A stretch of 64,000 bases of DNA from positions 167,109-231,108 of IMG/VR virus record IMGVR_UViG_3300029911_000001; one strand, given 5' to 3'. This document shows positions 1-64,000 of the stretch, in pieces. The notes under the pieces were generated by a model that saw nothing but the letters and a program-made list of their open reading frames with translations, did not search any database and was not told the DNA's origin. The translations under genes were made by a program, and so were the position numbers. The number at the start of each line of letters is the position of its first letter. The stretch's first letter is position 1.

Positions 1-1
1 A

Positions 2-184
2 GCCTACCTGCTCCCGGCGAAGGATGCGGTCAACAACGAGCGTATCGCAAACGGCATCGCAGAGGTCTTCCTCGCCAAGCATGTTCGGGCGACTGGATCA
101 TTGGTTCTCGACAGCGCGGTATCTACCGGTAACCCCCGTCAGTTGTCGGTCGGTGCCGGTGTTGGGCTGAAGTTTGTTCTGTAA
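2..184 (+). CDS. 3' end of a partial CDS (possible beta-strand membrane protein C-terminus)
   Basis: Open frame from base 2 with phage-like codon usage, ending ...SVGAGVGLKFVL-TAA, followed by a terminator. Confidence 0.55.
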   Translation, partial: AYLLPAKDAVNNERIANGIAEVFLAKHVRATGSLVLDSAVSTGNPRQLSVGAGVGLKFVL

Positions 185-214
185 CTAGAAGACCAGAAAT
201 ACATATCGTGGTTG

Positions 215-248
215 AAACGCTCACCCTTCGGGGTGAGCGTTTTGTTTT
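215..248 (+). terminator. Intrinsic terminator
   Basis: Stem AAACGCTCACCC-TTCG-GGGTGAGCGTTT followed by TGTTTT. Confidence 0.85.
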
Positions 249-314
249 GCCATAAATACTGATGAAATCTCACTATCAAACTAATGGTATAAGCAGTCTT
301 TTTGAGGGATTAGA

Positions 315-647
315 ATGGCAAATTCGCGTGTAGGTCGGGAACTATTGGTAGCTCGGGTGCAAAAGACCCTTAACTTATCAACCAAGAAAGAAGCGGAGGA
401 GTTACTTAAGAAGATCATCGTCTGCATTGAAGAGACCTTGATTGACAACCTCGACAACGATAAGTTCTCCATGAAACTAAATAGCTTCGGCAAGTTTAGC
501 ATTCATCATAAACCCGGCATTCTGAGAAATATCCCCTTTACGGGGGAGACAAAGATGACCGAGGACAAACGTAAGGTACGATTTGTGGCACTGGGGAACC
601 TTCGTAGATTAGAGAGGAAAGAGGGTGCCCGGAGTACCTCAGCATAG
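315..647 (+). CDS. HU/IHF-family DNA-binding protein
   Basis: 110 aa; KKEAEELL helix, LNSFGKFSI, RNIPFTGE arm, KVRF match the HU/IHF fold. Confidence 0.85.
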   Translation: MANSRVGRELLVARVQKTLNLSTKKEAEELLKKIIVCIEETLIDNLDNDKFSMKLNSFGKFSIHHKPGILRNIPFTGETKMTEDKRKVRFVALGNLRRLERKEGARSTSA

Positions 648-780
648 GTTGGGCTATACAAAGAAATGTTTTAAGTATGCGGTTCAAACTGTGCTTTACG
701 ACAGTATTAAAACCGTAGAGCAGTAAAGACACTCGCAAATAATAAACTAATCCACTCGAAACGAAAGGTATCACAGTCAT

Positions 781-1608
781 ATGGCAAAGTTTGATGATGA
801 ACTGGATGTACTTCCTACGTCGAAGCCCACTTCGACCGCCTCCACCGCAGCAGCAACCACCGCCGTCGAAGTTGAAGACGATGGTGAGATTGCAACTCCT
901 ACACCGGCAGCAAAGGCTCAGCACGTTGTGACTGAAACCGATGATGTCGTACAGAGCGTCAAGTTCGGCGACTCGAAGATTATGGCGAAGGGCGACGGGC
1001 TCAATCGCATTCGTGCAGAGAAGGGCAAGGTTGTTCGCTTCGCTCTCCTCAACTTCATCGACCCGTATTCGGCGAAGTCTCACTTCGTTGACACCAAGGA
1101 TAAGAAGGGTACGTTCCTCTGCCTCCCGGCGAAGAAGGATGAGATTCCCTACTGCTGCACCAAGATGGAAGAAGAGGGTATGCTCCACGTTGTCGCCCTC
1201 GCTGTCTTGTACACCAACGCAGACCAGAAGACTGGCAAGTACACCATCGCCGGTCAGCCGATTGAATGGGAAGTCGGTTACGTTGACCTCTCCCGTTCGA
1301 ACTACCGCTCCGTGTCCAATCTCGCACCCGAGGATTCTTCGGTGTTCGACATTGACCTTGTGATGAGCAAGAAGGACAACGGCATCGGCTACGAGTTCGT
1401 GCTCTGCGCGACCAAGGCGAAGTGGAAGCTGAACCCCGCTCTCGCTGAGGAAGTGGAAGAAGCGGCCAAGAAGTACGTCAATGACGGCGGCAAGAAGCTG
1501 AAGAACAAGCTCGGTCGTAGCATCACTCTGAACGAGTGGAAGCTGATGCTTGCTGGTCAGGCCAAGTCCGGCGCGGAAGCCTCTTTGGATGACATCGAGG
1601 ACCTGTAG
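781..1608 (+). CDS. Putative single-stranded DNA-binding protein
   Basis: 275 aa, acidic C-terminal tail (SLDDIEDL), strongly biased codon usage, own terminator, replication context. Confidence 0.55.
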   Translation: MAKFDDELDVLPTSKPTSTASTAAATTAVEVEDDGEIATPTPAAKAQHVVTETDDVVQSVKFGDSKIMAKGDGLNRIRAEKGKVVRFALLNFIDPYSAKSHFVDTKDKKGTFLCLPAKKDEIPYCCTKMEEEGMLHVVALAVLYTNADQKTGKYTIAGQPIEWEVGYVDLSRSNYRSVSNLAPEDSSVFDIDLVMSKKDNGIGYEFVLCATKAKWKLNPALAEEVEEAAKKYVNDGGKKLKNKLGRSITLNEWKLMLAGQAKSGAEASLDDIEDL

Positions 1609-1636
1609 TCCCTAAACCTTTTCAACTAACACAGAG

Positions 1637-1660
1637 GGGGAGCCGTTTGGCTCCCCTTTT
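1637..1660 (+). terminator. Intrinsic terminator
   Basis: GGGGAGCC-GTTT-GGCTCCCC-TTTT. Confidence 0.85.
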
Positions 1661-1687
1661 GCTATACTCTGTAACTGGAGGCTTCAA

Positions 1688-2215
1688 ATGGAATGGCCTA
1701 AGAATCTACCAGAGTGGGACAAGGCGAACCCCGAGTACGCTCCCAAGCAATACTCCCCATCATCCCGGCCTATGGCGTACCCCGGTGTAGCCATCGGGGT
1801 TATCGTACTCAGTGAAGAGGGATTGGTGCTGCTCGGCAAGCGTAAGGGTGAGCTTGGAACAGGCATGTACTCTCTACCCGGTGGCAAGGTAGACTACGGC
1901 GAGACGCCCATTGCAGCCGCCCTTCGTGAAGTCAGGGAAGAGACCCATCTTGAATTGAAGGACGTACGCTTCACGGGCTTTGTCACCAATGACTACTTCC
2001 CGGAGCAGGGTAAACAATACCTCTGCATGTACTACATGGCGACCGTTGTTGATGAGGGCGACTTGGAGGTTCTGGAGCCCACCAAGGTTGAGTCGTGGGA
2101 CTGGTACTACCCTGATGGACTGCCCCGTCCGATGTGGGCAAACACGGGCAACTTGATTGCGACACTGTGTCGCGGGGACAGGTTTGAAAACCCCGATATT
2201 GGTGAAACTATTTAG
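1688..2215 (+). CDS. Nudix hydrolase
   Basis: Nudix box GGKVDYGETPIAAALREVREETHL. Confidence 0.92.
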   Translation: MEWPKNLPEWDKANPEYAPKQYSPSSRPMAYPGVAIGVIVLSEEGLVLLGKRKGELGTGMYSLPGGKVDYGETPIAAALREVREETHLELKDVRFTGFVTNDYFPEQGKQYLCMYYMATVVDEGDLEVLEPTKVESWDWYYPDGLPRPMWANTGNLIATLCRGDRFENPDIGETI

Positions 2216-2288
2216 TAGAGTAGAACGACAACCGACATTGAATAACTATGAGCCCCCTATGTAATAGGGGGTTTAAAGGAGGACGACC

Positions 2289-3038
2289 TTGATAATTTGT
2301 GGGCTGGATTTTGAGACTACTGGGATTCAACCCACTGCCTCCGTTACAGAGGTGGGGCTCGTACTATGGGATACTTCAATATTGGCCCCTGTGAGGATGG
2401 CAGGGTACCTTGTTGACCCCGGTGAAGGGGCTGTATGGGAGCCAGAAACTCAAGAAATTAACAAAATCAACCCCAGCCTTTGTGCGGAGTATGGGACTGA
2501 AAGTCTACGTGCGCTTAAACAGACACTCCTTTGGATTCAACAGGCTGATGTAGTTTGTGCTCACAATGGACGCAACTTTGACAGACTGGTGCTTAAACGG
2601 TGGGCGGAGAAGTATGGACTTGATTGGTTTCCAGACAAGCTGTGGATAGATACCACACAGGATTTGGAAGTCACAGCCCATAGCAGTAAGCGGCTCAACT
2701 ACATGGCAGCGGATAATGGACTTTTGAACCCATTTCCTCACCGCGCCTTATTCGACGTGATGACCATGCTCAAAATTCTTGGGTTCTATCCTCTGGATAA
2801 AGTTATCGAGGCCGCGAGGACTCCCAACATCGCGGTGAAGATTGTCCACGTCCCCTTTGAGAAGAAGGACTGGCCTAAGGCCCACGGGTTTCATGCTTAC
2901 TACGACAAGAAGAAGGACAAGTTCCAGTTTTGGGTGAAGGTGTTCAAGGAGAATAAGTTCGAGGAAGAGTTTGAAGAGGTAAAGGAAGCAGGTTTCGTGC
3001 TGGAGAAGCTACCGGCGATACCTGAAGGCGTCTACTAG
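2289..3038 (+). CDS. DEDDh 3'-5' exonuclease (DNA pol III epsilon-like)
   Basis: LDFETTG, AHNGRNFD, HRALFD motifs. Confidence 0.88.
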   Translation: MIICGLDFETTGIQPTASVTEVGLVLWDTSILAPVRMAGYLVDPGEGAVWEPETQEINKINPSLCAEYGTESLRALKQTLLWIQQADVVCAHNGRNFDRLVLKRWAEKYGLDWFPDKLWIDTTQDLEVTAHSSKRLNYMAADNGLLNPFPHRALFDVMTMLKILGFYPLDKVIEAARTPNIAVKIVHVPFEKKDWPKAHGFHAYYDKKKDKFQFWVKVFKENKFEEEFEEVKEAGFVLEKLPAIPEGVY

Positions 3039-3293
3039 ATGACCCTCTTGTTCTTACTCTACTTTGCCCTCTCCTACCCTAACTCCCCACCTACAATTGC
3101 GGTGGACTCCATCGGCATTGATGGCATGACTGCCAAGGTTTCAATTCTAGGTGGTTGCTACGACATGCCCGAAGACCGCAAGGTGTTTATGGGGGATAAC
3201 GGACTGGCCGCTGTGGGAAGTGACTGCTCCGAGGCTTTCACTCTATGGGAGAGTTTACCTGTTCCCAAGCTGTCTCCAATGTACAAAATCTGA
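3039..3293 (+). CDS. Hypothetical protein with hydrophobic N-terminus
   Basis: 84 aa ORF abutting the upstream stop. Confidence 0.55.
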   Translation: MTLLFLLYFALSYPNSPPTIAVDSIGIDGMTAKVSILGGCYDMPEDRKVFMGDNGLAAVGSDCSEAFTLWESLPVPKLSPMYKI

Positions 3294-3307
3294 GTATTAC
3301 ACTGTAG

Positions 3308-4195
3308 ATGGCAAAGAACAAAAAAGCAGTAGTTCTCAAAGTACCCGCCCCACTTCCAGAAGTGAAGCAGTGGCTTATCCTTGGCCTCGACCCTTCTATG
3401 AGTCGAACCGGATACGCTCTCATGCGGGTTCGCCGCAAGTTAGAAGATGACGACCCCGGCACCCGAGCTACTTGGCTGTCAGCCGGTTCTGTGAAGCCTG
3501 AAGTAGCCTCCGAGCCCATCTGGCTCCGGGGTAAGATGATGGCCCTCCACCTACGCAACATAGTGGAAGATGCCTCCGCTCAAATCCTGAGCACCGACCC
3601 CACAGCTTGGAACCTGACCCTACGCCCGGAGGCGTTCTGGACAGATGAGAAGAAGGAACCGTCCTTGGGCCTCATCATCAGCATGGAATACCCGACGCCG
3701 ATGAACGACTTCCTCGTGGCGTTGAACCGGATTATCCATCTAGTTTTCTTCGAAACCGATTTGTGGCAGAGGTTTGCCACAGTTCGGGTACTAACTACCA
3801 ATGCGGCTACGCTCAGGTCGTTGATGGGTCTTACTAAAACAGGAGCGAAAAACAAGGGCGAGAACATTGCACGCGCCTACGATTTCATTGACAAAACTGC
3901 ATACCCCAAACTAGATACCGATGCTTGCGATGCTGTGTTGTTAGGTATGATGGCTCGGCACACGGCTTCTATCTTAATGGGGCACGTTGATGAAGTCCCA
4001 GATAAGCATCTTTTGTCCTTATGCAACGCTGCTCAGGAAGTGAAGGGTAAAGGAACCCGTTCCAGAATCATCACTAAGGGGTTACTACATCGTAAGGAGT
4101 ATTTTTACGATTATGTAAAAAACAACTACGTACTCTTAGTTAGAGACGCCAGTAAGGCGTCACAAAGGTGTACGAAGCATGAGTATCAGTTGTAA
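3308..4195 (+). CDS. RuvC-like Holliday junction resolvase
   Basis: ILGLDPSMSRTGYA, SMEYP, DACDAVLL catalytic motifs, with insertions. Confidence 0.78.
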   Translation: MAKNKKAVVLKVPAPLPEVKQWLILGLDPSMSRTGYALMRVRRKLEDDDPGTRATWLSAGSVKPEVASEPIWLRGKMMALHLRNIVEDASAQILSTDPTAWNLTLRPEAFWTDEKKEPSLGLIISMEYPTPMNDFLVALNRIIHLVFFETDLWQRFATVRVLTTNAATLRSLMGLTKTGAKNKGENIARAYDFIDKTAYPKLDTDACDAVLLGMMARHTASILMGHVDEVPDKHLLSLCNAAQEVKGKGTRSRIITKGLLHRKEYFYDYVKNNYVLLVRDASKASQRCTKHEYQL

Positions 4196-4772
4196 CCCGC
4201 GTTCGGATTTAGTGTCCCTTGTTGGTAAACGTTATGGGTATCTGGTAGTTGAATCCTATGCTGGAAGTAAGCGGTGGTATTGTGTCTGCGATTGCGGCAA
4301 TAAGAAAACGGTAAGCTCCGGGAACCTTAGACTCAGTGAACGGTTGAATCGAAAATCGTCCTGCGGATGTTTGTGGGGGTATAAGAACCCAGCTAATCGA
4401 AACCGTAGAGTCGTATCTAATGACGAAGCTGCTATTCATTCTATTTGGCTAGAACATCGTCGTAGAGCCCATAAGATAAATGAGGCGTCGGCTCCTTGGA
4501 ATATACCTGAACCTCTATTTACCTCACTTATCACATCCCCTTGTAGGTACTGTGGCGAGATAGGCAGTAACACGCACATTCACACATATAGAAAGGTTGG
4601 AGACACAGGGGAGTTTAGGTATAACGGCCTAGATCGCAGTAACCCCCAAAAAGGGTACACATTGGATAATGTCATCCCGTGTTGTTGGCAGTGCAATAAG
4701 ACTAAAGGCAAGTTGTCTCATGATGATTTCATCAGATACATATGTCGAGTAACTCAACATCTTGGTATTTAG
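4179..4772 (+). CDS. HNH homing-type endonuclease
   Basis: WYCVCDCG N-terminal domain; CRYCG...NGLDR...YTLDNVIPCCWQCNKTKG; AT-richer than flanks. Confidence 0.85.
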   Translation: MSISCNPRSDLVSLVGKRYGYLVVESYAGSKRWYCVCDCGNKKTVSSGNLRLSERLNRKSSCGCLWGYKNPANRNRRVVSNDEAAIHSIWLEHRRRAHKINEASAPWNIPEPLFTSLITSPCRYCGEIGSNTHIHTYRKVGDTGEFRYNGLDRSNPQKGYTLDNVIPCCWQCNKTKGKLSHDDFIRYICRVTQHLGI

Positions 4773-4824
4773 TGTGTAGTACCCCTACACTCCATGACAA
4801 TAGGTCGAAGAGAGTGAAACAGGG

Positions 4825-6108
4825 TTGGAGGAAAACGCTATGGCTCCCAAGAAGACGGCCACCAAGGCCGCTGCTTCATCCGTACCGTCAGGTCACCCAC
4901 GCAACTGGACACCTGAACAACGCCGGAATGCTTTCAATGCTTCGCGCAAAGAACAGACCGCCAACTACCAAATCCTTGAGTCGGATTTCAAAGAGACTCT
5001 CATCCCCTACAACCACATCGTCCTTGACCATGTTCTCGGTCTCAAGGGTATCGCTCGTCACGGTTCCGTTACTCAGTTCCACGGTGATGAAGGTGCGGGT
5101 AAGACCTCAACCGCTCTGTGCTCTGCTGGTGCCTATCAGAAGAACACAGGTGAGCCGGTAGCCGTGTTCGATTACGAAGGTTCCTCAAGCCCCGCGTTCT
5201 GCGAGTCTTGCGGCATCGACCCCAAGCTCCTCTTCTTCATGCAGCCAGCGTCCATTCAGGATGCCATCATTGAGCACGTTCGCTTGATGGATGAAGTCGG
5301 CGTGCGTCTCTTCGTCAACGACTCGATTCCGTTCATGGACTCGAAGATTGAAAAGAAGCTCATCTACAACAAGAAGGCGTTCAAGGGCAACTACGGCTCC
5401 CATGCCAAGACCATCAGCACCTTCTACAAGATGCTCCGCCCCTACACGCAGGAATTCGATGCATCTCTCATCATGATTAACCAGACCCGCGACCGTATTG
5501 ACGACAGCACGGAAGCAAGCTGGGCTAACAAGTACAGCTACACCAACCGCATCTACACGCTGCCGGGTGGACGTATGGCACGCTTCGCTCCGTCCGTCAT
5601 GGTGGAGTTGACGCTGGAGAAGGCTCTCGCTCCCAAGGCCATCGCTGACATGGAGACGGATGAAATCTTCATCCTCGACGTGTGTGAACCGGGACAGAAG
5701 CTCGACCCGACGATGAACCTTGTGCGTGCTCGTACGCTCAAGAACAAGCCCACGGGTGCTGGCTTCCGCAAGGCAGACATCTACATCCGTCCGGGACATG
5801 GCTGGGATGACACGGTTAGCGTGCTGGCTCTTGCTCGTACGTTGAAGTTCATCACCAACTCTGGTGCCAAGTGGTCTATTGGTGCTCCGGGTGAGGCATT
5901 CGCTACCTACGCCAACAAGGCGGAGGCCATCGAGAACCTCGTCATCAAGCGTGATATGGAAGTTATCGATAAGCTCCGCTCTCTGGTCGTCTCTTCTCTG
6001 GCCGGTAACGAGTCGCTGTTCGCCGCTGAGGTCAGCAAGGAAGAAGTTGATTTCCTTGACGAGTCCAAGGCAGCAACCACCAGCGTTGACTTCGAAGACG
6101 AGGACTAA
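4825..6108 (+). CDS. recA: RecA/UvsX-family recombinase
   Basis: Walker A GDEGAGKTS, VNDSIP, IMINQTR, PGGR motifs. Confidence 0.9.
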   Translation: MEENAMAPKKTATKAAASSVPSGHPRNWTPEQRRNAFNASRKEQTANYQILESDFKETLIPYNHIVLDHVLGLKGIARHGSVTQFHGDEGAGKTSTALCSAGAYQKNTGEPVAVFDYEGSSSPAFCESCGIDPKLLFFMQPASIQDAIIEHVRLMDEVGVRLFVNDSIPFMDSKIEKKLIYNKKAFKGNYGSHAKTISTFYKMLRPYTQEFDASLIMINQTRDRIDDSTEASWANKYSYTNRIYTLPGGRMARFAPSVMVELTLEKALAPKAIADMETDEIFILDVCEPGQKLDPTMNLVRARTLKNKPTGAGFRKADIYIRPGHGWDDTVSVLALARTLKFITNSGAKWSIGAPGEAFATYANKAEAIENLVIKRDMEVIDKLRSLVVSSLAGNESLFAAEVSKEEVDFLDESKAATTSVDFEDED

Positions 6109-6135
6109 CTGAGCTAAAAACATCCAAGGGGTTGT

Positions 6136-7458
6136 ATGCGTCTTAGTTGTAAAAACTTTCAATGTTGGTCAGATGTTTCCTTAGACATTGAGGGGTTGGC
6201 CGTACTGGTCGGCCCCTCAAACCATGGCAAGTCCTCACTGTTCCGTTCTCTCAAGGGGGTGTTGCGAAATGACATCCCTGATGAGTATGTGCGTAATGGA
6301 CAGGAGGAGCCGCTCAAGGTCGAACTGGAACTCGATGGTCTCAACATCAAGGCCACTCGCAAACGCAAGGGCTCGACCAAATATGTTCTAACTCCCCTCC
6401 CACACAAGTTCCACATTGGAGACGACACTAAGGTTCTCTACGACAGCGAAGCTGAAGCCACCGCTGCGGCTGAACTGCTCACACCCAAAGGGAAGGTCAA
6501 CCTATACCAGAATAAGTACAGTAGTCTCGGAGGTAAAGTCCCTGACGAGGTAGCCAAGCTGGGCTTTGGCGAAGTGAAGATTGGAGAGTACCTTATTGAC
6601 CCTATCTTCTCCGGCCAGAACAAAGCACAGTTCCTCATCGACCCCGACCGGTGGAAGCCTAGCGAGATAAATGCGGTTCTTGGGGCCTTCAGTAGCACTG
6701 AGAAGTTGGACACCGGAAAGAAGGAAGCCAACCTCCGCATCACTCAGAGGAAGAGTGAGGCAAGTACACTCGCAACTGAGATTCGTTCCGCAGAGGAACG
6801 CAGCGCGAAGCTGTTGGGGATTACCGGTGAGGTTACGCTCATTGCAGAGGTCGTGAACCAGCTAGAGATGGCTATACGTCGGGACGAGGGGTTGGTAGGT
6901 CAGTTAGGTGCCACTCTCAGGCATCAAGCCCGTCTGGAGCCCCTACAGGGCTTCCTAGATGCCTTGTCGTTACCAAACCTAACCGAGATTGAGGCTATGA
7001 CTCAGTTGGTGGTTAATCTGGGGAACGCCGGGGACGCCTTGTCTACCTCCCGGTTCATCACTCGACTGGTAAATAGTTTGGATAGCATCTCCGACATATG
7101 GGCAGAGATTGGACTAAATCTCAAGCAGAGCAACGGGCTGGCTGAGATTACTGTGGAGAAGAAGTACAGTCCTGAAGCCCTCGACGTGGCGGTGCTGGGA
7201 GTTCTCAACAAAGTTGAGGAACAATTCAATGAAGTGAAATCCCTCGCCAGCAGTATTCAATACATGAAGGTCGCTATAGTTGCAGCCAAATCCTACGAGA
7301 ACCTTACTGTGGGGTTACCTGAGTATGAAGCGCACATAGGGATAGCCGATAGCGAGGTTGAAACCATCCGACAGGAACTCGCTGAAGAAGCAGCAGCCGA
7401 AGCAGCCAAAGGCTTGTGCCCAAAGTGTGGGCACGGATTGGAACACGTATGTCAGTAG
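6136..7458 (+). CDS. SbcC/Rad50-like ATPase, N-terminal half
   Basis: NFQ start, Walker A GPSNHGKSS, Q-loop-like GQ, coiled coil, ends in CPKCG; no Walker B or signature motif. Confidence 0.82.
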   Translation: MRLSCKNFQCWSDVSLDIEGLAVLVGPSNHGKSSLFRSLKGVLRNDIPDEYVRNGQEEPLKVELELDGLNIKATRKRKGSTKYVLTPLPHKFHIGDDTKVLYDSEAEATAAAELLTPKGKVNLYQNKYSSLGGKVPDEVAKLGFGEVKIGEYLIDPIFSGQNKAQFLIDPDRWKPSEINAVLGAFSSTEKLDTGKKEANLRITQRKSEASTLATEIRSAEERSAKLLGITGEVTLIAEVVNQLEMAIRRDEGLVGQLGATLRHQARLEPLQGFLDALSLPNLTEIEAMTQLVVNLGNAGDALSTSRFITRLVNSLDSISDIWAEIGLNLKQSNGLAEITVEKKYSPEALDVAVLGVLNKVEEQFNEVKSLASSIQYMKVAIVAAKSYENLTVGLPEYEAHIGIADSEVETIRQELAEEAAAEAAKGLCPKCGHGLEHVCQ

Positions 7459-7643
7459 AACTTTTCGTTCAAACTCGTGATGGGGACTATAACTTCCACC
7501 TTGAGTTGGAAGACAAGATGGCTGCGTACAAGGTCATCGAGTTGATTAGGGAAACTCAAGGCTATTGGTACGGTGGAATGGTGGAATTCAAGGCCAGCCC
7601 TCAACTTATCGTGCCCGGTGGAAGTCCACACCCGAATGTGTAA
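7449..7643 (+). CDS. Hypothetical protein
   Basis: Coupled ORF starting MSVELF. Confidence 0.55.
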   Translation: MSVELFVQTRDGDYNFHLELEDKMAAYKVIELIRETQGYWYGGMVEFKASPQLIVPGGSPHPNV

Positions 7644-7686
7644 TTTTTATTCCCTATCACAGAATTAACCGCATGGAGATTCGGTA

Positions 7687-7986
7687 ATGGCAGAACTAAC
7701 CACACAGGAACGGCTCAAGCAAGCACAGGCAAAGGTGCGGTCACTAACCTCAGCCCGAGAGAAGATTATCGGGGACGCTCGTGTTGAAGAGCAGAAGTTG
7801 AAGCAAGCCTACGCCGCCCTCAAGGAACTCGGCATCGATAATCCTGAGGATATGAGTATCAAAGAGCTAAGAGCCTTAGAGGAAGCATCAAGGGCAAAGC
7901 TTGAAGAGTTGCTCGTTGCCATCGAAGAACAGTTGGTAGCGGGTGAAGATTTGATGAAGAAATACAACGCCGTACAGGAGAACTAA
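7687..7986 (+). CDS. Coiled-coil hypothetical protein
   Basis: 99 aa, heptad-like, SD GGAG upstream. Confidence 0.7.
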   Translation: MAELTTQERLKQAQAKVRSLTSAREKIIGDARVEEQKLKQAYAALKELGIDNPEDMSIKELRALEEASRAKLEELLVAIEEQLVAGEDLMKKYNAVQEN

Positions 7987-7990
7987 CCCT

Positions 7991-8578
7991 ATGGAATTCG
8001 CGCAGATTACTTACACCAAGACTGTCGAAGGTAACTTCGAAGTCTCGCTCATCAACAAGAACACCGTCATCGCCAAAATCCCATTCCCGACCGAGACCCT
8101 CGCCAAGGAATACGTTGACTTGAAGACCAAGCTCAAGGCCAGCACGGACGCCCTCATCGCTGAAGTCACTGCCAACCTCAAGAAGGCTGAAGCAGCCAAG
8201 GTTGAAGCAGCCAAGGTTGAAGCAGCCAAGGTTGACCCGGCTGTGGAAGAGGCTGCTTTTAAGGCTAAGGCCGACGTTGCCGCCGCTAGGGCCAAGGCTG
8301 AAGCTGTCGCCAAGGTTGAAGCAGAGGCCAAGAAGGTCGCAACCGCTGTTGAGGACGAAGCCAAGGTAATCGGCGGCGATGTCAAGGCCGACTTCAAGGC
8401 AGAGGAAGACAAGGTTGAGTCCTTCGTCGCCAACATCAAGGCCAAGGTTGAGAAGCAGCCGACCATCGACACGTCCGCCAAGGTGGCTAAGGAAGGCACC
8501 CCGTGGCAGGAGACTGCCAAGGCTCAGGTTGGTAAGGATACCAACATCGACACGTCCGCCAAGGTTGTGGTCGAGTAA
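7991..8578 (+). CDS. Ala/Lys/Glu-rich hypothetical protein with internal repeats
   Basis: EAAKV x3 and IDTSAKV x2. Confidence 0.75.
   Translation: MEFAQITYTKTVEGNFEVSLINKNTVIAKIPFPTETLAKEYVDLKTKLKASTDALIAEVTANLKKAEAAKVEAAKVEAAKVDPAVEEAAFKAKADVAAARAKAEAVAKVEAEAKKVATAVEDEAKVIGGDVKADFKAEEDKVESFVANIKAKVEKQPTIDTSAKVAKEGTPWQETAKAQVGKDTNIDTSAKVVVE
8188..8232 (+). repeat. 15-bp tandem repeat x3 (in frame)
   Basis: TGAAGCAGCCAAGGT x3. Confidence 0.95.
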
Positions 8579-8580
8579 GC

Positions 8581-8778
8581 ATGGACGACCAACTCTATCA
8601 ACACTACAAGGGGGGAAAGTACCGTCTCATCGGTGTGGCGACACATACTGAGAACGGTGAGCCCCTTGTAGTGTATGAGTCAATTGAGCACAAATCACTA
8701 TGGGCTCGACCCGCTGCCATCTTCGAAGAATCTGTTGAAGTCGATGGTGTCAGAGTTCCAAGGTTCAGACGCATATGA
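8581..8778 (+). CDS. DUF1653-like protein
   Basis: YQHYKGGKYRLIGVATHTENGEPLVVYES...LWARP. Confidence 0.85.
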   Translation: MDDQLYQHYKGGKYRLIGVATHTENGEPLVVYESIEHKSLWARPAAIFEESVEVDGVRVPRFRRI

Positions 8779-9152
8779 CAATCAAGCTGAGAAAGAAGCC
8801 GGGGACGGAGCTGGGGAAGTTCTGGGCCTCGCTCGAACGTGCCTCTCGTGATGTTCGCAAATGGCCCGTCCGCACTTGTGAAGAGTGTGGTGGTCGTAAG
8901 GTGCAGACCTACGAAGTGGACAACGGCGGAGGCTGGGACAGGATGTATGAAGAGCAGACCTGTCGCTCGTGCAGCGGTAAGGGCACGTACGGCGGAGGCC
9001 AGCCCGGTCTCAGCCTATGGTTCCAGTCTGAAGAAGCTTGCGAAGAATTCAAAGCCAAGGTTTCCCGGATGAAGGGTATTACTTGGATAGCGGACAGCGA
9101 GAATAGCCGTACTCTCGAACAAGAGTCCGACAAGGTGTGGAAGGATGCGTAG
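8775..9152 (+). CDS. Hypothetical protein with DnaJ-type zinc finger motifs
   Basis: CEECGGRK and CRSCSGKG (CxxCxGxG-like). Confidence 0.65.
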   Translation: MTIKLRKKPGTELGKFWASLERASRDVRKWPVRTCEECGGRKVQTYEVDNGGGWDRMYEEQTCRSCSGKGTYGGGQPGLSLWFQSEEACEEFKAKVSRMKGITWIADSENSRTLEQESDKVWKDA

Positions 9153-9440
9153 ATGAAATGTCCCGCATGTGTTGAAGAAGGAAAGACCAGTAAGCTCCCG
9201 TCGCCCAGCTATTTCAGCAGCACCAGCATGGGCTTCGATGACTACTGGGATGAGGAGGGTAAGCGGCATCACCATGACCCTAACTCCTCATGGACGAACA
9301 TGACCTGCACTCAGGGTCACACCCTCTTCTATCACTTGGAGAGCCACTGCCCCAACTGCGATTTCAACAGCCACAACAAGACACGACTCAGCCTGTACAC
9401 ACCAGACAAGAAGACCCTCATCGCCACTTACAATGAGTAA
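9153..9440 (+). CDS. Cys/His-rich hypothetical protein
   Basis: CPAC, CTQGH, CPNC. Confidence 0.65.
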   Translation: MKCPACVEEGKTSKLPSPSYFSSTSMGFDDYWDEEGKRHHHDPNSSWTNMTCTQGHTLFYHLESHCPNCDFNSHNKTRLSLYTPDKKTLIATYNE

Positions 9441-9465
9441 GGCGATGAATGGGTGAGGGTAGCAA

Positions 9466-9852
9466 ATGCAGAGAGGTAGGCTCGTTTACGTCGCCAGTCC
9501 TTACTCCCATCCCGATAAGATGGTGGAGGAAATGCGTAACATCGGTGTCGCTGTTGCCACCGGTTATTTGATGAACAAGTATTTGGACAAGTCCTTCTAC
9601 TCCCCCATCTGCCACACCCACCCGATTGCAACCGTCTGCAAGCTCCCCGGTCACTGGGAGTTCTGGAAGCAGTTCGATGAGACGATGCTCTCTCGCTGCA
9701 ATGAGTGCTGGGTTCTCATGCTCGATGGCTGGCAGCAGTCCAAGGGTGTCACTGCGGAGATTGGTATCGCCGTAGAACTCGGCTTGCCGGTGAAGTATGT
9801 CAAGCCGCTGGGTGATGGTGATTACGTGGTCACGGACATACTTGCGGGGTGA
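9466..9852 (+). CDS. DUF1937 / nucleoside deoxyribosyltransferase-like protein
   Basis: VYVASPYSH, YSPICHTH, WQQSKGVTAEI. Confidence 0.78.
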   Translation: MQRGRLVYVASPYSHPDKMVEEMRNIGVAVATGYLMNKYLDKSFYSPICHTHPIATVCKLPGHWEFWKQFDETMLSRCNECWVLMLDGWQQSKGVTAEIGIAVELGLPVKYVKPLGDGDYVVTDILAG

Positions 9853-9855
9853 GCG

Positions 9856-10086
9856 ATGCGTCATCATGGTCACATGCGGGTTCCAACTTCCACCCAACTC
9901 GAACTGATTGAAGCAGCCCTCAAGGTTGACCTTGAGTTGGCCGCTCATCTGAAGAAGTGTACCGAATGTTCTGAGGATGTAGAAATTGGCACGTGCCCGG
10001 TGGCCGACGAGATGTACTCGCGGGTTAGAACCGCTGCCATCAATCTGAAACGGATTGGATGGCAATCAGGAGTCGAACTGTTATGA
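9856..10086 (+). CDS. Hypothetical protein
   Basis: Coupled 76 aa ORF. Confidence 0.55.
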   Translation: MRHHGHMRVPTSTQLELIEAALKVDLELAAHLKKCTECSEDVEIGTCPVADEMYSRVRTAAINLKRIGWQSGVELL

Positions 10087-10502
10087 GCTACACCGGAGAA
10101 TTCACGGACAACTGCCCTTACTGCGACTCAGTGTGTGATGCTGATTTCTGTGATGTAGGCGTGGGCATGGTACAGTGTGGCCCATTCCACTGTATGCAGT
10201 GCGGAGCCAGCCAGATAGGCCCCTACGATGATACGTTTGACCCGTACCGTACGTTCTGGGCAGAACCTCAGAAGCCGAAAGACCGGGTGCTCACCAAGCG
10301 AGAGAGTGAGACTCACTGGTATGAGCCAAACACCCCTCCCGGTTCCTCTGCCAACGTCATCGGTGGTCATATTGTGAGCCATCAGGTGATGAAGAAGATT
10401 TACGATTTGAAGTTCACCAACAATCCTCAGTATGAGGATAAAGAGTACGTGAACGAATGGTGGAAAAACATACGTGAAGATAGTCAAGCTACAACACGAT
10501 AG
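10083..10502 (+). CDS. Zinc-finger hypothetical protein
   Basis: CPYC and CMQCGA motifs. Confidence 0.65.
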   Translation: MSYTGEFTDNCPYCDSVCDADFCDVGVGMVQCGPFHCMQCGASQIGPYDDTFDPYRTFWAEPQKPKDRVLTKRESETHWYEPNTPPGSSANVIGGHIVSHQVMKKIYDLKFTNNPQYEDKEYVNEWWKNIREDSQATTR

Positions 10503-11466
10503 AGTAAATTTCGTCTACAGCACTGACTGGCATCTCTCCACGAAGCCGCCCGGTCGTAGGCAGGACGATTACCAGTCCTCCATCCTCGCCAAGATAGCAT
10601 TCATCCGCGACCTTACCTTGAAGCTCAAGGGTGTGGCTCTTTGCGGGGGTGACATATTCCACGTCAAGAACCCTAAGTCCCCCGCCAATGGGTTCAGCCT
10701 TCTTTTCCCTCTGTTGCATTTGTTGAGAGAGTTTCCGGTTTACACTGCCATTGGAAATCACGACCTTTCATTCGACAGAATGGATACGATTCCCACCCAA
10801 CCCATCGGTTTGCTATTTGCAGCTAAAGCTTGCCACAATCTGAACGATGAGCCTGTCCTATTCGTCAACGAGGCAGAGACAGTCAACGTGCTGGTGGAGA
10901 CGTTCCCCTATGAGCATGGTGCCGAGACTCTTCAGCGGCTCCTCGCCACAGGGCCTCGGCCAGATGGCGTTCAGCATCGCATCGCGATTGTCCACTCGTA
11001 TGGTGAGCCGGGGAATGGTGGTGGTATGTTTGGTGAAGCGATTGGCTACAACCAGATTGAGCACCTAGACTATGACTTCATGCTGTGGGGACACGACCAC
11101 TCTCGTCACGAGACGGTTGAAGTCGGAGGAATAACACACGTTAACCTTGGCTCACTCGCTCGTGCTGCATATGATTACGATGAAGTGACGCGACCTGTCG
11201 TGGCGACCATTCTGTCTTTCGCTGAAGACGGTATTAGATATAAGGAAAAGGAAATCCCGGTCAGCCCTCTGAACATTGCGTTCAAGACGGCGGACAAGGA
11301 AGTCGTTGACGTGGTGAAGTCGGACGAACTGAAAGAGTTCTTCATCGCCATGGACGAGCAGGTTGGGGACATCGAGTCAACCGACCCACGAGAAGTCATC
11401 AACGCTCTCTGCCCAGCCGATGAACCGAAGCTGCGTTCCTTGATTACTGAACTATGTGAACTATAA
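10474..11466 (+). CDS. SbcD/Mre11-like metallophosphoesterase nuclease
   Basis: TDWH, GGDIFH, GNHD, GHDH, NLGSL motifs. Confidence 0.85.
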   Translation: MKIVKLQHDRVNFVYSTDWHLSTKPPGRRQDDYQSSILAKIAFIRDLTLKLKGVALCGGDIFHVKNPKSPANGFSLLFPLLHLLREFPVYTAIGNHDLSFDRMDTIPTQPIGLLFAAKACHNLNDEPVLFVNEAETVNVLVETFPYEHGAETLQRLLATGPRPDGVQHRIAIVHSYGEPGNGGGMFGEAIGYNQIEHLDYDFMLWGHDHSRHETVEVGGITHVNLGSLARAAYDYDEVTRPVVATILSFAEDGIRYKEKEIPVSPLNIAFKTADKEVVDVVKSDELKEFFIAMDEQVGDIESTDPREVINALCPADEPKLRSLITELCEL

Positions 11467-11481
11467 TAGAGGTCTTTATTC

Positions 11482-12213
11482 ATGATAGTTTACATGGTTT
11501 ACAACAGAGTCAACGGGAAGCAGTATGTAGGAAAGACCGTAAAATATGTAGCACGTAGGTGGTCGGAGCATCTAGCTGCGGCTAAACGGGGGAGTAAATA
11601 CTACCTTCATGCAGCAATACGTAAGTACGGTGTAGGGGCTTTTTTGGTTGTACCCTTATCCCATGGGGCATCCTCTGAAGAAGAGTTAGCCGAACAAGAG
11701 AGGTACTTTATCCAAAGGTATCATACTAACGATACAACCCTTGGCTATAATCTCACAGATGGGGGTGAGGGTACCACTGGATTTAGGCATTCAGCAGAAA
11801 CCAAAGATAAATTGCGTAAGTCCAAACTAGGCGTCCCCTCGTGGAACAAAGGTGTATCTCCTAGTGACGCCACTCGAAAGAAGATAGGGGCTGCACATAA
11901 AGGCAACAAATACTGTGTGGGCAGAACGCTGTCAGATGCGACTAAACAAAAAATTTCCATGAAGGCTAGGGGGAGACCCACATCAGACACGTTACGTCAA
12001 GTTCGGTCTCAAAATGCTCAGGGGTCAAATAATCCAATGTATGGTCGGAGCCAGAAAGAAACTACCCGTAATTTTATTAGTCAGAAACGTTTAGAACGAG
12101 AAAAGACAGACCACACGTCATCTCGCAATATTATTAGGGTCAATCATGTTCGATGGCATACTAATCGGGGTATTGTAAGTAACGACTGTAGCTATTGCGA
12201 AGGCGCGGCATGA
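11482..12213 (+). CDS. GIY-YIG homing endonuclease with NUMOD3 repeats
   Basis: IVY...YVGKT...RWSEH, GYNLTDGGEG, HSAETKDKLR repeats. Confidence 0.88.
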   Translation: MIVYMVYNRVNGKQYVGKTVKYVARRWSEHLAAAKRGSKYYLHAAIRKYGVGAFLVVPLSHGASSEEELAEQERYFIQRYHTNDTTLGYNLTDGGEGTTGFRHSAETKDKLRKSKLGVPSWNKGVSPSDATRKKIGAAHKGNKYCVGRTLSDATKQKISMKARGRPTSDTLRQVRSQNAQGSNNPMYGRSQKETTRNFISQKRLEREKTDHTSSRNIIRVNHVRWHTNRGIVSNDCSYCEGAA

Positions 12214-12585
12214 TTCTAGTCAAGACACAACTTGGGCCAAGCACAGTCCATGGGCTGGGGTTGTTCGCTGCTGAATTCATTCCCAAGGGCACGGTCATAT
12301 GGGAGTTCCGAGAAGGAGTAGACCACCGCATCCCCAAGGAATTGGTGGACGAATTGCCGGAACCGGCACGTTCGACCGTTCGCCACTATTCGGCTTTATG
12401 GGGTGGGGGGTTACGTCGTATCGGCGGATGACGCAAGGTACTTCAACCATTCGGATACGCCTAACCTGATGACCCTTGCGGAGCCGGATGTAGACATAGC
12501 GGTTCGTGACATCCACCCCGGAGAAGAGTTGTTCGAAAACTATTTTGAATTCGATGAAGACGCAGCAGAAAAATTAGGAGTGTAA
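12210..12585 (+). pseudogene. SET-domain protein interrupted by a frameshift in a G6 run
   Basis: GPSTVHGLGLFA...IPKGTVIWEF in one frame; ARYFNHSDTPN...DIHPGEELFENY in the next; removing one G at 12405-12410 fuses them. Confidence 0.8.
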
Positions 12586-12729
12586 CGATGATTGTTAGCT
12601 GTGATAAATGTGGCGACGTGTTCAACGACGAGTTTGTATCGACAGTGTGCCCTCACAAGGGGATTGGGTACTGTAGGCGATGCGATTGCATCATCTGCGT
12701 ATGCTACGTAGAGAAAGAGGAAGTGACTA

Positions 12730-13173
12730 ATGATTCTCGCACATAACGTAAAAATCATATACTTGGCAGGTCCTATCAACAGTTGCACCGATGAAGAGTG
12801 TAAGGACTGGCGTGCAGCGGCCAAGAAGTATTTCAACCACAACAGTGAAGAGATTGGCCCCATTCGCGTCCTCGACCCTATGCGTCGTGACTATCGTGGG
12901 CAGGAGATGAGCCCCCACATCCGCCACCTGATTGTGAAGGGCGACAAGACCGACTACCGTTCCGCCGACATCCTATTGGTCTACTCACCCAAGCCCAGCT
13001 ACGGCACGGCCATGGAGATGTTCGACGCCTACGAGAATCTGGACAAGTGGGTGGTCGTGGTCAACGCCGACGAATTCCCCTCCCCTTGGCTTGCTGAGCA
13101 CTGCGATTACCGCGTACCTACGTTCGAGCTTGCGTTTGAGACCATCAAGGGAATCATCAAGGAAATGCAGTGA
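12730..13173 (+). CDS. Nucleoside 2-deoxyribosyltransferase-like protein
   Basis: IYLAGPI, DPMRR, SYGTAME, SPWL motifs. Confidence 0.78.
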   Translation: MILAHNVKIIYLAGPINSCTDEECKDWRAAAKKYFNHNSEEIGPIRVLDPMRRDYRGQEMSPHIRHLIVKGDKTDYRSADILLVYSPKPSYGTAMEMFDAYENLDKWVVVVNADEFPSPWLAEHCDYRVPTFELAFETIKGIIKEMQ

Positions 13174-13391
13174 GCGAACTAGAATACCTCGCGCTCACCC
13201 CGGTTTACGAGCTAGTTACGGTTGAAGGGGTCACCTACTATACCACACCGAATGGCAAGAACGATTTCAGTGAGGAGAAGAACGCCCTCATTCGCCTTCA
13301 TACGCCCCCCAAGGCTGTGGTTGTGAAGCCGAAGGCTCTCCCGGCTCCGGTGGCTGAACCTAATAATAAGAGGAAGAAATCCGCCTCGTAA
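13170..13391 (+). CDS. Hypothetical protein
   Basis: GTGA-coupled 73 aa ORF. Confidence 0.55.
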   Translation: MSELEYLALTPVYELVTVEGVTYYTTPNGKNDFSEEKNALIRLHTPPKAVVVKPKALPAPVAEPNNKRKKSAS

Positions 13392-13477
13392 GAGCAAAAC
13401 AGATCAGTGCGACGCCGCACATAGGGGTATAACCAGAGGTGTGCAAAGTGCATGTACGCAAATGAAGGGAGAATCAC

Positions 13478-13657
13478 ATGCCCCAGCCTATCCACGTCGT
13501 CCCTGCCCCTCGTGCTTCCAACGTCATCTATTTTGTTCATACTTCCGGCTTCGCAGCATGGAAGAACCAGCGCAAGGCGGCTATGGACGCCGAAGCTGAC
13601 AAGGCTCTGATTGAAGAGACCGCCGATGCTCCGCCCCCATTTGAGTTGCCATACTAA
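13478..13657 (+). CDS. Small hypothetical protein (59 aa, absent from ORF track)
   Basis: MPQPIHVV...PFELPY, SD GGGAG upstream. Confidence 0.55.
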   Translation: MPQPIHVVPAPRASNVIYFVHTSGFAAWKNQRKAAMDAEADKALIEETADAPPPFELPY

Positions 13658-13689
13658 AGGGTTGACTCTGGAGTTTCCATACATGTAAC

Positions 13690-14352
13690 ATGTTGAGTAT
13701 GGAAATTTTAAAGGGCTACCCTAACATCTTCTTCACATCAGATTTGCACTTTGACCACCAGTTCATGGTGAAGGGTAAGGTCGATGAGAATGGTGTGCTC
13801 CTCCCCGGAGCCACCATTCCCCGACCTATGTTCTCTACTGTGGATGAGATGAATGAAACCATCATTGCTCGGAACAACGAGCGGGTAAGACCCGGTGACC
13901 TTGTGTACGACCTTGGTGACTTCGCGGTTAAGACCACTGAAGAGAGAGCGATGGCTTATCGCAAGCGGCTTATTGGTCAGCGGTATCAGTTTGAGGGTAA
14001 TCACGACCAGATTGCAACTAAGCTTGCCAAGAAGGGGGCGTTCATCTGGTACAGGCAGCTTGAAGAACTCAGCCTCGGGAGCCCTTACTTTGAAGGGGAT
14101 AAGCGTCAGCTTATTGTTCTTTGCCACTACGCCATGAAAGTGTGGCACAATAGTTTCAGAGGGGCATTCATGCTCTATGGACATTCACATGGAATGCTCC
14201 CTGAAGACCACACTCTTTCTTTTGATGTTGGAGTGGATGTTTGGGATTTCTACCCGGTTAGTATCGAAGAAGTCAAGGCAAAGATGGTACGGAAATTGCC
14301 AGCGTGGTTGGAGTACCAAGAGACCCTTAAGGGTTTGGGGAGGGTGGAATAG
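13690..14352 (+). CDS. Calcineurin-like metallophosphoesterase
   Basis: SDLHFDH, LGDF, GNHD, LCHY, GHSHG, DVGVD. Confidence 0.88.
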   Translation: MLSMEILKGYPNIFFTSDLHFDHQFMVKGKVDENGVLLPGATIPRPMFSTVDEMNETIIARNNERVRPGDLVYDLGDFAVKTTEERAMAYRKRLIGQRYQFEGNHDQIATKLAKKGAFIWYRQLEELSLGSPYFEGDKRQLIVLCHYAMKVWHNSFRGAFMLYGHSHGMLPEDHTLSFDVGVDVWDFYPVSIEEVKAKMVRKLPAWLEYQETLKGLGRVE

Positions 14353-14806
14353 GCTTTCCCGCCCGAACCCACCGTTGAAGTTTGGGACGGGTCATGTTTA
14401 GGGCTTGTGCTGCGAGAGAAAGGGAGCCGTATTCCACCCCGTTAATGGTGATAGGGGTGGCACGTGGGTGTTCGTTTCCCGCTTTGAATGAGGTAGTAGT
14501 GGGCTTCCCATAAAAGTGATGGCTGTCTCCCTTGGCGTAGGGTCGCTTGGCTATTTTCTTCTTTGCTTTATCCGTGTGAGTTTTACCATAGAAAGGATTT
14601 CCGCTTCCTAAGATGCGGGGTCTAGGTCCGCATAGATTAGCCCGATGTTCAGCCGTCTTGGGCTTCCCTTTTAGCGCATCACTTATGTGTTTATTCCACT
14701 CCAGCGTTCTACTGGTTGATGTGTTCCCACCGTCCCCACCACAGGTAATGTTGTATCCAAGGGTTTGAGTTTGCTGTTTGGCGATAAGTTCCTTATTTGG
14801 GCATTG
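14327..14806 (-). pseudogene. N-terminally truncated GIY-YIG homing endonuclease remnant
   Basis: Start-less 159-codon frame: LGYNITCGGDGG...GNPFYGKTHTDKAKKKI...ITINGVEYGSLSLAAQALN; TGA in frame at 14807-14809. Confidence 0.8.
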
Positions 14807-14808
14807 TC

Positions 14809-15030
14809 ATGGAATGGGAGAGAGTAATGGCTATCATGGCTGACGAAAAAGAGGAAGCACGTATCGCCAAGCTGGAAGCTTTCTACAAAGCTGTAATCGA
14901 CTTAACCCTTAACCATGACACCCTTAATTCACCGATATGGGGTGGAGAGGAAGAGCACGCTGTAGTATTCCCAAGTAAGCTGGGTGCTGCACTCGAAAAG
15001 GTTGACCCGGAGTGGTATCGTAACACCTAA
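14809..15030 (+). CDS. Hypothetical protein
   Basis: ORF with phage-like codon usage. Confidence 0.55.
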   Translation: MEWERVMAIMADEKEEARIAKLEAFYKAVIDLTLNHDTLNSPIWGGEEEHAVVFPSKLGAALEKVDPEWYRNT

Positions 15031-15060
15031 AATCGCTGGTATTAGTGTCTGGAGGATTTG

Positions 15061-15519
15061 ATGTCCCTAGACCAACCTAAACCAGATAACTATTCTATCG
15101 CTGTTCAATCCAATGTTGCCACGCAGATTCAACCCCTTCCCATATCAGGTGATATAGATGTTGCCCATGCTGTCACTGCTAACCTGCGTCAGATGGGGTT
15201 TAACTCTATCTGCGAGGACATCGAAGCTCGTGTGGCCTTAGGTGAGCAGAAGTATGGAAGCCGCCTGAAAGCGTTCAATGGCCGTGATGTCCTTACCGAT
15301 TTAGGACAAGAGGTTCTGGACGCAATTAACTATGCCAAACAAGCTGAGATTGAAGGGCGAGATGATGGCTCCCTTTTTCAGTTGGTAGTGGCGGTCGCTG
15401 TTTTGGTTGAGGGTAAGTGGAAATTCAAACTGGATGGGTATCAAGAAAATGAACTATGGGACTCTTTATTGAGGTCTATAGATGAGATTATCCAAAGAAA
15501 AGCAAGCCGCAGTCGTTGA
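15061..15519 (+). CDS. Hypothetical protein, possibly all-alpha NTP pyrophosphohydrolase-like
   Basis: RVALGEQKYG...DLGQEVLDAINY pattern; SD GGAGG. Confidence 0.45.
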   Translation: MSLDQPKPDNYSIAVQSNVATQIQPLPISGDIDVAHAVTANLRQMGFNSICEDIEARVALGEQKYGSRLKAFNGRDVLTDLGQEVLDAINYAKQAEIEGRDDGSLFQLVVAVAVLVEGKWKFKLDGYQENELWDSLLRSIDEIIQRKASRSR

Positions 15520-16292
15520 AGCCTACAGCCAAGGGGCTTCATGTAAGCAGGTAGGTCGGGACTTTAGCATAAGTCCTCAGACAGTATCCAATTTGCTTAA
15601 GCGAACCGGCTTATCAGCTAGAGCCGACTTTCGGCTACCAATTCATAATGAAACCGCTTTTAGTTGCATCACCCCCACCTCTGCGTATTGGGCGGGATTT
15701 CTTCTTGCAGATGGGTGTATCCACTTCCATTTGGGACGTTACCCAAAGGTGATTCTCGAACTCGGACTTCCATTTGGGACGTTACCCAAAGGTGATTCTC
15801 GAACTCGGGATTGAGGACAGGGAACACGTTGAAAAATTTAGAGAATTTCTTCAAGCAGAGGCGGGGGTAAAGGTTAGTCATAAAGGGGCTGCGGCGAGAT
15901 TTGAAGTTACCAGTCAACGGTTGGTGTCTGACCTGCTATCGTTAGGAATAACTGAACGTAAGAGTCTGACAGCGACTGTCAGCCCCTCACTAGAAAATAA
16001 TCGGGATTTCTGGCGGGGGGTGATAGACGGTGATGGGTGGCTGGGATACAACTCGGGGAATGGACGACCCCACATTGGTTTGATTGGGACTAGAGCCACA
16101 ATAGAGTCTTTTCAAGACTTTTGTGGTATAGAGGGTACTGTGGGTACCCAATATAAGATGTCCACAGCAGTCTACTATTCACGCAAAGCAGCTAAAGTAG
16201 CTAGGGTACTTTACGCTGAAACCAAATTGTATTTGGATAGAAAGAAAATTTTGGCAGACAGTATTATGGAATATAGGAAGGAACAACTATGA
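15482..16292 (+). pseudogene. LAGLIDADG homing endonuclease broken by an internal duplication
   Basis: YWAGFLLADGCI and FWRGVIDGDGW in different frames, separated by a 43-bp tandem duplication. Confidence 0.85.
15723..15808 (+). repeat. Perfect 43-bp tandem duplication
   Basis: ACTTCCATTTGGGACGTTACCCAAAGGTGATTCTCGAACTCGG x2. Confidence 0.97.
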
Positions 16293-16747
16293 CTATGAAA
16301 ATAGCTGGAAGCTCCACGGTGAACGACCCCTTGTTCGAACCTTGCAACAAGGTTACCTTCGTGCCCAACGCAGACGGCCCGACGCGGGATGAGTTTATCA
16401 AGCAGCGGTATGGAGTAGACCCGGACGATGTTATCGCCGTCCCCTTCTCTGAGCTTGAAGGAACTGTACTCACTCAAGTAGACTCCAACTTCACTTATCA
16501 AGGCTCCCCCGTGTCCATGGACGTTACTGGCGACGTGCAGACTCTTCGCGTTGAGCCGGAGCCTGTCACCAAACTGGGTGAGCAGTTGGCAACCGAGTTG
16601 GACTCCTTCGACTCTCCTACAGCCGCTGACATTTCCACCCCTAGCTCTACCTACATTGTAGGTGCCTACGAGAGTGGAGAACCGGCCAAGATGGTCATCG
16701 ACTCCGAAGAGAAGATGGAGCAGCTTGAGAAGAAGGCCACTGCATGA
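16289..16747 (+). CDS. Acidic hypothetical protein
   Basis: 152 aa coupled ORF. Confidence 0.7.
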   Translation: MTMKIAGSSTVNDPLFEPCNKVTFVPNADGPTRDEFIKQRYGVDPDDVIAVPFSELEGTVLTQVDSNFTYQGSPVSMDVTGDVQTLRVEPEPVTKLGEQLATELDSFDSPTAADISTPSSTYIVGAYESGEPAKMVIDSEEKMEQLEKKATA

Positions 16748-16977
16748 TTGAACATGGCATCCCCATTCCAGAATCGACTGAAGCGGAACTCCACATCCGC
16801 ATCCCTGACCTTCTGCAAATGAAGGTCGGGGACTCTACTCTCATTGACGAGAACGAGATAGGTAGAGTTGGTCATATTGAACTGGCCGTATGGGGTATGA
16901 AGCGTAACCAGCAGCACAAGCTGGTTCACATGGACAAGGTACTTGACGGTAAGGCACGTATCTGGAGAACGCGGTAA
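16744..16977 (+). CDS. Hypothetical protein
   Basis: ATGA-coupled 77 aa ORF. Confidence 0.6.
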   Translation: MIEHGIPIPESTEAELHIRIPDLLQMKVGDSTLIDENEIGRVGHIELAVWGMKRNQQHKLVHMDKVLDGKARIWRTR

Positions 16978-16980
16978 CTC

Positions 16981-17772
16981 ATGGGCAATAACTACAGCAA
17001 GAAAATCAAAGCTGCTAAGACTACCAAGACACGTGCAACGAAAGAGTCGGCGACGATTCCATGGAAGAGAGAGATGGAGCCCGAGGCTCCTTATCATCCG
17101 AGTGCAAAGCTGGCGACTCTAAAGGTCATTCCACGCTCAGTGAACCAGAAGGCATACCTCGATGCCATCGACAAGCATGATATGGTGTTTGGTATTGGAC
17201 CTGCGGGGACAGGAAAGACGTTCCTCGCCGTCGCCAAGGCGGTGCAGTGGCTGGCGAAGAAGAACAACCGCCTCGTGCTCATCCGCCCTGCGGTTGAAGC
17301 GGGTGAGAGTCTCGGCTTCCTCCCCGGCTCCATGCAGGAGAAGGTTGACCCGTATCTCCGCCCCATCTACGATGCTCTTTATGCTCTGATGCCTTCCCCA
17401 CTGGTGAACAAGTATCTAGAAGATGGCGTCATTGAAGTGGCTGCGGTGGCGTTTCTGCGAGGTCGTACATTGAACAACTGCTTCGTGATTGTAGATGAAG
17501 CTCAGAACACCACTCGTGAGCAGATGAAGATGATTTTAACTCGTATGGGTGAGGGCTCCAAGTTTGTCATCAATGGTGACGACACGCAGATTGACATCAG
17601 GCCCAAGTTCGACAGCGGCATCATTCATGCCGAGAAGGTACTCGAACGGGTACTCAAGATTCACTTCCAGTATTTCGAGGACGAAGACATTGTTCGTCAC
17701 CCGCTGGTGAAGGAGATTGTTGAAGCCTACCGGGAGGAAGAGTACGCGGAGGAAGAGAATGACCCCGCGTGA
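16981..17772 (+). CDS. phoH: PhoH-family ATPase
   Basis: [35 protein letters not shown]. Confidence 0.95.
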
Positions 17773-18187
17773 AGAGTACGAAGCAGTATTGAAAGAGTAC
17801 GACCTTCGACAGGCACGGGAAGAGGCTGAGGTCGAAGCTGAATACTACCGGATGGTCAAGCCGATGCTGGAGCAGTACGTCGGTGCTAAGGTATGTGACG
17901 CCACTATCTCTGCCATCACGTCCGATTGCATGAACCTTGCTCGTCACTTGTCGATGAGGTTCAGGGATGAGTACGAAATCCTTCTCGGCTACAACGAGGA
18001 AGACCGGTCTATCAATATCGGCTACAGGATCAAGCCTCGCATCTTCGAACCTAATCTTATCCGGGAGCCTTCTGGATTCACTCGGCTGCTTCCTAAGTAT
18101 GACGACATCACACTCCCGTCATCTTACGACGACCTATATCTAAAGTCACCGGAGCATGAGGAAGAGGAAGAGAGCGAAGAGGAATGA
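17759..18187 (+). CDS. Hypothetical protein
   Basis: Coupled ORF with acidic C-terminus. Confidence 0.65.
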
Positions 18188-18675
18188 CGATGGGGACGGG
18201 TAGACCTAAAAAAGAGAGCACAGAACTCACCTTCTCCTTAGAGAAGGAACAGGAGTTGATGCGTGCTCGGATGGCTGAAAAGTTTCCTTCTCCAAATACC
18301 GTCTCGTTGAGTGCTCAGTTGAACCATCTTGACGAGGTTCCTAGTAGAATCCCGACACCTGAGCCACTTAAAACTAAGGCGGTGCTCTACGCAAGAGTGT
18401 CTACTAAAACACAGAGTCTGGAGAACCAATTACTGGCTCTACGTAAATATGCTGCCCACAAAGGGTTATTGGTGGTAGGAGAATACTCAGACTCTATCCA
18501 CGGCTCTAATTCCATACGAGAGGGGCTAAACACCCTACTATTAGCTGGTAAATGTGGGGAGTTCGGTAAGGTTTTAGTTACAGCCTACGACCGAGTGGCA
18601 CGGGATACTAAACTGTTCCTTCACATCGTAGACATCCTCGGGGGGTGGGGAGTGAAACACCATGGAGTCAAATGA
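18184..18675 (+). CDS. Serine recombinase (resolvase) catalytic domain, C-terminally truncated
   Basis: AVLYARVSTKTQSLENQL, DRVAR; stops about 100 aa after the catalytic Ser. Confidence 0.8.
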   Translation: MTMGTGRPKKESTELTFSLEKEQELMRARMAEKFPSPNTVSLSAQLNHLDEVPSRIPTPEPLKTKAVLYARVSTKTQSLENQLLALRKYAAHKGLLVVGEYSDSIHGSNSIREGLNTLLLAGKCGEFGKVLVTAYDRVARDTKLFLHIVDILGGWGVKHHGVK

Positions 18676-19609
18676 AATGAATGTAACATATCAAAGGGTA
18701 GCAGACACCTTTTCAGGTGAAATCCACCGGCTCTTCTTATCTGAAGACAGTATGAAGGCGGAGTTCTCCAAACAGTTTTCTCATGTAGAGTTTGACAGAA
18801 CCATGCACGGTTCTACCCTTCTCTATAAACTCTTTCGTGACTGCTGGTATGCGACCGGCCCTGAGGTCAAGTGTGAGCCTACAGGCTACGACCGGTTGTT
18901 CGTCTGTCGCAAGCTCTACCATCTTCTCGATTACAATCTGTTCACTCAGGTTCTCCTCAACCTTCAGTCGTACGCTGGCATGTCTTACTACACTGAGGGT
19001 GCCATGAAGGAGATGGACGCTCTCAAGGAGTCGTGGCCGAAGGATGCGAAGCTGAACCCCTTCGAGCCCAAAGTCAAGATGGTGAAGAACGCTACGACCG
19101 ATGAGGAGAAGCGTTACAACAACCTGCTGAGCACGCTCAAGGGTCTGAAGATTATCTCGCAGTTCACTCCGCAGGTAAGCTTCCGCATCAGCCCCATGGG
19201 TTCGACGCCAGCGTTCGCCGACTCTCGCAACATCTCCATGATTGGAATCGGTGGCGACAAGTATCTCAAGACCTTGCCCAACCTCAGCCCCTTCTACATC
19301 CACTGGGCACCGGGCACGACGCCGGAGATGGCTAGGTTCAGCCTCACTGGGTTTACAGTGGAGGGTATCGCATACCCATTCATTTCGAAATCGGGGGGTG
19401 AGATTCTGCAAGAGGTTCTGTTCGCCCGGAAGATTATGGCGGAGGTCTTCGCTCATCATGACATCACTGCTGAAATGTGTGTGATGGTACCCCGCATGAA
19501 CTCCGTATTGATTGTTACGGACAAGGAAGGTATTCACTTGAAGGCTGCGTTCGACAAGCTGAAGGTACAGTACCCGATGCTTGAACTCGCAGAGGGAGGT
19601 CGTGTATGA
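18662..19609 (+). CDS. Hypothetical protein
   Basis: 315 aa ORF with phage-like codon usage. Confidence 0.75.
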   Translation: MESNEMNVTYQRVADTFSGEIHRLFLSEDSMKAEFSKQFSHVEFDRTMHGSTLLYKLFRDCWYATGPEVKCEPTGYDRLFVCRKLYHLLDYNLFTQVLLNLQSYAGMSYYTEGAMKEMDALKESWPKDAKLNPFEPKVKMVKNATTDEEKRYNNLLSTLKGLKIISQFTPQVSFRISPMGSTPAFADSRNISMIGIGGDKYLKTLPNLSPFYIHWAPGTTPEMARFSLTGFTVEGIAYPFISKSGGEILQEVLFARKIMAEVFAHHDITAEMCVMVPRMNSVLIVTDKEGIHLKAAFDKLKVQYPMLELAEGGRV

Positions 19610-19708
19610 TAAAGAAACTGAAGTTCTGCATCGGTTATGCGTGGGCTGCTTGCCGTATGACTTGGGACATGTTGAAGACCCTCGGCAAAGGCTAACGAAA
19701 GAAATTCA

Positions 19709-19745
19709 AAATAAGTGTTTACTTTCTCGAACTTCGTAGTATTAT
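19709..19745 (+). promoter_or_regulatory. Sigma70-like promoter of the Tyr/Leu tRNA block
   Basis: AAATAAGTG-TTTACT-N16-TATTAT; same layout at 24681 and 26609. Confidence 0.7.
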
Positions 19746-19815
19746 GTATAAGAAGTCGCTGCCGGAGCCATCTCTGCACACGCACATGGCCGGGGCAAGA
19801 CAAAAGGAATTGAAA

Positions 19816-19905
19816 ATGAACCGTCTCTCACACAACACGACCCTCGGACTAAGCTTGTATTACCTGCTTAGCAGCGGCCTCGTGCTGTCCGACAGACCCT
19901 CCTAA
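19816..19905 (+). CDS. Putative attenuator leader peptide (Tyr/Leu-rich, 29 aa)
   Basis: MNRLSHNTTLGLSLYYLLSSGLVLSDRPS; SD AAGGA upstream; tandem TAT-TAC, 8 Leu codons. Confidence 0.75.
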   Translation: MNRLSHNTTLGLSLYYLLSSGLVLSDRPS

Positions 19906-19960
19906 CAAGAGCAAGGTTCAAGGATACACGAAGCCGCCCGAAAGGGTGGCTTTTAGTTTT
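19874..19960 (+). promoter_or_regulatory. Antiterminator/terminator switch upstream of tRNA-Tyr
   Basis: Terminator AAGCCGCCC-GAAA-GGGTGGCTT plus U-rich tail (19931-19960); 19874-19884 GCGGCCTCGTG pairs 10/11 with 19927-19937 CACGAAGCCGC. Confidence 0.75.
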
Positions 19961-20047
19961 GGGCAGATGCGTGAGTGGCTAAAACGGGCTGGCTGTAACC
20001 CAGCTTCCCTAGTGGATTCGGAGGTTCAAATCCTCCTCTGCCCACCA
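19961..20047 (+). tRNA. tRNA-Tyr(GTA)
   Basis: GGGCAGA/TCTGCCC acceptor, CT-GTA-AC loop, GTTCAAATC, encoded CCA. Confidence 0.92.
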
Positions 20048-20058
20048 AAATTGAATAC

Positions 20059-20146
20059 GCAAGTAAGGCGACTATCGGTTGGTCGCACCGGGCTGTAAAC
20101 TCGTTGCCCTAAAAAGCCGCTGGGGGTTCGACTCCCTCTACTTGCA
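20059..20146 (+). tRNA. tRNA-Tyr(GTA), second divergent copy
   Basis: GCAAGTA/TACTTGC acceptor, CT-GTA-AA loop, GTTCGACTC; imperfect anticodon stem, no encoded CCA. Confidence 0.72.
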
Positions 20147-20202
20147 CTTTCGTGACTACCGACCTCTTTAAGTAGAGGTATCTCTTGGAGGTCGGTAGGT
20201 TC

Positions 20203-20817
20203 ATGACATTTTTCACAGTGTATCGAACACAGAATCTGGTGAACGGGAGGTACTACTTCGGCGTCCATAAGACCAAAGACCCCTACGATGGGTACCTTGG
20301 GTCGGGTAAGATTTTGAAACGCGCAATAATAAAGTACGGTGAGCCAGCGTTCATCAAGAATCTCTGCTTCATCTTTGACAATCCAGAGGAGGCTTTCGCT
20401 AAGGAGTTTGAACTAATTGAAACGTACCGGCAAGATTCGCTTTGCTACAACCTGAGACAAGGTGGAAGTGGGGGGTTTGATTGGATAAACCGGGAAGGCA
20501 AAGCAGATTATTCAAGGGCAGCGAAAATGTCTCACGGAAGTAAAAGTAAAAGAGACCCCAACCACTATATGAAGATGGTTGAAGGTAGAAGGAAAAAGGG
20601 GTACGGAGTTGCCCCCCAGTTCATAGGCATCTGGTCAGGACGTAAGCATACATCTGAAACCAAAGCCAAGATGGCGTTGGCAGCAAGCTTGAGAGTTGGT
20701 GAAAAGAACTCGCAACATGGGACTTGTTGGGTAACAGACGGTGTTACAAATATGAAGGTGAAGCAATCAGACCTGTCCACGTACCTTGTGGGTAGTTGGA
20801 AACGAGGAAGAGTATAA
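20203..20817 (+). CDS. GIY-YIG (Seg-like) homing endonuclease inside the tRNA cluster
   Basis: VYRTQNLVNGRYYFGVHKT...YLGSG...KYG, YNLRQGGSGG, KHTSETKAKM. Confidence 0.85.
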   Translation: MTFFTVYRTQNLVNGRYYFGVHKTKDPYDGYLGSGKILKRAIIKYGEPAFIKNLCFIFDNPEEAFAKEFELIETYRQDSLCYNLRQGGSGGFDWINREGKADYSRAAKMSHGSKSKRDPNHYMKMVEGRRKKGYGVAPQFIGIWSGRKHTSETKAKMALAASLRVGEKNSQHGTCWVTDGVTNMKVKQSDLSTYLVGSWKRGRV

Positions 20818-21035
20818 TGCAAGTCGTTCAAACGCTGTTGGTACAAGGGAACGCGCAACAGGTAGCTTGGCTCAACGTAGACCCGCGAGTGAAGAAGGGC
20901 TCCGTTGTTACGCTCAAGGACGAACCTGAGAGCGGTCAGTGGGAAGTAGCCGAGCAGTACATGAAGCAGGAAGCTTCGGACATCCAGCGTGGATGGGGCA
21001 ACGACCTTCCCAAGTCGCAGCGGACTGAGCGGTAA
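20817..21035 (+). CDS. Hypothetical protein
   Basis: TAATG-coupled ORF. Confidence 0.6.
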   Translation: MQVVQTLLVQGNAQQVAWLNVDPRVKKGSVVTLKDEPESGQWEVAEQYMKQEASDIQRGWGNDLPKSQRTER

Positions 21036-21071
21036 TTAGCTTTTCCTGCTGTACGGTTTTTAGCTTTTTAC

Positions 21072-21156
21072 GCCCGGATGGCGAAATTGGTAGACGCGGC
21101 AGACTTAGAATCTGTTGTCGCAAGACGTGGGGGTTCGAGTCCCCCTCCGGGCACCA
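21072..21156 (+). tRNA. tRNA-Leu(TAG)
   Basis: GCCCGGA/TCCGGGC, CT-TAG-AA loop, long variable arm, CCA. Confidence 0.95.
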
Positions 21157-21279
21157 AGTTTGAACTTACTATCGTGAGACGATTGCACGCAGAACCCCGT
21201 GTGATTGAGTGAAAGCTGTGGCAGGCGAATTGACGCTAAGGCGATAAGTAACTCAGTCGTTCAAAGTTTTACAAAGTAT

Positions 21280-21369
21280 GCGCGAGTGGTGGAATTGGAA
21301 GACACAGCAGACTCAGAATCTGCCGTCCCGAAAGGGCAACTACGAGTTCGACTCTCGTTTCGCGCACCA
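21280..21369 (+). tRNA. tRNA-Leu(CAG)
   Basis: GCGCGAG/TTCGCGC, CT-CAG-AA loop, long variable arm, CCA. Confidence 0.92.
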
Positions 21370-21382
21370 AAAGTTTAGCAAG

Positions 21383-21464
21383 GCCGATGTGGTGGAATGG
21401 CATACACAGGACACTCAAAGCGTCCCGCGAAAGCATACGAGTTCGACTCTCGTCATCGGCACCA
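21383..21464 (+). tRNA. tRNA-Leu(CAA)
   Basis: GCCGATG/CATCGGC, CT-CAA-AG loop, one anticodon-stem mismatch, CCA. Confidence 0.82.
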
Positions 21465-21476
21465 AAGTTTAGTATT

Positions 21477-21551
21477 GCTCCTATGCTGGAACTGGCATAC
21501 AGCTCTATTGTACATTGCGGGGCGGTGTGATTCGACCCCCATACGTGAGCC
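21477..21551 (+). pseudogene. Degenerate Leu-type tRNA
   Basis: Leu-like D-arm TGCTGGAACTGGCATACAG, TTCGA, partial acceptor pairing; no recognisable anticodon arm. Confidence 0.4.
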
Positions 21552-21723
21552 TTTTATCTCTCACGTCACATTTTCCCGAGAACGCAGTATGGCTTGGTAA
21601 GCTAGTTCCTAGTTGGCTCAAACAACCGGTACTAGCAAGAGACCTGTTCACATTGAAATAAATTGGCATCCGCATACACTGGCATTCGTGTTTTTGAACT
21701 TTCATACCCTAATTGAGGGTGTG

Positions 21724-22266
21724 ATGAGACAATATCGAAACAAGTACAGTAAGGAAAGTCTGGAGCCCATCGTTAGGGACAGCCTATCGGTAGCTGGGGT
21801 GATTGATAAACTCGGATTGAAACAGGCTGGGGGTAATCATAGGCACTTAAAGTTACTTTTCAAAAGGTTCGAAATTGATACTTCCCACTTTACAGGAAGT
21901 ATATGGAACCGGGGGCTCACCGCAGAGACAGACAAACGAGTAAACCGAGGGATTAGACAAAAGTACACAGACGATGAGGCTTTCTGTGAAAATTCACTTC
22001 TTGGGAGTTCTCAACTTAAGCGGAGATTACTTAGGATTGGATGGAAGTATTGTTGTTCTCGTTGTGGGATTTCAGACTGGTTAAGTGAAAAGATTGCACT
22101 ACATCTTGACCATATAAATGGTATCAATGATGACAATCGGCTTTGTAACCTTAGATTTCTTTGCCCAAATTGCCATCAACTAACAGGGACATGGGGTTCG
22201 AGAAACGCGGTCGTGGTGAAACGGCATACACACTACCTTGAGGTGGTAGCGGGGGCAACCCCATGA
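21724..22266 (+). CDS. HNH endonuclease
   Basis: CSRCG...LHLDHING...NRLCNLRFLCPNCH; stop codon lies inside tRNA-Leu(GAG). Confidence 0.88.
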   Translation: MRQYRNKYSKESLEPIVRDSLSVAGVIDKLGLKQAGGNHRHLKLLFKRFEIDTSHFTGSIWNRGLTAETDKRVNRGIRQKYTDDEAFCENSLLGSSQLKRRLLRIGWKYCCSRCGISDWLSEKIALHLDHINGINDDNRLCNLRFLCPNCHQLTGTWGSRNAVVVKRHTHYLEVVAGATP

Positions 22267-22292
22267 GAGTTCAACTCTCTCCGACCGCACCA
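22207..22292 (+). tRNA. tRNA-Leu(GAG)
   Basis: GCGGTCG/CGACCGC, TT-GAG-GT loop, long variable arm, CCA. Confidence 0.92.
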
Positions 22293-22311
22293 AAGTTAAG
22301 TATTATACAGG

Positions 22312-22638
22312 ATGAAGCTCCATTGGAGTCAAGTCCTAGTTCGAAATAGATGCAAGGCACGTGAACCAGCGGCTCGACTTCGAACAGCTATGTTGGAAGC
22401 GGGGATACCACACAAGTGTGAACGCTGTGGGTGTCCTCCTGAATGGCGAGGCAAGCTGCTCGTACTTCAGATTGACCACATAGACGGCGACACTCTCAAT
22501 AACGAGCCTGACAATGTTCGCTTCATCTGTCCGAACTGTCACTCGCAGACACTAAACTTCGGAGCCAAGAACCGCAACCGGCTCACTGAAGCAGGGTTCG
22601 ATGATTTGTATGCTTGGGGAGGTGAGGACTATGAGTAA
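22312..22638 (+). CDS. HNH endonuclease
   Basis: CERCG...LQIDHIDG...NVRFICPNCHS. Confidence 0.88.
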   Translation: MKLHWSQVLVRNRCKAREPAARLRTAMLEAGIPHKCERCGCPPEWRGKLLVLQIDHIDGDTLNNEPDNVRFICPNCHSQTLNFGAKNRNRLTEAGFDDLYAWGGEDYE

Positions 22639-22816
22639 AAGCATCGTGTGCATTCTCGGCATTAGCACCTATGGTGGATTCGAAGCAAAGGACGCTACGC
22701 TGGATAAGCAAGCGGCTCATGAATGGCTGCAAACGGAAACAGCACCGGACACCATGGCTGTCTTCAAGCGGGTTGATTGGAATCTGGTACGGTCAAGCTA
22801 GGGCAGACAAAGTAAT

Positions 22817-22903
22817 GCCGGGATGGTGGAATTGGCAGACACATCGGCCTCAAAAGCCGCCGTTCGCAAGGACATGAGGGTTCGACCCCCTCTCCCGGCA
22901 CCA
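22817..22903 (+). tRNA. tRNA-Leu(CAA), second copy
   Basis: GCCGGGA/TCCCGGC, CT-CAA-AA loop, CCA. Confidence 0.9.
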
Positions 22904-22954
22904 AACAAATATTTGCAATAAATCTGTCCGAAACCGTGTTCACTCCGGTATACT

Positions 22955-23164
22955 GTGGCTGGAGGCTTTTGGATGCCAGCGACAGACCCCACCAAACACA
23001 TCAACGTTACGTTGCCCCATGAGGGCATCGAGTTCCTGACACGGGTACAAGTTTACCTGCGGGACAGGTATGGTCGTGCGGCCAGTAAAGCAGCACGAGC
23101 CAACGTCTCCATCGCTTTGAACTCCATCCGCAAGGAACTTGAAACAAAGGAGCCACAGGCATGA
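22955..23164 (+). CDS. Hypothetical protein
   Basis: 69 aa ORF downstream of TATACT. Confidence 0.5.
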   Translation: MAGGFWMPATDPTKHINVTLPHEGIEFLTRVQVYLRDRYGRAASKAARANVSIALNSIRKELETKEPQA

Positions 23165-23414
23165 GAGTATCCGTCTATCCCATTCTAATCGAAGAAGGCA
23201 AGCCACCCGCGTTCAAAGAAATCAAGCTGCCCAAAGGGTCTCGCATCCTCGGTGGGGTTCAAGCGTAAGGAAGGTCTCGGCTACTACTGGTCTCGGAACC
23301 GTTGGTGGCGGTTCGGTGTTGACGACTACCCCCCAGCCTACCGGGTGTTGTGCTCGAACTGCAACATGAGCGCGTATCGAGGCAATGGTGTGTGTATTCA
23401 CCAGCGAGGCAAGA

Positions 23415-23912
23415 ATGAACCTACCAACTGAAATTCGTAGCTTCTCTGATGACTGGAGCTTCCTGTCTAACTTCTACCCGTGCAAGGTGGTGTTGGATGG
23501 TGTGGAGTATAGTTCGGTGGAGCACGCATATCAGGCGGCGAAGACGCTGAACCTCAAGGAGCGGGAGAAGTTCCTGTACGCTGGCGTCACAGCCGGTCGT
23601 GCGAAGCGGATGGGCGATGCCATCAACAAGTCTGGCAAGCGTCGTGCGGACTGGCTGGAGGTCAACAAGCCTATCATGCTCGACCTGCTCAAGCAGAAAT
23701 TCTATCCGTCGATTTTACGTCGGAAGCTGCTCTGTACGTTCTCTGCGATTCTGATTGAGGGGAACTACTGGCACGACACGTGGTGGGGCGTGTGTGAAGG
23801 CACGTGCAAGGAGCACGGTCCCCATGAACCATATGGGGATAATATCCTAGGTCTGCAACTGATGGAGGTTAGGGCCTACTATGGAACAGGTGAAGGGTGT
23901 CTCAACCGTTAG
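23415..23912 (+). CDS. NADAR (YbiA-like) family protein
   Basis: FLSNFYPC, YSSVEHAYQAAK, LKQKF, LIEGNYWHDTWWG, NILGLQLMEVR. Confidence 0.92.
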   Translation: MNLPTEIRSFSDDWSFLSNFYPCKVVLDGVEYSSVEHAYQAAKTLNLKEREKFLYAGVTAGRAKRMGDAINKSGKRRADWLEVNKPIMLDLLKQKFYPSILRRKLLCTFSAILIEGNYWHDTWWGVCEGTCKEHGPHEPYGDNILGLQLMEVRAYYGTGEGCLNR

Positions 23913-24127
23913 GCTGCTACGCTCCTCCGCGACCTGCGAGGCACAGCGACTGGAGTTCCAGTTCCAAGGGCATTGATTGCGGCTTCCAGTCGGTCTATCT
24001 CAACCGCCAGTTCGTTTCGCAGCGTCTTGATGCCTCTGTCTTTCATGCCGGATAAAGCCTCGTGAGAAACGCGGAGGCGAACGATTTCAGCCGTAAGGTT
24101 GTCACGCAGGGTATTGATGTCCATCAC
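23909..24127 (-). CDS. Small basic protein, paralogue of 24243-24536
   Basis: DINTLRDNLTAEIVRL helix, Arg-rich tail. Confidence 0.65.
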   Translation of the reverse strand: MMDINTLRDNLTAEIVRLRVSHEALSGMKDRGIKTLRNELAVEIDRLEAAINALGTGTPVAVPRRSRRSVAA

Positions 24128-24242
24128 TACTCCTTTTACAATATCCAGTATACCTAACCATAGGTCAATGTAAAGTAAAATTTACCCCCATGAGAAAACG
24201 GGATGGAGCCGGATTCTCATGGGGGTTGGATCGTTCGTTGGT

Positions 24243-24536
24243 CTACGCCGCTTTAGACTGGGCTGCATTAACTTCCACAGTGGCGACAGCGGCCTTCTGC
24301 TTAGCCCAACGGGCCTTCTGCGAAGCAGAGATGCGTGCCCGAAGCTCGGGAGTCATCTCCCGACGGACACGGTGGATACCCTTCTTCTCACCCTTAGCAA
24401 TCATCGTCCGGGTCGTCTTGCGGTGCTTCACAGGGGCATGGTTGGGGACTTCGCTGGAGTTGGCGAGGGCATCGTAAGCAGCCTGAAGCCTTGCGATGTC
24501 GGTTGCGATTTCTGCACGTAACGATTCGATATTCAT
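24243..24536 (-). CDS. Putative nucleoid-associated small basic protein
   Basis: MNIESLRAEIATDIARLQAAYDAL...REMTPELRARISASQKARWAKQK; SD AGGAG. Confidence 0.7.
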   Translation of the reverse strand: MNIESLRAEIATDIARLQAAYDALANSSEVPNHAPVKHRKTTRTMIAKGEKKGIHRVRREMTPELRARISASQKARWAKQKAAVATVEVNAAQSKAA

Positions 24537-24680
24537 TGAGGTTTCTCCTGTTTTTCTATACGTTCTCCCTTTTGCGTATGGGTCTGTAACCGAGGGCTGT
24601 GGTGTGTTCAACCACACTCCCAGTGACTGTGTAGATACTTGGTGTACCACTAAGGTTGCCCCCTCCCGTTGTTTTTTGAA

Positions 24681-24716
24681 AAATAGTGTTGCATTTTTCG
24701 GACTATCGGGTATTAT
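24681..24716 (+). promoter_or_regulatory. Sigma70-like promoter of the Pro tRNA block
   Basis: AAATAGTG-TTGCAT-N16-TATTAT; ATG 6 nt downstream (leaderless). Confidence 0.75.
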
Positions 24717-24722
24717 GTAGAT

Positions 24723-24788
24723 ATGAAGTTCACGAGTCCAAACCCGTCGTTCCCACCGTGCCCTACCCTGCACGGGCCTGACCTCTAG
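24723..24788 (+). CDS. Putative Pro-rich leader peptide (21 aa)
   Basis: MKFTSPNPSFPPCPTLHGPDL; 6 Pro codons (CCA, CCG, CCA, CCG, CCT, CCT). Confidence 0.65.
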   Translation: MKFTSPNPSFPPCPTLHGPDL

Positions 24789-24941
24789 CGAGTTCAGCGT
24801 CCCGTGCGGCCTCGCCGGGATGTGAATGTGATTTTGATTTGGAGTCTAGCAAGTTCCCCGATAACACGCCCGAACCGTTCTCGCGAAAAGCGTACGGTTC
24901 GGCTCTCCTTCAAAAGACCATCCCGGTCACTATTGCTTTCT

Positions 24942-25018
24942 CGGAGAGTGGCCAAGATGGAAAGGCTCTGGTTTCGGGAACCAGAAATTCGTGAGTTCGA
25001 ACCTCACCTCTCCGACCA
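24942..25018 (+). tRNA. tRNA-Pro(CGG)
   Basis: CGGAGAG/CTCTCCG, CTGGT-TT-CGG-GA-ACCAG, CCA. Confidence 0.93.
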
Positions 25019-25030
25019 AACTTTTACCCT

Positions 25031-25654
25031 TCAAAGGAGGATCACTCCTTTATCCAACTCATCATGGTGGTTCTTACACAAGGCGATGAGGTTGCAAGGG
25101 TCATTGATTTCACCGACCAACGCAGTTGAAGGGAAAGCTCTGATGGGTTTGATGTGGCAACAGTCCACATGGAAGGTATACCCACATACTTGACACATAC
25201 GGGCTCTAACCTTGAAGAGAACCCCTCTAGCGTGTTCTCGGATTCGTTCTAATGGGCACGCCTTCTTGGTTCTTAGCGGGAGCAATGACATTGGGATGTA
25301 ATTACACTCGGGGCATCGAGTGGTAGAACGGTGTCTGTTTACCTTGAAGAAGAGGGTTCCACAAGAAGTACAGTTACGGGGTTTTGGTTTGTTTCGCGGG
25401 AATGTCGTTCGTGCCATATTGTACTTGGCACCACACGATTGGTTGCAGAACTTTTTTCTCTTGACTTGTTGAAACTTTGAGCGAGTCATCTCTTCAAGAG
25501 GTATCAAGATAGCAGTATCACACTGTAGGCAACGGGTTGGATTTTCATTGTACCCTTCCATTCGTTGCTGGGCTCTTTGTCGGTTCAACACGTTTGCATT
25601 TTTACCGGCAGCTTTGATTTGAGCCAATCTGGTTGAGCTTAGTTTGTTTTTCAT
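25031..25654 (-). CDS. HNH endonuclease between the two tRNA-Pro genes
   Basis: CQVCG...DCCHIKP...NLIALCKNHH; N-terminal Cys clusters. Confidence 0.85.
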   Translation of the reverse strand: MKNKLSSTRLAQIKAAGKNANVLNRQRAQQRMEGYNENPTRCLQCDTAILIPLEEMTRSKFQQVKRKKFCNQSCGAKYNMARTTFPRNKPKPRNCTSCGTLFFKVNRHRSTTRCPECNYIPMSLLPLRTKKACPLERIREHARGVLFKVRARMCQVCGYTFHVDCCHIKPIRAFPSTALVGEINDPCNLIALCKNHHDELDKGVILL

Positions 25655-25693
25655 TTTTCAACTCCCTGTTTACTGATTAGGTAGTTGAAAAAT

Positions 25694-25767
25694 CGGGGTG
25701 TAGCTGGAAGGTCAAGCCCGTGTTTTGGGAACACGAGACGAGGTTTCGATTACCTCCACCCCGACCA
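25694..25767 (+). tRNA. tRNA-Pro(TGG)
   Basis: CGGGGTG/CACCCCG, CGTGT-TT-TGG-GA-ACACG, CCA. Confidence 0.9.
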
Positions 25768-25780
25768 ATTTTGAACTATA

Positions 25781-25824
25781 TCACCGGAAGCAGCGGAGAG
25801 ATTCGAATCCTATCACCCCGACCA
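25781..25824 (+). pseudogene. Orphan tRNA 3' fragment
   Basis: ATTCGAATCC...CACCCCGACCA duplicates the 3' end of tRNA-Pro(TGG). Confidence 0.65.
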
Positions 25825-25836
25825 AGTTTGAAGTAT

Positions 25837-26000
25837 GCCAGCGACGACCGCTGAGCCTTTATAGCCCCTATCCGAGGGGTGTTGGGCTCATGTCACGCCG
25901 ATACCGTGCTCATCATGAGAGGGATACTCTATGAGTGTTGCGACGAACGGTGCCGACGACGCAAGTCCGGGGCAACTTCGGCCCCGCTAAGGGGCCGGAC
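25837..26000 (+). ncRNA. Candidate structured ncRNA
   Basis: Several GC-rich helices: CTCAT/ATGAG with AGAG/CTCT, GTCCGG/CCGGAC, GGCCCC-GCTAA-GGGGCC. Confidence 0.45.
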
Positions 26001-26125
26001 AAGTTTTGAACTTTGGTAGTATTATATTTAGTGGAGCCGGACTGCGGTAGTCCCACAGGACTGTACGACGTGAAGCCCTCCACACATCACACGGTCGTCG
26101 TCCGGGGTGTTAGGGGAGAAGTATC

Positions 26126-26593
26126 ATGAATTTTAAGGTGACTCATTGGCATCTCGCTAAGGGACGCGGCGATGGCGATAACACCGAAGTCGTAGTCCGT
26201 CTGGAAGAGTCATCGTGGTTCTGGCACTTCGCTGAGTTCATCGGTGAGCACGTATTCTTCACCATCTGCGATTGGTGCCACAAGGTTCCCCTCCCTAAGT
26301 TCGTATGCAACTGGGAACGCAACTGGGGCGGTGACAAGGAAGACGGCGTACATAAGCTGGAAGACTGGTATGGTGCCGACCTTGGTTGTCTCTGGCACGT
26401 CTACGTAGAGTCCCCCGTCCTTCAGTGGGTGTGGAAGCATAAGTTCATTGAACAGGCCACAGAGTTCCGTATGACCCTTGCCGAGGCCCGTGAAAAGTTC
26501 AAAGGCACACAGGCTTACAAGCTGGAGTGGATTGAAGAAGATGTCAAGCGTGACGCTGCATACGCTGCGGAACACCCCGAAGATAACGATTAG
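26126..26593 (+). CDS. Trp-rich hypothetical protein
   Basis: 155 aa, SD GGGGAG. Confidence 0.7.
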   Translation: MNFKVTHWHLAKGRGDGDNTEVVVRLEESSWFWHFAEFIGEHVFFTICDWCHKVPLPKFVCNWERNWGGDKEDGVHKLEDWYGADLGCLWHVYVESPVLQWVWKHKFIEQATEFRMTLAEAREKFKGTQAYKLEWIEEDVKRDAAYAAEHPEDND

Positions 26594-26608
26594 TCAGAAA
26601 TAATGCAA

Positions 26609-26645
26609 AAATAAGTGTTGCAAAGTTTTCTGACTTTGGTATTAT
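26609..26645 (+). promoter_or_regulatory. Sigma70-like promoter directly upstream of tRNA-Met
   Basis: AAATAAGTG-TTGCAA-N16-TATTAT. Confidence 0.75.
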
Positions 26646-26649
26646 TAGT

Positions 26650-26730
<81 letters not shown>

Positions 26731-26750
26731 AGAAGTAAAGTAAGGGTACA

Positions 26751-26849
26751 ATGGCAACTCAGGTTCTTCGCTTCAAGTGCGGCTTCTGCGATAAGGAAAT
26801 GCGTTCCCAAGGGCAACGCACCAAGCACGCAAAGGTCTGCACCAAATGA
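26751..26849 (+). CDS. 32-aa C2HC zinc-finger microprotein
   Basis: MATQVLRFKCGFCDKEMRSQGQRTKHAKVCTK = C-x2-C-x12-H-x3-C. Confidence 0.65.
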   Translation: MATQVLRFKCGFCDKEMRSQGQRTKHAKVCTK

Positions 26850-27012
26850 CCGTGGTAAATTGAAACTACTCTTCCGGGAGTAGGGTGGCTCAAATCCGCC
26901 CCATGGTCTATAACGCTGCACTAACAGAAGGACGACCCGATAGACTCACTGTTTTATAAGGAGTGTTCATGGGAAACATCGCTATGTCCTCACTCTTGCC
27001 CACTCGGGCAAC

Positions 27013-27047
27013 CTGAGTGAGTCCCTGAGTGAGTCCCTGAGTGAGTC
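27013..27047 (+). repeat. 12-bp tandem repeat x3
   Basis: CTGAGTGAGTCC x3, last copy imperfect. Confidence 0.92.
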
Positions 27048-27086
27048 TAAAGGGTCGCCGGTCTACCCGAATAATGACGGCTAAAA

Positions 27087-27248
27087 ATGAAACCACAAGT
27101 AAAGCTTACACGTCGTGAACGCCGGAAGTTGAACAAGCCGAAGAACAATGGCTGCAAGTATGTTTGCTTGACTTGCAACACACCATTCACCTTGAGCACT
27201 GCAATGGATGAGAAGCACTACTGCTCATCTAAGTGCCAACCGAAGTAA
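27087..27248 (+). CDS. 53-aa Cys-rich microprotein
   Basis: Basic N-terminus, CLTC...YCSSKC. Confidence 0.6.
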   Translation: MKPQVKLTRRERRKLNKPKNNGCKYVCLTCNTPFTLSTAMDEKHYCSSKCQPK

Positions 27249-27369
27249 GTTCCCGTTGAATCGGGCTTGGTACTGAAAACCAGCGAAGCAGGGTTGGTCT
27301 CTATGGGTGCAGTCTAGCGCATAGAGTTGGGAGAGGTCGTCGCGACGGCCAATCCCACCCCAGAGTTTT

Positions 27370-27426
27370 GGCGGGATAGAGGAGTTGGTTCCTTGACGGG
27401 CTCATAACCCGTAGACGGTCGGTTCG
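27370..27426 (+). pseudogene. 5' 57 nt of a tRNA-Met(CAT) ending at the T-loop
   Basis: GGCGGGA, D-arm, ACGGG-CT-CAT-AA-CCCGT, GTCGGTTCG; no matching 3' strand found nearby. Confidence 0.72.
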
Positions 27427-27842
27427 GAGGACATTCGGGAGGCTACTAGTGGCTCCCACCCGGAGGTCTTGTTGGCGAGAAGCCTCCCCCTCCGGTTTAT
27501 TTTGAGTGGTGCCGTTGGTCGCCTAGCGTCCGACATCCATGGGACAACATGGTATCGAGTCGCCGATGCGATTCGAGGCAACCTGTAGATGACGAAGAAG
27601 GTTATCCTGTGGTGTAGCCGGTAGGCGTTACAGGCAAGTCCCTTCGTCGGTATCATCCGGCACAATTTTTGTTGGGGTCTCACTACGAAGAGCGGCGGCG
27701 TAAGAGGGTGTGAGGCGAGAACCGAAGCATCGACCGTGCAGCGTACCGGATGAAACAGCCGGACTATAGTGGTGGCTTACAACAGTAATGTTGTCGGTGC
27801 GAGTGCTCATCCAAAGCCATGGAACCCCAAACAAAATAATTA

Positions 27843-27870
27843 TTGCAACTGTCTCAGAGTCGTGTATACT
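27843..27870 (+). promoter_or_regulatory. Sigma70-like promoter
   Basis: TTGCAA-N16-TATACT. Confidence 0.65.
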
Positions 27871-28056
27871 ACGTGTACGTTCTTGGATGTAAACCAAGGG
27901 AGTGGGCTCAGTTTCTTGCATCTGTAAATGCAAGTGGAGGTCGGGGCGGGTTGCCCGGTCAAGTTTCCAGCTTTAGAAGAAAGCTGGTGGTGGAGGGTGT
28001 CACGGGAAACCGTGACGCCCCCGTAGTTCAAATCTATCTTAGGAGAACAACGTCCA

Positions 28057-28254
28057 ATGGCAACAATCCTCGAATTCAACGGCTGTCCCAAATGGCGTGT
28101 AGTGAAAGAAGGGGAAGCAACCTTCCTGCACTGCCCGACGACCCAGACTCGCATCCCTGTCACTCTTGGCGAACTCCCCGAAGGTGCAAGCTTCGAGGAA
28201 GGTGATGAAAACCTCCCGACCGGTACCGAACTCGAAATCGCAGTCACGGTCTAA
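28057..28254 (+). CDS. Hypothetical protein
   Basis: 65 aa, SD AGGAG, biased codon usage. Confidence 0.7.
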   Translation: MATILEFNGCPKWRVVKEGEATFLHCPTTQTRIPVTLGELPEGASFEEGDENLPTGTELEIAVTV

Positions 28255-28261
28255 CCGAGAA

Positions 28262-28391
28262 ACGCTTGTAGCTCAGAATTACTCTGCGAGGCGGACGAGG
28301 AAGGTACCGACGACTTCGGCTAGACAGAGGAAGCCTAGAGCACCGGGGTTCTAATCCCGGAGGTCGCAGGAGAGGCCCTGCCAAGCGTACC
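28262..28391 (+). ncRNA. tRNA-like RNA with a ~60-nt insertion in the D-loop
   Basis: ACGCTTG/CAAGCGT acceptor, GCTC/GAGC D-stem, CCGGG/CCCGG anticodon stem, GCAGG/CCTGC T-stem. Confidence 0.65.
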
Positions 28392-28397
28392 TTTTAT

Positions 28398-28509
28398 GAG
28401 GGAATGGATAGACTCTGACTTCTCATCTGACATAAGACCAGTCAGGCAGCGTAACTCAGATGAGGCATCGGCCAGAGGAACGTCCGTGAAATCCCGCACT
28501 CCCTCTCCA
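28398..28509 (+). ncRNA. CCA-terminated tRNA-like RNA of unknown class
   Basis: GAGGGA/TCCCTC-T-CCA ends; internal CTCATCTGA/TCAGATGAG helix. Confidence 0.5.
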
Positions 28510-28563
28510 ATTTGTTTGCAACTTTTTCCAACTATCTGCGTCTAAGTAAGAGAACACATCCCC

Positions 28564-28614
28564 ATGAACCCCATCTACCCAACTCCCGGCGCACGATTTA
28601 CTGAGACCCTCTAA
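28564..28614 (+). CDS. Putative leader peptide (16 aa) upstream of tRNA-Phe
   Basis: MNPIYPTPGARFTETL; stop codon in the loop of ACCCTC-TAAGC-GAGGGT. Confidence 0.4.
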   Translation: MNPIYPTPGARFTETL

Positions 28615-28637
28615 GCGAGGGTGTTTCGTATTTCTGC

Positions 28638-28713
28638 GGCCTTGTAGCTCAGATGGTAGAGCACTACGCTGAAGACGTAGGTGCCGCGGTCTCGAAAGCC
28701 GCCAAGGCCACCA
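28638..28713 (+). tRNA. tRNA-Phe(GAA)
   Basis: GGCCTTG/CAAGGCC, CTACG-CT-GAA-GA-CGTAG, CCA; atypical T-loop. Confidence 0.88.
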
Positions 28714-29542
28714 ACTTTTTAATTCTTTTCTTCACAGCACTCCCCGACACCCCTAATAGTCTCCCCGTTGCTTCAAATCCAGTAGTGTCCACTTGTGCTT
28801 GGAGCAGGGCTAAGCTCGGCCATTCAATCTTGTCTTTATGGTTGAGTTTGGCTGCACAGGACTGGCACCGTTTATACCCGGACGTGATGGTGACTCCACA
28901 ACTGCACTGATTTGTCGGTCGTGCCCCCATTAGCCTAATAAAGTCTTTTCCATACTTAGCTGTCACATAAGTCAGGGTCGGCTCCATCTCTTTCTTTCCC
29001 AGTACAGACAGAACCCCACCAAACTGCGCTATTTTGGCTCGATTGCGGTTGTCCATCCACCCCTTCACTTCGATGTAGGCTCCTGTAGGGAGAATAAAGT
29101 CAGGGTAGAACTTGTGTGTCCTGCCTTCGAACGAGTAAGTCAACCCTAGTGTGTTCCGACTGAACCCCACTCCGTGGTCGAGGTTGTAGATGACCCACGC
29201 AAGCTCCCATGAAGAATCGCACCAGTAGCCTTTGTACCAGCCCTTCTTGCCCCGACCAGACCCAGCCCTTATCCCTCCGGTGTTAGGGTTCCATCGTTTA
29301 GGGCCACCATACTTCGCCTTCCTTTCATCCGGGCTCAGGGTATCAATAAATCTGCGGACAGAAATCGCGACGGCGACTGAGTTCTTTCTCACTCGGTCAT
29401 CTGTGTCCTTTGTCAGGCCACGGTTCCACGCGGCCCCACAGTGGTTGATAGGGGCTCCCTCGTGGCTGTATCGAATGTGATTCCTCAGGCCAAACTTGTG
29501 ACAAGATTTCCCGCACTGAGGGCAGTTGATATGTGTATCCAT
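28664..29542 (-). CDS. PD-(D/E)xK endonuclease with zinc fingers (homing-type)
   Basis: CDSSWELAW, FYPDF...YIEVKGW; N-terminal CPQC...H; C-terminal HTH-like segment. Confidence 0.75.
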   Translation of the reverse strand: MDTHINCPQCGKSCHKFGLRNHIRYSHEGAPINHCGAAWNRGLTKDTDDRVRKNSVAVAISVRRFIDTLSPDERKAKYGGPKRWNPNTGGIRAGSGRGKKGWYKGYWCDSSWELAWVIYNLDHGVGFSRNTLGLTYSFEGRTHKFYPDFILPTGAYIEVKGWMDNRNRAKIAQFGGVLSVLGKKEMEPTLTYVTAKYGKDFIRLMGARPTNQCSCGVTITSGYKRCQSCAAKLNHKDKIEWPSLALLQAQVDTTGFEATGRLLGVSGSAVKKRIKKLVALAAFETAAPTSSA

Positions 29543-29598
29543 ACCATGGACTGCGTAGTCCGAAAATCAAACCAGTGCAAAGACCAGTATTAACTACC

Positions 29599-30288
29599 AT
29601 GGCAGACGAAGTAACCCCACCTGAACCAGACTTCATCAGACTAAAGTTCGAGAAGGATAGCCTTCACAAGCTATACCAGACCGGCGTGTCTCGTGAGATA
29701 AACCCCAAGCGGTGGGAACGTGTTCGAACTGAGATACGATTCGAAGATGTAGTGTCTGACCTCTCCGGTCATAGCGGCTCCGCCATCCGCTGCCCCTTTC
29801 ATGGCTCTGACTCCACCCCATCGTTCTGGATATATCGCGGCTCTAATGATGGCTGGTGCTTCGGCTGTCCTCCGAAAGAACAATACTACGACCAAGTACG
29901 CTTCGCGGCGAAGTACCTCGACATCAGCCGCCCTCAAGCCCTCCGCTGGCTTGAAAAGAAGTGGGACTTGCCAGCGATGCCTGATGAGCCTGATGAAGAG
30001 GACGAGGCTGAAGAAGTACAGCTTCGCTTCGAGGATTTGCAGGAGCCCTTCATACTCCGTGCCATCAAGCAAGTGCGAGAGTTCAAGGATGTTGAACTGG
30101 CAGAGGATTACATTCACTACTACTTCAAAGCCGTGGGCAATTTGAAGATGTCGGACATGGCTAAGAAGGAAGGTGAGCCGGAAGACGCTGCCGAGTTTGA
30201 AGTGAAGGCTGCTACCACACTAGCTCGGGTGTTAGGCAAAGCGGAAATAGCAAGCATTTTCGCTGTCAAACAATCACGAAGGCAGTAA
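29599..30288 (+). CDS. Stand-alone primase CHC2 zinc-binding domain protein
   Basis: CPFHGSDSTPSF...GWCFGC; no TOPRIM domain. Confidence 0.78.
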   Translation: MADEVTPPEPDFIRLKFEKDSLHKLYQTGVSREINPKRWERVRTEIRFEDVVSDLSGHSGSAIRCPFHGSDSTPSFWIYRGSNDGWCFGCPPKEQYYDQVRFAAKYLDISRPQALRWLEKKWDLPAMPDEPDEEDEAEEVQLRFEDLQEPFILRAIKQVREFKDVELAEDYIHYYFKAVGNLKMSDMAKKEGEPEDAAEFEVKAATTLARVLGKAEIASIFAVKQSRRQ

Positions 30289-30297
30289 TTACTTACT

Positions 30298-33200
30298 ATG
30301 AAGATTCAGACACAAGATGTTAGTACAAGTGAACTAACACAGAAGAGTACCAAGAAACCAAAGAAGGTAAAAGAACCAAAAGACATACGCTACGTGTTCC
30401 GCAAGATGCTCAAGGGCATCGACCTGCCCTCACTCAAGCAGCCATGGATGATTCAGAAGGCGTTCCGCCTCATCAACACCCCTGAAGACCTACAGGCTTG
30501 GGTTGATACCGTTCTCAACGACACGTCCCGCCACGTTGAACTCAACGGTGTGCTCACTCCTGTTGTCGCCCTCGACACTGAGAACACAGGACTTGATACT
30601 CGCATCCTAGTTGACCGCGTGCTGCGTGACGACGGGTCGTGGGAACTCACATACGAAGTCAAGGTTGAGATTGCAGGTATTTGCCTATCCTCCGATGGTA
30701 TGGATGGCATCTATATCCCCCTCACCCATGAGAAGGAAGACCAAGACCTCCTCATCCCGGCGATCAACCTCGACCGTGCGAAGTGCGCTGAGATTATACA
30801 ATACCTCTTCGACCGTTGCCACCTTGTCTTCTACAACGCGAAGTACGACCGCGAAGTCATGCGGCTCACCATGGGCATCAATTTCCGCCCGTACCCTCAC
30901 TTCGAAGACGTACAGGTTCTCGCCTACATCAACGACCCGAAGGCTGACCTTGGCGACAAGGGTAAGTACACGGGCTCGTCAGGTGGTTTAAAGGCCCTGT
31001 CGAAGAACGTCCTTGGCCTATCACAGATTGAGCTTGACCAGATTGCCAAGGTGAAGTGCGAATACTGCCCGGTCACCGAGAGCCCGTTCTGCCACTGCAC
31101 GCCTGAAGAGAAGAAAGTACTAAGTGCGGCTGGTAAGAAGCACTCTCTCAAGAATCAGTATGTACCATTTCCATGGATACCCACTGACATCGCTCTCTGG
31201 TACGCCGCTGGTGACGCTATCTGCACGTGGCTGCTATGGAAGAAGATGTATGAGCTTGCACGCAGCCGCAAGACCTCGCACACCATCGACCATGAACTGG
31301 TGGAGTCCATCACTTGGACTGAACGTCAGCGTTGGTTTGTTGACACCGACCGTCATGCTCGTACAGTGAGGGGTCACTCCAAGAAGATTGGCGAGATGCG
31401 TCAGCAGCTTCGCAAGATGGCTCTGGAGATGGGCTACGAAGAGACCAAGCAAGCTGATGGGTCGGTGATGGAGGATGAGCAGTTCAACCCCGGCTCGTCG
31501 CCGCAGCTTCAGACTCTCTTCTTCAAAATCAAGGGCTACTCCGTCACCAAGTTCACCGATGCTGGTAACCCGTCGTGCGATGCTGAAGTGTTGGAAGACT
31601 TGTTCAAGGAACATCCAGACGATGACTTCCTGAAGCTGCTCATGCAGTACCGCGACTACATGGCTCTGCACCCCGGCAACCTCCGCTATGACCCCAACGA
31701 TCATACCGCTCGTATTTATCTCAAACAGAACGTCGTTGCTGGTGGACGCCTTGCTGCTGCTGGTGGAGACTTTGAAGTCGATGGTGGCTTCGGTCTGAAC
31801 CCGCAGGGCATCAAGAAGGTTGAGTCCTATCTGATGTGGAAGGTGAACGGAAACGTCCTCGACCCTGACCCTGAAGAAATCAACGACGAAGACATCATCG
31901 CGTACGAAGAGTCCGACCTGCATAAGTCCTGCTTCAACAAGGACAATAAGAAGGCACCGGGTATCATCAAGAACCACATCGGTAAGTACATGGGCTACGC
32001 CATTTGCTTGGTACCCTCATGCACGACCTGTGCGGACAAATATGGCATACTCATCCCGGATACCAAGATGGACGCTAACGAGGTCATCAACCTTCGTGTT
32101 CTGTTCCATGCTCCAAAGGGCTGGACGATGTTCTCGGTTGACTACTCGAACATCGAAATGCGTTGCGCTGCAAACGTATCGGGTGAGCCTGAATTCATCA
32201 ATGAGTTCCTTATCGGCAAGGGCGACTTCCACTCGCTTACTGCAAGCAAGGTCTTCCCTGAATTCACCGACCCCTCTACCTCTAAGGCTGTGCGTAAGAG
32301 CCTCCGTGACCTTGCGAAGATTATCAACTTTGCCCTGCTGTACGGCGGCACTGAGTTCACCATCTTCGAAAACATGAAGAAGAAGAAGCCGGACATCACT
32401 TGGGAAGAAGCCAAGGACATGGTTTCGAAGTATTGGGCTGGAGTTCCTGTGTTCTGGGAGTTCTGCCAGAGGAAGCAGAGCATCGCCAAGAACGAGATGC
32501 TTTGCAAGACGGCCACTGGTCGCATCATCAACTTCTCATCGGCCATGGAGACGCAGCACATCCGCGTCCCGACCGATGATGAGATGTCGAACTACTGGAA
32601 GTACCGCGAACTGATGAAGAAGTCAGAAGCGGCCAAGAAAGAAGGCGATGGGGATAAGTCGGGTACCTACCGTGCAATGGCTGACCGTCTGTGGAAAGAC
32701 CCGGACAGCGGAGTACGCAATGCCATGGACTACAACAAGTTCATGGGCAAGATTCAGCGCGTCTCGGTCAACGTCCCCTTGCAAGGTCTCGCTGGTGACT
32801 TCATGCGTATGGCATTGAACCGTATCCGTAAGTGGGTAGAGTCTGACCCTCTGGTGCAGTCCGTGTTCCATCTGCATTGCTCAGTTCACGACGAAATCGA
32901 CTTCATCGTCAAGAACGAGTACGCCCCGTTCGTCCTGCCTCGCATCACCCGGCTGATGAAGCTGCGTGCCCTGCATGAGAAGATGGGTTGGAAGGTTCCG
33001 ATTGAAGCAGACGCGGAGTACGGTCGTTCGTGGGACGTTGAGCATCACCTTACCGGAGACGAGGATCACAAGGCCGCTGCGTGGACTGAAATCAAGGGGA
33101 TGTCAACGTACATCCCAGACAACTGGGACATCGACACGCTCAAGAACCTCATCCGTGCTGTTGGCACTGGTGAAGAAGCACGTATCGAACGGGCGAAGAC

Positions 33201-34128
33201 CTTCCTCAAGGAGAACCTACACCCTCGTGCGTTCAATGCAGCCGGTACCTTCTTCGAAGCGAAGGATGACAGGTCCCGTAAGAAGGCTCTCATCACTGCG
33301 CTTCAGTTGGATGAGTTCTGGCGTATCGACAGCATCCCCGATAACGAGAACGACAAGCTGGAGACCCTTGCTCAGTTTGAGGGCCGCAATGGCCTCGGCC
33401 CGGATAACCGTGACCCGATGACGCCGGAGTTTGGCTACCTCGGTGCCATCCCTCTGACGGCTAAGGTCAAGCGTCCTACCATCGAGATTCTGGGAGAGCC
33501 TGTGGACGTATCGTTGGTAGACGTTATGGTCTCGCCCAGCACCATCACGGTGTCGGTGCCTGAACCTGAACCTGAGGAGCAGCAGCTTACCCTCGACCTG
33601 AGTACGGAGCCTGAAGAAGAGGAGTCCGTGGTTGAAGATGAGGAGCCTGAGGTTGAATTAGAACCTGAAGAGGTAGCTGAGTTAGAAAGCCAGTTGGAAG
33701 ACCGTGAGCCGGGGCCGGGTGAAGTCATCCCGGAAGGTATCAAGGTTGACATCGAACCGGAGCCGGTGGTCGAGCCCCCCAAGGCTATGGCTGCTGCCGC
33801 TGGTGCTGCGTCTCCTCCTGTTGAGGATAGCGTCTTCGCTGACATCCCTGTCGCTCGTCCGAAGAAGGTTGTCGAAGTTGTTCATGAGCCTGTTGCAGCA
33901 CCGCAGCCGACGCTGGAGATTCCTCAGGACGGCAAGCCTACCTACGAGATGGTTGACTTGGACGAACCGAATATCATCCGTCTTCGCTCGATGATGGGCG
34001 ACGGCCCCAACACCATCCGGGTCATCTACCGGGGGCGTATCAACTACCTCAAGAACAAGGCTCGTAACACTCCTCCCGAAGAGTACGTCGTAGCAGTCCA
34101 CGGAATTTCACAGGTATCGAAGTCATGA
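30298..34128 (+). CDS. Family A DNA polymerase with 3'-5' exonuclease
   Basis: LDTENTGLD, FYNAKYD, YAAGDA; DYSNIEMR (motif A), RDLAKIINFALLYG (B), VHDEID (C). Confidence 0.95.
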   Translation: MKIQTQDVSTSELTQKSTKKPKKVKEPKDIRYVFRKMLKGIDLPSLKQPWMIQKAFRLINTPEDLQAWVDTVLNDTSRHVELNGVLTPVVALDTENTGLDTRILVDRVLRDDGSWELTYEVKVEIAGICLSSDGMDGIYIPLTHEKEDQDLLIPAINLDRAKCAEIIQYLFDRCHLVFYNAKYDREVMRLTMGINFRPYPHFEDVQVLAYINDPKADLGDKGKYTGSSGGLKALSKNVLGLSQIELDQIAKVKCEYCPVTESPFCHCTPEEKKVLSAAGKKHSLKNQYVPFPWIPTDIALWYAAGDAICTWLLWKKMYELARSRKTSHTIDHELVESITWTERQRWFVDTDRHARTVRGHSKKIGEMRQQLRKMALEMGYEETKQADGSVMEDEQFNPGSSPQLQTLFFKIKGYSVTKFTDAGNPSCDAEVLEDLFKEHPDDDFLKLLMQYRDYMALHPGNLRYDPNDHTARIYLKQNVVAGGRLAAAGGDFEVDGGFGLNPQGIKKVESYLMWKVNGNVLDPDPEEINDEDIIAYEESDLHKSCFNKDNKKAPGIIKNHIGKYMGYAICLVPSCTTCADKYGILIPDTKMDANEVINLRVLFHAPKGWTMFSVDYSNIEMRCAANVSGEPEFINEFLIGKGDFHSLTASKVFPEFTDPSTSKAVRKSLRDLAKIINFALLYGGTEFTIFENMKKKKPDITWEEAKDMVSKYWAGVPVFWEFCQRKQSIAKNEMLCKTATGRIINFSSAMETQHIRVPTDDEMSNYWKYRELMKKSEAAKKEGDGDKSGTYRAMADRLWKDPDSGVRNAMDYNKFMGKIQRVSVNVPLQGLAGDFMRMALNRIRKWVESDPLVQSVFHLHCSVHDEIDFIVKNEYAPFVLPRITRLMKLRALHEKMGWKVPIEADAEYGRSWDVEHHLTGDEDHKAAAWTEIKGMSTYIPDNWDIDTLKNLIRAVGTGEEARIERAKTFLKENLHPRAFNAAGTFFEAKDDRSRKKALITALQLDEFWRIDSIPDNENDKLETLAQFEGRNGLGPDNRDPMTPEFGYLGAIPLTAKVKRPTIEILGEPVDVSLVDVMVSPSTITVSVPEPEPEEQQLTLDLSTEPEEEESVVEDEEPEVELEPEEVAELESQLEDREPGPGEVIPEGIKVDIEPEPVVEPPKAMAAAAGAASPPVEDSVFADIPVARPKKVVEVVHEPVAAPQPTLEIPQDGKPTYEMVDLDEPNIIRLRSMMGDGPNTIRVIYRGRINYLKNKARNTPPEEYVVAVHGISQVSKS

Positions 34129-34538
34129 TTAGAGCCTATGAAGTAGGTCTTCGCGGCCAAGACCATTGGACAACAGTCCACGCGGCGACCGCAGGTAAGG
34201 CAAAGTACAGCTTTTGGATGGATGTCAGGGACTGCCTTGAAGTGAAGTACATCGACGTTGTTAGCCGCGTGGCCGACAGCCTCTTTGTACAAACGGATGA
34301 GTTCCAACGTACAGCCAAGTATCGTGGAGTCCCCTTCGCAAGAATCGGGATGAAGGTGATGTTTGTAAGCGATGACAGCGAAGGCATCATCGTTGACAAG
34401 AACAGTTCAGCCAACTTCGAAGTGTATTTCACTTCAGGTCAGCACGCTGGTCTCACCCTCGGAGTCCATCCTAACTGGATGATTCGCTACCTTGATGACG
34501 CTGGAAATGTCATCAAGGAGTTTACGGATAATGAGTGA
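34125..34538 (+). CDS. Hypothetical protein
   Basis: ATGA-coupled 137 aa ORF. Confidence 0.7.
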   Translation: MIRAYEVGLRGQDHWTTVHAATAGKAKYSFWMDVRDCLEVKYIDVVSRVADSLFVQTDEFQRTAKYRGVPFARIGMKVMFVSDDSEGIIVDKNSSANFEVYFTSGQHAGLTLGVHPNWMIRYLDDAGNVIKEFTDNE

Positions 34539-35262
34539 CACACCGAAGTTTGACTTTGCTATAAACATTCCGGGGGCAGATAGCATTGGGTGCAAGCAAT
34601 GCCAATCCCCTTTTCATGAAGAGAAGGACTGCCCCCAAACGGAAACCAAGGAGTCGAAGTTCCAGTTCAAGTCTCGTAAAGAGATGGGGATGGAACCCGG
34701 CTCCTTGCCGTTTAAGTTCCGTGTAGACATCGACACGTCCAAGGACAGTGAAGTCGAAGTCGTGCGTAAGCGTTCCCTCATGCGGCTCAACTCCCACAAG
34801 GTCTACAACCTGATGGGATTCTCCGTCAAGGCCCATGAGAGCCAGAAGGCTACCATCGCGTGGCTCACCCGTCTGTTTGATGAACTGGACATTGACGACC
34901 CTGCCATGCAGGAAGAGCGTAAGGCTCTCACTCCTATCATCCAGACTCTCCAGACCGCGTTCCGGGAGATAGGTGAGATTCGCCAGAACAAGATACGTCA
35001 GGCTGAGCAGATGGAAGAGTTGGTATCCAAGGCCCGTAGCCGTGCCCGTCTCGTCCGTGAGCGTATCACCAAGAACGATGTCAATCAGCACAAGATGATG
35101 GACAACGACTTCTGGGTTCTGCGACTTCCTGACTCTTCTGTAGACGTACCTATTACGGCGGGGGATGTAGACCCCATGGAACTGCTCAAGGAAGCTGGTA
35201 AGGCCATTCTCGCAGCGGAAAGGTCAAAGCACCCTGAACCAGAACCAACAGATGAAGACTAA
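34531..35262 (+). CDS. Coiled-coil hypothetical protein
   Basis: ORF with biased codon usage. Confidence 0.7.
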   Translation: MSDTPKFDFAINIPGADSIGCKQCQSPFHEEKDCPQTETKESKFQFKSRKEMGMEPGSLPFKFRVDIDTSKDSEVEVVRKRSLMRLNSHKVYNLMGFSVKAHESQKATIAWLTRLFDELDIDDPAMQEERKALTPIIQTLQTAFREIGEIRQNKIRQAEQMEELVSKARSRARLVRERITKNDVNQHKMMDNDFWVLRLPDSSVDVPITAGDVDPMELLKEAGKAILAAERSKHPEPEPTDED

Positions 35263-35372
35263 GTTTTGCCAATATCTATGCCCTAAATAGAAGTCCTTGT
35301 TGTTTGCAGTCTTGCTGTTTTGTAGTCCCGAAGTGCAACGTAGTGAAAATTTGATGTTCGAGGCATAGTTAT

Positions 35373-37865
35373 ATGGCAGAAGATGATAAGAAGGCTTCAT
35401 CGCGTGAGCGTGGCAGCAACACCCAGATAAAGACCACCGTCCGCAAAGTCGCCAGTGACAAAGCGGGTAAAGAGTATGCTTCCGCTGGTCGTTGGAGCCG
35501 CATGAAAAACGGCAGTGACAACGAAATCATTGATGACCACCGGATTCAGGCTATACGTCAGGCCGCTAAAGGTGATGTATCTACTCCCAATGCAGGTTGG
35601 GGAATGTATGAGCGAGTCAAGACAGGTGCCCTATTCTCTGACGGCTCTCTCGGCTATGCCGACATCCAAGATTCTAACAACATAGGTTACTACAGCTACG
35701 AGTTCCCGGTTGATGCCCTTGAGCTACCCTCATCGCGTCCCGAAGAACTCCGCTTTTATCGTCTTGCGTACGACCGTGACCCAATCGTAGGCCGTGCTAT
35801 CGACATGCACACCGAACTCCCGCTCTCCAAGATGGTGTTGGAGAAGCCGAAGTGTTCGAGTCAGGAATATGCTGACTACATCTACGACTACTACACGGGT
35901 CTGGTGAACAACACCAAGTTGTTCCAAGTCCTCATCGACGCTGTGCGTGAATACTGGACGATTGGTGAAGCCTTCCTCTTCGTTGAAGAGTACGGTGACG
36001 CCATTGAACCCTGCCCTGCTGCCAAGAAGCAGTTGAAGAAGCGTGGTCGTGGCGGTCAAGGCTCCGACCCAACCAAGGAATCCCAGAACGGACCTCTTGG
36101 TGGAACCTCTGGTCAGATTCTGGACTTCCTCTCGCCGGAGAAGACCTCATCATGGGCTAAGAAGCGTTCGGCTGACATCGCTGCTTTCAAGAAGGCTGGT
36201 CTAGCTTTCAGCACAAGCGATTCACTCGATGTGGTGAAGCAGGAAATCCTTATCAAGAAGGCCGCTCTCAACACGGGCATCATCAAGCTTGCTAAAGAAC
36301 TCTCCCGCTCCACTGCTGACGACACGTACCCCCTCTCTATCACAGCGGCTCCCGGCGACCCGCCTCCGACCCCGGCTGGGGGTGACGCTCCTCCGGCTGA
36401 TGCTGGTGGTGACCCCAGTGCGGCTCCTGCTGAAGGCGACCCGATGGGTGACGCCGGTCTCGAAGGAGTGGACGGTGCCGGTGGTGAAGACCTCGGCGGC
36501 GGACTTGAAGGTGGAGACCTCGGCGGTGGCGGAATGCCGATGCCGGGTGGTGGAGGAGGCGGTGGTAGCTTTGGTGGTCCCAGTACCCCTGCTGGATCAG
36601 CGGATGGCGTACGTGAAGCCATAGGTATGGGTGCATCCATCTCAGCCCAACGCGAAATCATGGAGATGAAGCACTATCTCCGCTTGCTCGAAAAGAAGAA
36701 GCAGTTGCTCGAAGAACTGCAAGAGATTCGCCAGAAGAAAAAGGAAGAGCTTGAACTATTTGAGCACGTTGTGAACCCTGACTACGAGGGCTTCGACCGC
36801 GTGCAGATTCTCCAGCCCGAACAGGTTGAAATGGCAGCGGATGGTTTGATGGGCGACGAGCCCACCATCTACTACAAACCACCGGAGAAGCAGAAGGAAG
36901 CTTACATGGAAGACTCCGACGTTGCTCCTGAAGTTAAGGACACGCTCCAGTCTGACGGTAAGATTGCCCTCAACCAAGACCCGTTCAAGGGAAGCTACGT
37001 CATTCATTTCGCTCGTAAGAAGAGCGGCTACGAACTTCATGGCCGTTCCATTCTTCAGCGTGTCATTCGTACCGTCATCTATCGTGAGAAGCTGCGTCAG
37101 GTTCAGAGCACGCTTGCTTCACGTAACATGACGCCGAAGACGCTGGTCATCGCCCCAGACATCCCACCGTCCGAAGTCATGGCTCTGCGTGCCCACATTG
37201 ACGAAGCTAAGAGCGACCCGGACTATTCAGTCGTTCTCAACTACGAAGCCCGTTGGGATGAAATTGGTTCCGAAGGTCGTCTCCTCTCGCTCGATGCTGA
37301 GTGGCAGCACACCAACTCGGACTTGTCCATCGGTCTCGGCCTGTCCCCAGAACTCCTCATCGGTGAAGGCATGTACAGCGGTAATAGGGTCCAGATGCAA
37401 CTGATGGAAGTGTCATATACCCAGTTTCGTGACGTTTTGACTGGTATTATTGAAGATCAAATCTTTCGCCCCGTAGCAATGAAGAAGGGCTTCTATGAGA
37501 TGGACAAATATGGGAGACCACGTTGGATTTACCCTAAAGTATCGTTCAGTCGAATGGCTCTTCGAGATGAAGGTGACACTTACGACCAACTCTTCAATCT
37601 GTACTCTAAGGGGTCAGTACCGGTTAGCACCCTACTAGAGTTCCTCAATATTGACGCCGAAGATACTCGTAGAAAATTAGAGGACGATTTATTTACGGTG
37701 AATGATAGCAAGTTCAACGAGATGCTGTCCAACATTTACGGCAGTATCGGAGAAATAATTATGGAGAAATCGGACATAGTTACAAGAATCATTAAGGGGC
37801 TAACGTTGGATGAGGAAGATAACGAAGCCGGAGAAGGTCCGTCGGGCTCCGGCGAGGGTATGTAA
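35373..37865 (+). CDS. Probable portal protein
   Basis: AYDRDPIVGRAIDMH, REYWTIGEAF, IHFARKKSGYELHGRSIL, LSIGLGL pattern typical of large-phage portals. Confidence 0.62.
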   Translation: MAEDDKKASSRERGSNTQIKTTVRKVASDKAGKEYASAGRWSRMKNGSDNEIIDDHRIQAIRQAAKGDVSTPNAGWGMYERVKTGALFSDGSLGYADIQDSNNIGYYSYEFPVDALELPSSRPEELRFYRLAYDRDPIVGRAIDMHTELPLSKMVLEKPKCSSQEYADYIYDYYTGLVNNTKLFQVLIDAVREYWTIGEAFLFVEEYGDAIEPCPAAKKQLKKRGRGGQGSDPTKESQNGPLGGTSGQILDFLSPEKTSSWAKKRSADIAAFKKAGLAFSTSDSLDVVKQEILIKKAALNTGIIKLAKELSRSTADDTYPLSITAAPGDPPPTPAGGDAPPADAGGDPSAAPAEGDPMGDAGLEGVDGAGGEDLGGGLEGGDLGGGGMPMPGGGGGGGSFGGPSTPAGSADGVREAIGMGASISAQREIMEMKHYLRLLEKKKQLLEELQEIRQKKKEELELFEHVVNPDYEGFDRVQILQPEQVEMAADGLMGDEPTIYYKPPEKQKEAYMEDSDVAPEVKDTLQSDGKIALNQDPFKGSYVIHFARKKSGYELHGRSILQRVIRTVIYREKLRQVQSTLASRNMTPKTLVIAPDIPPSEVMALRAHIDEAKSDPDYSVVLNYEARWDEIGSEGRLLSLDAEWQHTNSDLSIGLGLSPELLIGEGMYSGNRVQMQLMEVSYTQFRDVLTGIIEDQIFRPVAMKKGFYEMDKYGRPRWIYPKVSFSRMALRDEGDTYDQLFNLYSKGSVPVSTLLEFLNIDAEDTRRKLEDDLFTVNDSKFNEMLSNIYGSIGEIIMEKSDIVTRIIKGLTLDEEDNEAGEGPSGSGEGM

Positions 37866-38411
37866 ATGTCAAGACGACCTCTACAGTTAGAGGGGAAGCG
37901 GTTCGGAAAACTGCTAGTTATAGCAAGAGCCGAACCGCCTACATCTCATAAGGATGAGCACGTTCATTGGAGTTGCAAGTGTGATTGCGGTAATACTTCT
38001 TTAGTATCTAGTAGCAACCTCAACAAAGGTAAAAATGGGGTTAGAGGTTGCCGTAATTGTTCTTACGCGGTTAAAACCAACCCATGGTTTCAAGTCTACG
38101 GTCTATATCAGCGCAATGCGAAGCAGACAGGAAAGGACTTTTTTCTTTCAGAAGAGTTGTTTGCCAAATTGATTAGTCAGCCCTGTGACTACTGCGGTCA
38201 AGCTCCCTCGCAGAAGCTCTGGCAGGGCACGCATGACACCGGACGCCAAGAGTTCCGCTGGAACGGTCTTGACCGTATCGACTCCTCCAAAGGGTACACC
38301 GAGGACAATGTAGTCCCCTGTTGCAAAACCTGCAATGCAATGAAATCGGACAAAACTCGTGAAGAATTCTTGTCAGCTATTGAAGCCATTTATAGGTGGC
38401 AAGCTAGATGA
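37866..38411 (+). CDS. HNH homing-type endonuclease (paralogue of 4179-4772)
   Basis: GKRFGKLLV, WSCKCDCG, CDYCG...NGLDRIDSSKGYTEDNVVPCCKTCNAMKS. Confidence 0.88.
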   Translation: MSRRPLQLEGKRFGKLLVIARAEPPTSHKDEHVHWSCKCDCGNTSLVSSSNLNKGKNGVRGCRNCSYAVKTNPWFQVYGLYQRNAKQTGKDFFLSEELFAKLISQPCDYCGQAPSQKLWQGTHDTGRQEFRWNGLDRIDSSKGYTEDNVVPCCKTCNAMKSDKTREEFLSAIEAIYRWQAR

Positions 38412-38920
38412 AATTCACGGCTAAACTCCTTCAAAAATCAGACGCTCTCTACCATGGTACCAGCATGTCTGGCATCGTAGGCATCCTGCGGGACAATGCG
38501 ATTAATGAGGGTGTTCATTGGGGTAGAAATAATGAACCCCATGGAGTTCGGCTCACCCGCAGCAAACAGGTGGCGATGAGCTTCGCCGTTGAGGGTTTGG
38601 GTGGGGATGAAGGCGCGGTGATTGAGTTTGACCCAGCCAAGCTGGCAAAGGATTTCAAGCTTCAGGACTATGAGGACGTAGACAGTAGGGGAGATAAATG
38701 GCAACAGCCAGAAGAAGAGGTGGTAGTTCTCACCCCGAAGATAACCAACGTCAAAAGGTACATCACCGGCATCTATCTCAAGCCTTTCTCTACCTCTGAG
38801 GCTGTTAATGATTATGCCCAACTGGTGGAAGAGGAAGAACGCATGTCGGCAGGAGATTGGAAACATGGGTACCAACGTCTGCTCAAGAATCCCTTGGTCA
38901 AGAAGGGAGCGCACGCATGA
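38408..38920 (+). CDS. ADP-ribosyltransferase-fold protein
   Basis: LYHGT, VRLTRSKQVA, PEEEVVV motifs. Confidence 0.58.
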   Translation: MKFTAKLLQKSDALYHGTSMSGIVGILRDNAINEGVHWGRNNEPHGVRLTRSKQVAMSFAVEGLGGDEGAVIEFDPAKLAKDFKLQDYEDVDSRGDKWQQPEEEVVVLTPKITNVKRYITGIYLKPFSTSEAVNDYAQLVEEEERMSAGDWKHGYQRLLKNPLVKKGAHA

Positions 38921-41900
38921 TTACCCAATTAGATAACCAAGAATGGCAACGAGAATTAGTGACTGGTAACGCTCAGTTCATCGAAGTGGGCTCGACAATT
39001 TACGTCGTAAGCCAAGTTCGCGCTGACAATACCTTTGCCGTGTTCAAGTCGAACCCGACCCCGCCAACACCGGGTCCGGGTGCTTCTTTCTCTATCACAG
39101 CGATCTATACTTTTCCCGTTATCAATGGGAAAAATAACTCCTCGTTCGACCCCGTAATTGCCTATGACTCTGTAGGTCAGGTGCTGTACATCGTTGGTAC
39201 GCAGGATGATGTTGATGGTAAAGACATCGACGTTATCCTGTTCGCTTACAACACAGCGAATGACACACTAGGACCACCGACAACTATTACCACGGCATCC
39301 TACATTCGGGATTCTTATGATGTGTGTGTCCTATCGGGTTCAGGACACCCCTTCGTGGTCGTGGCGGTCACTAACCCCTCCATCATCTGGCAGACGCCCA
39401 CAGTGTCTGATGTGACTGGCATCAGCATCAGCAGCGACGTGCTCACAGTACAGGCGTTCAACTCATACAGCGTAGGTCAAGGCATTACGTTATCTGCATT
39501 GCAAAATGCTACCTTCCTCAACGGGCAGACCGTCACAGTCACTGGTACGGGTGTCGGTTACTTCACGGCCAGCTTTACCCACGCGGATTACACTCAGGTG
39601 GGTTACGAGAGCGGATTCGCCACATGGCTCCCCGGCCACTCTCTCATCGCGTTTGAATTCACGGACACGCTGAGCCCTCCCGCTGTTGGTTTGGACTCTA
39701 TCACGGTTCTGGACGCATCTCCCTTCAGTACAGGAAACACGTTTGGTGCTGTATCTGTGTATTCTCCCGATGGTCTCAACATCGAAGTGTACTACGAGGC
39801 ACACCCGAAGCAGATTACATTCGCCGACCAGACCTTCAGCATCATTCTGGCAAGCCGCAACCACACGTCCTCCCCCCCGACTCTAATGTGGAGTCTGGGC
39901 AACATCCTGACCTCATTTACAGGTCGCTATGCCGACACTCGTCTCACGGTTATCCCGAGTGGAACCACCCGTACTCTTTTGCAACAGTTCTTCAGTCAGG
40001 AGGTTCACCAGAACGCATTGATAGGTAACCTTCTGCTCGGTTACTACGACGGCACTGTGGCCCTCAGCCCACCGCAGCCTCTGGGTCAGTGGAGCTTCCA
40101 CATCACTCCGGGCTCGAACACAACCTCGTACATCCAAGGAACTCTATCCGTCGCATCAACCACAGGAGCCTTCGTCTCATACCTTGCTGAGCCTGTATAC
40201 AGCCTCCGTGGCGAGTGGTCGCCACAGGTCAAGCGGTACGCCGTGAATGACCGCGTGCGTTATGGCACCACCGACTACATTGTCAACACCGCCCTCACCT
40301 ACAATTATCTGGGTGCGTGGGTAAGTGAGAATACATACCCTGCTGGTGCCGTAGTTCAATCCGCTCTAGCGACCAACCCGGTGAGTTACGCCTTTTACAC
40401 CACGATAGATGGCGTCCCCGTCTCAGTCGTGGCACCTAACCTTAACCCAACAAACTGGACGGCGACACCTACGCCTGACATCGACCCACGCTTCACTCTA
40501 GCCCCAACCTCGTGGCCGTTGAAGACGAGTGCCTTGGACGTTGCTACGTTCAACTTGTCCGACGTACCGGGCTTCTACAACACGTTGAATTTTACATGGT
40601 TGCGGGGCTCTAAGACACCCTTTGACGACCTGTCGCAGTGGGGTGTGATTGGTGAACAGCAGGGCTCGACTACATCAGGGGCAACCTATGTCTCTAACTT
40701 CAACACGCCCCCCATCGTCAAGCTTGTACCCAGCGGCGCGGCTACAGCCTACCGTGCAACCCCTTTGTTTTTCGACGCCAGCGGAACGAATGACGGCGAC
40801 AGCGACACTGTTGAGTACACATGGACGTACAGCCCACATAACTCCTATGTCAGTTTAACTCCAAATCTGATTATGGGTAACACTGCCACGTTCACTGTGA
40901 GCCGTGGCATCGGTGGTGCGGCTGAGACCTTCGTTGTAGGGGTTGTTGCGGTGAACTACAACGGTGTAATTCCAGAGCACCCGCCAATGAATATCACCAA
41001 CATCGCCATCTCAGGCAACGTGTTGACGGTGACCACGAGTGCTCCGGTCAATCTTGCCCATGGTGAGTCTGTATTCTTGTACAACATCGCTTCGGCCACG
41101 TTCCTAAATGATGTTCAAGTTGTAGTGTCAGGTACATCGGGCAATAATTTCTCAGCCCCCTTCACCCACGCGTACTACACCGCAGCCGACACTGGAAAGG
41201 CGATTGCCAATGTCCAATACGGTTTCTGCACGGTTACGGTTCCTTTCAACGCGGTTCCAACGATTGACTTCACCCACGACGGAACCACCCACAACCCCGT
41301 CACGCTCCCGATTTCGGCGGCTAGAAATTCGGTCGTCACGATTCATCCTACCTACGGAGGAATAAGCGATAACGATGACTCAGTTACGTACTCTTGGACT
41401 CAGGTCTCAGGTACACCGATTCTATCGACTCAGATTCTCAGCGGGGTGACATCCAGCTTCTTGCAGTTTGAGACCAATGGTGCTCCTGTGCAAGGGGACA
41501 CGATTGTCTGGTCTCTCACCGTCAGTGATGGTGTGAACACGCCGACCTATGCTACGGTTACAGTCGATGTGGCTCCCTTTGCATTTGTTTTAACCGACAC
41601 GCTACAACTGTCTCGTTCCATGTGGAATGGGAACATATCTCAGCGTAACTCAGCGCAAACATGGTCCGCATTGGACGTGTCAACCATATACACCAATTTC
41701 AATAACATCAAACGGAACTCTGTGTTGGACGGCTCCGACCGCTATATTCTCATCTCTCCGGCTTCAGTTACCATCTACGGGGGGGTGAGTCCAAACATTA
41801 TCCTGTTGCGAAGGTTGTTTACCCCGAATAGCTCTACTATCGTTGATGCGGTACACACTGAGAACGACTACACACTTGTACTGGACAATGCCAGCAAGCT

Positions 41901-42873
41901 GTATCGCTACTCGACTGCTCCGCTCATCAACACGGACAACCCGGATACAACGATTGACTTGACGATGATTTCCAGCATGATCTTCAACAAGGTCTTCACC
42001 ACCTTCAGTTTTGGCAACGTGCGTATTGTAATCCTTACGGGCTCTGAGGGCTGTTTACTGATTCAGCTTCGCAACACCGACTTGCAGTTGCAGGGGGCGC
42101 TTGAGCTTACGGTAGGGGCTGGGTTGCTCTACGGCGTAGATAACGTGCAGTTTGTTCGTATATCCAATGTAGAGTCCCTGAACACAGGTAAACTCCTTCT
42201 TGGTACGATTGCTGTTGTGTCAGCTAGGGTTACCAGTGTTAACGTCACCGGCAATAGTGTGACCCTTGTGGCGAACAATACCTTCTCTCAGGGTACGGTT
42301 GTAACCTTTGCTGACTTGACTGGTGCTACATTCCTCAACGGGGTAACCGCTTCTGTGGTTTCGGCTACTCCGACTCAATTTGTCATCAGCTTCAAACACG
42401 CCGACTACCCCACTACGACTGAAGGGTCTGACGCTATTGCCAGCACGGGGGGTAGTACATATGAGACTCTCATCGACCTGTCCCATGGTCAAATCATTGG
42501 AACGTGGGATGCAACCAAACTTCGCAACCAGTTTGTAACAACAGGTGAAATTCTGTTCGAGCCCAACGACACGTACGCGGGACGCCCTGCTGCTCCTGTC
42601 ATGAACTCAGTTGTAAACGCGGGAGCGGCAAGCCAGCCGGGTTACGTAAATTTGGGGATAAGCTGGGATGCTGACCGACCTGACCTCATCCAGTCGTACC
42701 ACTTGGAGACATCATTCGACCAAGTGAACTGGACTGTCAGCTTGGTTAACAGTGGATTTATCGAGAGCGTCATCATCCCCTCGCCTATCGGTCAGCAGTA
42801 CTACTTCCGGGTCATTGCCTTATCGGTGGATGGTAACTCTCCCTATTCTAATATTGTGAGCATTAACACGTAA
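38917..42873 (+). CDS. Large virion structural protein (tail/baseplate; PKD/Ig- and FN3-like repeats)
   Basis: About 1318 aa, Thr/Ser/Val-rich; FDASGTND...YTW, YSWTQVSG, repeated ATFLNG modules, YYFRVIA. Confidence 0.72.
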   Translation: MITQLDNQEWQRELVTGNAQFIEVGSTIYVVSQVRADNTFAVFKSNPTPPTPGPGASFSITAIYTFPVINGKNNSSFDPVIAYDSVGQVLYIVGTQDDVDGKDIDVILFAYNTANDTLGPPTTITTASYIRDSYDVCVLSGSGHPFVVVAVTNPSIIWQTPTVSDVTGISISSDVLTVQAFNSYSVGQGITLSALQNATFLNGQTVTVTGTGVGYFTASFTHADYTQVGYESGFATWLPGHSLIAFEFTDTLSPPAVGLDSITVLDASPFSTGNTFGAVSVYSPDGLNIEVYYEAHPKQITFADQTFSIILASRNHTSSPPTLMWSLGNILTSFTGRYADTRLTVIPSGTTRTLLQQFFSQEVHQNALIGNLLLGYYDGTVALSPPQPLGQWSFHITPGSNTTSYIQGTLSVASTTGAFVSYLAEPVYSLRGEWSPQVKRYAVNDRVRYGTTDYIVNTALTYNYLGAWVSENTYPAGAVVQSALATNPVSYAFYTTIDGVPVSVVAPNLNPTNWTATPTPDIDPRFTLAPTSWPLKTSALDVATFNLSDVPGFYNTLNFTWLRGSKTPFDDLSQWGVIGEQQGSTTSGATYVSNFNTPPIVKLVPSGAATAYRATPLFFDASGTNDGDSDTVEYTWTYSPHNSYVSLTPNLIMGNTATFTVSRGIGGAAETFVVGVVAVNYNGVIPEHPPMNITNIAISGNVLTVTTSAPVNLAHGESVFLYNIASATFLNDVQVVVSGTSGNNFSAPFTHAYYTAADTGKAIANVQYGFCTVTVPFNAVPTIDFTHDGTTHNPVTLPISAARNSVVTIHPTYGGISDNDDSVTYSWTQVSGTPILSTQILSGVTSSFLQFETNGAPVQGDTIVWSLTVSDGVNTPTYATVTVDVAPFAFVLTDTLQLSRSMWNGNISQRNSAQTWSALDVSTIYTNFNNIKRNSVLDGSDRYILISPASVTIYGGVSPNIILLRRLFTPNSSTIVDAVHTENDYTLVLDNASKLYRYSTAPLINTDNPDTTIDLTMISSMIFNKVFTTFSFGNVRIVILTGSEGCLLIQLRNTDLQLQGALELTVGAGLLYGVDNVQFVRISNVESLNTGKLLLGTIAVVSARVTSVNVTGNSVTLVANNTFSQGTVVTFADLTGATFLNGVTASVVSATPTQFVISFKHADYPTTTEGSDAIASTGGSTYETLIDLSHGQIIGTWDATKLRNQFVTTGEILFEPNDTYAGRPAAPVMNSVVNAGAASQPGYVNLGISWDADRPDLIQSYHLETSFDQVNWTVSLVNSGFIESVIIPSPIGQQYYFRVIALSVDGNSPYSNIVSINT

Positions 42874-42891
42874 ATTTGGGTACTTGATTCT

Positions 42892-43917
42892 ATGTTGATT
42901 GATAAGGGGGACCTGCTCAAGGTTCTCCGCGTGCTATCTGGATTCGATACTCACGCTTGTCCGTTCCTTGGTGTTCAATTCCCACAGGACGACAAGCCGC
43001 AGTTCCATCGCTCCAGTACGTTCGGTTTTCTTCAGACAATCAACTTCGATACTGCTCAACCCCACATCTTCGCATCGCTGATGAATCTGAAAGACCTGCT
43101 CGGTGTGTCCTCTGACGCCATGGACATGGGCGTGGACTTCTTCGGGAAGCTCAAGTTGGAATCCCCAGACGGAGTACGCTTGCAGATTCACACCGTGAGG
43201 AACGACGCTGCCGGGTTCAAGCCTCACTACGTAGGTGACCCCGGTCGATACCGTTACGCTGGCAACACCTTCGATGGCTTCGACATACGGTCATTCAAGG
43301 CTCTGTCAGCTCCCCCCGCGATGGCGGAGGGTAGACTACTCATATGTACAGTTGCGGGGGTCGCCATCTGGACATCGGACACCATCAATGAGATTACCAA
43401 AACCAGAGGCAGCAACACCCTCGCCATACAGCCCCGTGAGGCGTTCCTGCGGTTCGTAGCTGGGGGTGGTGTCAAGGAAGTTCTTGTGAGCCAGCAAGGC
43501 TACTGGCTGGCGGAAAAAGACGGGCTCCTGTGTGCCATGACCATGCATAGTACCCCCACAAACCTGCTGACCGTATACCAGCAGCCCGGTACCGAGTTGA
43601 CCCGCTTCCATGCTCCCCGGCTCCTCGCATCCCTCGCTCACGTGGCCTCCTTGTCAGCGGAAACCGACCGCGTGGAACTCAACCCTCGCGAAGGTATAGT
43701 CTGCCGGGACAAGTACAGTAACCCTCAAGTGTTTCCCCATGGAGCCCAGACCAACTCGTGGCCGAAGGCTGCGGTGTTCGGTCGGACGGCCAAGTTTATT
43801 GTGGATGCTTTGAACCAAACAAATGAGGAAATAGGGGTATTGTATAGTGTGCCCTTACGGAATGCTACCTATCGCATAGTCCGTGGGCCTATCGAAGTTA
43901 ACTTTGGATTGGTGTAA
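42892..43917 (+). CDS. Hypothetical protein, possibly sliding-clamp-like
   Basis: 341 aa beta-rich; size and a DnaX-like gene elsewhere in the window; no diagnostic motif. Confidence 0.35.
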   Translation: MLIDKGDLLKVLRVLSGFDTHACPFLGVQFPQDDKPQFHRSSTFGFLQTINFDTAQPHIFASLMNLKDLLGVSSDAMDMGVDFFGKLKLESPDGVRLQIHTVRNDAAGFKPHYVGDPGRYRYAGNTFDGFDIRSFKALSAPPAMAEGRLLICTVAGVAIWTSDTINEITKTRGSNTLAIQPREAFLRFVAGGGVKEVLVSQQGYWLAEKDGLLCAMTMHSTPTNLLTVYQQPGTELTRFHAPRLLASLAHVASLSAETDRVELNPREGIVCRDKYSNPQVFPHGAQTNSWPKAAVFGRTAKFIVDALNQTNEEIGVLYSVPLRNATYRIVRGPIEVNFGLV

Positions 43918-44300
43918 TGACTGAGTACAGCGAAGAGCGGACGCAGGAGAGTGAAGCTGGGAAAGCGAAGACGCTTGATTCCTACGCTAAGGAGACAGCG
44001 GATGAGAAGGAGCTTCTGTTTCTCCTAGAAAACCTTACCCTCTCTGGTATGCTGAAGTGGAAGCGTATCTGGAACCCATTCAACTCTTACAAGTACAAGA
44101 CGAAGGTCGGCCCGTTCAAGTTTAGAATCTGGTTCCCCCGTTACTGTAAGTATGTTTACGTCAATATCTCGGATGGGATGACGCTTGAAAAGTTGAGTAT
44201 TCAGAGTGATGCACTGCGACTTTATTTTTCTAGGAAGCGTGCGGTAGCTCCTACCTCTGAAGAAGTAATCTCAGCCTTGAGGGAGTTACTCATACCATGA
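43917..44300 (+). CDS. Hypothetical protein
   Basis: TAATG-coupled ORF. Confidence 0.6.
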   Translation: MTEYSEERTQESEAGKAKTLDSYAKETADEKELLFLLENLTLSGMLKWKRIWNPFNSYKYKTKVGPFKFRIWFPRYCKYVYVNISDGMTLEKLSIQSDALRLYFSRKRAVAPTSEEVISALRELLIP

Positions 44301-44349
44301 GACCCTCTGGACGAACCCATCTCAACCCTAATCGAATTATAGGAGCCCT

Positions 44350-44565
44350 ATGACAGACGCAATTGAAACCACCACCGAGAAGTCCCCGAAGGCAAAGAAG
44401 GTATTCTCCCCCCTAACCCGAACATGGGCACTCGGCTCCTGCAACAGCCGCGACTTGGTTGCTCTTCTCAACAAGCTGTCCGCTGAAGGCAGTGAGATTT
44501 TCAGCGTCAATGCCAACGTCAACGTCGGCGGCATGTTCGAGATTCTCTCCTACACTGATAAGTAA
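44350..44565 (+). CDS. Hypothetical protein
   Basis: SD AGGAG, 71 aa. Confidence 0.65.
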   Translation: MTDAIETTTEKSPKAKKVFSPLTRTWALGSCNSRDLVALLNKLSAEGSEIFSVNANVNVGGMFEILSYTDK

Positions 44566-45221
44566 TGGAACAGACCCTCTCCAATCGCATTGCGGTCTTC
44601 CGCAATGGGCGGGTTCGCGTCGAACAGCAGCTAGAGAATGAACGGCGTACCATCACTCGCCTCACCACTCGCATTGACCAAATCAAGGAAGAGTCAATCG
44701 AGCTTGCCAAAGCTGTGTCTCTGCTCGACCGTTGCATTGAAGTGGTATCAATTAATGGAATCGGCAAGATTGAATCCATTGTCTCTGCCGGTCTACGCAA
44801 GGTGTTCAAGGACAACACGCTTGGTCTGGTGGTGGAGAAGAAGGAGACGGCTCGTGGCTACTCCTATCGTCTGCTCATCAAACAAGGGGATACCTTGGGA
44901 AACCCCATGGACTCCTTCGGTGGGGGCGTGCAGAATGTGACCGCCTTCCTCCTAAGAGTCATTTTGATTAAAAGGTTCAAGCTATCAAAAGCGATTTTTT
45001 TGGACGAGAGCTTTAGTAATGTATCCTCCGAATTCCTCCCCCAAGTTTCTAACATGCTGAGGACTCTCGTCGATAATAATGGGTTTACTATACTTACGGT
45101 ATCTCATCAACCATTAATCACCGCCTGTGCAGATAAGGTTTACAGGGTTCAAGAAACTCCAAAGGACGGCCCCCTACTTGTAGAAGGTAACGTCGATGAA
45201 GAGGTCCTCGATGCAGGTTAG
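44565..45221 (+). CDS. SbcC/Rad50-like ATPase, C-terminal half
   Basis: Coiled coil, signature-like SFGGG, Walker B/D-loop IFLDESFSNV, H-loop VSHQ; no Walker A. Confidence 0.85.
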   Translation: MEQTLSNRIAVFRNGRVRVEQQLENERRTITRLTTRIDQIKEESIELAKAVSLLDRCIEVVSINGIGKIESIVSAGLRKVFKDNTLGLVVEKKETARGYSYRLLIKQGDTLGNPMDSFGGGVQNVTAFLLRVILIKRFKLSKAIFLDESFSNVSSEFLPQVSNMLRTLVDNNGFTILTVSHQPLITACADKVYRVQETPKDGPLLVEGNVDEEVLDAG

Positions 45222-45615
45222 TTGGATTATAAAATCACCAGAAGAAATATGGGACAAATGTCGGGAATTAGTTAAACGGCATAGGCGCAGGTTCCTACAA
45301 AGCAACTCGCGCCCGTGTCCTTGGAACTGCACCAAAGCGGTGCTTTCTTCAAAGCACGAGGTCACCGGATGCCGGGGATGTGGTTCTAGGAACCCTGAAT
45401 TCTGCAAAAATACTGGATTATTCAGTCCTCTTTTTACAAAGGAGGAATTGGTTCACCAATTCAAAGAGAAATTAAAAGACCCTCAAGTGTTACTCCAAGA
45501 GTACCGAGATTTGGTAGTTTTTTTTTGGTGCTTAAATATATTTGACATGAAAACCCTAGATGAGGGGAAAATTTCAAATATGGAAAAGGGTCTAAATGGA
45601 AAAGAAAAGAGCTAG
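45211..45615 (+). CDS. Cys-rich hypothetical protein
   Basis: CPWNC...CRGC...C. Confidence 0.6.
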   Translation: MQVSWIIKSPEEIWDKCRELVKRHRRRFLQSNSRPCPWNCTKAVLSSKHEVTGCRGCGSRNPEFCKNTGLFSPLFTKEELVHQFKEKLKDPQVLLQEYRDLVVFFWCLNIFDMKTLDEGKISNMEKGLNGKEKS

Positions 45616-45680
45616 TAGGTCTATCCCTCATCGGTTCTAAGTCTATGTGCCAATTGTGGAAGTACAGAAAGGCGGCTTAG

Positions 45681-46433
45681 ATGGCAGCTAAGCCGTGGTG
45701 GGAAGTCGATGTGCCGAGAATCATCAAGGAGACTGATGACTTCTACACTCGCGTCGAAGCGGTAGCTCCTTCCAAGAACAAGCTCACCCTCACCAAGAAA
45801 AAAATTATGGAGATTCGCTCATGGGCACCTACACTCCGAATGTACGATGCTCACTTTGAATCCGTACTCAAGCAACTTGGTTTCTTCTACGTACCGAACA
45901 GAGTAGTCCCCGGTCCCGCGTTCGTCTTCCCCATCCGGGACACTGAGGGCAAGTTTAGTTCGGCACAAACTAAGCCGCTAGAGGGCAGTGCATATGGTAC
46001 CGGCTCCAAGTACCGGAACATAGGGGAGAAGCTGTTCTGCCCCCGCTGGCTGGGTAATGACCACGCCACACTCAAGAGAATTATTGAACTTCAAAAGGTC
46101 ATTGTGGTGGAAGGTCCGTTCGACCTTCTGGCCGCTCGGCTGCTCTGTCCCGACGTTCCAATCATGTCCCCGCTCACTAAACTGTTGGGGAAGAACCACA
46201 TCGCATACCTTCGGATGCTAGGGGTCAAAGACCTCGTGCTTATGTACGACAATGAAGTGAGCAGCAGGGAGGGGGAGGATGGTGCTGGAAATATGTCCAT
46301 GGAGCAACAGGCCAAGTTCATCAAGACCATGCACGTCACCTCGATCCTAGCTCCAGCACCCGACCCCAGTGATTGCTTGAAAGTCCCCGATTATGCTGTA
46401 AAATTGAAGGCATACATTATGGCCGAGGTCTAG
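45681..46433 (+). CDS. Primase TOPRIM catalytic domain without zinc finger
   Basis: FPIRD, KYRN, VIVVEGPFD, LMYDNE. Confidence 0.8.
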   Translation: MAAKPWWEVDVPRIIKETDDFYTRVEAVAPSKNKLTLTKKKIMEIRSWAPTLRMYDAHFESVLKQLGFFYVPNRVVPGPAFVFPIRDTEGKFSSAQTKPLEGSAYGTGSKYRNIGEKLFCPRWLGNDHATLKRIIELQKVIVVEGPFDLLAARLLCPDVPIMSPLTKLLGKNHIAYLRMLGVKDLVLMYDNEVSSREGEDGAGNMSMEQQAKFIKTMHVTSILAPAPDPSDCLKVPDYAVKLKAYIMAEV

Positions 46434-46444
46434 TATTAGGTAGC

Positions 46445-46612
46445 ATGGATGCCCTGACCACACTACTCGAATCCGATGGTTGGACAGTAGAGTGTGAGTC
46501 CCCGCTGGAGATTCGCCATGCTGAGACTGAGTCTTTCGCTAGTGGCTGGGCGGCTAAGCTTATCTTTGAACACTATCAAGTAATGGGCGCAAGAATTTGG
46601 AATGAGGATTGA
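46445..46612 (+). CDS. Small hypothetical protein
   Basis: MDALTTLLESDGW..., 6 nt after AGTATTA. Confidence 0.55.
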   Translation: MDALTTLLESDGWTVECESPLEIRHAETESFASGWAAKLIFEHYQVMGARIWNED

Positions 46613-46849
46613 ATGACTGCTAGGAAATTTGAATACAGGGAACCAACCGAATCCAACCCGACACATCTGCCCAACGAGTTCACCATCACGGTGAGCGTTG
46701 ACAAGGTTCGGAACCTCGGCGTCAAGGTACTGAAGACCACAGACTTTGCCTCCCCACAGGCGGAAGCCTTCTTGATGCTGTATGGTGGTGCTCTGCAAGA
46801 TAAGTTGAACCTCACCATCAAAGACTTTGTAACAGAAAAGTTGGTGTAA
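46613..46849 (+). CDS. Hypothetical protein
   Basis: Coupled 78 aa ORF. Confidence 0.6.
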   Translation: MTARKFEYREPTESNPTHLPNEFTITVSVDKVRNLGVKVLKTTDFASPQAEAFLMLYGGALQDKLNLTIKDFVTEKLV

Positions 46850-46851
46850 TC

Positions 46852-47139
46852 ATGGCAAAGACCGAGGCAGCATCGCCCGACCTCATCGCAATAGAACCCT
46901 ATGACGGGGAGACCCAACTTCTGGTTGTTCAGGTCTACCTTGACAATGGGGTAGTCTATGAGTACGATGTCAAGGGTGCCCACAAGGCTCGTGAGCACGC
47001 ATGTGCTATCATTGTAGGCGGCTATCGCCACAACGATGGTGCTGGAGAGTTCGAACACTACCCGCCTCATCGTGTGGCAAAGGTAAAAGTTGTTGGAGTC
47101 ATCCCCACCAAGTACCCAGACCGGGTGTCAGGAACATAA
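46852..47139 (+). CDS. Hypothetical protein
   Basis: 95 aa ORF. Confidence 0.65.
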   Translation: MAKTEAASPDLIAIEPYDGETQLLVVQVYLDNGVVYEYDVKGAHKAREHACAIIVGGYRHNDGAGEFEHYPPHRVAKVKVVGVIPTKYPDRVSGT

Positions 47140-48371
47140 TGCCAAACGCTGACTGCTGCGACATCTGCGGCGAGACATATCACAGAAGCGAGAACTGTGG
47201 TCGCATTGTTCCTCGCGACCGAGTGTTCGGTTCTGTATTCGGCCAAGCTATCGGCGATGCCATCGGACATCCTATCGAGTTCATCGAAGCTGGCACCGAT
47301 GCCAAGCAAGTTTCCGGCCTACTCGATGACAACAGGTTCACCGACGACACCCAGATGTTCTGTGCCATCGGCGAAGCTATGTTGGACTCCCCGCCTCACA
47401 AGGGTGAAGAGGAGTTCATGGTTGCCCTCGGAAAGCGGTTCGTTGACTGGCGTCACAACCCCCTTGGCGGCTCACACCGGGCTCCGGGCGGTAACTGCAT
47501 GGAAGCTGTCCGTAAGCTGGGCACCGGCATGTCATGGCGTGAGACAGGCGGTAAGGATTTCAAGGGCAACGGCACTGCTATGCGTTCGGGTGTTGTTGGA
47601 TGCGTGTACTGGAGAACCCCGGAGCTTGCCTTCCGCATCGGCTGTCTGACCAGCGTCTGCACTCACAACAACCTTGAAGCTATTCTTGCTGCTGGTACAG
47701 TGGCCTACCTCGTGGCTGCTCAAATCGGAGGGACCAGCTTTGCGGAGGCCGTGGCAAACGCTCTCCTACTGTGTGCTGACTTCGACAACCCGATGCGGGT
47801 TCCCAGTTATCCACAGGATGTCAAGATTGGGTCGGGTTACCACAACCAGAACCCATGGTACACTGTGGCACGTTTTGGAGCCGCCTATGCACTGGGCACT
47901 GATAACGCACCCATTCACGCCGCTATCGCCGCTCTCGAAGACCCCACCAGCATTGTCAAGGATGGTGCTGCCGTACCTGCCGTCGCAGAAGCTATCTTCT
48001 TCAACGCCCGGTTCGAGAGGTACCGTGACATTGTGATTGAAGCTGCCAATAACAGCGACGACACCGACACCATCGCTGCCATCTCAGGGACTATTGCCGG
48101 GGCACGAGTAGGCTTCAAAAACATCAACAAGCATTGGACAAAGAAGATTGAGTTGGCGGAGTACCTGACTGACCTCGCTACCCGTCTGTGGGAGTTGTCG
48201 GAAGTCTACGGTCGGGAGGTTCCTGTGCTTGTCCCCCACAATGCAGTGAACATGGCGAACACCGAAGATGTTGACACCCTGCTCGACACCGATGACGCTG
48301 AAATTGAAGGTGAAGAATTGCACACCATCCTCAGTAGTGAGGATGAGGAAGAATACGAGGTAGAGTTCTAA
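47139..48371 (+). CDS. ADP-ribosylglycohydrolase (DraG/ARH family)
   Basis: AIGDAIG, FTDDTQM, GNGTAMR, NSDDTDTIAAISGTIAGA. Confidence 0.92.
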   Translation: MPNADCCDICGETYHRSENCGRIVPRDRVFGSVFGQAIGDAIGHPIEFIEAGTDAKQVSGLLDDNRFTDDTQMFCAIGEAMLDSPPHKGEEEFMVALGKRFVDWRHNPLGGSHRAPGGNCMEAVRKLGTGMSWRETGGKDFKGNGTAMRSGVVGCVYWRTPELAFRIGCLTSVCTHNNLEAILAAGTVAYLVAAQIGGTSFAEAVANALLLCADFDNPMRVPSYPQDVKIGSGYHNQNPWYTVARFGAAYALGTDNAPIHAAIAALEDPTSIVKDGAAVPAVAEAIFFNARFERYRDIVIEAANNSDDTDTIAAISGTIAGARVGFKNINKHWTKKIELAEYLTDLATRLWELSEVYGREVPVLVPHNAVNMANTEDVDTLLDTDDAEIEGEELHTILSSEDEEEYEVEF

Positions 48372-48607
48372 TGGATAAAGTGTATGATGGTGAGTTCAAG
48401 TTCCGTAAGGTAGAGCGTGAGACTCCTGAGGGCTGGGAGAACATCGCGTTCAGTGACTTGAAGGTGAGCGACCGCTTCAAGTTGTATGACGATGACACCG
48501 TTGCAGACCCTCTCGAAGATGGTTCGAGGGTGTACGTGGCTACGAGCGCAGCGTATCCTTGTCCGCCCCCTGAAGGAAATTACGGCATCGAGTTCCAAGA
48601 CGCCTAA
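48371..48607 (+). CDS. Hypothetical protein
   Basis: TAATG-coupled ORF. Confidence 0.6.
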   Translation: MDKVYDGEFKFRKVERETPEGWENIAFSDLKVSDRFKLYDDDTVADPLEDGSRVYVATSAAYPCPPPEGNYGIEFQDA

Positions 48608-48639
48608 ACCCAGTATTACAGTAGAGAGGATTACATAAC

Positions 48640-49953
48640 ATGCTATTTGGACGTGGACAGTGGGCAGTGTTCGGTATCGAAGCGAACACGATTGAGAAGT
48701 TTCAGAAGGCTCTCTCCGACCCCATCACCGTATTCGAAGTGTCGCAACTCGCGGCGTCAATCACCACCAAGTTTCAGGACAGGCCCCAGACGGGCATCAA
48801 TCCCTTCGGCAATCCCCGGCTCGATGAGAAGCTGACGGATACCGAAGTCATTTCCGAAATCAGCGAACTGCTCAAGCAGATGGACGACGACCCGGACTAC
48901 CTCGTGTCGGAAGCCGACATCACGCTGGTCAAGAACAACCTCCAGTTCATCGGCGGGGAGGAAGACTACTCTCTCGGAAACAGCAAGTACGGTTTCTGGA
49001 TGGTATCAAACGAGTACGAAGACCCGACCGACCCCAACTCCAAGAAGGAACAGATTTCCTACTCGGACATCGAGCGTCCCTTCAAGTTCCTGAACAAGGA
49101 TGAGAAGAAGGGTGTCGAAGAGCGTGTCGCCGCAACCTCCATCCTGAACCGCAGCCAGTTCCCTGTCATGGTGGACTTCCAGCATGGTCGCGTCTACGTT
49201 GCATCCTCGAACGTGGATGAGGTCACCGCTGTCGGCGAACTCCTCGTGAAGCTCGGTGCGAAGACCTTCCCGTTGGTTTGGGACTTCGGCTCTTCCAACT
49301 GGCCGACTCAGTTCCTCAACACAGTCTCCAAGGAGACTCACTTCTCGGGCGAGATGAAGGAACGTGCAGAGCAGCTTGCCAAGCTCCCGGCTGACCTGAT
49401 TGAGAAGCTCGAAGACAAGCAGATGGAGAAGATTGTCAACACCTTCTTCGCCCTCGCCAAGCTGGACAGCGAAGTGTGGGTTGGTCTTACGACCCCTGCG
49501 AAGATTCGCATCCATAAGCCGATTGACGCGGTAGGTGTATCAAACCCGTCCGTCGCCTTCTCCCTGCTCAACATGTCGAACGACGCCGAAGTGGCGACCG
49601 CCAGCGTGGTGTTTCAGGAAGTCATCATCAAGCAGACCAAGCTCGGTGAGAAGCTCTACCGCAACGACTTGTTCACCATCGACATCAACGACAACGTGAA
49701 CCTTCAGGAAGCCGGGGCCGCTATGCTCCGGGGCTTCGACCTGCCCCAGTTCAAGCGGGAAGTGAAGACCACCATCAAGGCCAAGGGTCGCATGTCCGTT
49801 CGCGATTTTTGGTCTATGTGGTTACAGGGGGTACATGATTCAGTTTTGGGGTTCATTGACAACGTAACAGATGCCCTTGGACTGGATAAGGATAAGTGTG
49901 GTCTTTTGGTTCCCGACTACACGGTACAGGATGAAGTAGAAGTGGATGAGTAA
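48640..49953 (+). CDS. Hypothetical protein
   Basis: 437 aa, strong codon bias, SD GAGG. Confidence 0.8.
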   Translation: MLFGRGQWAVFGIEANTIEKFQKALSDPITVFEVSQLAASITTKFQDRPQTGINPFGNPRLDEKLTDTEVISEISELLKQMDDDPDYLVSEADITLVKNNLQFIGGEEDYSLGNSKYGFWMVSNEYEDPTDPNSKKEQISYSDIERPFKFLNKDEKKGVEERVAATSILNRSQFPVMVDFQHGRVYVASSNVDEVTAVGELLVKLGAKTFPLVWDFGSSNWPTQFLNTVSKETHFSGEMKERAEQLAKLPADLIEKLEDKQMEKIVNTFFALAKLDSEVWVGLTTPAKIRIHKPIDAVGVSNPSVAFSLLNMSNDAEVATASVVFQEVIIKQTKLGEKLYRNDLFTIDINDNVNLQEAGAAMLRGFDLPQFKREVKTTIKAKGRMSVRDFWSMWLQGVHDSVLGFIDNVTDALGLDKDKCGLLVPDYTVQDEVEVDE

Positions 49954-50098
49954 ATTTTTAAACTACGTCAAGACGGTCGATACCGTTGTAAACAAAACTC
50001 TCCCCTGATTGAGCCCTACTAATATTGGAAGGAAGAGCACCTGTGTAATAACAATTTTATTCAGATGTGCCGTATTATTTCAGAGAGGTGTTGTTGAA

Positions 50099-50518
50099 AT
50101 GAGTTATCCAATTGTAGAAGTGTCTGTTATTGTAATGGAAAACGGACGGGTACTCATCGGTCGTCCCACGGACGGCAAGTGGGAGACACCGACTGTCCCT
50201 CTGAAGTCCCTTGAAGCTGTGAAGGAAGCTGGCGGACGTGCCGCGTTCGAACTGGCCGGTATCACGGTTGAACCTCAGAACGTCCTCTTCTTCGGCGAGG
50301 AATTGAAGCCAGAAGATCACAAGGTCTTCATCTATCTGTTCTCTAAGTACCTCAACGGCGACCTCAAGCCCTCGGGTGAGTGGCAAGAAGCTGAGTGGGT
50401 AGATGTCCGTGAGTTGGCGAAGTATCAGGACGAGATGTCCGAAGCCACCGTGGATGGATTCTACAAGTTCAGCCTCGTACTTCGTCAGTCGGCGGAGCGC
50501 GGAGGAGGAACCGTATGA
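50099..50518 (+). CDS. Degenerate Nudix-fold protein
   Basis: VSVIVMENGRVLIGRP...KWE, EAEWV; Nudix box replaced by EAGGRAAFELAGI. Confidence 0.62.
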   Translation: MSYPIVEVSVIVMENGRVLIGRPTDGKWETPTVPLKSLEAVKEAGGRAAFELAGITVEPQNVLFFGEELKPEDHKVFIYLFSKYLNGDLKPSGEWQEAEWVDVRELAKYQDEMSEATVDGFYKFSLVLRQSAERGGGTV

Positions 50519-50628
50519 TTGCATCGCGAGGTAAACTCATGAACTGATTCGCCGCTTTGCTGGACTGATGAGCGAATGCGGAGTTTGCATAAGCAGTTAC
50601 GGCGATGGAGATTCTGAGGTTCAATTCA

Positions 50629-50940
50629 ATGCGACTCAAAATAGTGCCATTCATCTTGCTCTGCGCCGTCGGATGCAAGACTACCAAAATTACGCCAGCT
50701 ATCCCTTCAGCCGCAGCTTCTCCCGCGAAACTCCTTCCTATAGGGTGTGGTTTTATTGGAGACCAGTACTGGTTTGCCCTCAACAGTACGTATCAACAAC
50801 ATGAGTACATCGGTTACTCAAAAGTATCGTGCGATTTCGCCCAAGATAATTGGGAAACACTCTACTTTGAAGGCGAGATTGAGCAGCCTGAAAAGATGCG
50901 TGCCAAGTATTCTGATCCCAAAACAGGACTATTGCCATGA
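50629..50940 (+). CDS. Putative lipoprotein
   Basis: MRLKIVPFILLCAVGC lipobox-like signal. Confidence 0.62.
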   Translation: MRLKIVPFILLCAVGCKTTKITPAIPSAAASPAKLLPIGCGFIGDQYWFALNSTYQQHEYIGYSKVSCDFAQDNWETLYFEGEIEQPEKMRAKYSDPKTGLLP

Positions 50941-51266
50941 AATTCTTACCATTAATTCTGCCATTAATTCTGCTGTGTGTCGTTGGTTGCGCTCGTACGC
51001 CGGACTATATAACCAATGATTTTCCCGGTGTTTGGTTTTGGCATCAAAGTAGGCCGACGACAAAGCATGGCATCTGCGCTATAGTTGAGGGGCCAGTGGA
51101 CGGCAAGCTCGATGACCGCGACGGCAGTGTTTGGGGAGTTGAGTTGCCTGATCCCAAGCCCAATAAGGACGGAATGAGTTCAGGTCCGACGCCTGAATAC
51201 CAGTTCAATACAGGCCGCGAGGCCGCAGCATGGGCAGAGAAGAATTGCCCGACAGGAGCCAAATGA
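50937..51266 (+). CDS. Putative lipoprotein
   Basis: MKFLPLILPLILLCVVGC lipobox-like signal. Confidence 0.65.
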   Translation: MKFLPLILPLILLCVVGCARTPDYITNDFPGVWFWHQSRPTTKHGICAIVEGPVDGKLDDRDGSVWGVELPDPKPNKDGMSSGPTPEYQFNTGREAAAWAEKNCPTGAK

Positions 51267-52450
51267 AATTATTACCATTCATCCTGCTGTGCGCCGCGGT
51301 TGGAGCAGCGCAAACAGCCCATCCATCATTATCGTCAGGTCCAGAAGATGTGTGCATCGGCAAGACCGCGTGCAAACTATCGCAAGCAGAAGAAAAACAT
51401 CTGGCTATTGTATCCAACAGATCGTCCTTTGAATTTTGCGCTACACACTTCGATGAAGGAACTGCTTGGTACTATGACAACCTAGAACAGCATCGGTGGA
51501 CTTCTGCTTCATGCACACAATTGCTGTTTCAGCCGACTGAATTACAAGTCAAGCTTTGGGATGAAGGGCGGGTAAAACTTAAATCCCCCGTCAAGCCTGC
51601 GCCCCCAACTGCTTCCTACCCTTCGATTATAAGAAACTGGCGGGGCGCGGCTGTTATCAGCGAAGGGGGCGGTGGCGGAAACTTATCCGACTCCGACTCC
51701 GATGAGGGGGGCGTCTTTGATGGAGGCGCAATGCGGACAAATTGCATTGGAGTGGATGTATGGGGAAACTGCACTGAGCTACGGGGGCAAGTGAAGCAAG
51801 CGGGTCGTCCACTATCCCTTTACCACATCACCGGATATGCTTCGCTTGCAGATGGAGGAGACTGCACTCACCCGCCTATCGCGGTATTTGGCGTGTATCG
51901 GGAAGATGCTCTAGTCAGATCTGGACTCAGTCCCTCACTTAGTGGCGTAACGGTGTGGAATGAAAAGGAGTGGGAAGACCATGAGAAAAACGTAGACCCT
52001 GCATCATTTAAGGCGGATTGCGATATTGTCAGGCTTGAGCAGGGGTCTACGCCAGCACCGTCTTTATGGGACCAGCCTACCTTGCAGGTGAACCCGCTGA
52101 CCCCGCCACCCCCGCTTGAGCAGGAGTCTACACTGTCAACCCCACCAGCATCGCTTACCTCGTCCACTCTCAGCTTCGACGATCCCAAGTCAGGCCGCAT
52201 CGACCGATTGAGTGACGACGAGTACGCCGAGCTTCAGAAACTGCGTGCTGCCGTCGCCGCGAAGGAGAAGGAGATTGCTAAGGCGCATGGGGTAGCTTTG
52301 GAGTCCGTTCTTACCCATAAAGGAGTAAACACTTGCTTAGCAGATGCTCCATTCTACACATGCGACATAGATCGGTATAGCGGACCCGACGCCTATGAAT
52401 ACCGGGGCCAATACTTGCTCGTCAATGTACCGCTGGGGGTAAAGCCGTGA
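51263..52450 (+). CDS. Putative secreted protein
   Basis: MKLLPFILLCAAVGAAQ signal peptide; Cys pairs. Confidence 0.68.
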   Translation: MKLLPFILLCAAVGAAQTAHPSLSSGPEDVCIGKTACKLSQAEEKHLAIVSNRSSFEFCATHFDEGTAWYYDNLEQHRWTSASCTQLLFQPTELQVKLWDEGRVKLKSPVKPAPPTASYPSIIRNWRGAAVISEGGGGGNLSDSDSDEGGVFDGGAMRTNCIGVDVWGNCTELRGQVKQAGRPLSLYHITGYASLADGGDCTHPPIAVFGVYREDALVRSGLSPSLSGVTVWNEKEWEDHEKNVDPASFKADCDIVRLEQGSTPAPSLWDQPTLQVNPLTPPPPLEQESTLSTPPASLTSSTLSFDDPKSGRIDRLSDDEYAELQKLRAAVAAKEKEIAKAHGVALESVLTHKGVNTCLADAPFYTCDIDRYSGPDAYEYRGQYLLVNVPLGVKP

Positions 52451-52607
52451 GGAAGTGTCCACCGGAGCCATGCATCACTTGTTCTGAATGCGAGGCTGTT
52501 GACTCGCACGAGCCGTGGTGCTCAAAGTACATTCATGCCGCCAAAGGAACCCGCGTTTGAAGTTTGAAGTATTTTTGAGTATCTAAAGGTAAGAGCAGGT
52601 AGGTATT

Positions 52608-53753
52608 TTGAACTTCATCTCTCAGCGACCAAACCATTGGAATGAAATCGTAGGTCAAGAACGAGTTACTAAGCTTCTTGGTTGCATTCTCAAGACTGAG
52701 CGGTTCATGCCACGGGGATACCTGTTTCAAGGTCCCGTCGGCGTAGGTAAAACCACGCTGGCATATCTTACCGCAAGGTCTTTGATGTGTACCGGCGACG
52801 ACCCCATGGGTTGCGGCAAGTGCTCCTCGTGCAAATTCATTGACAGTGCCGAAGACATTGAACGAGGATTGAACCTCTCCTCTGATTTTACGGAAGTGGA
52901 CGCAGCGTCCAACTCTGGGGTGGAGCACGCTCGTAGCCTGATGGACATCATGGACTCACCCCCCTCTGGCATCGCACGCCGTCGGATACTTCTAGTGGAT
53001 GAGGCTCACCAACTATCCAAGGAGGCGTGGGACACTTACTTGAAACCTCTGGAGGCTAAGGACACTACCAGTATTTTTATCTTCCTGTCCAACCAGCCTG
53101 AGAGCATTCCGGGGTCAATCTCCAGTCGTTTGACTCCTATGTTCTTTGAACGAGTCCACGTTGACCAAATATTTGGACTCATCGCCAATCTGGCGAACGC
53201 TAACAACATCCCCTACGAGCATGACGCTCTCCGCTACATCGCCCAACGGTCGAAGGGTATTGTCCGTGATGCTGTGAAGTGGCTCGGCATGGTCGCTTCG
53301 ATGGGCACGCTCACCAAGGAACTGGTGAAGGACGCTCTGCATGACGTGCTGGAAGACTACTGCCTGAAGTGTTACACGTCTCTCATTCTGGGCAACCAAA
53401 TAGAAGCGGTTCGATGGATAGATGAAGCTGGCCGTAACTATAGTACAAGTAAAGTAATCGAAGTGCTGTTCTCCATCTACGCCCGTACCCCATGGGCGGA
53501 GCCGGGAAGTCTGTACTCCCAAATAGCCCACAGGCTTCCCAACGTTGGTGAGGTAGACTCCATCTTCATCAAGTGGTTGAACAACACGAACCTGCCTTCA
53601 GACACCCTGCCGCTGGTGGTTTATGAACTCATCAACACACTGGACGTGCCAACTACGGCTAAGTCACGGGCTAAAGGGGGAACTATAGGTAGCCAGCCCA
53701 TCAAGGGGGGCATCATCCCGGAAGAAGATTTTGATAAGTATGTTAATGGTTAG
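52608..53753 (+). CDS. dnaX: DNA pol III gamma/tau-like clamp loader subunit
   Basis: RP..W.EIVGQ, GPVGVGKTT, CGKCSSC, EVDAASNSGV, DEAHQLS...LKPLE, SISSR. Confidence 0.9.
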   Translation: MNFISQRPNHWNEIVGQERVTKLLGCILKTERFMPRGYLFQGPVGVGKTTLAYLTARSLMCTGDDPMGCGKCSSCKFIDSAEDIERGLNLSSDFTEVDAASNSGVEHARSLMDIMDSPPSGIARRRILLVDEAHQLSKEAWDTYLKPLEAKDTTSIFIFLSNQPESIPGSISSRLTPMFFERVHVDQIFGLIANLANANNIPYEHDALRYIAQRSKGIVRDAVKWLGMVASMGTLTKELVKDALHDVLEDYCLKCYTSLILGNQIEAVRWIDEAGRNYSTSKVIEVLFSIYARTPWAEPGSLYSQIAHRLPNVGEVDSIFIKWLNNTNLPSDTLPLVVYELINTLDVPTTAKSRAKGGTIGSQPIKGGIIPEEDFDKYVNG

Positions 53754-53798
53754 GAAAAAGTCAGTATTATCCATGTGATGGTTTAGGAGATTTTTCAC

Positions 53799-54062
53799 AT
53801 GGAAGTTATGCTCGTAATTTTTAACGGCTGGGTTCTTACCAAGCTGTGGATGTGGTTCGCCGTCCCCTTCTTTCACGCTCGGCCTATGAGCATCGCTTTC
53901 GCGATTGGTTTCTCCATCATCATCCGCTTCTTCACCTACGACTCCACTATCCCCCGCAATAAGTCAAAAGGCTGGCAGGAAATCACCATTGCGTTCCTAA
54001 CTCCCTATATCTCCGGTGGCTTTGCGCTGTTGTTCGGTTACATTGTTTCCCGTTACCTGTAA
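53799..54062 (+). CDS. Small membrane protein
   Basis: Hydrophobic segments; SD AGGAG. Confidence 0.7.
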   Translation: MEVMLVIFNGWVLTKLWMWFAVPFFHARPMSIAFAIGFSIIIRFFTYDSTIPRNKSKGWQEITIAFLTPYISGGFALLFGYIVSRYL

Positions 54063-54086
54063 CCTATTGCGTAGAAAGAAGGCAGC

Positions 54087-55301
54087 GTGATACTGGAATA
54101 TGGAAACTGTGCCCTTTTGCAGGGGTTGGATTGGTATCTCGTTGAACTCCGCTCGGAAAAGACGATTGAGCCCACCATGCGTCGTGTTGGTAAGGCTATC
54201 CCTAACATCTTTCGGGTAGACCCGGTAGAAATTTTCATACCTGTGTTCAAGCGCGACCTCGACCTCTTCGAAATGAAGACGGGTTGCTACGTGTTCGTCC
54301 GCAGCACAAACTTCCCTGCCTTGCTTCGTCTGAAGACCATCACAGGGGTGGTATCCCTCGTCACGGAAGGGGACTCGAATCGTCCATCCAAGGTCATCAA
54401 GGTTGAGGACAGTTACGTGCAGACTATTATTGCAGACGCGGAGGAAGAATTTCGCAACCGTGGCATCGGCATTGAAGTGGACTCATTCGTACGTGTGCTT
54501 AACGGTGACACTCGGGACTACTGCGGTACAGTCGAAGCTATCGGCGACGGTAAAGCCATTGTCCGTATCAACCTGAAGACCAAGAGCATTTTGCTAGAAA
54601 CTCCCCTGCGCAATCTCCTCAACCTCTCACAAGTTCCCGCCAATCAGCGAGTGTACTATTTCTGCCCATTGGTGGAGGAGTTGGTGATTGACCAAGGACA
54701 GGCCGGACTTGATTTGATAGAGGGGGACCTGAAGCTAGGGGAGGCAGTCGCTGCGGTAAATCAGGATGATGCCCGTGAACCCAAGCCTCACTCCCGGCAG
54801 AAGACAGTTACGGCGTTGGTCAAGCGGCTCATTCTTATTGAGAACCAGCATGAGCCTATGACCATCTGCAAAAAAATTGTGGAGGCTCTGAAGACGGGGG
54901 ACATCAAGGTTCCCAAAAACTACTTCATTATCTACGGTATCGTAAAGGATCGTTTGATGCGGGATTACTTCCAAATTACTGACCCTACCATTTCCAACTA
55001 TAAGGAAGTCATAAATAAGTACGGGAAGGACTATAAGTTCTCGGCAGAGATGATTTCTAAGTTAGACCCTAGTTTGAAACTCCCAGTATTAAGTAGTGAG
55101 GAACCCGCCCTCCCTCTCAAGAAGGGGCAGATTGCCCCTAAGCGTCGTGGTCGTCCTCGTAAAAGCCCTGAAGTCACCAAAGTCGTCAAAAAGAAGAGAG
55201 TGCTCTCTGACAAGAATAAAAAGAAGATGATTGAGGGGCTTAAGAAATGGCACGCCTCTCGCAATGGTTTGAAGGGCGCTAAGAAGAAAGAGAAGGTTTG
55301 A
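54087..55301 (+). CDS. NusG/RfaH-family transcription factor with long C-terminal extension
   Basis: WYLVEL...IFIP...GCYVFVR...ITGVVSLV (NGN); VRVLNGDTRDYCGTVEAI (KOW); KRRGRPRK. Confidence 0.78.
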   Translation: MILEYGNCALLQGLDWYLVELRSEKTIEPTMRRVGKAIPNIFRVDPVEIFIPVFKRDLDLFEMKTGCYVFVRSTNFPALLRLKTITGVVSLVTEGDSNRPSKVIKVEDSYVQTIIADAEEEFRNRGIGIEVDSFVRVLNGDTRDYCGTVEAIGDGKAIVRINLKTKSILLETPLRNLLNLSQVPANQRVYYFCPLVEELVIDQGQAGLDLIEGDLKLGEAVAAVNQDDAREPKPHSRQKTVTALVKRLILIENQHEPMTICKKIVEALKTGDIKVPKNYFIIYGIVKDRLMRDYFQITDPTISNYKEVINKYGKDYKFSAEMISKLDPSLKLPVLSSEEPALPLKKGQIAPKRRGRPRKSPEVTKVVKKKRVLSDKNKKKMIEGLKKWHASRNGLKGAKKKEKV

Positions 55302-55302
55302 T

Positions 55303-56112
55303 ATGTCGGTCAGCGCGATATCCAGTTACGTCAAGACGCATGAACGTCTTCTGATTGTAATCATCATTGTCGCTCTGCTCGGGTGGGGCACCAACAAGGG
55401 GTTGAACATATATGGTGGCTCTGAGCAGAGCAAGGTGACTTCCCTTCAGACTCAGCTTGACGGGACAAAACAGCAGGCCGCAGCGGCACAACAGTCAGCG
55501 ACGGATGCCAAGACGGCGGCTCAGGTTACCGCTGCTCAGGCAAATCAGGATAAGGTGGCATCCGTCGCTGTTATCACCGCACTGTCACAGCAGAACGCTA
55601 GTCTCTCGAACCAGATAATTCAGCGGGGACAGCAAACTCAGAAACAGCAGACCACCGACCTAAACGCCACCATCCCAGAGCTTAGTACCCGGTTCAAGTC
55701 TCTTGTACCTAATGTTATTCCTACGGATGTTGTAGTCGCGGCAGACGGCAAGACAGTCAATATCGGGCAGGATACCGCAGAAAAGTCAATAGCCCAACTT
55801 GAACTTGTACCTTCGCTTCAGGCGGACAACAGTGCCCTCACGACGCAAGTCAAAAACGGTCAGACGGAATTAGATTCGTTGCAGAAGACGCTGGATAGTC
55901 AGAGCAGCCTCACTGACGCTCAGGCAAAGGTCATAGCCGCACAGGATTCGTACGCTACCCTGCTGGCAACGGAACAAAAACAGTCAGACGCTGTATGGCA
56001 GGGTAAGTTGGATGTTGAAAAGACCAACACGAAGAAGGCTTATCTCAAGGGCTTCAAGTGGGGAGCTATCACAGGTTTCATCGGCGGTCTTTTCGCGGGA
56101 CACGCATTATAA
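55303..56112 (+). CDS. Membrane-anchored coiled-coil protein (spanin-like)
   Basis: N-terminal TM, long Gln/Ala coiled coil, C-terminal hydrophobic GAITGFIGGLF. Confidence 0.5.
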   Translation: MSVSAISSYVKTHERLLIVIIIVALLGWGTNKGLNIYGGSEQSKVTSLQTQLDGTKQQAAAAQQSATDAKTAAQVTAAQANQDKVASVAVITALSQQNASLSNQIIQRGQQTQKQQTTDLNATIPELSTRFKSLVPNVIPTDVVVAADGKTVNIGQDTAEKSIAQLELVPSLQADNSALTTQVKNGQTELDSLQKTLDSQSSLTDAQAKVIAAQDSYATLLATEQKQSDAVWQGKLDVEKTNTKKAYLKGFKWGAITGFIGGLFAGHAL

Positions 56113-56125
56113 GGGGAAGTGGATG

Positions 56126-56413
56126 CTAACAAGTGATAAAGCAGCGGCAGTACATCTCTACTTGGTTTACCTGTTGCAGGAACAACCCTTTGGTCTCGTC
56201 GTCAACTTCGCTGAGGAGACTAAGCCTCTGCTTGATATCAACATCATGAACCTGACAGAGGAGCAAGCGGATACTCTCATCGCCGACTGCGTAGGGCAAT
56301 GGCAACGATTCTTTGATAGCGAGGGGACTGAAGAAGCAGCACCTTACGAGGAAGGGGACTTCGATGACAGTGAAACAGCAGCCCACGAAATCCGCAGGGG
56401 GGATGTGTGCTGA
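56126..56413 (+). CDS. Acidic hypothetical protein
   Basis: Starts MLTSDKAA. Confidence 0.6.
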   Translation, partial: LTSDKAAAVHLYLVYLLQEQPFGLVVNFAEETKPLLDINIMNLTEEQADTLIADCVGQWQRFFDSEGTEEAAPYEEGDFDDSETAAHEIRRGDVC

Positions 56414-56579
56414 GTGCGGAAGGTACAAGGCGTTGTTCCGCATAAAGTGTGGTAAGAAAGTTCGTGCGGACAAATGGCACAATCTCTGCTTTAGGTGTAG
56501 CAGGGCTCATATGAATCAGAGTAGAGGAGAAGGTCACTATGGCTATGAAAGTTATCAAGACAGCAATCCACCGGCTTAG
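56403..56579 (+). CDS. Small Cys-rich protein
   Basis: CAEC...CFRC. Confidence 0.5.
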   Translation: MCAECGRYKALFRIKCGKKVRADKWHNLCFRCSRAHMNQSRGEGHYGYESYQDSNPPA

Positions 56580-57147
56580 TGTGGATATGTCTTGCGGTTG
56601 CAAACTGTATGCGGAGTTCAAGGACGCCCAGTGCAAGGAGGCTTTGACCGAGGGAGAGGTGGAAAGAACCTTCGTTGCTTGTGCCACGCACAAGGCTGAC
56701 CCCTCTTTGTCCATGCTTATGTTTCTCATTGGTGAGCGTCTCGATGAAGCGGTTGAAGAGGCCCAAAAAGCTCCAGTCGTTCCAGTTCACCTCCACCCGA
56801 TTCCTCAGGGCATTGAAGTGGGAGACACAGGCGGAGTATTAGCCGCGTCCACTTCCACTGTGCAGAGCGTGATGAAGGTGAATAGACCCGAGGCTGTGGG
56901 TCGTGCTCGGGAGAGGGGCGTAAAGACAATGCAGCGGACTCCTGAGCAGTTGGTTAATTCGGGTGCTGTGGTTCCCGGTCTCAAGACTAAGGTAGCAGTT
57001 AGGGGCGACGGTGGTGTGCAGATGGCAGCGGAGGGAGATGTGCAGATTTATGAGGCGGATGAGGATGAGGCAGTCACCCCCCATATAGATGAACTCATGG
57101 CAATCCTCGACCCTAAGGATGGGTTGGTATTAGATGAAGAGGAGTAG
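56539..57147 (+). CDS. Hypothetical protein
   Basis: 202 aa ORF. Confidence 0.65.
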   Translation: MAMKVIKTAIHRLSVDMSCGCKLYAEFKDAQCKEALTEGEVERTFVACATHKADPSLSMLMFLIGERLDEAVEEAQKAPVVPVHLHPIPQGIEVGDTGGVLAASTSTVQSVMKVNRPEAVGRARERGVKTMQRTPEQLVNSGAVVPGLKTKVAVRGDGGVQMAAEGDVQIYEADEDEAVTPHIDELMAILDPKDGLVLDEEE

Positions 57148-57378
57148 CTCACCGGGAAACTTGAACTTGCTAGGCTCTACACCTAGTCTGAACGCCAACA
57201 CTGCTCGATACTCATTTGGCATTAGGTTCCCCTTCTCAGTGTTACACTTCCTACAAGCATCCACGATATTCTTGCGAGAGTCGCTCCCACCCTTCGACCG
57301 GGGGATAACATGATCTTTACCCCCGGTACGGCGGCTGAGAGCTTTCCCGCAATAGAAGCAATGACGGTAGTTAATCAG
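57130..57378 (-). CDS. HNH endonuclease lacking a canonical start (absent from ORF track)
   Basis: CFYCG...KDHVIPRSKGGSDSRKNIVDACRKCNTEKG. Confidence 0.8.
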   Translation of the reverse strand: MINYRHCFYCGKALSRRTGGKDHVIPRSKGGSDSRKNIVDACRKCNTEKGNLMPNEYRAVLAFRLGVEPSKFKFPGELLLFI

Positions 57379-57603
57379 TTAGTTTGTCTCCTCGGTGATT
57401 GAGTTGACGTGGGTCATAACTGTGTCGAGGGTGGAGAACAGGCTTTGTAGAGCTTCTACACTACCCTCAATTTCAAAGTCGGCGGGTTCGGGGTCAGAGT
57501 CCGAAGCAGCTTCGCTAATGCGAAGCTTGACCTGATTGTCGCGAGTCTTGTGAAGCAGAATTTCACATTCACCATTAATAATATGAATGACACGTAGTCC
57601 CAT
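57379..57603 (-). CDS. Hypothetical protein
   Basis: 74 aa ORF. Confidence 0.6.
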   Translation of the reverse strand: MGLRVIHIINGECEILLHKTRDNQVKLRISEAASDSDPEPADFEIEGSVEALQSLFSTLDTVMTHVNSITEETN

Positions 57604-57754
57604 GGTATTTCCCCCGGTGTGACTGTGTTCTCTTCTTACCCAAGAGACAGGAAGTTGCTTTTTTGGGTTACCTTTGGGCTTTGCTGGAGCCTAAAACACA
57701 AAAATTTCCCAAAATTACTGTTCAAAGTGCCTGTAGTCCCCGTATACTACGTGT

Positions 57755-58828
57755 ATGGAAGACATAGTTCTCACCCCGGCTCCTGTAGACACCCCCGAAG
57801 AGGCCAAGAAGGAATTGACCCCTGCCGCGATGATTGACCCCCAGATGATTCTGGCGTTCATGTTCGCCGGGGACGTGACCCTGACCTTCCGCAACGTCCA
57901 CAGCATGAACCACTACACCTACCTCATTCGGGAAGGCAAAGAGCAGTGGAAGGGCCGCTTCTTCGTCTACTACCTGTCGGGCTCCGACAACGAGAGCGAC
58001 TACACATATATGGGCTGGGTTGTGCCGGATTGGAAGACGAAGGTTCCCACCTTCCGCACCACTGCCAAGTCCAAGGTCACCATGCAGTCGCAGGTTGTCA
58101 TGGTTTTCTCGCGGGTTCTGGAACTCCTGCTTCAGGGTAAGCTCCCCAAGGGTCTGGAAATCTGGCACGAAGGTCGTTGCGCTCGTTGCCACCGCAAGCT
58201 GACCGACGCCCAGTCTATCGCTGATGGCTTCGGCCCCATCTGCATCAAGCTGTCGGCTGGCTTGATTGCTGGCTTCGCCCCTATTCTTCCGGCTCAGACG
58301 AGCGACAACACGACCGCAGCATACAGCAAGCCCCGCACCCCGGCAGCTATCCTCGCCGCCGTGAACGAAGACCCCAAGATTCAGCAACTCGCCGATGAGA
58401 TGTGGGCGAAGAACCCTGCGAACCCGGTCAACAAGGCCCCGGTAGTTCCGGCTGAACCCCTCCCGGTTGACGCTCAGGCGGCTGTGGAACTCGCCAAGTC
58501 GCAGGGCTGGACGGTAGAAGAGGCGACCATCGCTCTCAGCCGTCGCAAGATTGTGAACCTGAACCTCAAGAAGTCGGACGAGGTGGATGCGGCTCTGGAC
58601 ATTGAAGTGGTCAAGACCACCCACAAGGTCACGGGAGACCTCGACTACCCTTCCAAGCAGGGTCAGGCTACGCTCTTCACGGAGCAGGTCATCGAGGAAC
58701 TCGCTGCACGGGTCAACATGATGAAGAATGACCGTCCTGATGATTACACCATGGATGGTATTATGAATGAAGATGAAGCGTTCGCTTTCTGGTACAAGAA
58801 GTTCCAGAACGACGCAGTGGGGGTTTAA
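57755..58828 (+). CDS. DUF6011-containing protein
   Basis: CARCHRKLTDAQSIADGFGPIC; leaderless start after TATACT. Confidence 0.72.
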   Translation: MEDIVLTPAPVDTPEEAKKELTPAAMIDPQMILAFMFAGDVTLTFRNVHSMNHYTYLIREGKEQWKGRFFVYYLSGSDNESDYTYMGWVVPDWKTKVPTFRTTAKSKVTMQSQVVMVFSRVLELLLQGKLPKGLEIWHEGRCARCHRKLTDAQSIADGFGPICIKLSAGLIAGFAPILPAQTSDNTTAAYSKPRTPAAILAAVNEDPKIQQLADEMWAKNPANPVNKAPVVPAEPLPVDAQAAVELAKSQGWTVEEATIALSRRKIVNLNLKKSDEVDAALDIEVVKTTHKVTGDLDYPSKQGQATLFTEQVIEELAARVNMMKNDRPDDYTMDGIMNEDEAFAFWYKKFQNDAVGV

Positions 58829-58829
58829 C

Positions 58830-59225
58830 GTGGGCTTCGAGGAAGACGGATACGTGCGTGGCCTGTCCTATGACGAGGATTCGATGCGTGAGATTGAAGC
58901 TGAAATCGAGCAGGAGCGTCTTGATGCCATCTACGGTCACTCGAATGACACCGATCCCGCCCCGGTCGTGGATGATGACTTCTATCCTGACTTTGAGTAT
59001 GATGCAGAGTACGCTGTTCAACTTCGCGGGGTCACGCTGAACGGTGCCCCTGTGTTCGAGGATGACGAGTTAGATAAGGCGTTTGAAGCGAACTTCCACG
59101 GCAAGGTCATCGGCGTGTACGACAGCCTTGAAGAGGCTCAGGCCGCTGAGGACAAGGCGTACGAGGAAGAGGAAGAGGAACTTCGTGGAAAACTGCACGG
59201 AATCTACACCGAAGAAGAAGCGTAG
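58830..59225 (+). CDS. Very acidic hypothetical protein
   Basis: Asp/Glu-rich ORF after the upstream stop. Confidence 0.6.
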   Translation: MGFEEDGYVRGLSYDEDSMREIEAEIEQERLDAIYGHSNDTDPAPVVDDDFYPDFEYDAEYAVQLRGVTLNGAPVFEDDELDKAFEANFHGKVIGVYDSLEEAQAAEDKAYEEEEEELRGKLHGIYTEEEA

Positions 59226-59595
59226 ACACTGGCATCATAGGCGAAACCTTGAAGATCGCCTATACTCCTTCCATGAGTTCCGTTCCTGTGCGTCCAAGCT
59301 GCGTCACGCTCATGCGCTGACCGCCCTGCAACACGCCTTCAAGTTGGGACAGGTTCGACCGCTGGCGAAGATTGCCATCTACCCTTGCGAGTATTGCGAT
59401 GGGATGCATGTAACCACTAGCCACAACGACAACGACTATTCCAAGCTGGAGAATTCGTTGCATAAGCTGGAGCGTATCATGAGTCACCCCAACTTTGCCC
59501 TGAGGGCTCCAGTCTATATACAGGGCAAGTATACCAAGATGCTGGCGGACATTCAGGTCCGTATGCTGGAGCTAGAAGAACGCCATGCAAGATAG
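59083..59595 (+). CDS. Hypothetical protein (true start uncertain, likely downstream of 59225)
   Basis: YPCEYCDGMHVT motif in the 3' part. Confidence 0.45.
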   Translation: MKRTSTARSSACTTALKRLRPLRTRRTRKRKRNFVENCTESTPKKKRRHWHHRRNLEDRLYSFHEFRSCASKLRHAHALTALQHAFKLGQVRPLAKIAIYPCEYCDGMHVTTSHNDNDYSKLENSLHKLERIMSHPNFALRAPVYIQGKYTKMLADIQVRMLELEERHAR

Positions 59596-59769
59596 CCTTC
59601 AGTCAACCCCGCGTCCCGCTCAGCATCAAGGCTCCCTCACAGACCAGATGATTGAGCTTCGGAAACTGGCCGCTCACTTCGGTTTGTACGACGCCGATGA
59701 CTGGCTCATCAGAAACTTTTTTGAGAAGTCTGCTGCTCGAAAAACCTGACGGTTTGGTATACTGTAGGT

Positions 59770-60057
59770 ATGACCAAGGACGAACTCACTACCGACACGA
59801 ACGTGGCCTTCAAAATCAAGGTGCATGTTGACGGCAAGACCAAGTGGTCACCGCTGCTGTCTTTCACCAAGGTGCATGGCGAGTACCTGTTCTTCAAGCC
59901 GGTCGAGGATACTCTGTCTACTCTCACTCACGAAATCATTCAGGTCTATCTTGGCAGCGAGAGTTGTCTCGCGGATGCGAAGAAGTTCATCCAGTGTAAG
60001 TTCTACGGTGAGTGGGTGAAGGCTCCGCATGTATGTGGAAAAGACTGCCCCTTGTAA
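59770..60057 (+). CDS. Hypothetical protein
   Basis: Leaderless start after TATACT. Confidence 0.65.
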   Translation: MTKDELTTDTNVAFKIKVHVDGKTKWSPLLSFTKVHGEYLFFKPVEDTLSTLTHEIIQVYLGSESCLADAKKFIQCKFYGEWVKAPHVCGKDCPL

Positions 60058-60087
60058 GTCTCGCGAACATGCTTTACAATTCGGGAC

Positions 60088-60814
60088 ATGCAATTAGAAT
60101 CCCAACACGTTCGCATCCAGCTTCAAGAGTATCGCTCTAACAAGTTCGTCAAGGGAGAAGCAGAAGACTTCCTTTCGTACAGCCATCTACAACACCCAAC
60201 GTGGCACCCCCCCGGTCAACTTCGATGACCTAATGAAGCGGTATCCCTCGCTGGTGTCCAACACCGTACGTAGGTTCATGAAGTACAGTACGGGGCTGGA
60301 GCGGCTGGATAGGGAGGAGAACGCTCGTTCGGAAAACGAGGCTGACCTTGAAGAGTGGGTGCAGGATGTGTACCTGCATCTGATGTCCCTCTCTTCGGAC
60401 AGCATCTATCGGGCACAAGGATTCTCCGATAAGATTCAGGTGTACGACCCGTCGCTGTGCCCTGCCAATCTTACACCCGCGAAGCATTTCACGATGTACT
60501 TGACTCAAATCATCCGACACTTCATACTTACCAAGCTATACAAGCGACGGAAGGATGCACTGCACTACGAACACGATAAGTGCCCGTGGGATGAGGTTAC
60601 TGTCGTAGTCAATCCCGAACCCAACATGAACCGAAATATCCTCCTTCGAGAGTGTGTGGACTACATATCTGAAGCGACCGCAACCGGCTCTCTCAAGGGA
60701 GAGAACTGGAAGACGCTTGCAACAAAGCTAGGGGTATGTACCAGCGCGGAAAGGGTACGCCCGAGAGTGCTTCACTACTTGAAGGCACACGGAAACGCTC
60801 ACCTTCAGTATTAG
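60088..60814 (+). CDS. Sigma-factor region-2-like protein, apparently frameshifted in a C7 run
   Basis: FDDLMKRYPSLVSNTVRRF...DLEEWVQDVYLHL; removing one C at 60207-60213 joins ATG 60088 to ORF 60233-60814. Confidence 0.42.
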
Positions 60815-60841
60815 ATTAGAAGACAAGGCCAAGGAGAGAAA

Positions 60842-61120
60842 ATGAAAGCGGAAACCCAGTCCATCCTATCGCTCATCGCAGACAAGTCTTACGATGAGTA
60901 CAACAACATCCTCCCCATCATCAAGCAGAAGTTGGGGCATGAGCGGGTTCAGGCGTTCGAGGCAACTCTGATTGAAGAGTTGCCGTTGACGACCGCTCGT
61001 CGGGCCTATCGTGCGGCTATCATGGTCGCCATGGGTGAGGAAAAGGTGTACCGCGAAATCAATCACCAGCGTCCAGTGCTTGAGAAGAAGCCGAAGAAGG
61101 TTGTCGCAGCGAAGAAATAG
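60842..61120 (+). CDS. Hypothetical protein
   Basis: SD AAGGAG, 92 aa. Confidence 0.65.
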   Translation: MKAETQSILSLIADKSYDEYNNILPIIKQKLGHERVQAFEATLIEELPLTTARRAYRAAIMVAMGEEKVYREINHQRPVLEKKPKKVVAAKK

Positions 61121-61183
61121 GTTTTGGGGTCGGGCATTTATGCTATACTATGCGGGACATGCGTCTTCCAAACAGGAGTCATT

Positions 61184-61663
61184 ATGGCCGACCCCAAAAC
61201 CAAACTGGAGCAACTGATAGAAGAACACGGCGGGAAGTTGATTCGGCAAGCTAACCATAACGTATTCCTGTTCCCGAATGGTAAGAAGCTCGTCGTAGCA
61301 AAGACCCCCTCATGTCATCGCTCGTACGACAACACAGCAGCCTTGCTGAAGAATCTTCTAGGTGTGCATTCACCAGACCGGGGGGCATCGGGGGAACGTC
61401 GAGAGAAGCGACTGAAGCGACGTATCGAAGGTCGAGCTATTCTACCTGCGGCTCTCCATGAAGTACCCACTGTGGATTGGAAGAACAAGTTGGCTGAGGT
61501 CAAGGAAGTCCTACCGGAGGCTAATCGACCCGTGGCTCAGCAACGTTCGATGTCATCTGCACGAATCATCAAGCATCCGGTGCATGGTCAACCTAAGCCG
61601 GAGAGCACACTACCTCCGGTTGACATCACAGATTTGGCAGCGAAGTTCAAGGGAGATAACTAA
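61184..61663 (+). CDS. HicA-like N-terminal domain protein
   Basis: LIEEHGGKLIRQANHNVFLFPNGKKLVVAKTPS. Confidence 0.48.
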   Translation: MADPKTKLEQLIEEHGGKLIRQANHNVFLFPNGKKLVVAKTPSCHRSYDNTAALLKNLLGVHSPDRGASGERREKRLKRRIEGRAILPAALHEVPTVDWKNKLAEVKEVLPEANRPVAQQRSMSSARIIKHPVHGQPKPESTLPPVDITDLAAKFKGDN

Positions 61664-61691
61664 TGAAGAACCCACCCATCTCACAAGCTGA

Positions 61692-61943
61692 CCCACACTG
61701 GATGAATACGAACGTAGGCTGGCGGAACAGGGGTACGTTTGTGCTATGTGCTCACAGCCTGAGGTTGAGATGAGAGGCGGTAAGTTGCTTCGGATGGCGG
61801 TTGACCATGACCATATAACTGGTGAAGTTAGAGGGCTTCTATGCAAACGGTGCAACAGGGCACTGGGTATCTTGGAAGACTCCATCGAACTGTTGCAGAG
61901 AGCTATCCAATACCTACAGAAGGCGGCAGCAGCACATGGGTAA
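61692..61943 (+). CDS. Endonuclease VII-like HNH protein (5' end damaged or non-canonical)
   Basis: LDEYERRLAEQGYVCAMC...VDHDHITGEVRGLLCKRCNRALG. Confidence 0.78.
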   Translation, partial: PTLDEYERRLAEQGYVCAMCSQPEVEMRGGKLLRMAVDHDHITGEVRGLLCKRCNRALGILEDSIELLQRAIQYLQKAAAAHG

Positions 61944-62400
61944 GTCCGTAGGTTTCACTGGTACTAAAAACGGTATGACAGATAGCCAGAAGTTTGAACT
62001 GGTGGAGTACCTGCGATATTTGAAGGCTCAGGGTTACACCGAGTTTAGGCACGGTGACTGCATCGGGGCTGACGCTCAGGCGGCTGGTCTGGCAAAGCAG
62101 ATAGGGTTCATCCTCATCTGTCACCCCGGTCACCCCAAGGATAAGGACAACACGATGTACCGGGCCTTCACCAAGTTCAACGATGAAGTACGGGAGTCCA
62201 AGCCGTTCATCGCTCGTGACCATGACATTGTGGACGAGACTGAGAGAATGATTGCCACACCAGCCGGGGAAGAGCAAGTACGTAGTGGAACGTGGACGAC
62301 CATTCGCTACGCAAAAAAGAAGGGTCGGGAGGTACGCATCATTATGCCTCCGGTAAAGCCCAACCTGTACACATCACTGGACATCACTGGAGGGAAGTAA
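61936..62400 (+). CDS. SLOG-superfamily protein
   Basis: VGFTGT..GMT, HGDCIGAD, ARDHDIV, RSGTWTTIRYA. Confidence 0.78.
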   Translation: MGKSVGFTGTKNGMTDSQKFELVEYLRYLKAQGYTEFRHGDCIGADAQAAGLAKQIGFILICHPGHPKDKDNTMYRAFTKFNDEVRESKPFIARDHDIVDETERMIATPAGEEQVRSGTWTTIRYAKKKGREVRIIMPPVKPNLYTSLDITGGK

Positions 62401-62907
62401 ATGTCATTGGAACGTTTTAGGATGGCACCGGGGGAAGTGGCGAAGATGATACTCCTGCCTCCTGCTACCAATACCTACACCGAGAAGTACACTCACTTCC
62501 TCGACAAGGAAAAGAAGATTCCAGTGTCACATCTGGAAGACCTCCCGTGCCCTGTGTGTGATGCCGGTATTCCGTGTATGGAGAAGTACGCCATCCAAGC
62601 TGACTTAGAGTCTCAAGTACGCTTCCCACGTTCCAAGAAAAGGCGTATTAGAAACAAGTGGGCCAAGCAGCCGAAGAACTTCAAGAATATACCCATGCAG
62701 TTCTACGTGTCGAAGGAGCAGAAGGAAGCCATCGACAAGATGTTCGGTAAGACCATTCAGGAGTTACAAGACCGTGAACGTTCTCGTTATAGTACCGACC
62801 CACGACCGGAAAGATTTCTTGGACGAGGCGATGCAGTCGGTGTACGCACAGACTATGAAGCCTCGTACGATAGTGACTGGGAACGTCGCACCTTCCCAAC
62901 CGGGTGA
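62401..62907 (+). CDS. Hypothetical protein (3' end overlaps the glycosyltransferase)
   Basis: CPVC, RIRNKWAK; 134-nt overlap makes the 3' end uncertain. Confidence 0.55.
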   Translation: MSLERFRMAPGEVAKMILLPPATNTYTEKYTHFLDKEKKIPVSHLEDLPCPVCDAGIPCMEKYAIQADLESQVRFPRSKKRRIRNKWAKQPKNFKNIPMQFYVSKEQKEAIDKMFGKTIQELQDRERSRYSTDPRPERFLGRGDAVGVRTDYEASYDSDWERRTFPTG

Positions 62908-63349
62908 CTACACCTTTGTTCACTCGGACGAGGGGCTCATCGTGAAGTTGAACACTACCATTGCAGCGAACGACTGCGATGCGTTCATCCTTCTGAGCGA
63001 TGATGACACTCTGCTGCCTGAGTACGTTGAGAAGACCTCCGCCATGATGGAGACGACAGGGGCGGACATCGTGTACACCGAGTTCAACAATGAGCCGGTG
63101 ACTGCCCTCATCCGCAAGTCCATTTGGGAAAAGGTTGGCGGCTTCGCTGAGATGGGTTTCTTCGACTGGGACTTTTACTGGTCGTGCCGTGAAGCTGGGG
63201 CTCTCTCAATACCCATTCGGGAGCACCTGTTCGTGTATCGGCAGCATGAGGCACAGATGGCAAAGCACGGGGAGTGGAAATCTGACGGCTCGTGGGCAAA
63301 GTGGGAAGTAGCTATCTTAGAGAAGCACCCGAAGCGAGGTCAACCGTGA
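62774..63349 (+). CDS. Glycosyltransferase family 2
   Basis: VIVPTHDRKDFLDEAMQSVYAQT, LSDDD, FDWDFY, VYRQH. Confidence 0.85.
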   Translation: MNVLVIVPTHDRKDFLDEAMQSVYAQTMKPRTIVTGNVAPSQPGDYTFVHSDEGLIVKLNTTIAANDCDAFILLSDDDTLLPEYVEKTSAMMETTGADIVYTEFNNEPVTALIRKSIWEKVGGFAEMGFFDWDFYWSCREAGALSIPIREHLFVYRQHEAQMAKHGEWKSDGSWAKWEVAILEKHPKRGQP

Positions 63350-63612
63350 AGAAGCAGAAGGTCATCGTCGTTAACGTCCCGAAGCGGAAGACGCCCACCA
63401 AGCAGGTTCTGTTGGAAGTCCTGCTCTCGGCTTTGAACTGTGAGAGTCATTTCGAGAAGCCCACTATCATCAACAACGACCCCCTATATTCCATGGACGG
63501 GGCTCAGGTGATTTGCGACCAGTGCGTCAAACGCATTCGTGAGGCACTGGACTTGAAGGATGACGAGGGAGCCCCGTGCTCCTTCCAATACTTCGGCCCC
63601 ATGGGTGAGTAA
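63346..63612 (+). CDS. Hypothetical protein
   Basis: GTGA-coupled ORF. Confidence 0.55.
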   Translation: MKKQKVIVVNVPKRKTPTKQVLLEVLLSALNCESHFEKPTIINNDPLYSMDGAQVICDQCVKRIREALDLKDDEGAPCSFQYFGPMGE

Positions 63613-63662
63613 TGGCAAAGTATCTCCCCAACCCAGCTAACCTCGCCCTGTTCAAAGTTGTA

Positions 63663-64000
63663 ATGGCCCCGAAGCCCGGACTGAAGACTGAGGTTACGAT
63701 ATACGCAGCAGACTTAGCTCAAGCGAAGAGTAAGGTAGAAGCGTTGTGGGAGTTTGCTGTGCTCTCGGCGAAGGCAGTGGCGGTCAAAGAACCTCCCCCT
63801 CCTCCGGTCAAGGCACCCAAGGCCCAGCTTGAACTCACACCGTCCTACACGTATTCCGTACCGAATGACGTTCCTCTTGGGCTCTTCACGTATTGTCACG
63901 CTGCTGTGCCCACCGAAGAGCAAGCTCATGCTATCCTTCTCGCCTTCGAAGAGCATGTGACGCAACCGGTGCTTTTACAGAACTGCACGTCGGGTAAGAA
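63663..64000 (+). CDS. Partial hypothetical protein running off the window
   Basis: Open frame MAPKPGLKTEV... to the end of the window. Confidence 0.55.
   Translation, partial: MAPKPGLKTEVTIYAADLAQAKSKVEALWEFAVLSAKAVAVKEPPPPPVKAPKAQLELTPSYTYSVPNDVPLGLFTYCHAAVPTEEQAHAILLAFEEHVTQPVLLQNCTSGK

Follow-up and report, generated by a model that had tools for sequence, protein, structure and literature searches.

The tRNA region of bacteriophage T4 encodes two small stable RNAs of unknown role, RNA C and RNA D (PMC3014915). As non-tRNA small RNAs of a similar size class within a phage tRNA cluster, these are the closest comparison for the tRNA-shaped element described here, which occupies nucleotides 28262-28391 on the + strand of a 64,000-nt stretch of viral DNA (the whole of which is called the window); T4 RNA C and RNA D are, however, expressed and stable, whereas the element is a predicted RNA. 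The pseudo-tRNAs of phage arrays resemble the element in their tRNA ancestry, their position on the strand of the array, their loss of the features used by tRNA finders and their restriction to a lineage, but differ from it in that its stems are flawless (21/21 pairs), its damage is confined to three loops and its D loop is 63 nt long. The absence of G18-G19 and of T-psi-C is shared with tRNA-Pyl and the mitochondrial type II tRNAs (PMC7609411), and tRNA-Pyl reads UAG with a CUA anticodon, to be compared with a possible CUA in the element. In contrast, the D loops of these tRNAs are short (4-5 nt in tRNA-Pyl), their anticodon loops measure 7 nt and dedicated synthetases serve them, and the 63-nt D loop, 8-nt anticodon loop, 2-nt linker and 5-nt variable loop of the element are not features of tRNA-Pyl. 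In tRNA punctuation, as found in mitochondria and in phage and bacterial tRNA-mRNA operons, a tRNA shape stands right after a coding region, as here, but the element is without the elbow and the CCA used by bacterial RNase P, and its cleavage is predicted only. Defence-evading phage tRNAs (PMC10264068, PMC11464382, PMC11555353) are likewise members of phage arrays with an altered anticodon loop; they are, however, functional and carry point changes in a 7-nt loop, whereas decoding by the element is not expected.

In kind, the element is a variant of the degenerate or tRNA-like genes already known from the tRNA clusters of phages. Such arrays have come to be viewed as counter-defence, many of the defences of bacteria being directed at tRNAs, which they cleave or sense. 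Should the element be only a disabled tRNA, it makes a small annotation point, namely that array tRNA genes die through loop lesions and that finders miss such copies; should its cloverleaf be kept on purpose, it would represent a natural re-use by a phage of the tRNA scaffold for a non-translational job.

The window is part of a jumbo-phage genome, coded mostly on the + strand, with genes for DNA polymerase A, primase, portal, a UvsX-like recombinase and PhoH. A NADAR gene and homing-endonuclease-like ORFs, of HNH and other types, interrupt its tRNA array (19961-28713, + strand; 11 called tRNA genes), and the element lies on the strand of the array, with the following neighbours:

27907-28002, + strand, wcaG RNA motif (Rfam, 42.2 bits against a gathering threshold of 42), directly upstream of the 65-aa ORF
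28057-28254, + strand, conserved 65-aa ORF, with its stop 7 nt upstream of the element
28638-28713, + strand, tRNA-Phe(GAA), the next array gene (ARAGORN, and Rfam at 59.6 bits)

The 65-aa ORF, which has two conserved Cys and no Pfam family, is more conserved than the primase, with 81-86% amino-acid identity to its counterparts at two related loci, L010 and L014, where the primase shows 73% and 75%, respectively. On the 3' side, a 246 nt spacer with a hairpin separates the element from tRNA-Phe. The T loop of the latter, CTCGAAA, is unusual in its C at position 54, a trait also of L014:742-817, and the gene is overlapped over 50 nt by the 3' end of an endonuclease-I-like/HTH ORF (28664-29542, - strand). 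This ORF is one of several free-standing homing-endonuclease-like ORFs (GIY-YIG/NUMOD3, HNH and endonuclease-I-like; the others at 11482-12213, 21613-22266, 22312-22638 and 25031-25654, the last on the - strand), most of which lie between tRNA genes, consistent with rapid remodelling of the array. A weak match to a family tRNA model (15.7 bits, E = 0.01) at 20940-21013 (+ strand), inside a 79-aa ORF, may be a further tRNA remnant or due to chance.

Read directly from the sequence, the element comprises these parts:

28262-28268, + strand, 5' strand of the acceptor stem, ACGCTTG, 7/7 Watson-Crick with 28382-28388
28271-28274, + strand, 5' strand of the D stem, GCTC, pairing with 28338-28341; the TA before it corresponds to tRNA positions 8-9
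28275-28337, + strand, D loop or extended D arm of 63 nt, an irregular hairpin in the minimum-free-energy fold, closed by CTCTG/CAGAG
28338-28341, + strand, 3' strand of the D stem, GAGC (from sequence and fold)
28343-28360, + strand, anticodon-arm equivalent: CCGGG, GTTCTAAT, CCCGG (stem strands 28343-28347 and 28356-28360)
28361-28365, + strand, 5-nt variable loop AGGTC, a pentamer also present in several tRNAs of related arrays
28366-28381, + strand, T-arm equivalent: GCAGG, loop AGAGGC, CCTGC (stem strands 28366-28370 and 28377-28381)
28382-28391, + strand, the acceptor stem's 3' strand, CAAGCGT (28382-28388), discriminator A28389 and CC (from sequence)

The sequence-only reading of this locus had proposed a tRNA-like RNA with four perfect tRNA stems, an 8-nt anticodon loop and a degenerate T loop, and all three observations stand: 21/21 stem pairs are Watson-Crick (7, 4, 5 and 5 bp) at canonical spacing, the anticodon loop GTTCTAAT (28348-28355) is 8 nt long, and the T loop AGAGGC (28371-28376) has 6 nt. 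The linker is 2 nt and a single base, A, occupies tRNA position 26. The discriminator A is followed by CC and then TTTT, so that CCA is not encoded, as it is by all but one of the 11 called tRNAs of the window. The minimum-free-energy fold of the whole element (z = -1.9 against shuffles) is a cloverleaf in which the D stem is continued by the D loop, folded into a long and irregular hairpin.

The element is tRNA-derived, and this ancestry is not in doubt, because it contains the usual D-arm sequences of the tRNAs of this array (GTAGCTCAG and TAGAGC), lies on the array strand and, when used alone to build a covariance model, picks out genuine tRNAs in phages related to this one (39-31 bits, E = 2e-6 to 1e-4). 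Nevertheless, tRNA finders do not recognize it. ARAGORN left it uncalled under default, intron and relaxed options, Rfam gave no match to RF00005 either at the gathering threshold or at E values up to 10, and neither tmRNA (ARAGORN) nor YrlA or any other tRNA-like family of Rfam matched; the check with ARAGORN that had been named for the tRNA-like reading therefore returned no tRNA. Removal of the insert in silico did not restore a call: 0 of 360 deletion variants were called by ARAGORN at standard settings, and the 20 calls made under relaxed options were all in a different register. The insert is thus not the sole obstacle to tRNA finders, as the variants remain uncallable because of their aberrant anticodon and T loops.

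The comparison set consisted of 29 genuine class-I tRNAs of this phage and of four relatives. Every one of the 29 has (i) a D loop of 7-10 nt with GG, (ii) an anticodon loop of 7 nt, and (iii) a T loop of 7 nt of the form [T/C]TC-purine-A-N-N, T55, C56 and A58 being invariant and T54 nearly so. The element departs from them in all three loops: the D loop has 63 nt with G18-G19 not in register, the anticodon loop has one base too many, and the T loop is without T54, T55, C56 and A58. As to the stems, only 4/29 genuine tRNAs have Watson-Crick pairs throughout, and the element equals those. A family tRNA model, to which we give little weight as its T-arm columns were misregistered for most rows, did not match the element as a whole; with the same misregistered columns, 28346-28358 matched T-arm positions over 13 nt (6.7 bits, E = 2.5, not significant).

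The D-loop insert had also been described as structured. The pairings behind that description are present, with CTCTG (28282-28286) facing CAGAG (28325-28329) and CCGA (28307-28310) facing TCGG (28316-28319), but stability beyond chance is not (z = -0.67): folded alone, the insert reaches -15.2 kcal/mol as against -13.6 +/- 2.4 for shuffled sequences, and 44/200 shuffles fold as well. The idea of a mobile repeat is unsupported, no second copy of the insert being present in the window or in 41 related loci, and no complementarity of 13 nt or more to the insert occurs elsewhere in the window. The tetramer GAGG occurs five times in the element (about 1 expected; P about 0.002 against shuffles, post hoc), a count reached by 0.36% of 130-nt windows; 4/5 copies fall in the insert or the T loop, and 3/5 in the D loop. 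In addition, GCCT in the 3' flank of the D loop (28333-28336) is complementary over 4 bp to AGGC in the T loop (28373-28376), an elbow-like complementarity which was chosen post hoc and, with this choice allowed for, is not significant, arising in 4% of shuffles of the flanks and 26% of shuffles of the whole loop.

The insert raises the question, also put forward by the sequence-only reading, of an intron-containing tRNA from whose D loop the insert would be spliced out. In its favour, intact D-stem strands bound the insert, a hairpin can form, and an RNA ligase annotated as a tRNA splicing ligase is reported from Tunturi 5, an isolate related to this phage (PMC11924767). On the other side, no ligase or splicing endonuclease was found among the searched ORFs of the window (about half of its long ORFs), the predicted fold has no 3-4-3 bulge-helix-bulge, and Rfam intron and ribozyme families did not match at E values up to 10. 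The tRNA introns known from bacteria and phages belong to group I, measure at least 200 nt and interrupt the anticodon loop, whereas this insert has only 63 nt and sits in the D loop. Together with the failure of every deletion variant in standard ARAGORN, these results speak against the proposal, and we hold an intron to be exceedingly improbable.

Within the 8-nt anticodon loop, the 7-nt core TTCTAAT, which corresponds to a Gln-type loop with a CUA anticodon, places U33 and A37 in register around CUA (amber; U32 U33 CUA A37 U38), with one extra G; if that first G of the loop is instead taken as position 32, the anticodon becomes UCU, or the quadruplet UCUA. The element could accordingly be read as a working, though highly aberrant, decoding tRNA, whether an amber suppressor, a tRNA-Arg(UCU)-like molecule or a quadruplet (UCUA) decoder. 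Consistent with this, functional tRNAs without G18-G19 and T-psi-C do exist, namely tRNA-Pyl and the mitochondrial type II tRNAs (PMC7609411), and a 173-aa ORF with matches to release-factor domains (PCRF, RF-1) lies inside the tRNA array of a 405-kb relative (L011:5605-6126). Against this, TAG is the stop of 16/54 long ORFs, its reassignment lengthens ORFs no more than that of TAA does, and the sole run of TAG-separated in-frame segments (60098-61663) consists of three genes that all have a Shine-Dalgarno sequence and a start codon to themselves. We thus rejected TAG recoding, the in-frame TAG cases being separate genes, and since TAG is an ordinary stop in this phage no suppressor is needed. 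We know of no tRNA that works with a 63-nt D loop, and because this loop is combined with a 6-nt T loop and an unencoded CCA, unlike that of the neighbours, decoding by the element is unlikely; any of the three decoding roles appears to us very improbable.

Copies were sought by scanning IMG/VR for patterns, by a single metagenome scan and by looking up exact protein matches, and the related loci (30 or so) were reached via primase homologues. More than 10 metagenome assemblies contain the element at 100% identity, every copy found being identical, and IMG/VR contigs 139-231 kb long, like a JGI contig of 432 kb, are identical to the window itself. The sole difference among these otherwise 100% identical assemblies is an indel of 69 bp (once 81 bp) at about 26952-26955, near a short tandem repeat of GTGAGTCCCTGA-like units (27010-27050). 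Exact and degenerate DNA patterns retrieved from IMG/VR only identical copies and L024:6161, and the metagenome scan through the 65-aa ORF only identical copies and the L014 type. The covariance model built from the element, run over 41 relative loci, returned ordinary tRNAs only and no insert-bearing homologue, and the element is absent from L010, L011, L014/L046, L023, L024 and 30 further loci. Near and distant BLAST searches of GenBank phages gave no relative of the element. The nearest isolate by DNA polymerase, Tunturi_5, a phage of Tunturiibacter (Acidobacteriota) with 47% identity and the same primase-polymerase-portal order, has no tRNA beside its primase; it is reported to carry 43 tRNA genes (PMC11924767). 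The element is therefore confined to one clonal phage population, and because all copies are identical and no relative has a homologue, neither covariation nor conservation gives evidence of selection.

The spacer around the element is hypervariable. The spacer 3' of the 65-aa ORF measures 57 nt in L010 and 114 nt in L014/L046, these being mutually unrelated, and in the window 331 nt, element included, separate the ORF from a conserved box and hairpin; L011 has neither the 65-aa ORF nor the element. As far as the loci reach, the array order in L010, L011, L023 and L024 is Tyr, Leu, Pro, Met, two tandem tRNA-Phe, and primase, and L014/L046, a short contig with only the array end, has a second, uncalled Phe-like copy beside its tRNA-Phe, as compared with one tRNA-Phe in the window. 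An origin of the element from the missing first tRNA-Phe copy is unestablished, only generic D-arm sequence and CTTG/CAAG being common to the two. A parent tRNA, normal in length and with this acceptor and D-stem sequence, is absent from IMG/VR, and among 185,579 species genomes the sole match in acceptor and D stem, a Buchnera tRNA-Arg(CCG), was judged coincidental. BLAST of the 3' half of the element against E. coli gave no match. Homology with L024:6161-6233 (common GAGCACCGGGGTT...CCCGGAG) was dropped because the anticodon stem is generic, the same stem occurring in tRNAs of phages with as many as seven different specificities (His, Met, Lys, Ile, Asn, Arg and Ser).

The explanation that we put first, with about as much belief as doubt, is that the element is a non-decoding, recently degenerated and lineage-specific tRNA (pseudo-tRNA) in a fast-changing spacer of the array, with its cloverleaf stems intact and the elbow nucleotides of the D and T loops and the 7-nt anticodon loop lost. 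It would have suffered three discrete lesions, one per loop (~55 nt inserted in the D loop, the anticodon loop lengthened by a base, and the T loop replaced), after which the stems would not yet have had time to decay. Its position on the array strand, 7 nt after a conserved ORF, makes it probable that it is still transcribed with the array, and the transcript would fold as a cloverleaf with a long D arm; a 5' cut by RNase P may be possible via the acceptor/T-stem helix, while charging and ribosomal use are not expected. Beside the failure of tRNA finders and of all three loops, the absence of homologues in the sampled relatives of this singleton from a hypervariable spacer, the chance-level fold of the insert and the needlessness of a suppressor, this explanation is favoured by signs of decay and turnover in the same array, which include the lost tRNA-Phe copy, the homing-endonuclease-like ORFs and the following gene fragment:

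27368-27430, + strand, truncated tRNA-Met(CAT), its 5' two-thirds, without a difference from the intact L011:8404-8477 as far as the T loop and diverging beyond it

No matching 3' acceptor strand for this tRNA-Met was found within 1.6 kb.

Of what a pseudogene should show, the loss of invariant positions and the absence from relatives were found, but damage in the stems was not. Ordinary decaying copies, such as L024:6161-6233 and the tRNA-Met fragment, have stem mismatches or are truncated, unlike the element, in which all 21 stem pairs are Watson-Crick, a state achieved by only 4/29 genuine tRNAs. Its T loop is off the consensus at 4 conserved positions or more while 0/42 stem bases are broken; at least 4 T-loop substitutions with 42 stem bases unbroken would have a probability of about 1e-4 if changes were independent and uniform. 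Since uniform neutral decay cannot give such a pattern, the T-loop change was either one complex event or selected. If only three discrete events are counted, the chance that all fall in loops is about 0.07, which is unremarkable. The earlier suggestion of selection rather than random decay hence holds in part: uniform random decay does not fit, but a few recent loop lesions would explain the data equally well. Also weighing against a degenerated tRNA are the want of a parent in IMG/VR with the same acceptor and D stem, the five GAGG, four of them in non-canonical parts (the P value of about 0.002 being post hoc), and the conservation in this phage group of another non-canonical tRNA-like element, also located in the array:

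26849-26908, + strand, mini tRNA-like element without a D arm (fold z = -2.6)

The acceptor-like stem of this mini element has 7 bp and its linker 10 nt; its hairpin, also of 7 bp, carries a UCCG loop, and the loop of its T arm is CTCAAAT. It is kept at L011:7876-7932 and L010:418-481, the differences being a coordinated deletion of 2+2 nt in its hairpin and, at one pair of the T stem, U.G, U-A or C-G. Its first base is the last of the TGA that ends a Cys-rich ORF of 32 aa (26751-26849), and its hairpin also looks terminator-like on the minus strand. The conservation of the mini element implies that non-canonical tRNA-like elements can be functional in this group, and an array with at least one such conserved element marks the phage group as promising for RNAs of this kind.

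An exapted tRNA-like RNA, serving as processing signal, decoy or scaffold, is a serious rival to a pseudo-tRNA, although we regard it as doubtful. As a processing signal, the element would act by tRNA punctuation, RNase P and 3' enzymes cutting at it and so setting the 3' end of the mRNA of the 65-aa ORF; the acceptor/T-stem helix would be kept for cleavage within a polycistronic array transcript, the decoding parts being dispensable. The start of the element 7 nt past the stop of the 65-aa ORF agrees with such a role, as do its perfect stems with free loops. Other small ORFs also end directly before a tRNA or tRNA-like gene, since the 32-aa ORF meets the mini element, itself marked by compensatory changes in L011 and L010, and an ORF of L010 stops 8 nt short of a tRNA-Met. 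The parallel with the placement of the mini element suggests that punctuation is the best of the functional rivals. On the other hand, relatives do without the element, the 65-aa ORF being followed there by unrelated spacer and tRNA-Phe. The element also lacks both of the features that bacterial RNase P normally uses, the elbow formed by the T and D loops and the 3' RCCA. Overall, we judge punctuation to be unlikely, if still to be reckoned with.

Alternatively, the element might be a putative non-decoding tRNA mimic or scaffold, that is, a decoy for a host defence nuclease that targets tRNAs or for a tRNA sensor, or a module that displays and stabilizes a GAGG-rich D arm as a small RNA or protein-binding site. 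Perfect stems with three remodelled loops and the enrichment of GAGG in the new parts are what such a role might leave, the GCCT/AGGC complementarity could replace the lost elbow, and a role of phage tRNAs in countering defences that cleave tRNAs is known (PMC10264068, PMC11464382, PMC11555353). Those countermeasures are, however, functional tRNAs and not decoys; the complementarity is post hoc and is matched by the shuffles at the two frequencies given above; the fold of the insert is no better than chance and the rest of the window offers it no complement of 13 nt or more; and the element is one clonal sequence, of which no relative has a homologue. A mimic or scaffold therefore seems to us quite improbable. 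In its most far-reaching form, which we offer only tentatively, the functional case would be that of a non-decoding tRNA-shaped RNA whose helices serve as scaffold and whose loops have been rebuilt, GCCU/AGGC and the GAGG-rich D arm replacing the elbow, that would act as a decoy or sponge, with a tRNA-targeting defence of the host or an RNA-binding factor as its target, or as RNase P punctuation for a wcaG-regulated 65-aa ORF, and that might form, with the mini element and L011:4117-4213, part of a wider undescribed set of tRNA-like RNAs in Acidobacteriota-type jumbo phages.

Further aberrant tRNA-like genes were observed in the relatives, at L011:4117-4213, L011:4224-4297, L024:6161-6233 and L014:661-740. 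The element at L011:4117-4213 is tRNA-like and bears a hairpin. Among these aberrant genes are a cloverleaf whose anticodon loop contains an inserted 9-bp hairpin (z = -4.1) and a tRNA-Phe copy, missed by ARAGORN, with a bulged acceptor stem and the T loop TTGAAAT, while others have anticodon loops that are compressed or devoid of U33.

What the first reader, a model, noticed from the sequence alone, without database searches (positions are those of the whole stretch)
54087..55301. Phage-encoded NusG paralogue with a ~230-aa C-terminal extension and AT-hook-like tail
Seen: NGN-like and KOW-like domains, then a helical region and a basic tail containing KRRGRPRK. Established: specialised NusG paralogues (RfaH, LoaP, UpxY) are processive antiterminators, and NusG couples transcription to translation. 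Inference: it may override host or phage terminators, possibly including the attenuators above, or tether RNA polymerase to DNA.
Basis: partly seen in the sequence, partly recalled or inferred. Interest (0 to 1): 0.6.

Follow-up and report, generated by a model that had tools for sequence, protein, structure and literature searches.

The report
Huge-phage NusG-like factor with orphan domain

Summary
The ORF at 54087-55301 (+, 404 aa, GTG start with a Shine-Dalgarno) is real and phage-borne. Fold searches are decisive. Residues 13-120 superpose on the E. coli NusG NGN domain (Z 9.0, 2.3 A, 95 of 98 residues). Residues 128-182 form a KOW barrel. The top ~30 Foldseek hits are all NusG, Spt5 or RfaH. 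Curated sequence models miss the protein, but a broad family profile reaches NusG/Spt5 significantly. Residues ~186-335 form a confident helical domain with no match in PDB, BFVD or the ESM Atlas. An exhaustive profile search of 1.84 billion proteins finds this domain in only 64, nearly always starting at residue ~185-190 after the same N-terminal module. The AT-hook-like motif (residues 351-359) exists but is subgroup-specific and lies in the least conserved part. Other members carry Cys-rich, double-HTH, short basic or acidic tails. The complete genome of the cultured relative Tunturi_5 has no RNA polymerase genes but does have a sigma factor, so host core RNAP is the likely target. Antitermination itself, and any link to the 19930 hairpin, remain inference. 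Verdict: a new variant of a known kind, of moderate interest.

The parts
54071..54089 (+). Ribosome-binding site (AAGAAGG) and GTG start codon
   Evidence: Sequence read. The start position agrees with homologues.
54087..55301 (+). Whole gene: NusG-like protein, 404 aa plus stop codon
54123..54446 (+). NGN domain (residues 13-120), preceded by a family-specific N-terminal strand (residues 1-12)
   Evidence: VIA: E. coli NusG NGN 6vz7_AB, Z 9.0, rmsd 2.3 A, 95 of 98 residues aligned; also T. thermophilus NGN, RfaH NGN and Spt5 NGN. Collinear alignment with E. coli NusG, with the beta-1 Trp invariant.
54468..54632 (+). KOW domain (residues 128-182), the most conserved segment of the family
   Evidence: VIA rmsd 1.0-2.1 A to KOW domains of NusG, Spt5 and NdhS. 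Profile hits to the NusG/Spt5/L24 KOW. hhalign against E. coli NusG: 80.5% probability. Conservation 0.65.
54633..54785 (+). Two bridging helices (about 194-215), then a variable, acidic, low-confidence linker (about 218-233)
   Evidence: Model (pLDDT below 50 at residues 219-231). Conservation 0.31. Charge.
54786..55091 (+). Orphan helical domain (residues about 234-335), opening with the nearly invariant R-H-S-R-Q-x-T-V-T-A-L-V-K motif (residues 235-247)
   Evidence: pLDDT 92-98. No match in PDB, BFVD or the Atlas. Only 64 carriers among 1.84 billion proteins, always following the NGN-KOW module.
55092..55298 (+). Basic tail (residues 336-404, net charge +19): disordered segment plus a terminal amphipathic helix (375-403)
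   Evidence: Least conserved part of the protein (0.19).
55137..55163 (+). AT-hook-like motif P-K-R-R-G-R-P-R-K (residues 351-359)
   Evidence: Position. Conserved in 10 of 47 close relatives. Pfam AT_hook scores 15.0 and 14.1 bits in two sister proteins against a cut-off of 17.4; the query itself is not reported.
52608..53753 (+). Clamp-loader gene (DNA_pol3_delta2), a conserved upstream neighbour
   Evidence: The same neighbourhood occurs in Tunturi_5, L012, L003, L004 and L014.
55303..56112 (+). Downstream gene starting 2 nt after the stop codon: a membrane-anchored coiled-coil protein (269 aa), conserved in the same position in a 463-kb relative
   Evidence: (29% identity, E 4e-18 to L004:7355-8098)

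Best explanation
The gene encodes a deeply diverged, phage-specific member of the NusG/Spt5 family. Shown: an NGN domain and a KOW barrel in the canonical order. These are followed by a family-specific helical domain that occurs only in this fusion, and by a fast-evolving C-terminal tail, which in this phage is strongly basic and carries an AT-hook-like motif. Inferred: like every characterised NGN, the N-terminal domain binds the clamp helices of the RNAP largest subunit and the gate loop of the second largest subunit. Here that means the host's core RNA polymerase, because the complete genome of the cultured relative encodes a sigma factor but no polymerase subunits. By taking the single NusG site on the elongation complex, the phage protein would exclude host NusG. 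It would then make transcription of the long co-directional phage gene arrays processive and resistant to pausing and termination, as the specialised paralogues RfaH, LoaP and UpxY do. The highly conserved KOW and the orphan helical domain would hold a conserved partner that is not yet known. The interchangeable tail (AT-hook-like, Cys-rich, double HTH or short basic) would contribute nucleic-acid contacts that help load or retain the factor on phage DNA. The tail is an accessory, not the core of the mechanism.
For: Fold. Foldseek's ~31 hits at E<=1e-3 are all NusG, Spt5 or RfaH and span about 175 columns. The NGN gives Z 9.0 at 2.3 A, and the KOW 1.0-2.1 A. The model has mean pLDDT 85.

Sequence. 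A broad N-terminal profile hits only NusG, Spt5 and L24 in the PDB: Spt5 7e-6, Aquifex NusG 8.5e-4, and Thermotoga NusG aligned across both domains. hhalign against E. coli NusG gives 80.5% probability, E 1.3e-5. NCBIfam nusG and UpxY give collinear sub-threshold hits in the query and in 8 of 10 divergent members. PHROG 6386 'transcription antiterminator' scores E 0.032.

Constant architecture. The helical domain is found in only 64 of 1.84e9 proteins and starts at about residue 185-190 in nearly all full-length ones. The shorter hits examined are truncated copies; the one whose DNA was read (P0134, L003) is split by a frameshift.

Host RNAP as target. No beta, beta-prime or T7-type RNAP genes were found in this record or in the complete Tunturi_5 genome. 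Tunturi_5 does encode a sigma-70-family protein above the Pfam cut-off. NGN domains universally bind the beta-prime clamp helices and the beta gate loop, and RfaH and sigma share that site (PMC7819879).

Tails are nucleic-acid-binding types. An RGRP motif occurs in 10 of 47, a tail with 5-7 Cys in about 21 of 47, and all 47 tails of the close-relative alignment (A1) are 25-42% K+R. P0175 has GerE and HTH_38 domains above the Pfam cut-offs.

Gene arrays. Long same-strand arrays of up to 37 genes are present.
Against: No direct evidence of RNAP binding: the single docking job gave no answer. No curated NusG, KOW or UpxY model reaches its threshold for any member tested. No recruitment element or promoter motif could be found. 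Terminator-like hairpins are not over-represented. The record searched for RNAP genes is only about half of the genome, since the same phage was assembled as a 431,749-bp contig that could not be searched, and very divergent phage RNAPs can escape Pfam. The KOW loop that reads I-F-G-R in E. coli NusG is different here, so the KOW's partner cannot be inferred from NusG. The Tunturi_5 homologue has a short acidic tail, so DNA anchoring cannot be essential to the family.
Confidence: 0.6

Rival explanations
1. Host-takeover inhibitor. The NGN occupies the NusG site on host RNAP mainly to disable host functions (Rho stimulation, transcription-translation coupling), shutting down or deregulating host genes rather than promoting phage transcription.
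For: It shares the structural basis of the main explanation. The KOW loop differs from E. coli NusG's I-F-G-R, so host partner contacts may be lost, which would make it a dominant-negative NusG. The gene lies in a replication-type module, which would fit early or middle expression.
Against: The KOW is the most conserved segment, and an additional conserved domain is always present. This points to gained partner binding rather than mere loss of function. The DNA-binding tails suggest targeting to particular DNA. No experiment bears on this either way.
Confidence: 0.13
2. DNA-bound initiation-stage regulator. The DNA-binding tail and the helical domain place the protein at specific phage promoters, where the NGN contacts the clamp-helix site that sigma also uses. 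It would then act as an activator, a sigma antagonist or a sigma-to-elongation hand-over factor, not as a travelling antiterminator.
For: The tails are double-stranded-DNA-binding types (AT-hook-like, two HTH domains). Sigma and RfaH share one binding site (cited in PMC7819879). The lineage encodes its own sigma factor. Myxococcus CarD is a precedent for an RNAP-binding module joined to AT-hooks (PMC4374960, PMC2919716).
Against: The tail is the least conserved part and is acidic in Tunturi_5. No repeated DNA site was found. All characterised NusG-family proteins act in elongation.
Confidence: 0.12
3. Replication-transcription coupler. The orphan helical domain binds the clamp loader, the sliding clamp or another replisome part, linking late transcription to replicating DNA, in analogy to T4 gp45/gp33/gp55 (from my own knowledge).
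For: A clamp-loader gene lies immediately or closely upstream in all six contexts examined, including a member that matches the family's helical-domain profile only weakly (E 2.2e-5).
Against: Conserved gene order within one viral lineage may simply be inherited. No DnaN-type clamp was detected in either phage genome. No clamp-binding motif was identified. No interaction test was run.
Confidence: 0.07
4. Not a transcription factor. The NGN/KOW scaffold has been reused for RNA or ribosome binding (KOW domains also occur in ribosomal proteins L24/L26 and in NdhS), for example as a translation or RNA-processing factor.
For: KOW-only matches include ribosomal proteins and NdhS at similar Z scores. 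Sequence similarity to NusG is very low.
Against: Both domains, in the NusG order and at the NusG length, match NusG, Spt5 and RfaH as whole chains. The NGN is known only from the NusG/Spt5 family. The profile aligns Thermotoga NusG across both domains.
Confidence: 0.05

Closest known systems
Housekeeping bacterial NusG (e.g. E. coli NusG, Aquifex and Thermotoga NusG)
   Same: An NGN alpha/beta domain followed by a KOW barrel in the same order, with about the same total length of ~180 aa. Collinear sequence motifs: the beta-1 Trp, the Y-V-x-V strand, the R-P linker, G-x-V-R-V-x-x-G-x-x-x-x-[FY]-x-G-x-V-E, and the T-P turn.
   Different: Only about 23% identity. It falls below all curated thresholds. 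It lacks the long NGN beta-hairpin insertion of E. coli NusG and has a different KOW loop where NusG has I-F-G-R. It has an extra N-terminal strand and about 220 extra C-terminal residues. It is encoded by a phage rather than in the secE-nusG-rplK operon.
Specialised NusG paralogues (RfaH, UpxY, LoaP, ActX and the plasmid protein PrfaH)
   Same: An additional NusG-family protein carried by horizontally moving DNA and associated with long operons. UpxY is the best-scoring curated model for several divergent members (E down to 1.4e-6). [quoted passage not shown]
   Different: All of those have only two domains. None has this helical domain or a DNA-binding tail. The model shows no RfaH-type alpha-helical KOW state. 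No ops-like or leader-RNA element was found. The gene does not sit at the head of a polysaccharide or antibiotic operon.
Thermotoga maritima NusG with its extra domain DII
   Same: A precedent for a bacterial NusG that acquired an extra domain, thought to aid recruitment to and stabilisation on the elongation complex (PMC7819879).
   Different: DII is inserted inside the NGN and is not helical. Here the extra domain is C-terminal, helical and unrelated.
Myxococcus xanthus CarD
   Same: The same architectural logic: an RNAP-binding module joined to an HMGA-type AT-hook DNA-binding region (PMC4374960, PMC2919716).
   Different: CarD uses a CarD_TRCF (Tudor-like) domain that binds RNAP beta and acts at initiation. 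It has several AT-hooks after an acidic region. There is no homology to the protein studied here.
Tunturiibacter phage Tunturi_5 gp25 (XOB77468.1), annotated 'transcription antiterminator'
   Same: An orthologue: 46% identity over residues 1-339, with the same NGN-KOW-helical architecture, the same GTG start and the same position after the clamp loader.
   Different: 344 aa with a short acidic end. It has no basic tail and no AT-hook. The annotation is automatic and is not discussed in the paper.

Membership tests
NusG/Spt5 family | N-terminal NGN alpha/beta fold | tested here: met
   Residues 13-120 against the E. coli NusG NGN (6vz7_AB): Z 9.0, rmsd 2.3 A, 95 of 98 residues. Also matches the T. 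thermophilus NGN, RfaH NGN and archaeal and eukaryotic Spt5 NGN.
NusG/Spt5 family | C-terminal KOW beta-barrel carrying the KOW sequence motif | tested here: met
   Residues 128-182 against KOW domains: rmsd 1.0-2.1 A. The profile hits Spt5 and NusG KOW domains at 7e-6 to 8.5e-4. The motif is aligned.
NusG/Spt5 family | NGN then KOW in one chain, matched as a whole by full-length family members | tested here: met
   Foldseek's top ~31 hits at E<=1e-3 are all NusG, Spt5 or RfaH chains aligned over about 175 columns. The profile aligns Thermotoga NusG at positions 14-164 against chain residues 5-158.
NusG/Spt5 family | Passing the curated sequence models (Pfam PF02357 NusG, Pfam KOW models, TIGR00922) | tested here: not met
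   Query: TIGR00922 scores 20.4 bits against a 135.7 cut-off, and KOW2_Spt5 13.5 against 28.9. PF02357 is not found in the record. None of 47 members passes. Profile-profile comparison does support homology (80.5% probability).
NusG/Spt5 family | Binding to the RNAP clamp helices and gate loop | tested here: inconclusive
   One docking job (NGN 1-125 with RPOC_SOLUE 200-400) returned 'no answer'. This needs biochemistry.
RfaH subfamily | Autoinhibited state with an alpha-helical KOW hairpin packed on the NGN | tested here: not met
   The AF2 model gives a five-stranded beta KOW at pLDDT about 89-95. This is a prediction only; fold switching cannot be excluded without experiment.
RfaH subfamily | Recruitment by an ops-like DNA element upstream of target operons | tested here: inconclusive
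   No repeated intergenic element was found in the 231-kb record. The search was crude and covered only about half of the genome.
UpxY family (NF033644) | Passing the curated model, and location as the first gene of a capsular polysaccharide operon | tested here: not met
   Query scores 16.3 bits and the best divergent member 28.4 bits, against a cut-off of 100. The gene lies in a phage replication-type module.
AT-hook (Pfam PF02178) | R-G-R-P core flanked by basic residues | tested here: met
   P-K-R-R-G-R-P-R-K at residues 351-359, conserved in 10 of 47 relatives while the flanks vary.
AT-hook (Pfam PF02178) | Passing the curated Pfam model | tested here: not met
   Sister proteins score 15.0 and 14.1 bits against a cut-off of 17.4. 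The query's tail is not reported.
AT-hook (Pfam PF02178) | Binding to the minor groove of A/T-rich DNA | not testable with these tools
   Needs EMSA or footprinting.
BrxA / TCAD7 (as candidates for the helical domain) | Significant sequence or fold similarity | tested here: not met
   Only weak single-sequence hits: BrxA in 8 of 47 members (best E 0.004) and TCAD7 in 6 of 47 (best E 9e-4). The family profile finds no BrxA chain in the PDB, and no fold match was found.

The most novel reading that the evidence does not exclude
This family may be a new class of NusG paralogue. In it the universal NGN-KOW module is permanently joined to an orphan helical domain and to interchangeable double-stranded-DNA-binding tails (AT-hook-like, Zn-type Cys cluster, double HTH). 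Loading onto RNA polymerase would then be directed by duplex-DNA recognition, or by a phage partner bound to the helical domain, rather than by a non-template-strand ops element or a leader RNA. Together with the lineage's own sigma factor, the phage would control both occupants of the clamp-helix site of host core RNAP, from initiation through elongation.
Probability: 0.2. Interest if true: 0.75.

Novelty: new variant of a known kind. Interest (0 to 1): 0.55.

Why it matters
NusG/Spt5 is the only transcription factor conserved in all domains of life, and its specialised paralogues control horizontally acquired operons. Those paralogues have been characterised mainly on chromosomes and plasmids. 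The papers I searched include a 2021 NusG review, the 2020 RfaH evolution study and a 2021 jumbo-phage comparative survey. None describes a phage NusG paralogue with an added domain. If this family works as inferred, huge soil phages that lack their own RNA polymerase would take over host core RNAP at both initiation (phage sigma) and elongation (phage NusG-like factor). The orphan domain would mark an unknown partner or loading mechanism. A cultured system exists for testing: Tunturi_5 and its Tunturiibacter host. The result also shows that curated sequence models miss this whole family, and that it can be annotated only through structure.

Tried and rejected
1. Docking of the NGN (residues 1-125) with acidobacterial beta-prime residues 200-400 (RPOC_SOLUE). 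The verdict was 'no answer' (score 0.19 against a mark of 0.34, controls not folded). It counts neither for nor against binding. Two other Swiss-Prot ids were not held.
2. Search for a recruitment or promoter element. I tried direct repeats in the window, k-mer enrichment in 130 upstream regions of the 231-kb record, and a -35/-10-like pattern built from the two weakly enriched words (4 hits against about 2 expected). Nothing usable came out.
3. A link to the '19931 terminator'. The hairpin exists (19930-19953, 10-bp stem plus a T-run), but it sits 8 nt before the first tRNA-Tyr of a tRNA cluster. Nothing connects it to this gene.
4. The helical domain as a known fold. PDB by VIA (best Z 4.9), PDB by Foldseek (E>1), BFVD (E>0.8), ESM Atlas by shape (TM<0.5) and by features, and the PDB by profile all gave nothing. 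The weak BrxA and TCAD7 hits are not confirmed.
5. NGN-KOW-only versions of the family. The short hits examined are truncated or fragmentary copies. P0134, the one whose DNA was read, is split by a frameshift in L003.
6. A T4-like link to the sliding clamp. No DnaN-type clamp was detected in either phage genome. This remains only a low-probability rival.
7. RNAP searches on the 431,749-bp contig of the same phage: the record is not held.
Full report
THE OBSERVATION. An AAGAAGG Shine-Dalgarno lies 6 nt upstream. Homologues, including the cultured relative's gene, begin at the same residue. The window is the last 64 kb of a 231,108-bp IMG/VR virus record. The neighbours are a clamp loader, a primase-like protein, a large DNA polymerase and a portal protein, and there is an 11-tRNA cluster. 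The same phage was also assembled as a 431,749-bp contig in a JGI metagenome, so this is a huge phage. Among 50,697 deposited phage records, the only relative is the 309-kb jumbo myovirus Tunturiibacter phage Tunturi_5, which infects an acidobacterium from tundra soil. Its gp25 is 46% identical, follows the clamp loader too, and is labelled 'transcription antiterminator'. The paper on that phage does not discuss the gene, so the label is automatic.

IS IT A NusG? Curated sequence models do not say so:
- Pfam gives only KOW2_Spt5 at E 0.068.
- PHROGs gives 'transcription antiterminator' at E 0.032.
- NCBIfam nusG scores 20.4 bits against a cut-off of 135.7.
- None of 47 relatives passes any Pfam model.

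The fold is unambiguous. An AlphaFold2 model built on 47 homologues has mean pLDDT 85. Foldseek's ~31 hits at E<=1e-3 are all NusG, Spt5 or RfaH chains, aligned over about 175 columns, which is the whole NGN-plus-KOW length. An independent aligner places residues 13-120 on the E. coli NusG NGN (Z 9.0, rmsd 2.3 A, 95 of 98 residues) and residues 128-182 on KOW domains at 1.0-2.1 A.

After I added divergent family members found by the exhaustive search, sequence evidence also became significant. The N-terminal profile hits only NusG, Spt5 and L24 chains in the PDB (Spt5 7e-6, Aquifex NusG 8.5e-4), and it aligns Thermotoga NusG over both domains. hhalign against E. coli NusG gives 80.5% probability. 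A direct alignment is collinear at 23% identity. The beta-1 Trp, the Y-V-x-V strand, the R-P linker, the KOW motif and the T-P turn are all shared. Eight of ten divergent members give collinear sub-threshold hits to the UpxY or nusG models, down to E 1.4e-6.

THE EXTENSION. Residues about 186-335 fold confidently, with pLDDT mostly 92-98 when folded alone. They form two bridging helices, a variable acidic linker, and a compact helical domain that opens with a nearly invariant R-H-S-R-Q-x-T-V-T-A-L-V-K motif. I found no relative of this domain:
- Best VIA Z is 4.9, below the tool's stated noise level for helical folds.
- Foldseek against the PDB gives E>1.
- BFVD gives E>0.8.
- The ESM Atlas gives TM<0.5 by shape and nothing by features.
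- The family profile against PDB sequences gives nothing.
- Weak BrxA and TCAD7 hits in a few members were not confirmed by the profile or by the fold.

The 'orphan' claim rests on absence, so I spent the single exhaustive search on it. A profile of the domain was run against 1.84 billion representative proteins and found 64 carriers. In nearly every full-length one the domain starts at residue about 185-190, directly after an N-terminal module of the same size. The short proteins found with the N-terminal half are not NGN-KOW-only versions but truncated or fragmentary copies. In locus L003, the one case read at the DNA level, a 1-base frame change splits the gene, and the next ORF is the helical domain at 44% identity. 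The three-part architecture is thus a fixed property of the family.

THE TAIL. It lies in a 69-residue tail with net charge +19, which ends in a predicted helix. It fits the AT-hook pattern. Two sister proteins score 15.0 and 14.1 bits on Pfam's 13-residue AT_hook model, whose cut-off is 17.4, while the query itself is not reported. 'AT-hook-like' is therefore the right wording.

The tail is the least conserved part of the protein. Mean column conservation is 0.19, against 0.65 for the KOW, 0.57 for the NGN and 0.45 for the helical domain. The tails across the family are:
- RGRP motif: 10 of 47 close relatives.
- Tail with 5-7 Cys, including C-x-x-C and C-x-C: about 21 of 47.
- Short basic tails: the remaining close relatives.
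- Two HTH domains above Pfam's cut-offs (GerE and HTH_38): the divergent member P0175.
- Tails of 138-269 aa of unknown nature: several divergent members.
- A short acidic end: Tunturi_5 gp25.

The general theme is an exchangeable module, usually of a nucleic-acid-binding type. It is an accessory, not the core of the function.

WHICH POLYMERASE? No beta, beta-prime or single-subunit RNAP family was found in this record or in the complete Tunturi_5 genome. Tunturi_5 does encode a sigma-70-family protein (Sigma70_r2, 46.1 bits). The lineage therefore most likely redirects host core RNAP. The NusG review states that all NGN domains contact the clamp helices and the gate loop, and it cites work showing that RfaH and sigma use the same site (PMC7819879). 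There are caveats. This record is only about half of the genome, the 432-kb contig is not held, and very divergent phage polymerases can escape Pfam.

MECHANISM. What is shown: a NusG-family NGN-KOW module, a fixed fusion to an orphan domain, variable tails, a conserved position near the clamp loader, and no phage RNAP in the complete relative. What is inferred: the NGN binds host RNAP in place of host NusG. This would render transcription of the long co-directional phage gene arrays (up to 37 genes) processive and resistant to termination, as specialised paralogues do. The very conserved KOW and the helical domain would hold an unknown partner, and the tail would help loading or retention on DNA. 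I give this 0.6.

The rivals are:
- A dominant-negative inhibitor of host NusG function (0.13).
- A promoter-bound regulator or sigma hand-over factor, for which CarD is an architectural precedent (PMC4374960) (0.12).
- A replication-transcription coupler, suggested by the clamp-loader neighbourhood seen in all six contexts examined, although no clamp gene was detected (0.07).
- A role outside transcription (0.05).

The single complex prediction gave no answer and is not evidence either way. I found no recruitment element. Nothing ties the protein to the 19930-19953 hairpin, which stands just before a tRNA cluster.

COMPARISON AND NOVELTY. By fold and by profile the protein belongs to the NusG/Spt5 family, although it fails every curated sequence threshold. 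It is not an RfaH: the model predicts a beta KOW, and no ops-like element was found. It is not a UpxY either: it scores far below the cut-off and sits in the wrong genomic context. Phage- and plasmid-borne NusG paralogues are known at the annotation level. Examples are PHROG 6386, the JGI 'NusG' names, and the rfaH-like genes on prophages mentioned in PMC7593976. Thermotoga NusG shows that extra domains can be added. What is new is the combination found here: a permanent C-terminal orphan domain with interchangeable DNA-binding tails, in a family that on the longest contigs comes from very large phage genomes of up to 463 kb. I found no description of it in the searched literature. I rate it a new variant of a known kind, with interest 0.55.

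LIMITS. All function is inferred. 

Noticed in passing
window 19930-28713: A cluster of 11 tRNA genes: Tyr x2, Leu x5, Pro x2, Met and Phe. The strong hairpin plus T-run at 19930-19953 ends 8 nt before the first tRNA-Tyr. It may terminate the upstream operon, or it may be a processing or insulating element for the tRNA array.
   Followed up: partly
window 27907-28002: An Rfam wcaG RNA motif hit on the + strand, exactly at the gathering score (42.2 against 42 bits, E 1.7e-4), lying inside the tRNA region. It is marginal.
   Followed up: no
window 15723-15808: A perfect 43-nt tandem duplication (two identical copies head to tail). Close by, at window 15485-15607, there is a sub-threshold Sigma70_r4/HTH hit (17.9 bits against 24.1) in a 110-aa frame.
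   Followed up: no
L014 (JGI 3300029953, Ga0311343_10000004, 431,749 bp): The same phage, with an identical NusG-like protein and identical neighbours, is assembled as a 432-kb contig and recurs in several JGI samples. The 231-kb record, rated 74% complete, is therefore only about half of the genome.
   Followed up: partly
P0152 (755 aa family member), residues about 293-755: The helical-domain match is split in two, and the inserted sequence gives weak Intein_splicing and LAGLIDADG hits (E 0.0025 and 0.008). This may be an intein inside the orphan domain, which would suggest a functionally critical site.
   Followed up: no
L018 (Tunturi_5, PP885688.1 152341-152520, - strand): Tunturi_5 encodes a sigma-70-family protein (Sigma70_r2, 46.1 bits, 315-aa frame). 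No RNAP subunit families were detected in its complete genome.
   Followed up: partly
window 55303-56112: The gene that starts 2 nt after the NusG-like stop codon encodes a 269-aa protein with hydrophobic N- and C-terminal segments and a Q/A-rich coiled coil. It is conserved in the same position in a 463-kb relative (29% identity, E 4e-18). It has a weak resemblance to Rz-like spanins (E 0.36).
   Followed up: partly
window 47001-48371: A 456-aa protein matching phage ADP-ribosylglycohydrolase families (phrog_6572, E 1.9e-27). It may reverse ADP-ribosylation, for example as a counter-defence or in host takeover.
   Followed up: no
L011 (Logan SRR28060902 contig, 4,376 bp): The family member with the double-HTH tail (P0175) lies next to a tyrosine integrase on a short contig, so the family may also occur in temperate or smaller elements.
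   Followed up: no
L012:4290-5429: In the most divergent context examined, the gene after the NusG-like gene encodes an actin-like protein (Pfam Volactin/FtsA).
   Followed up: no
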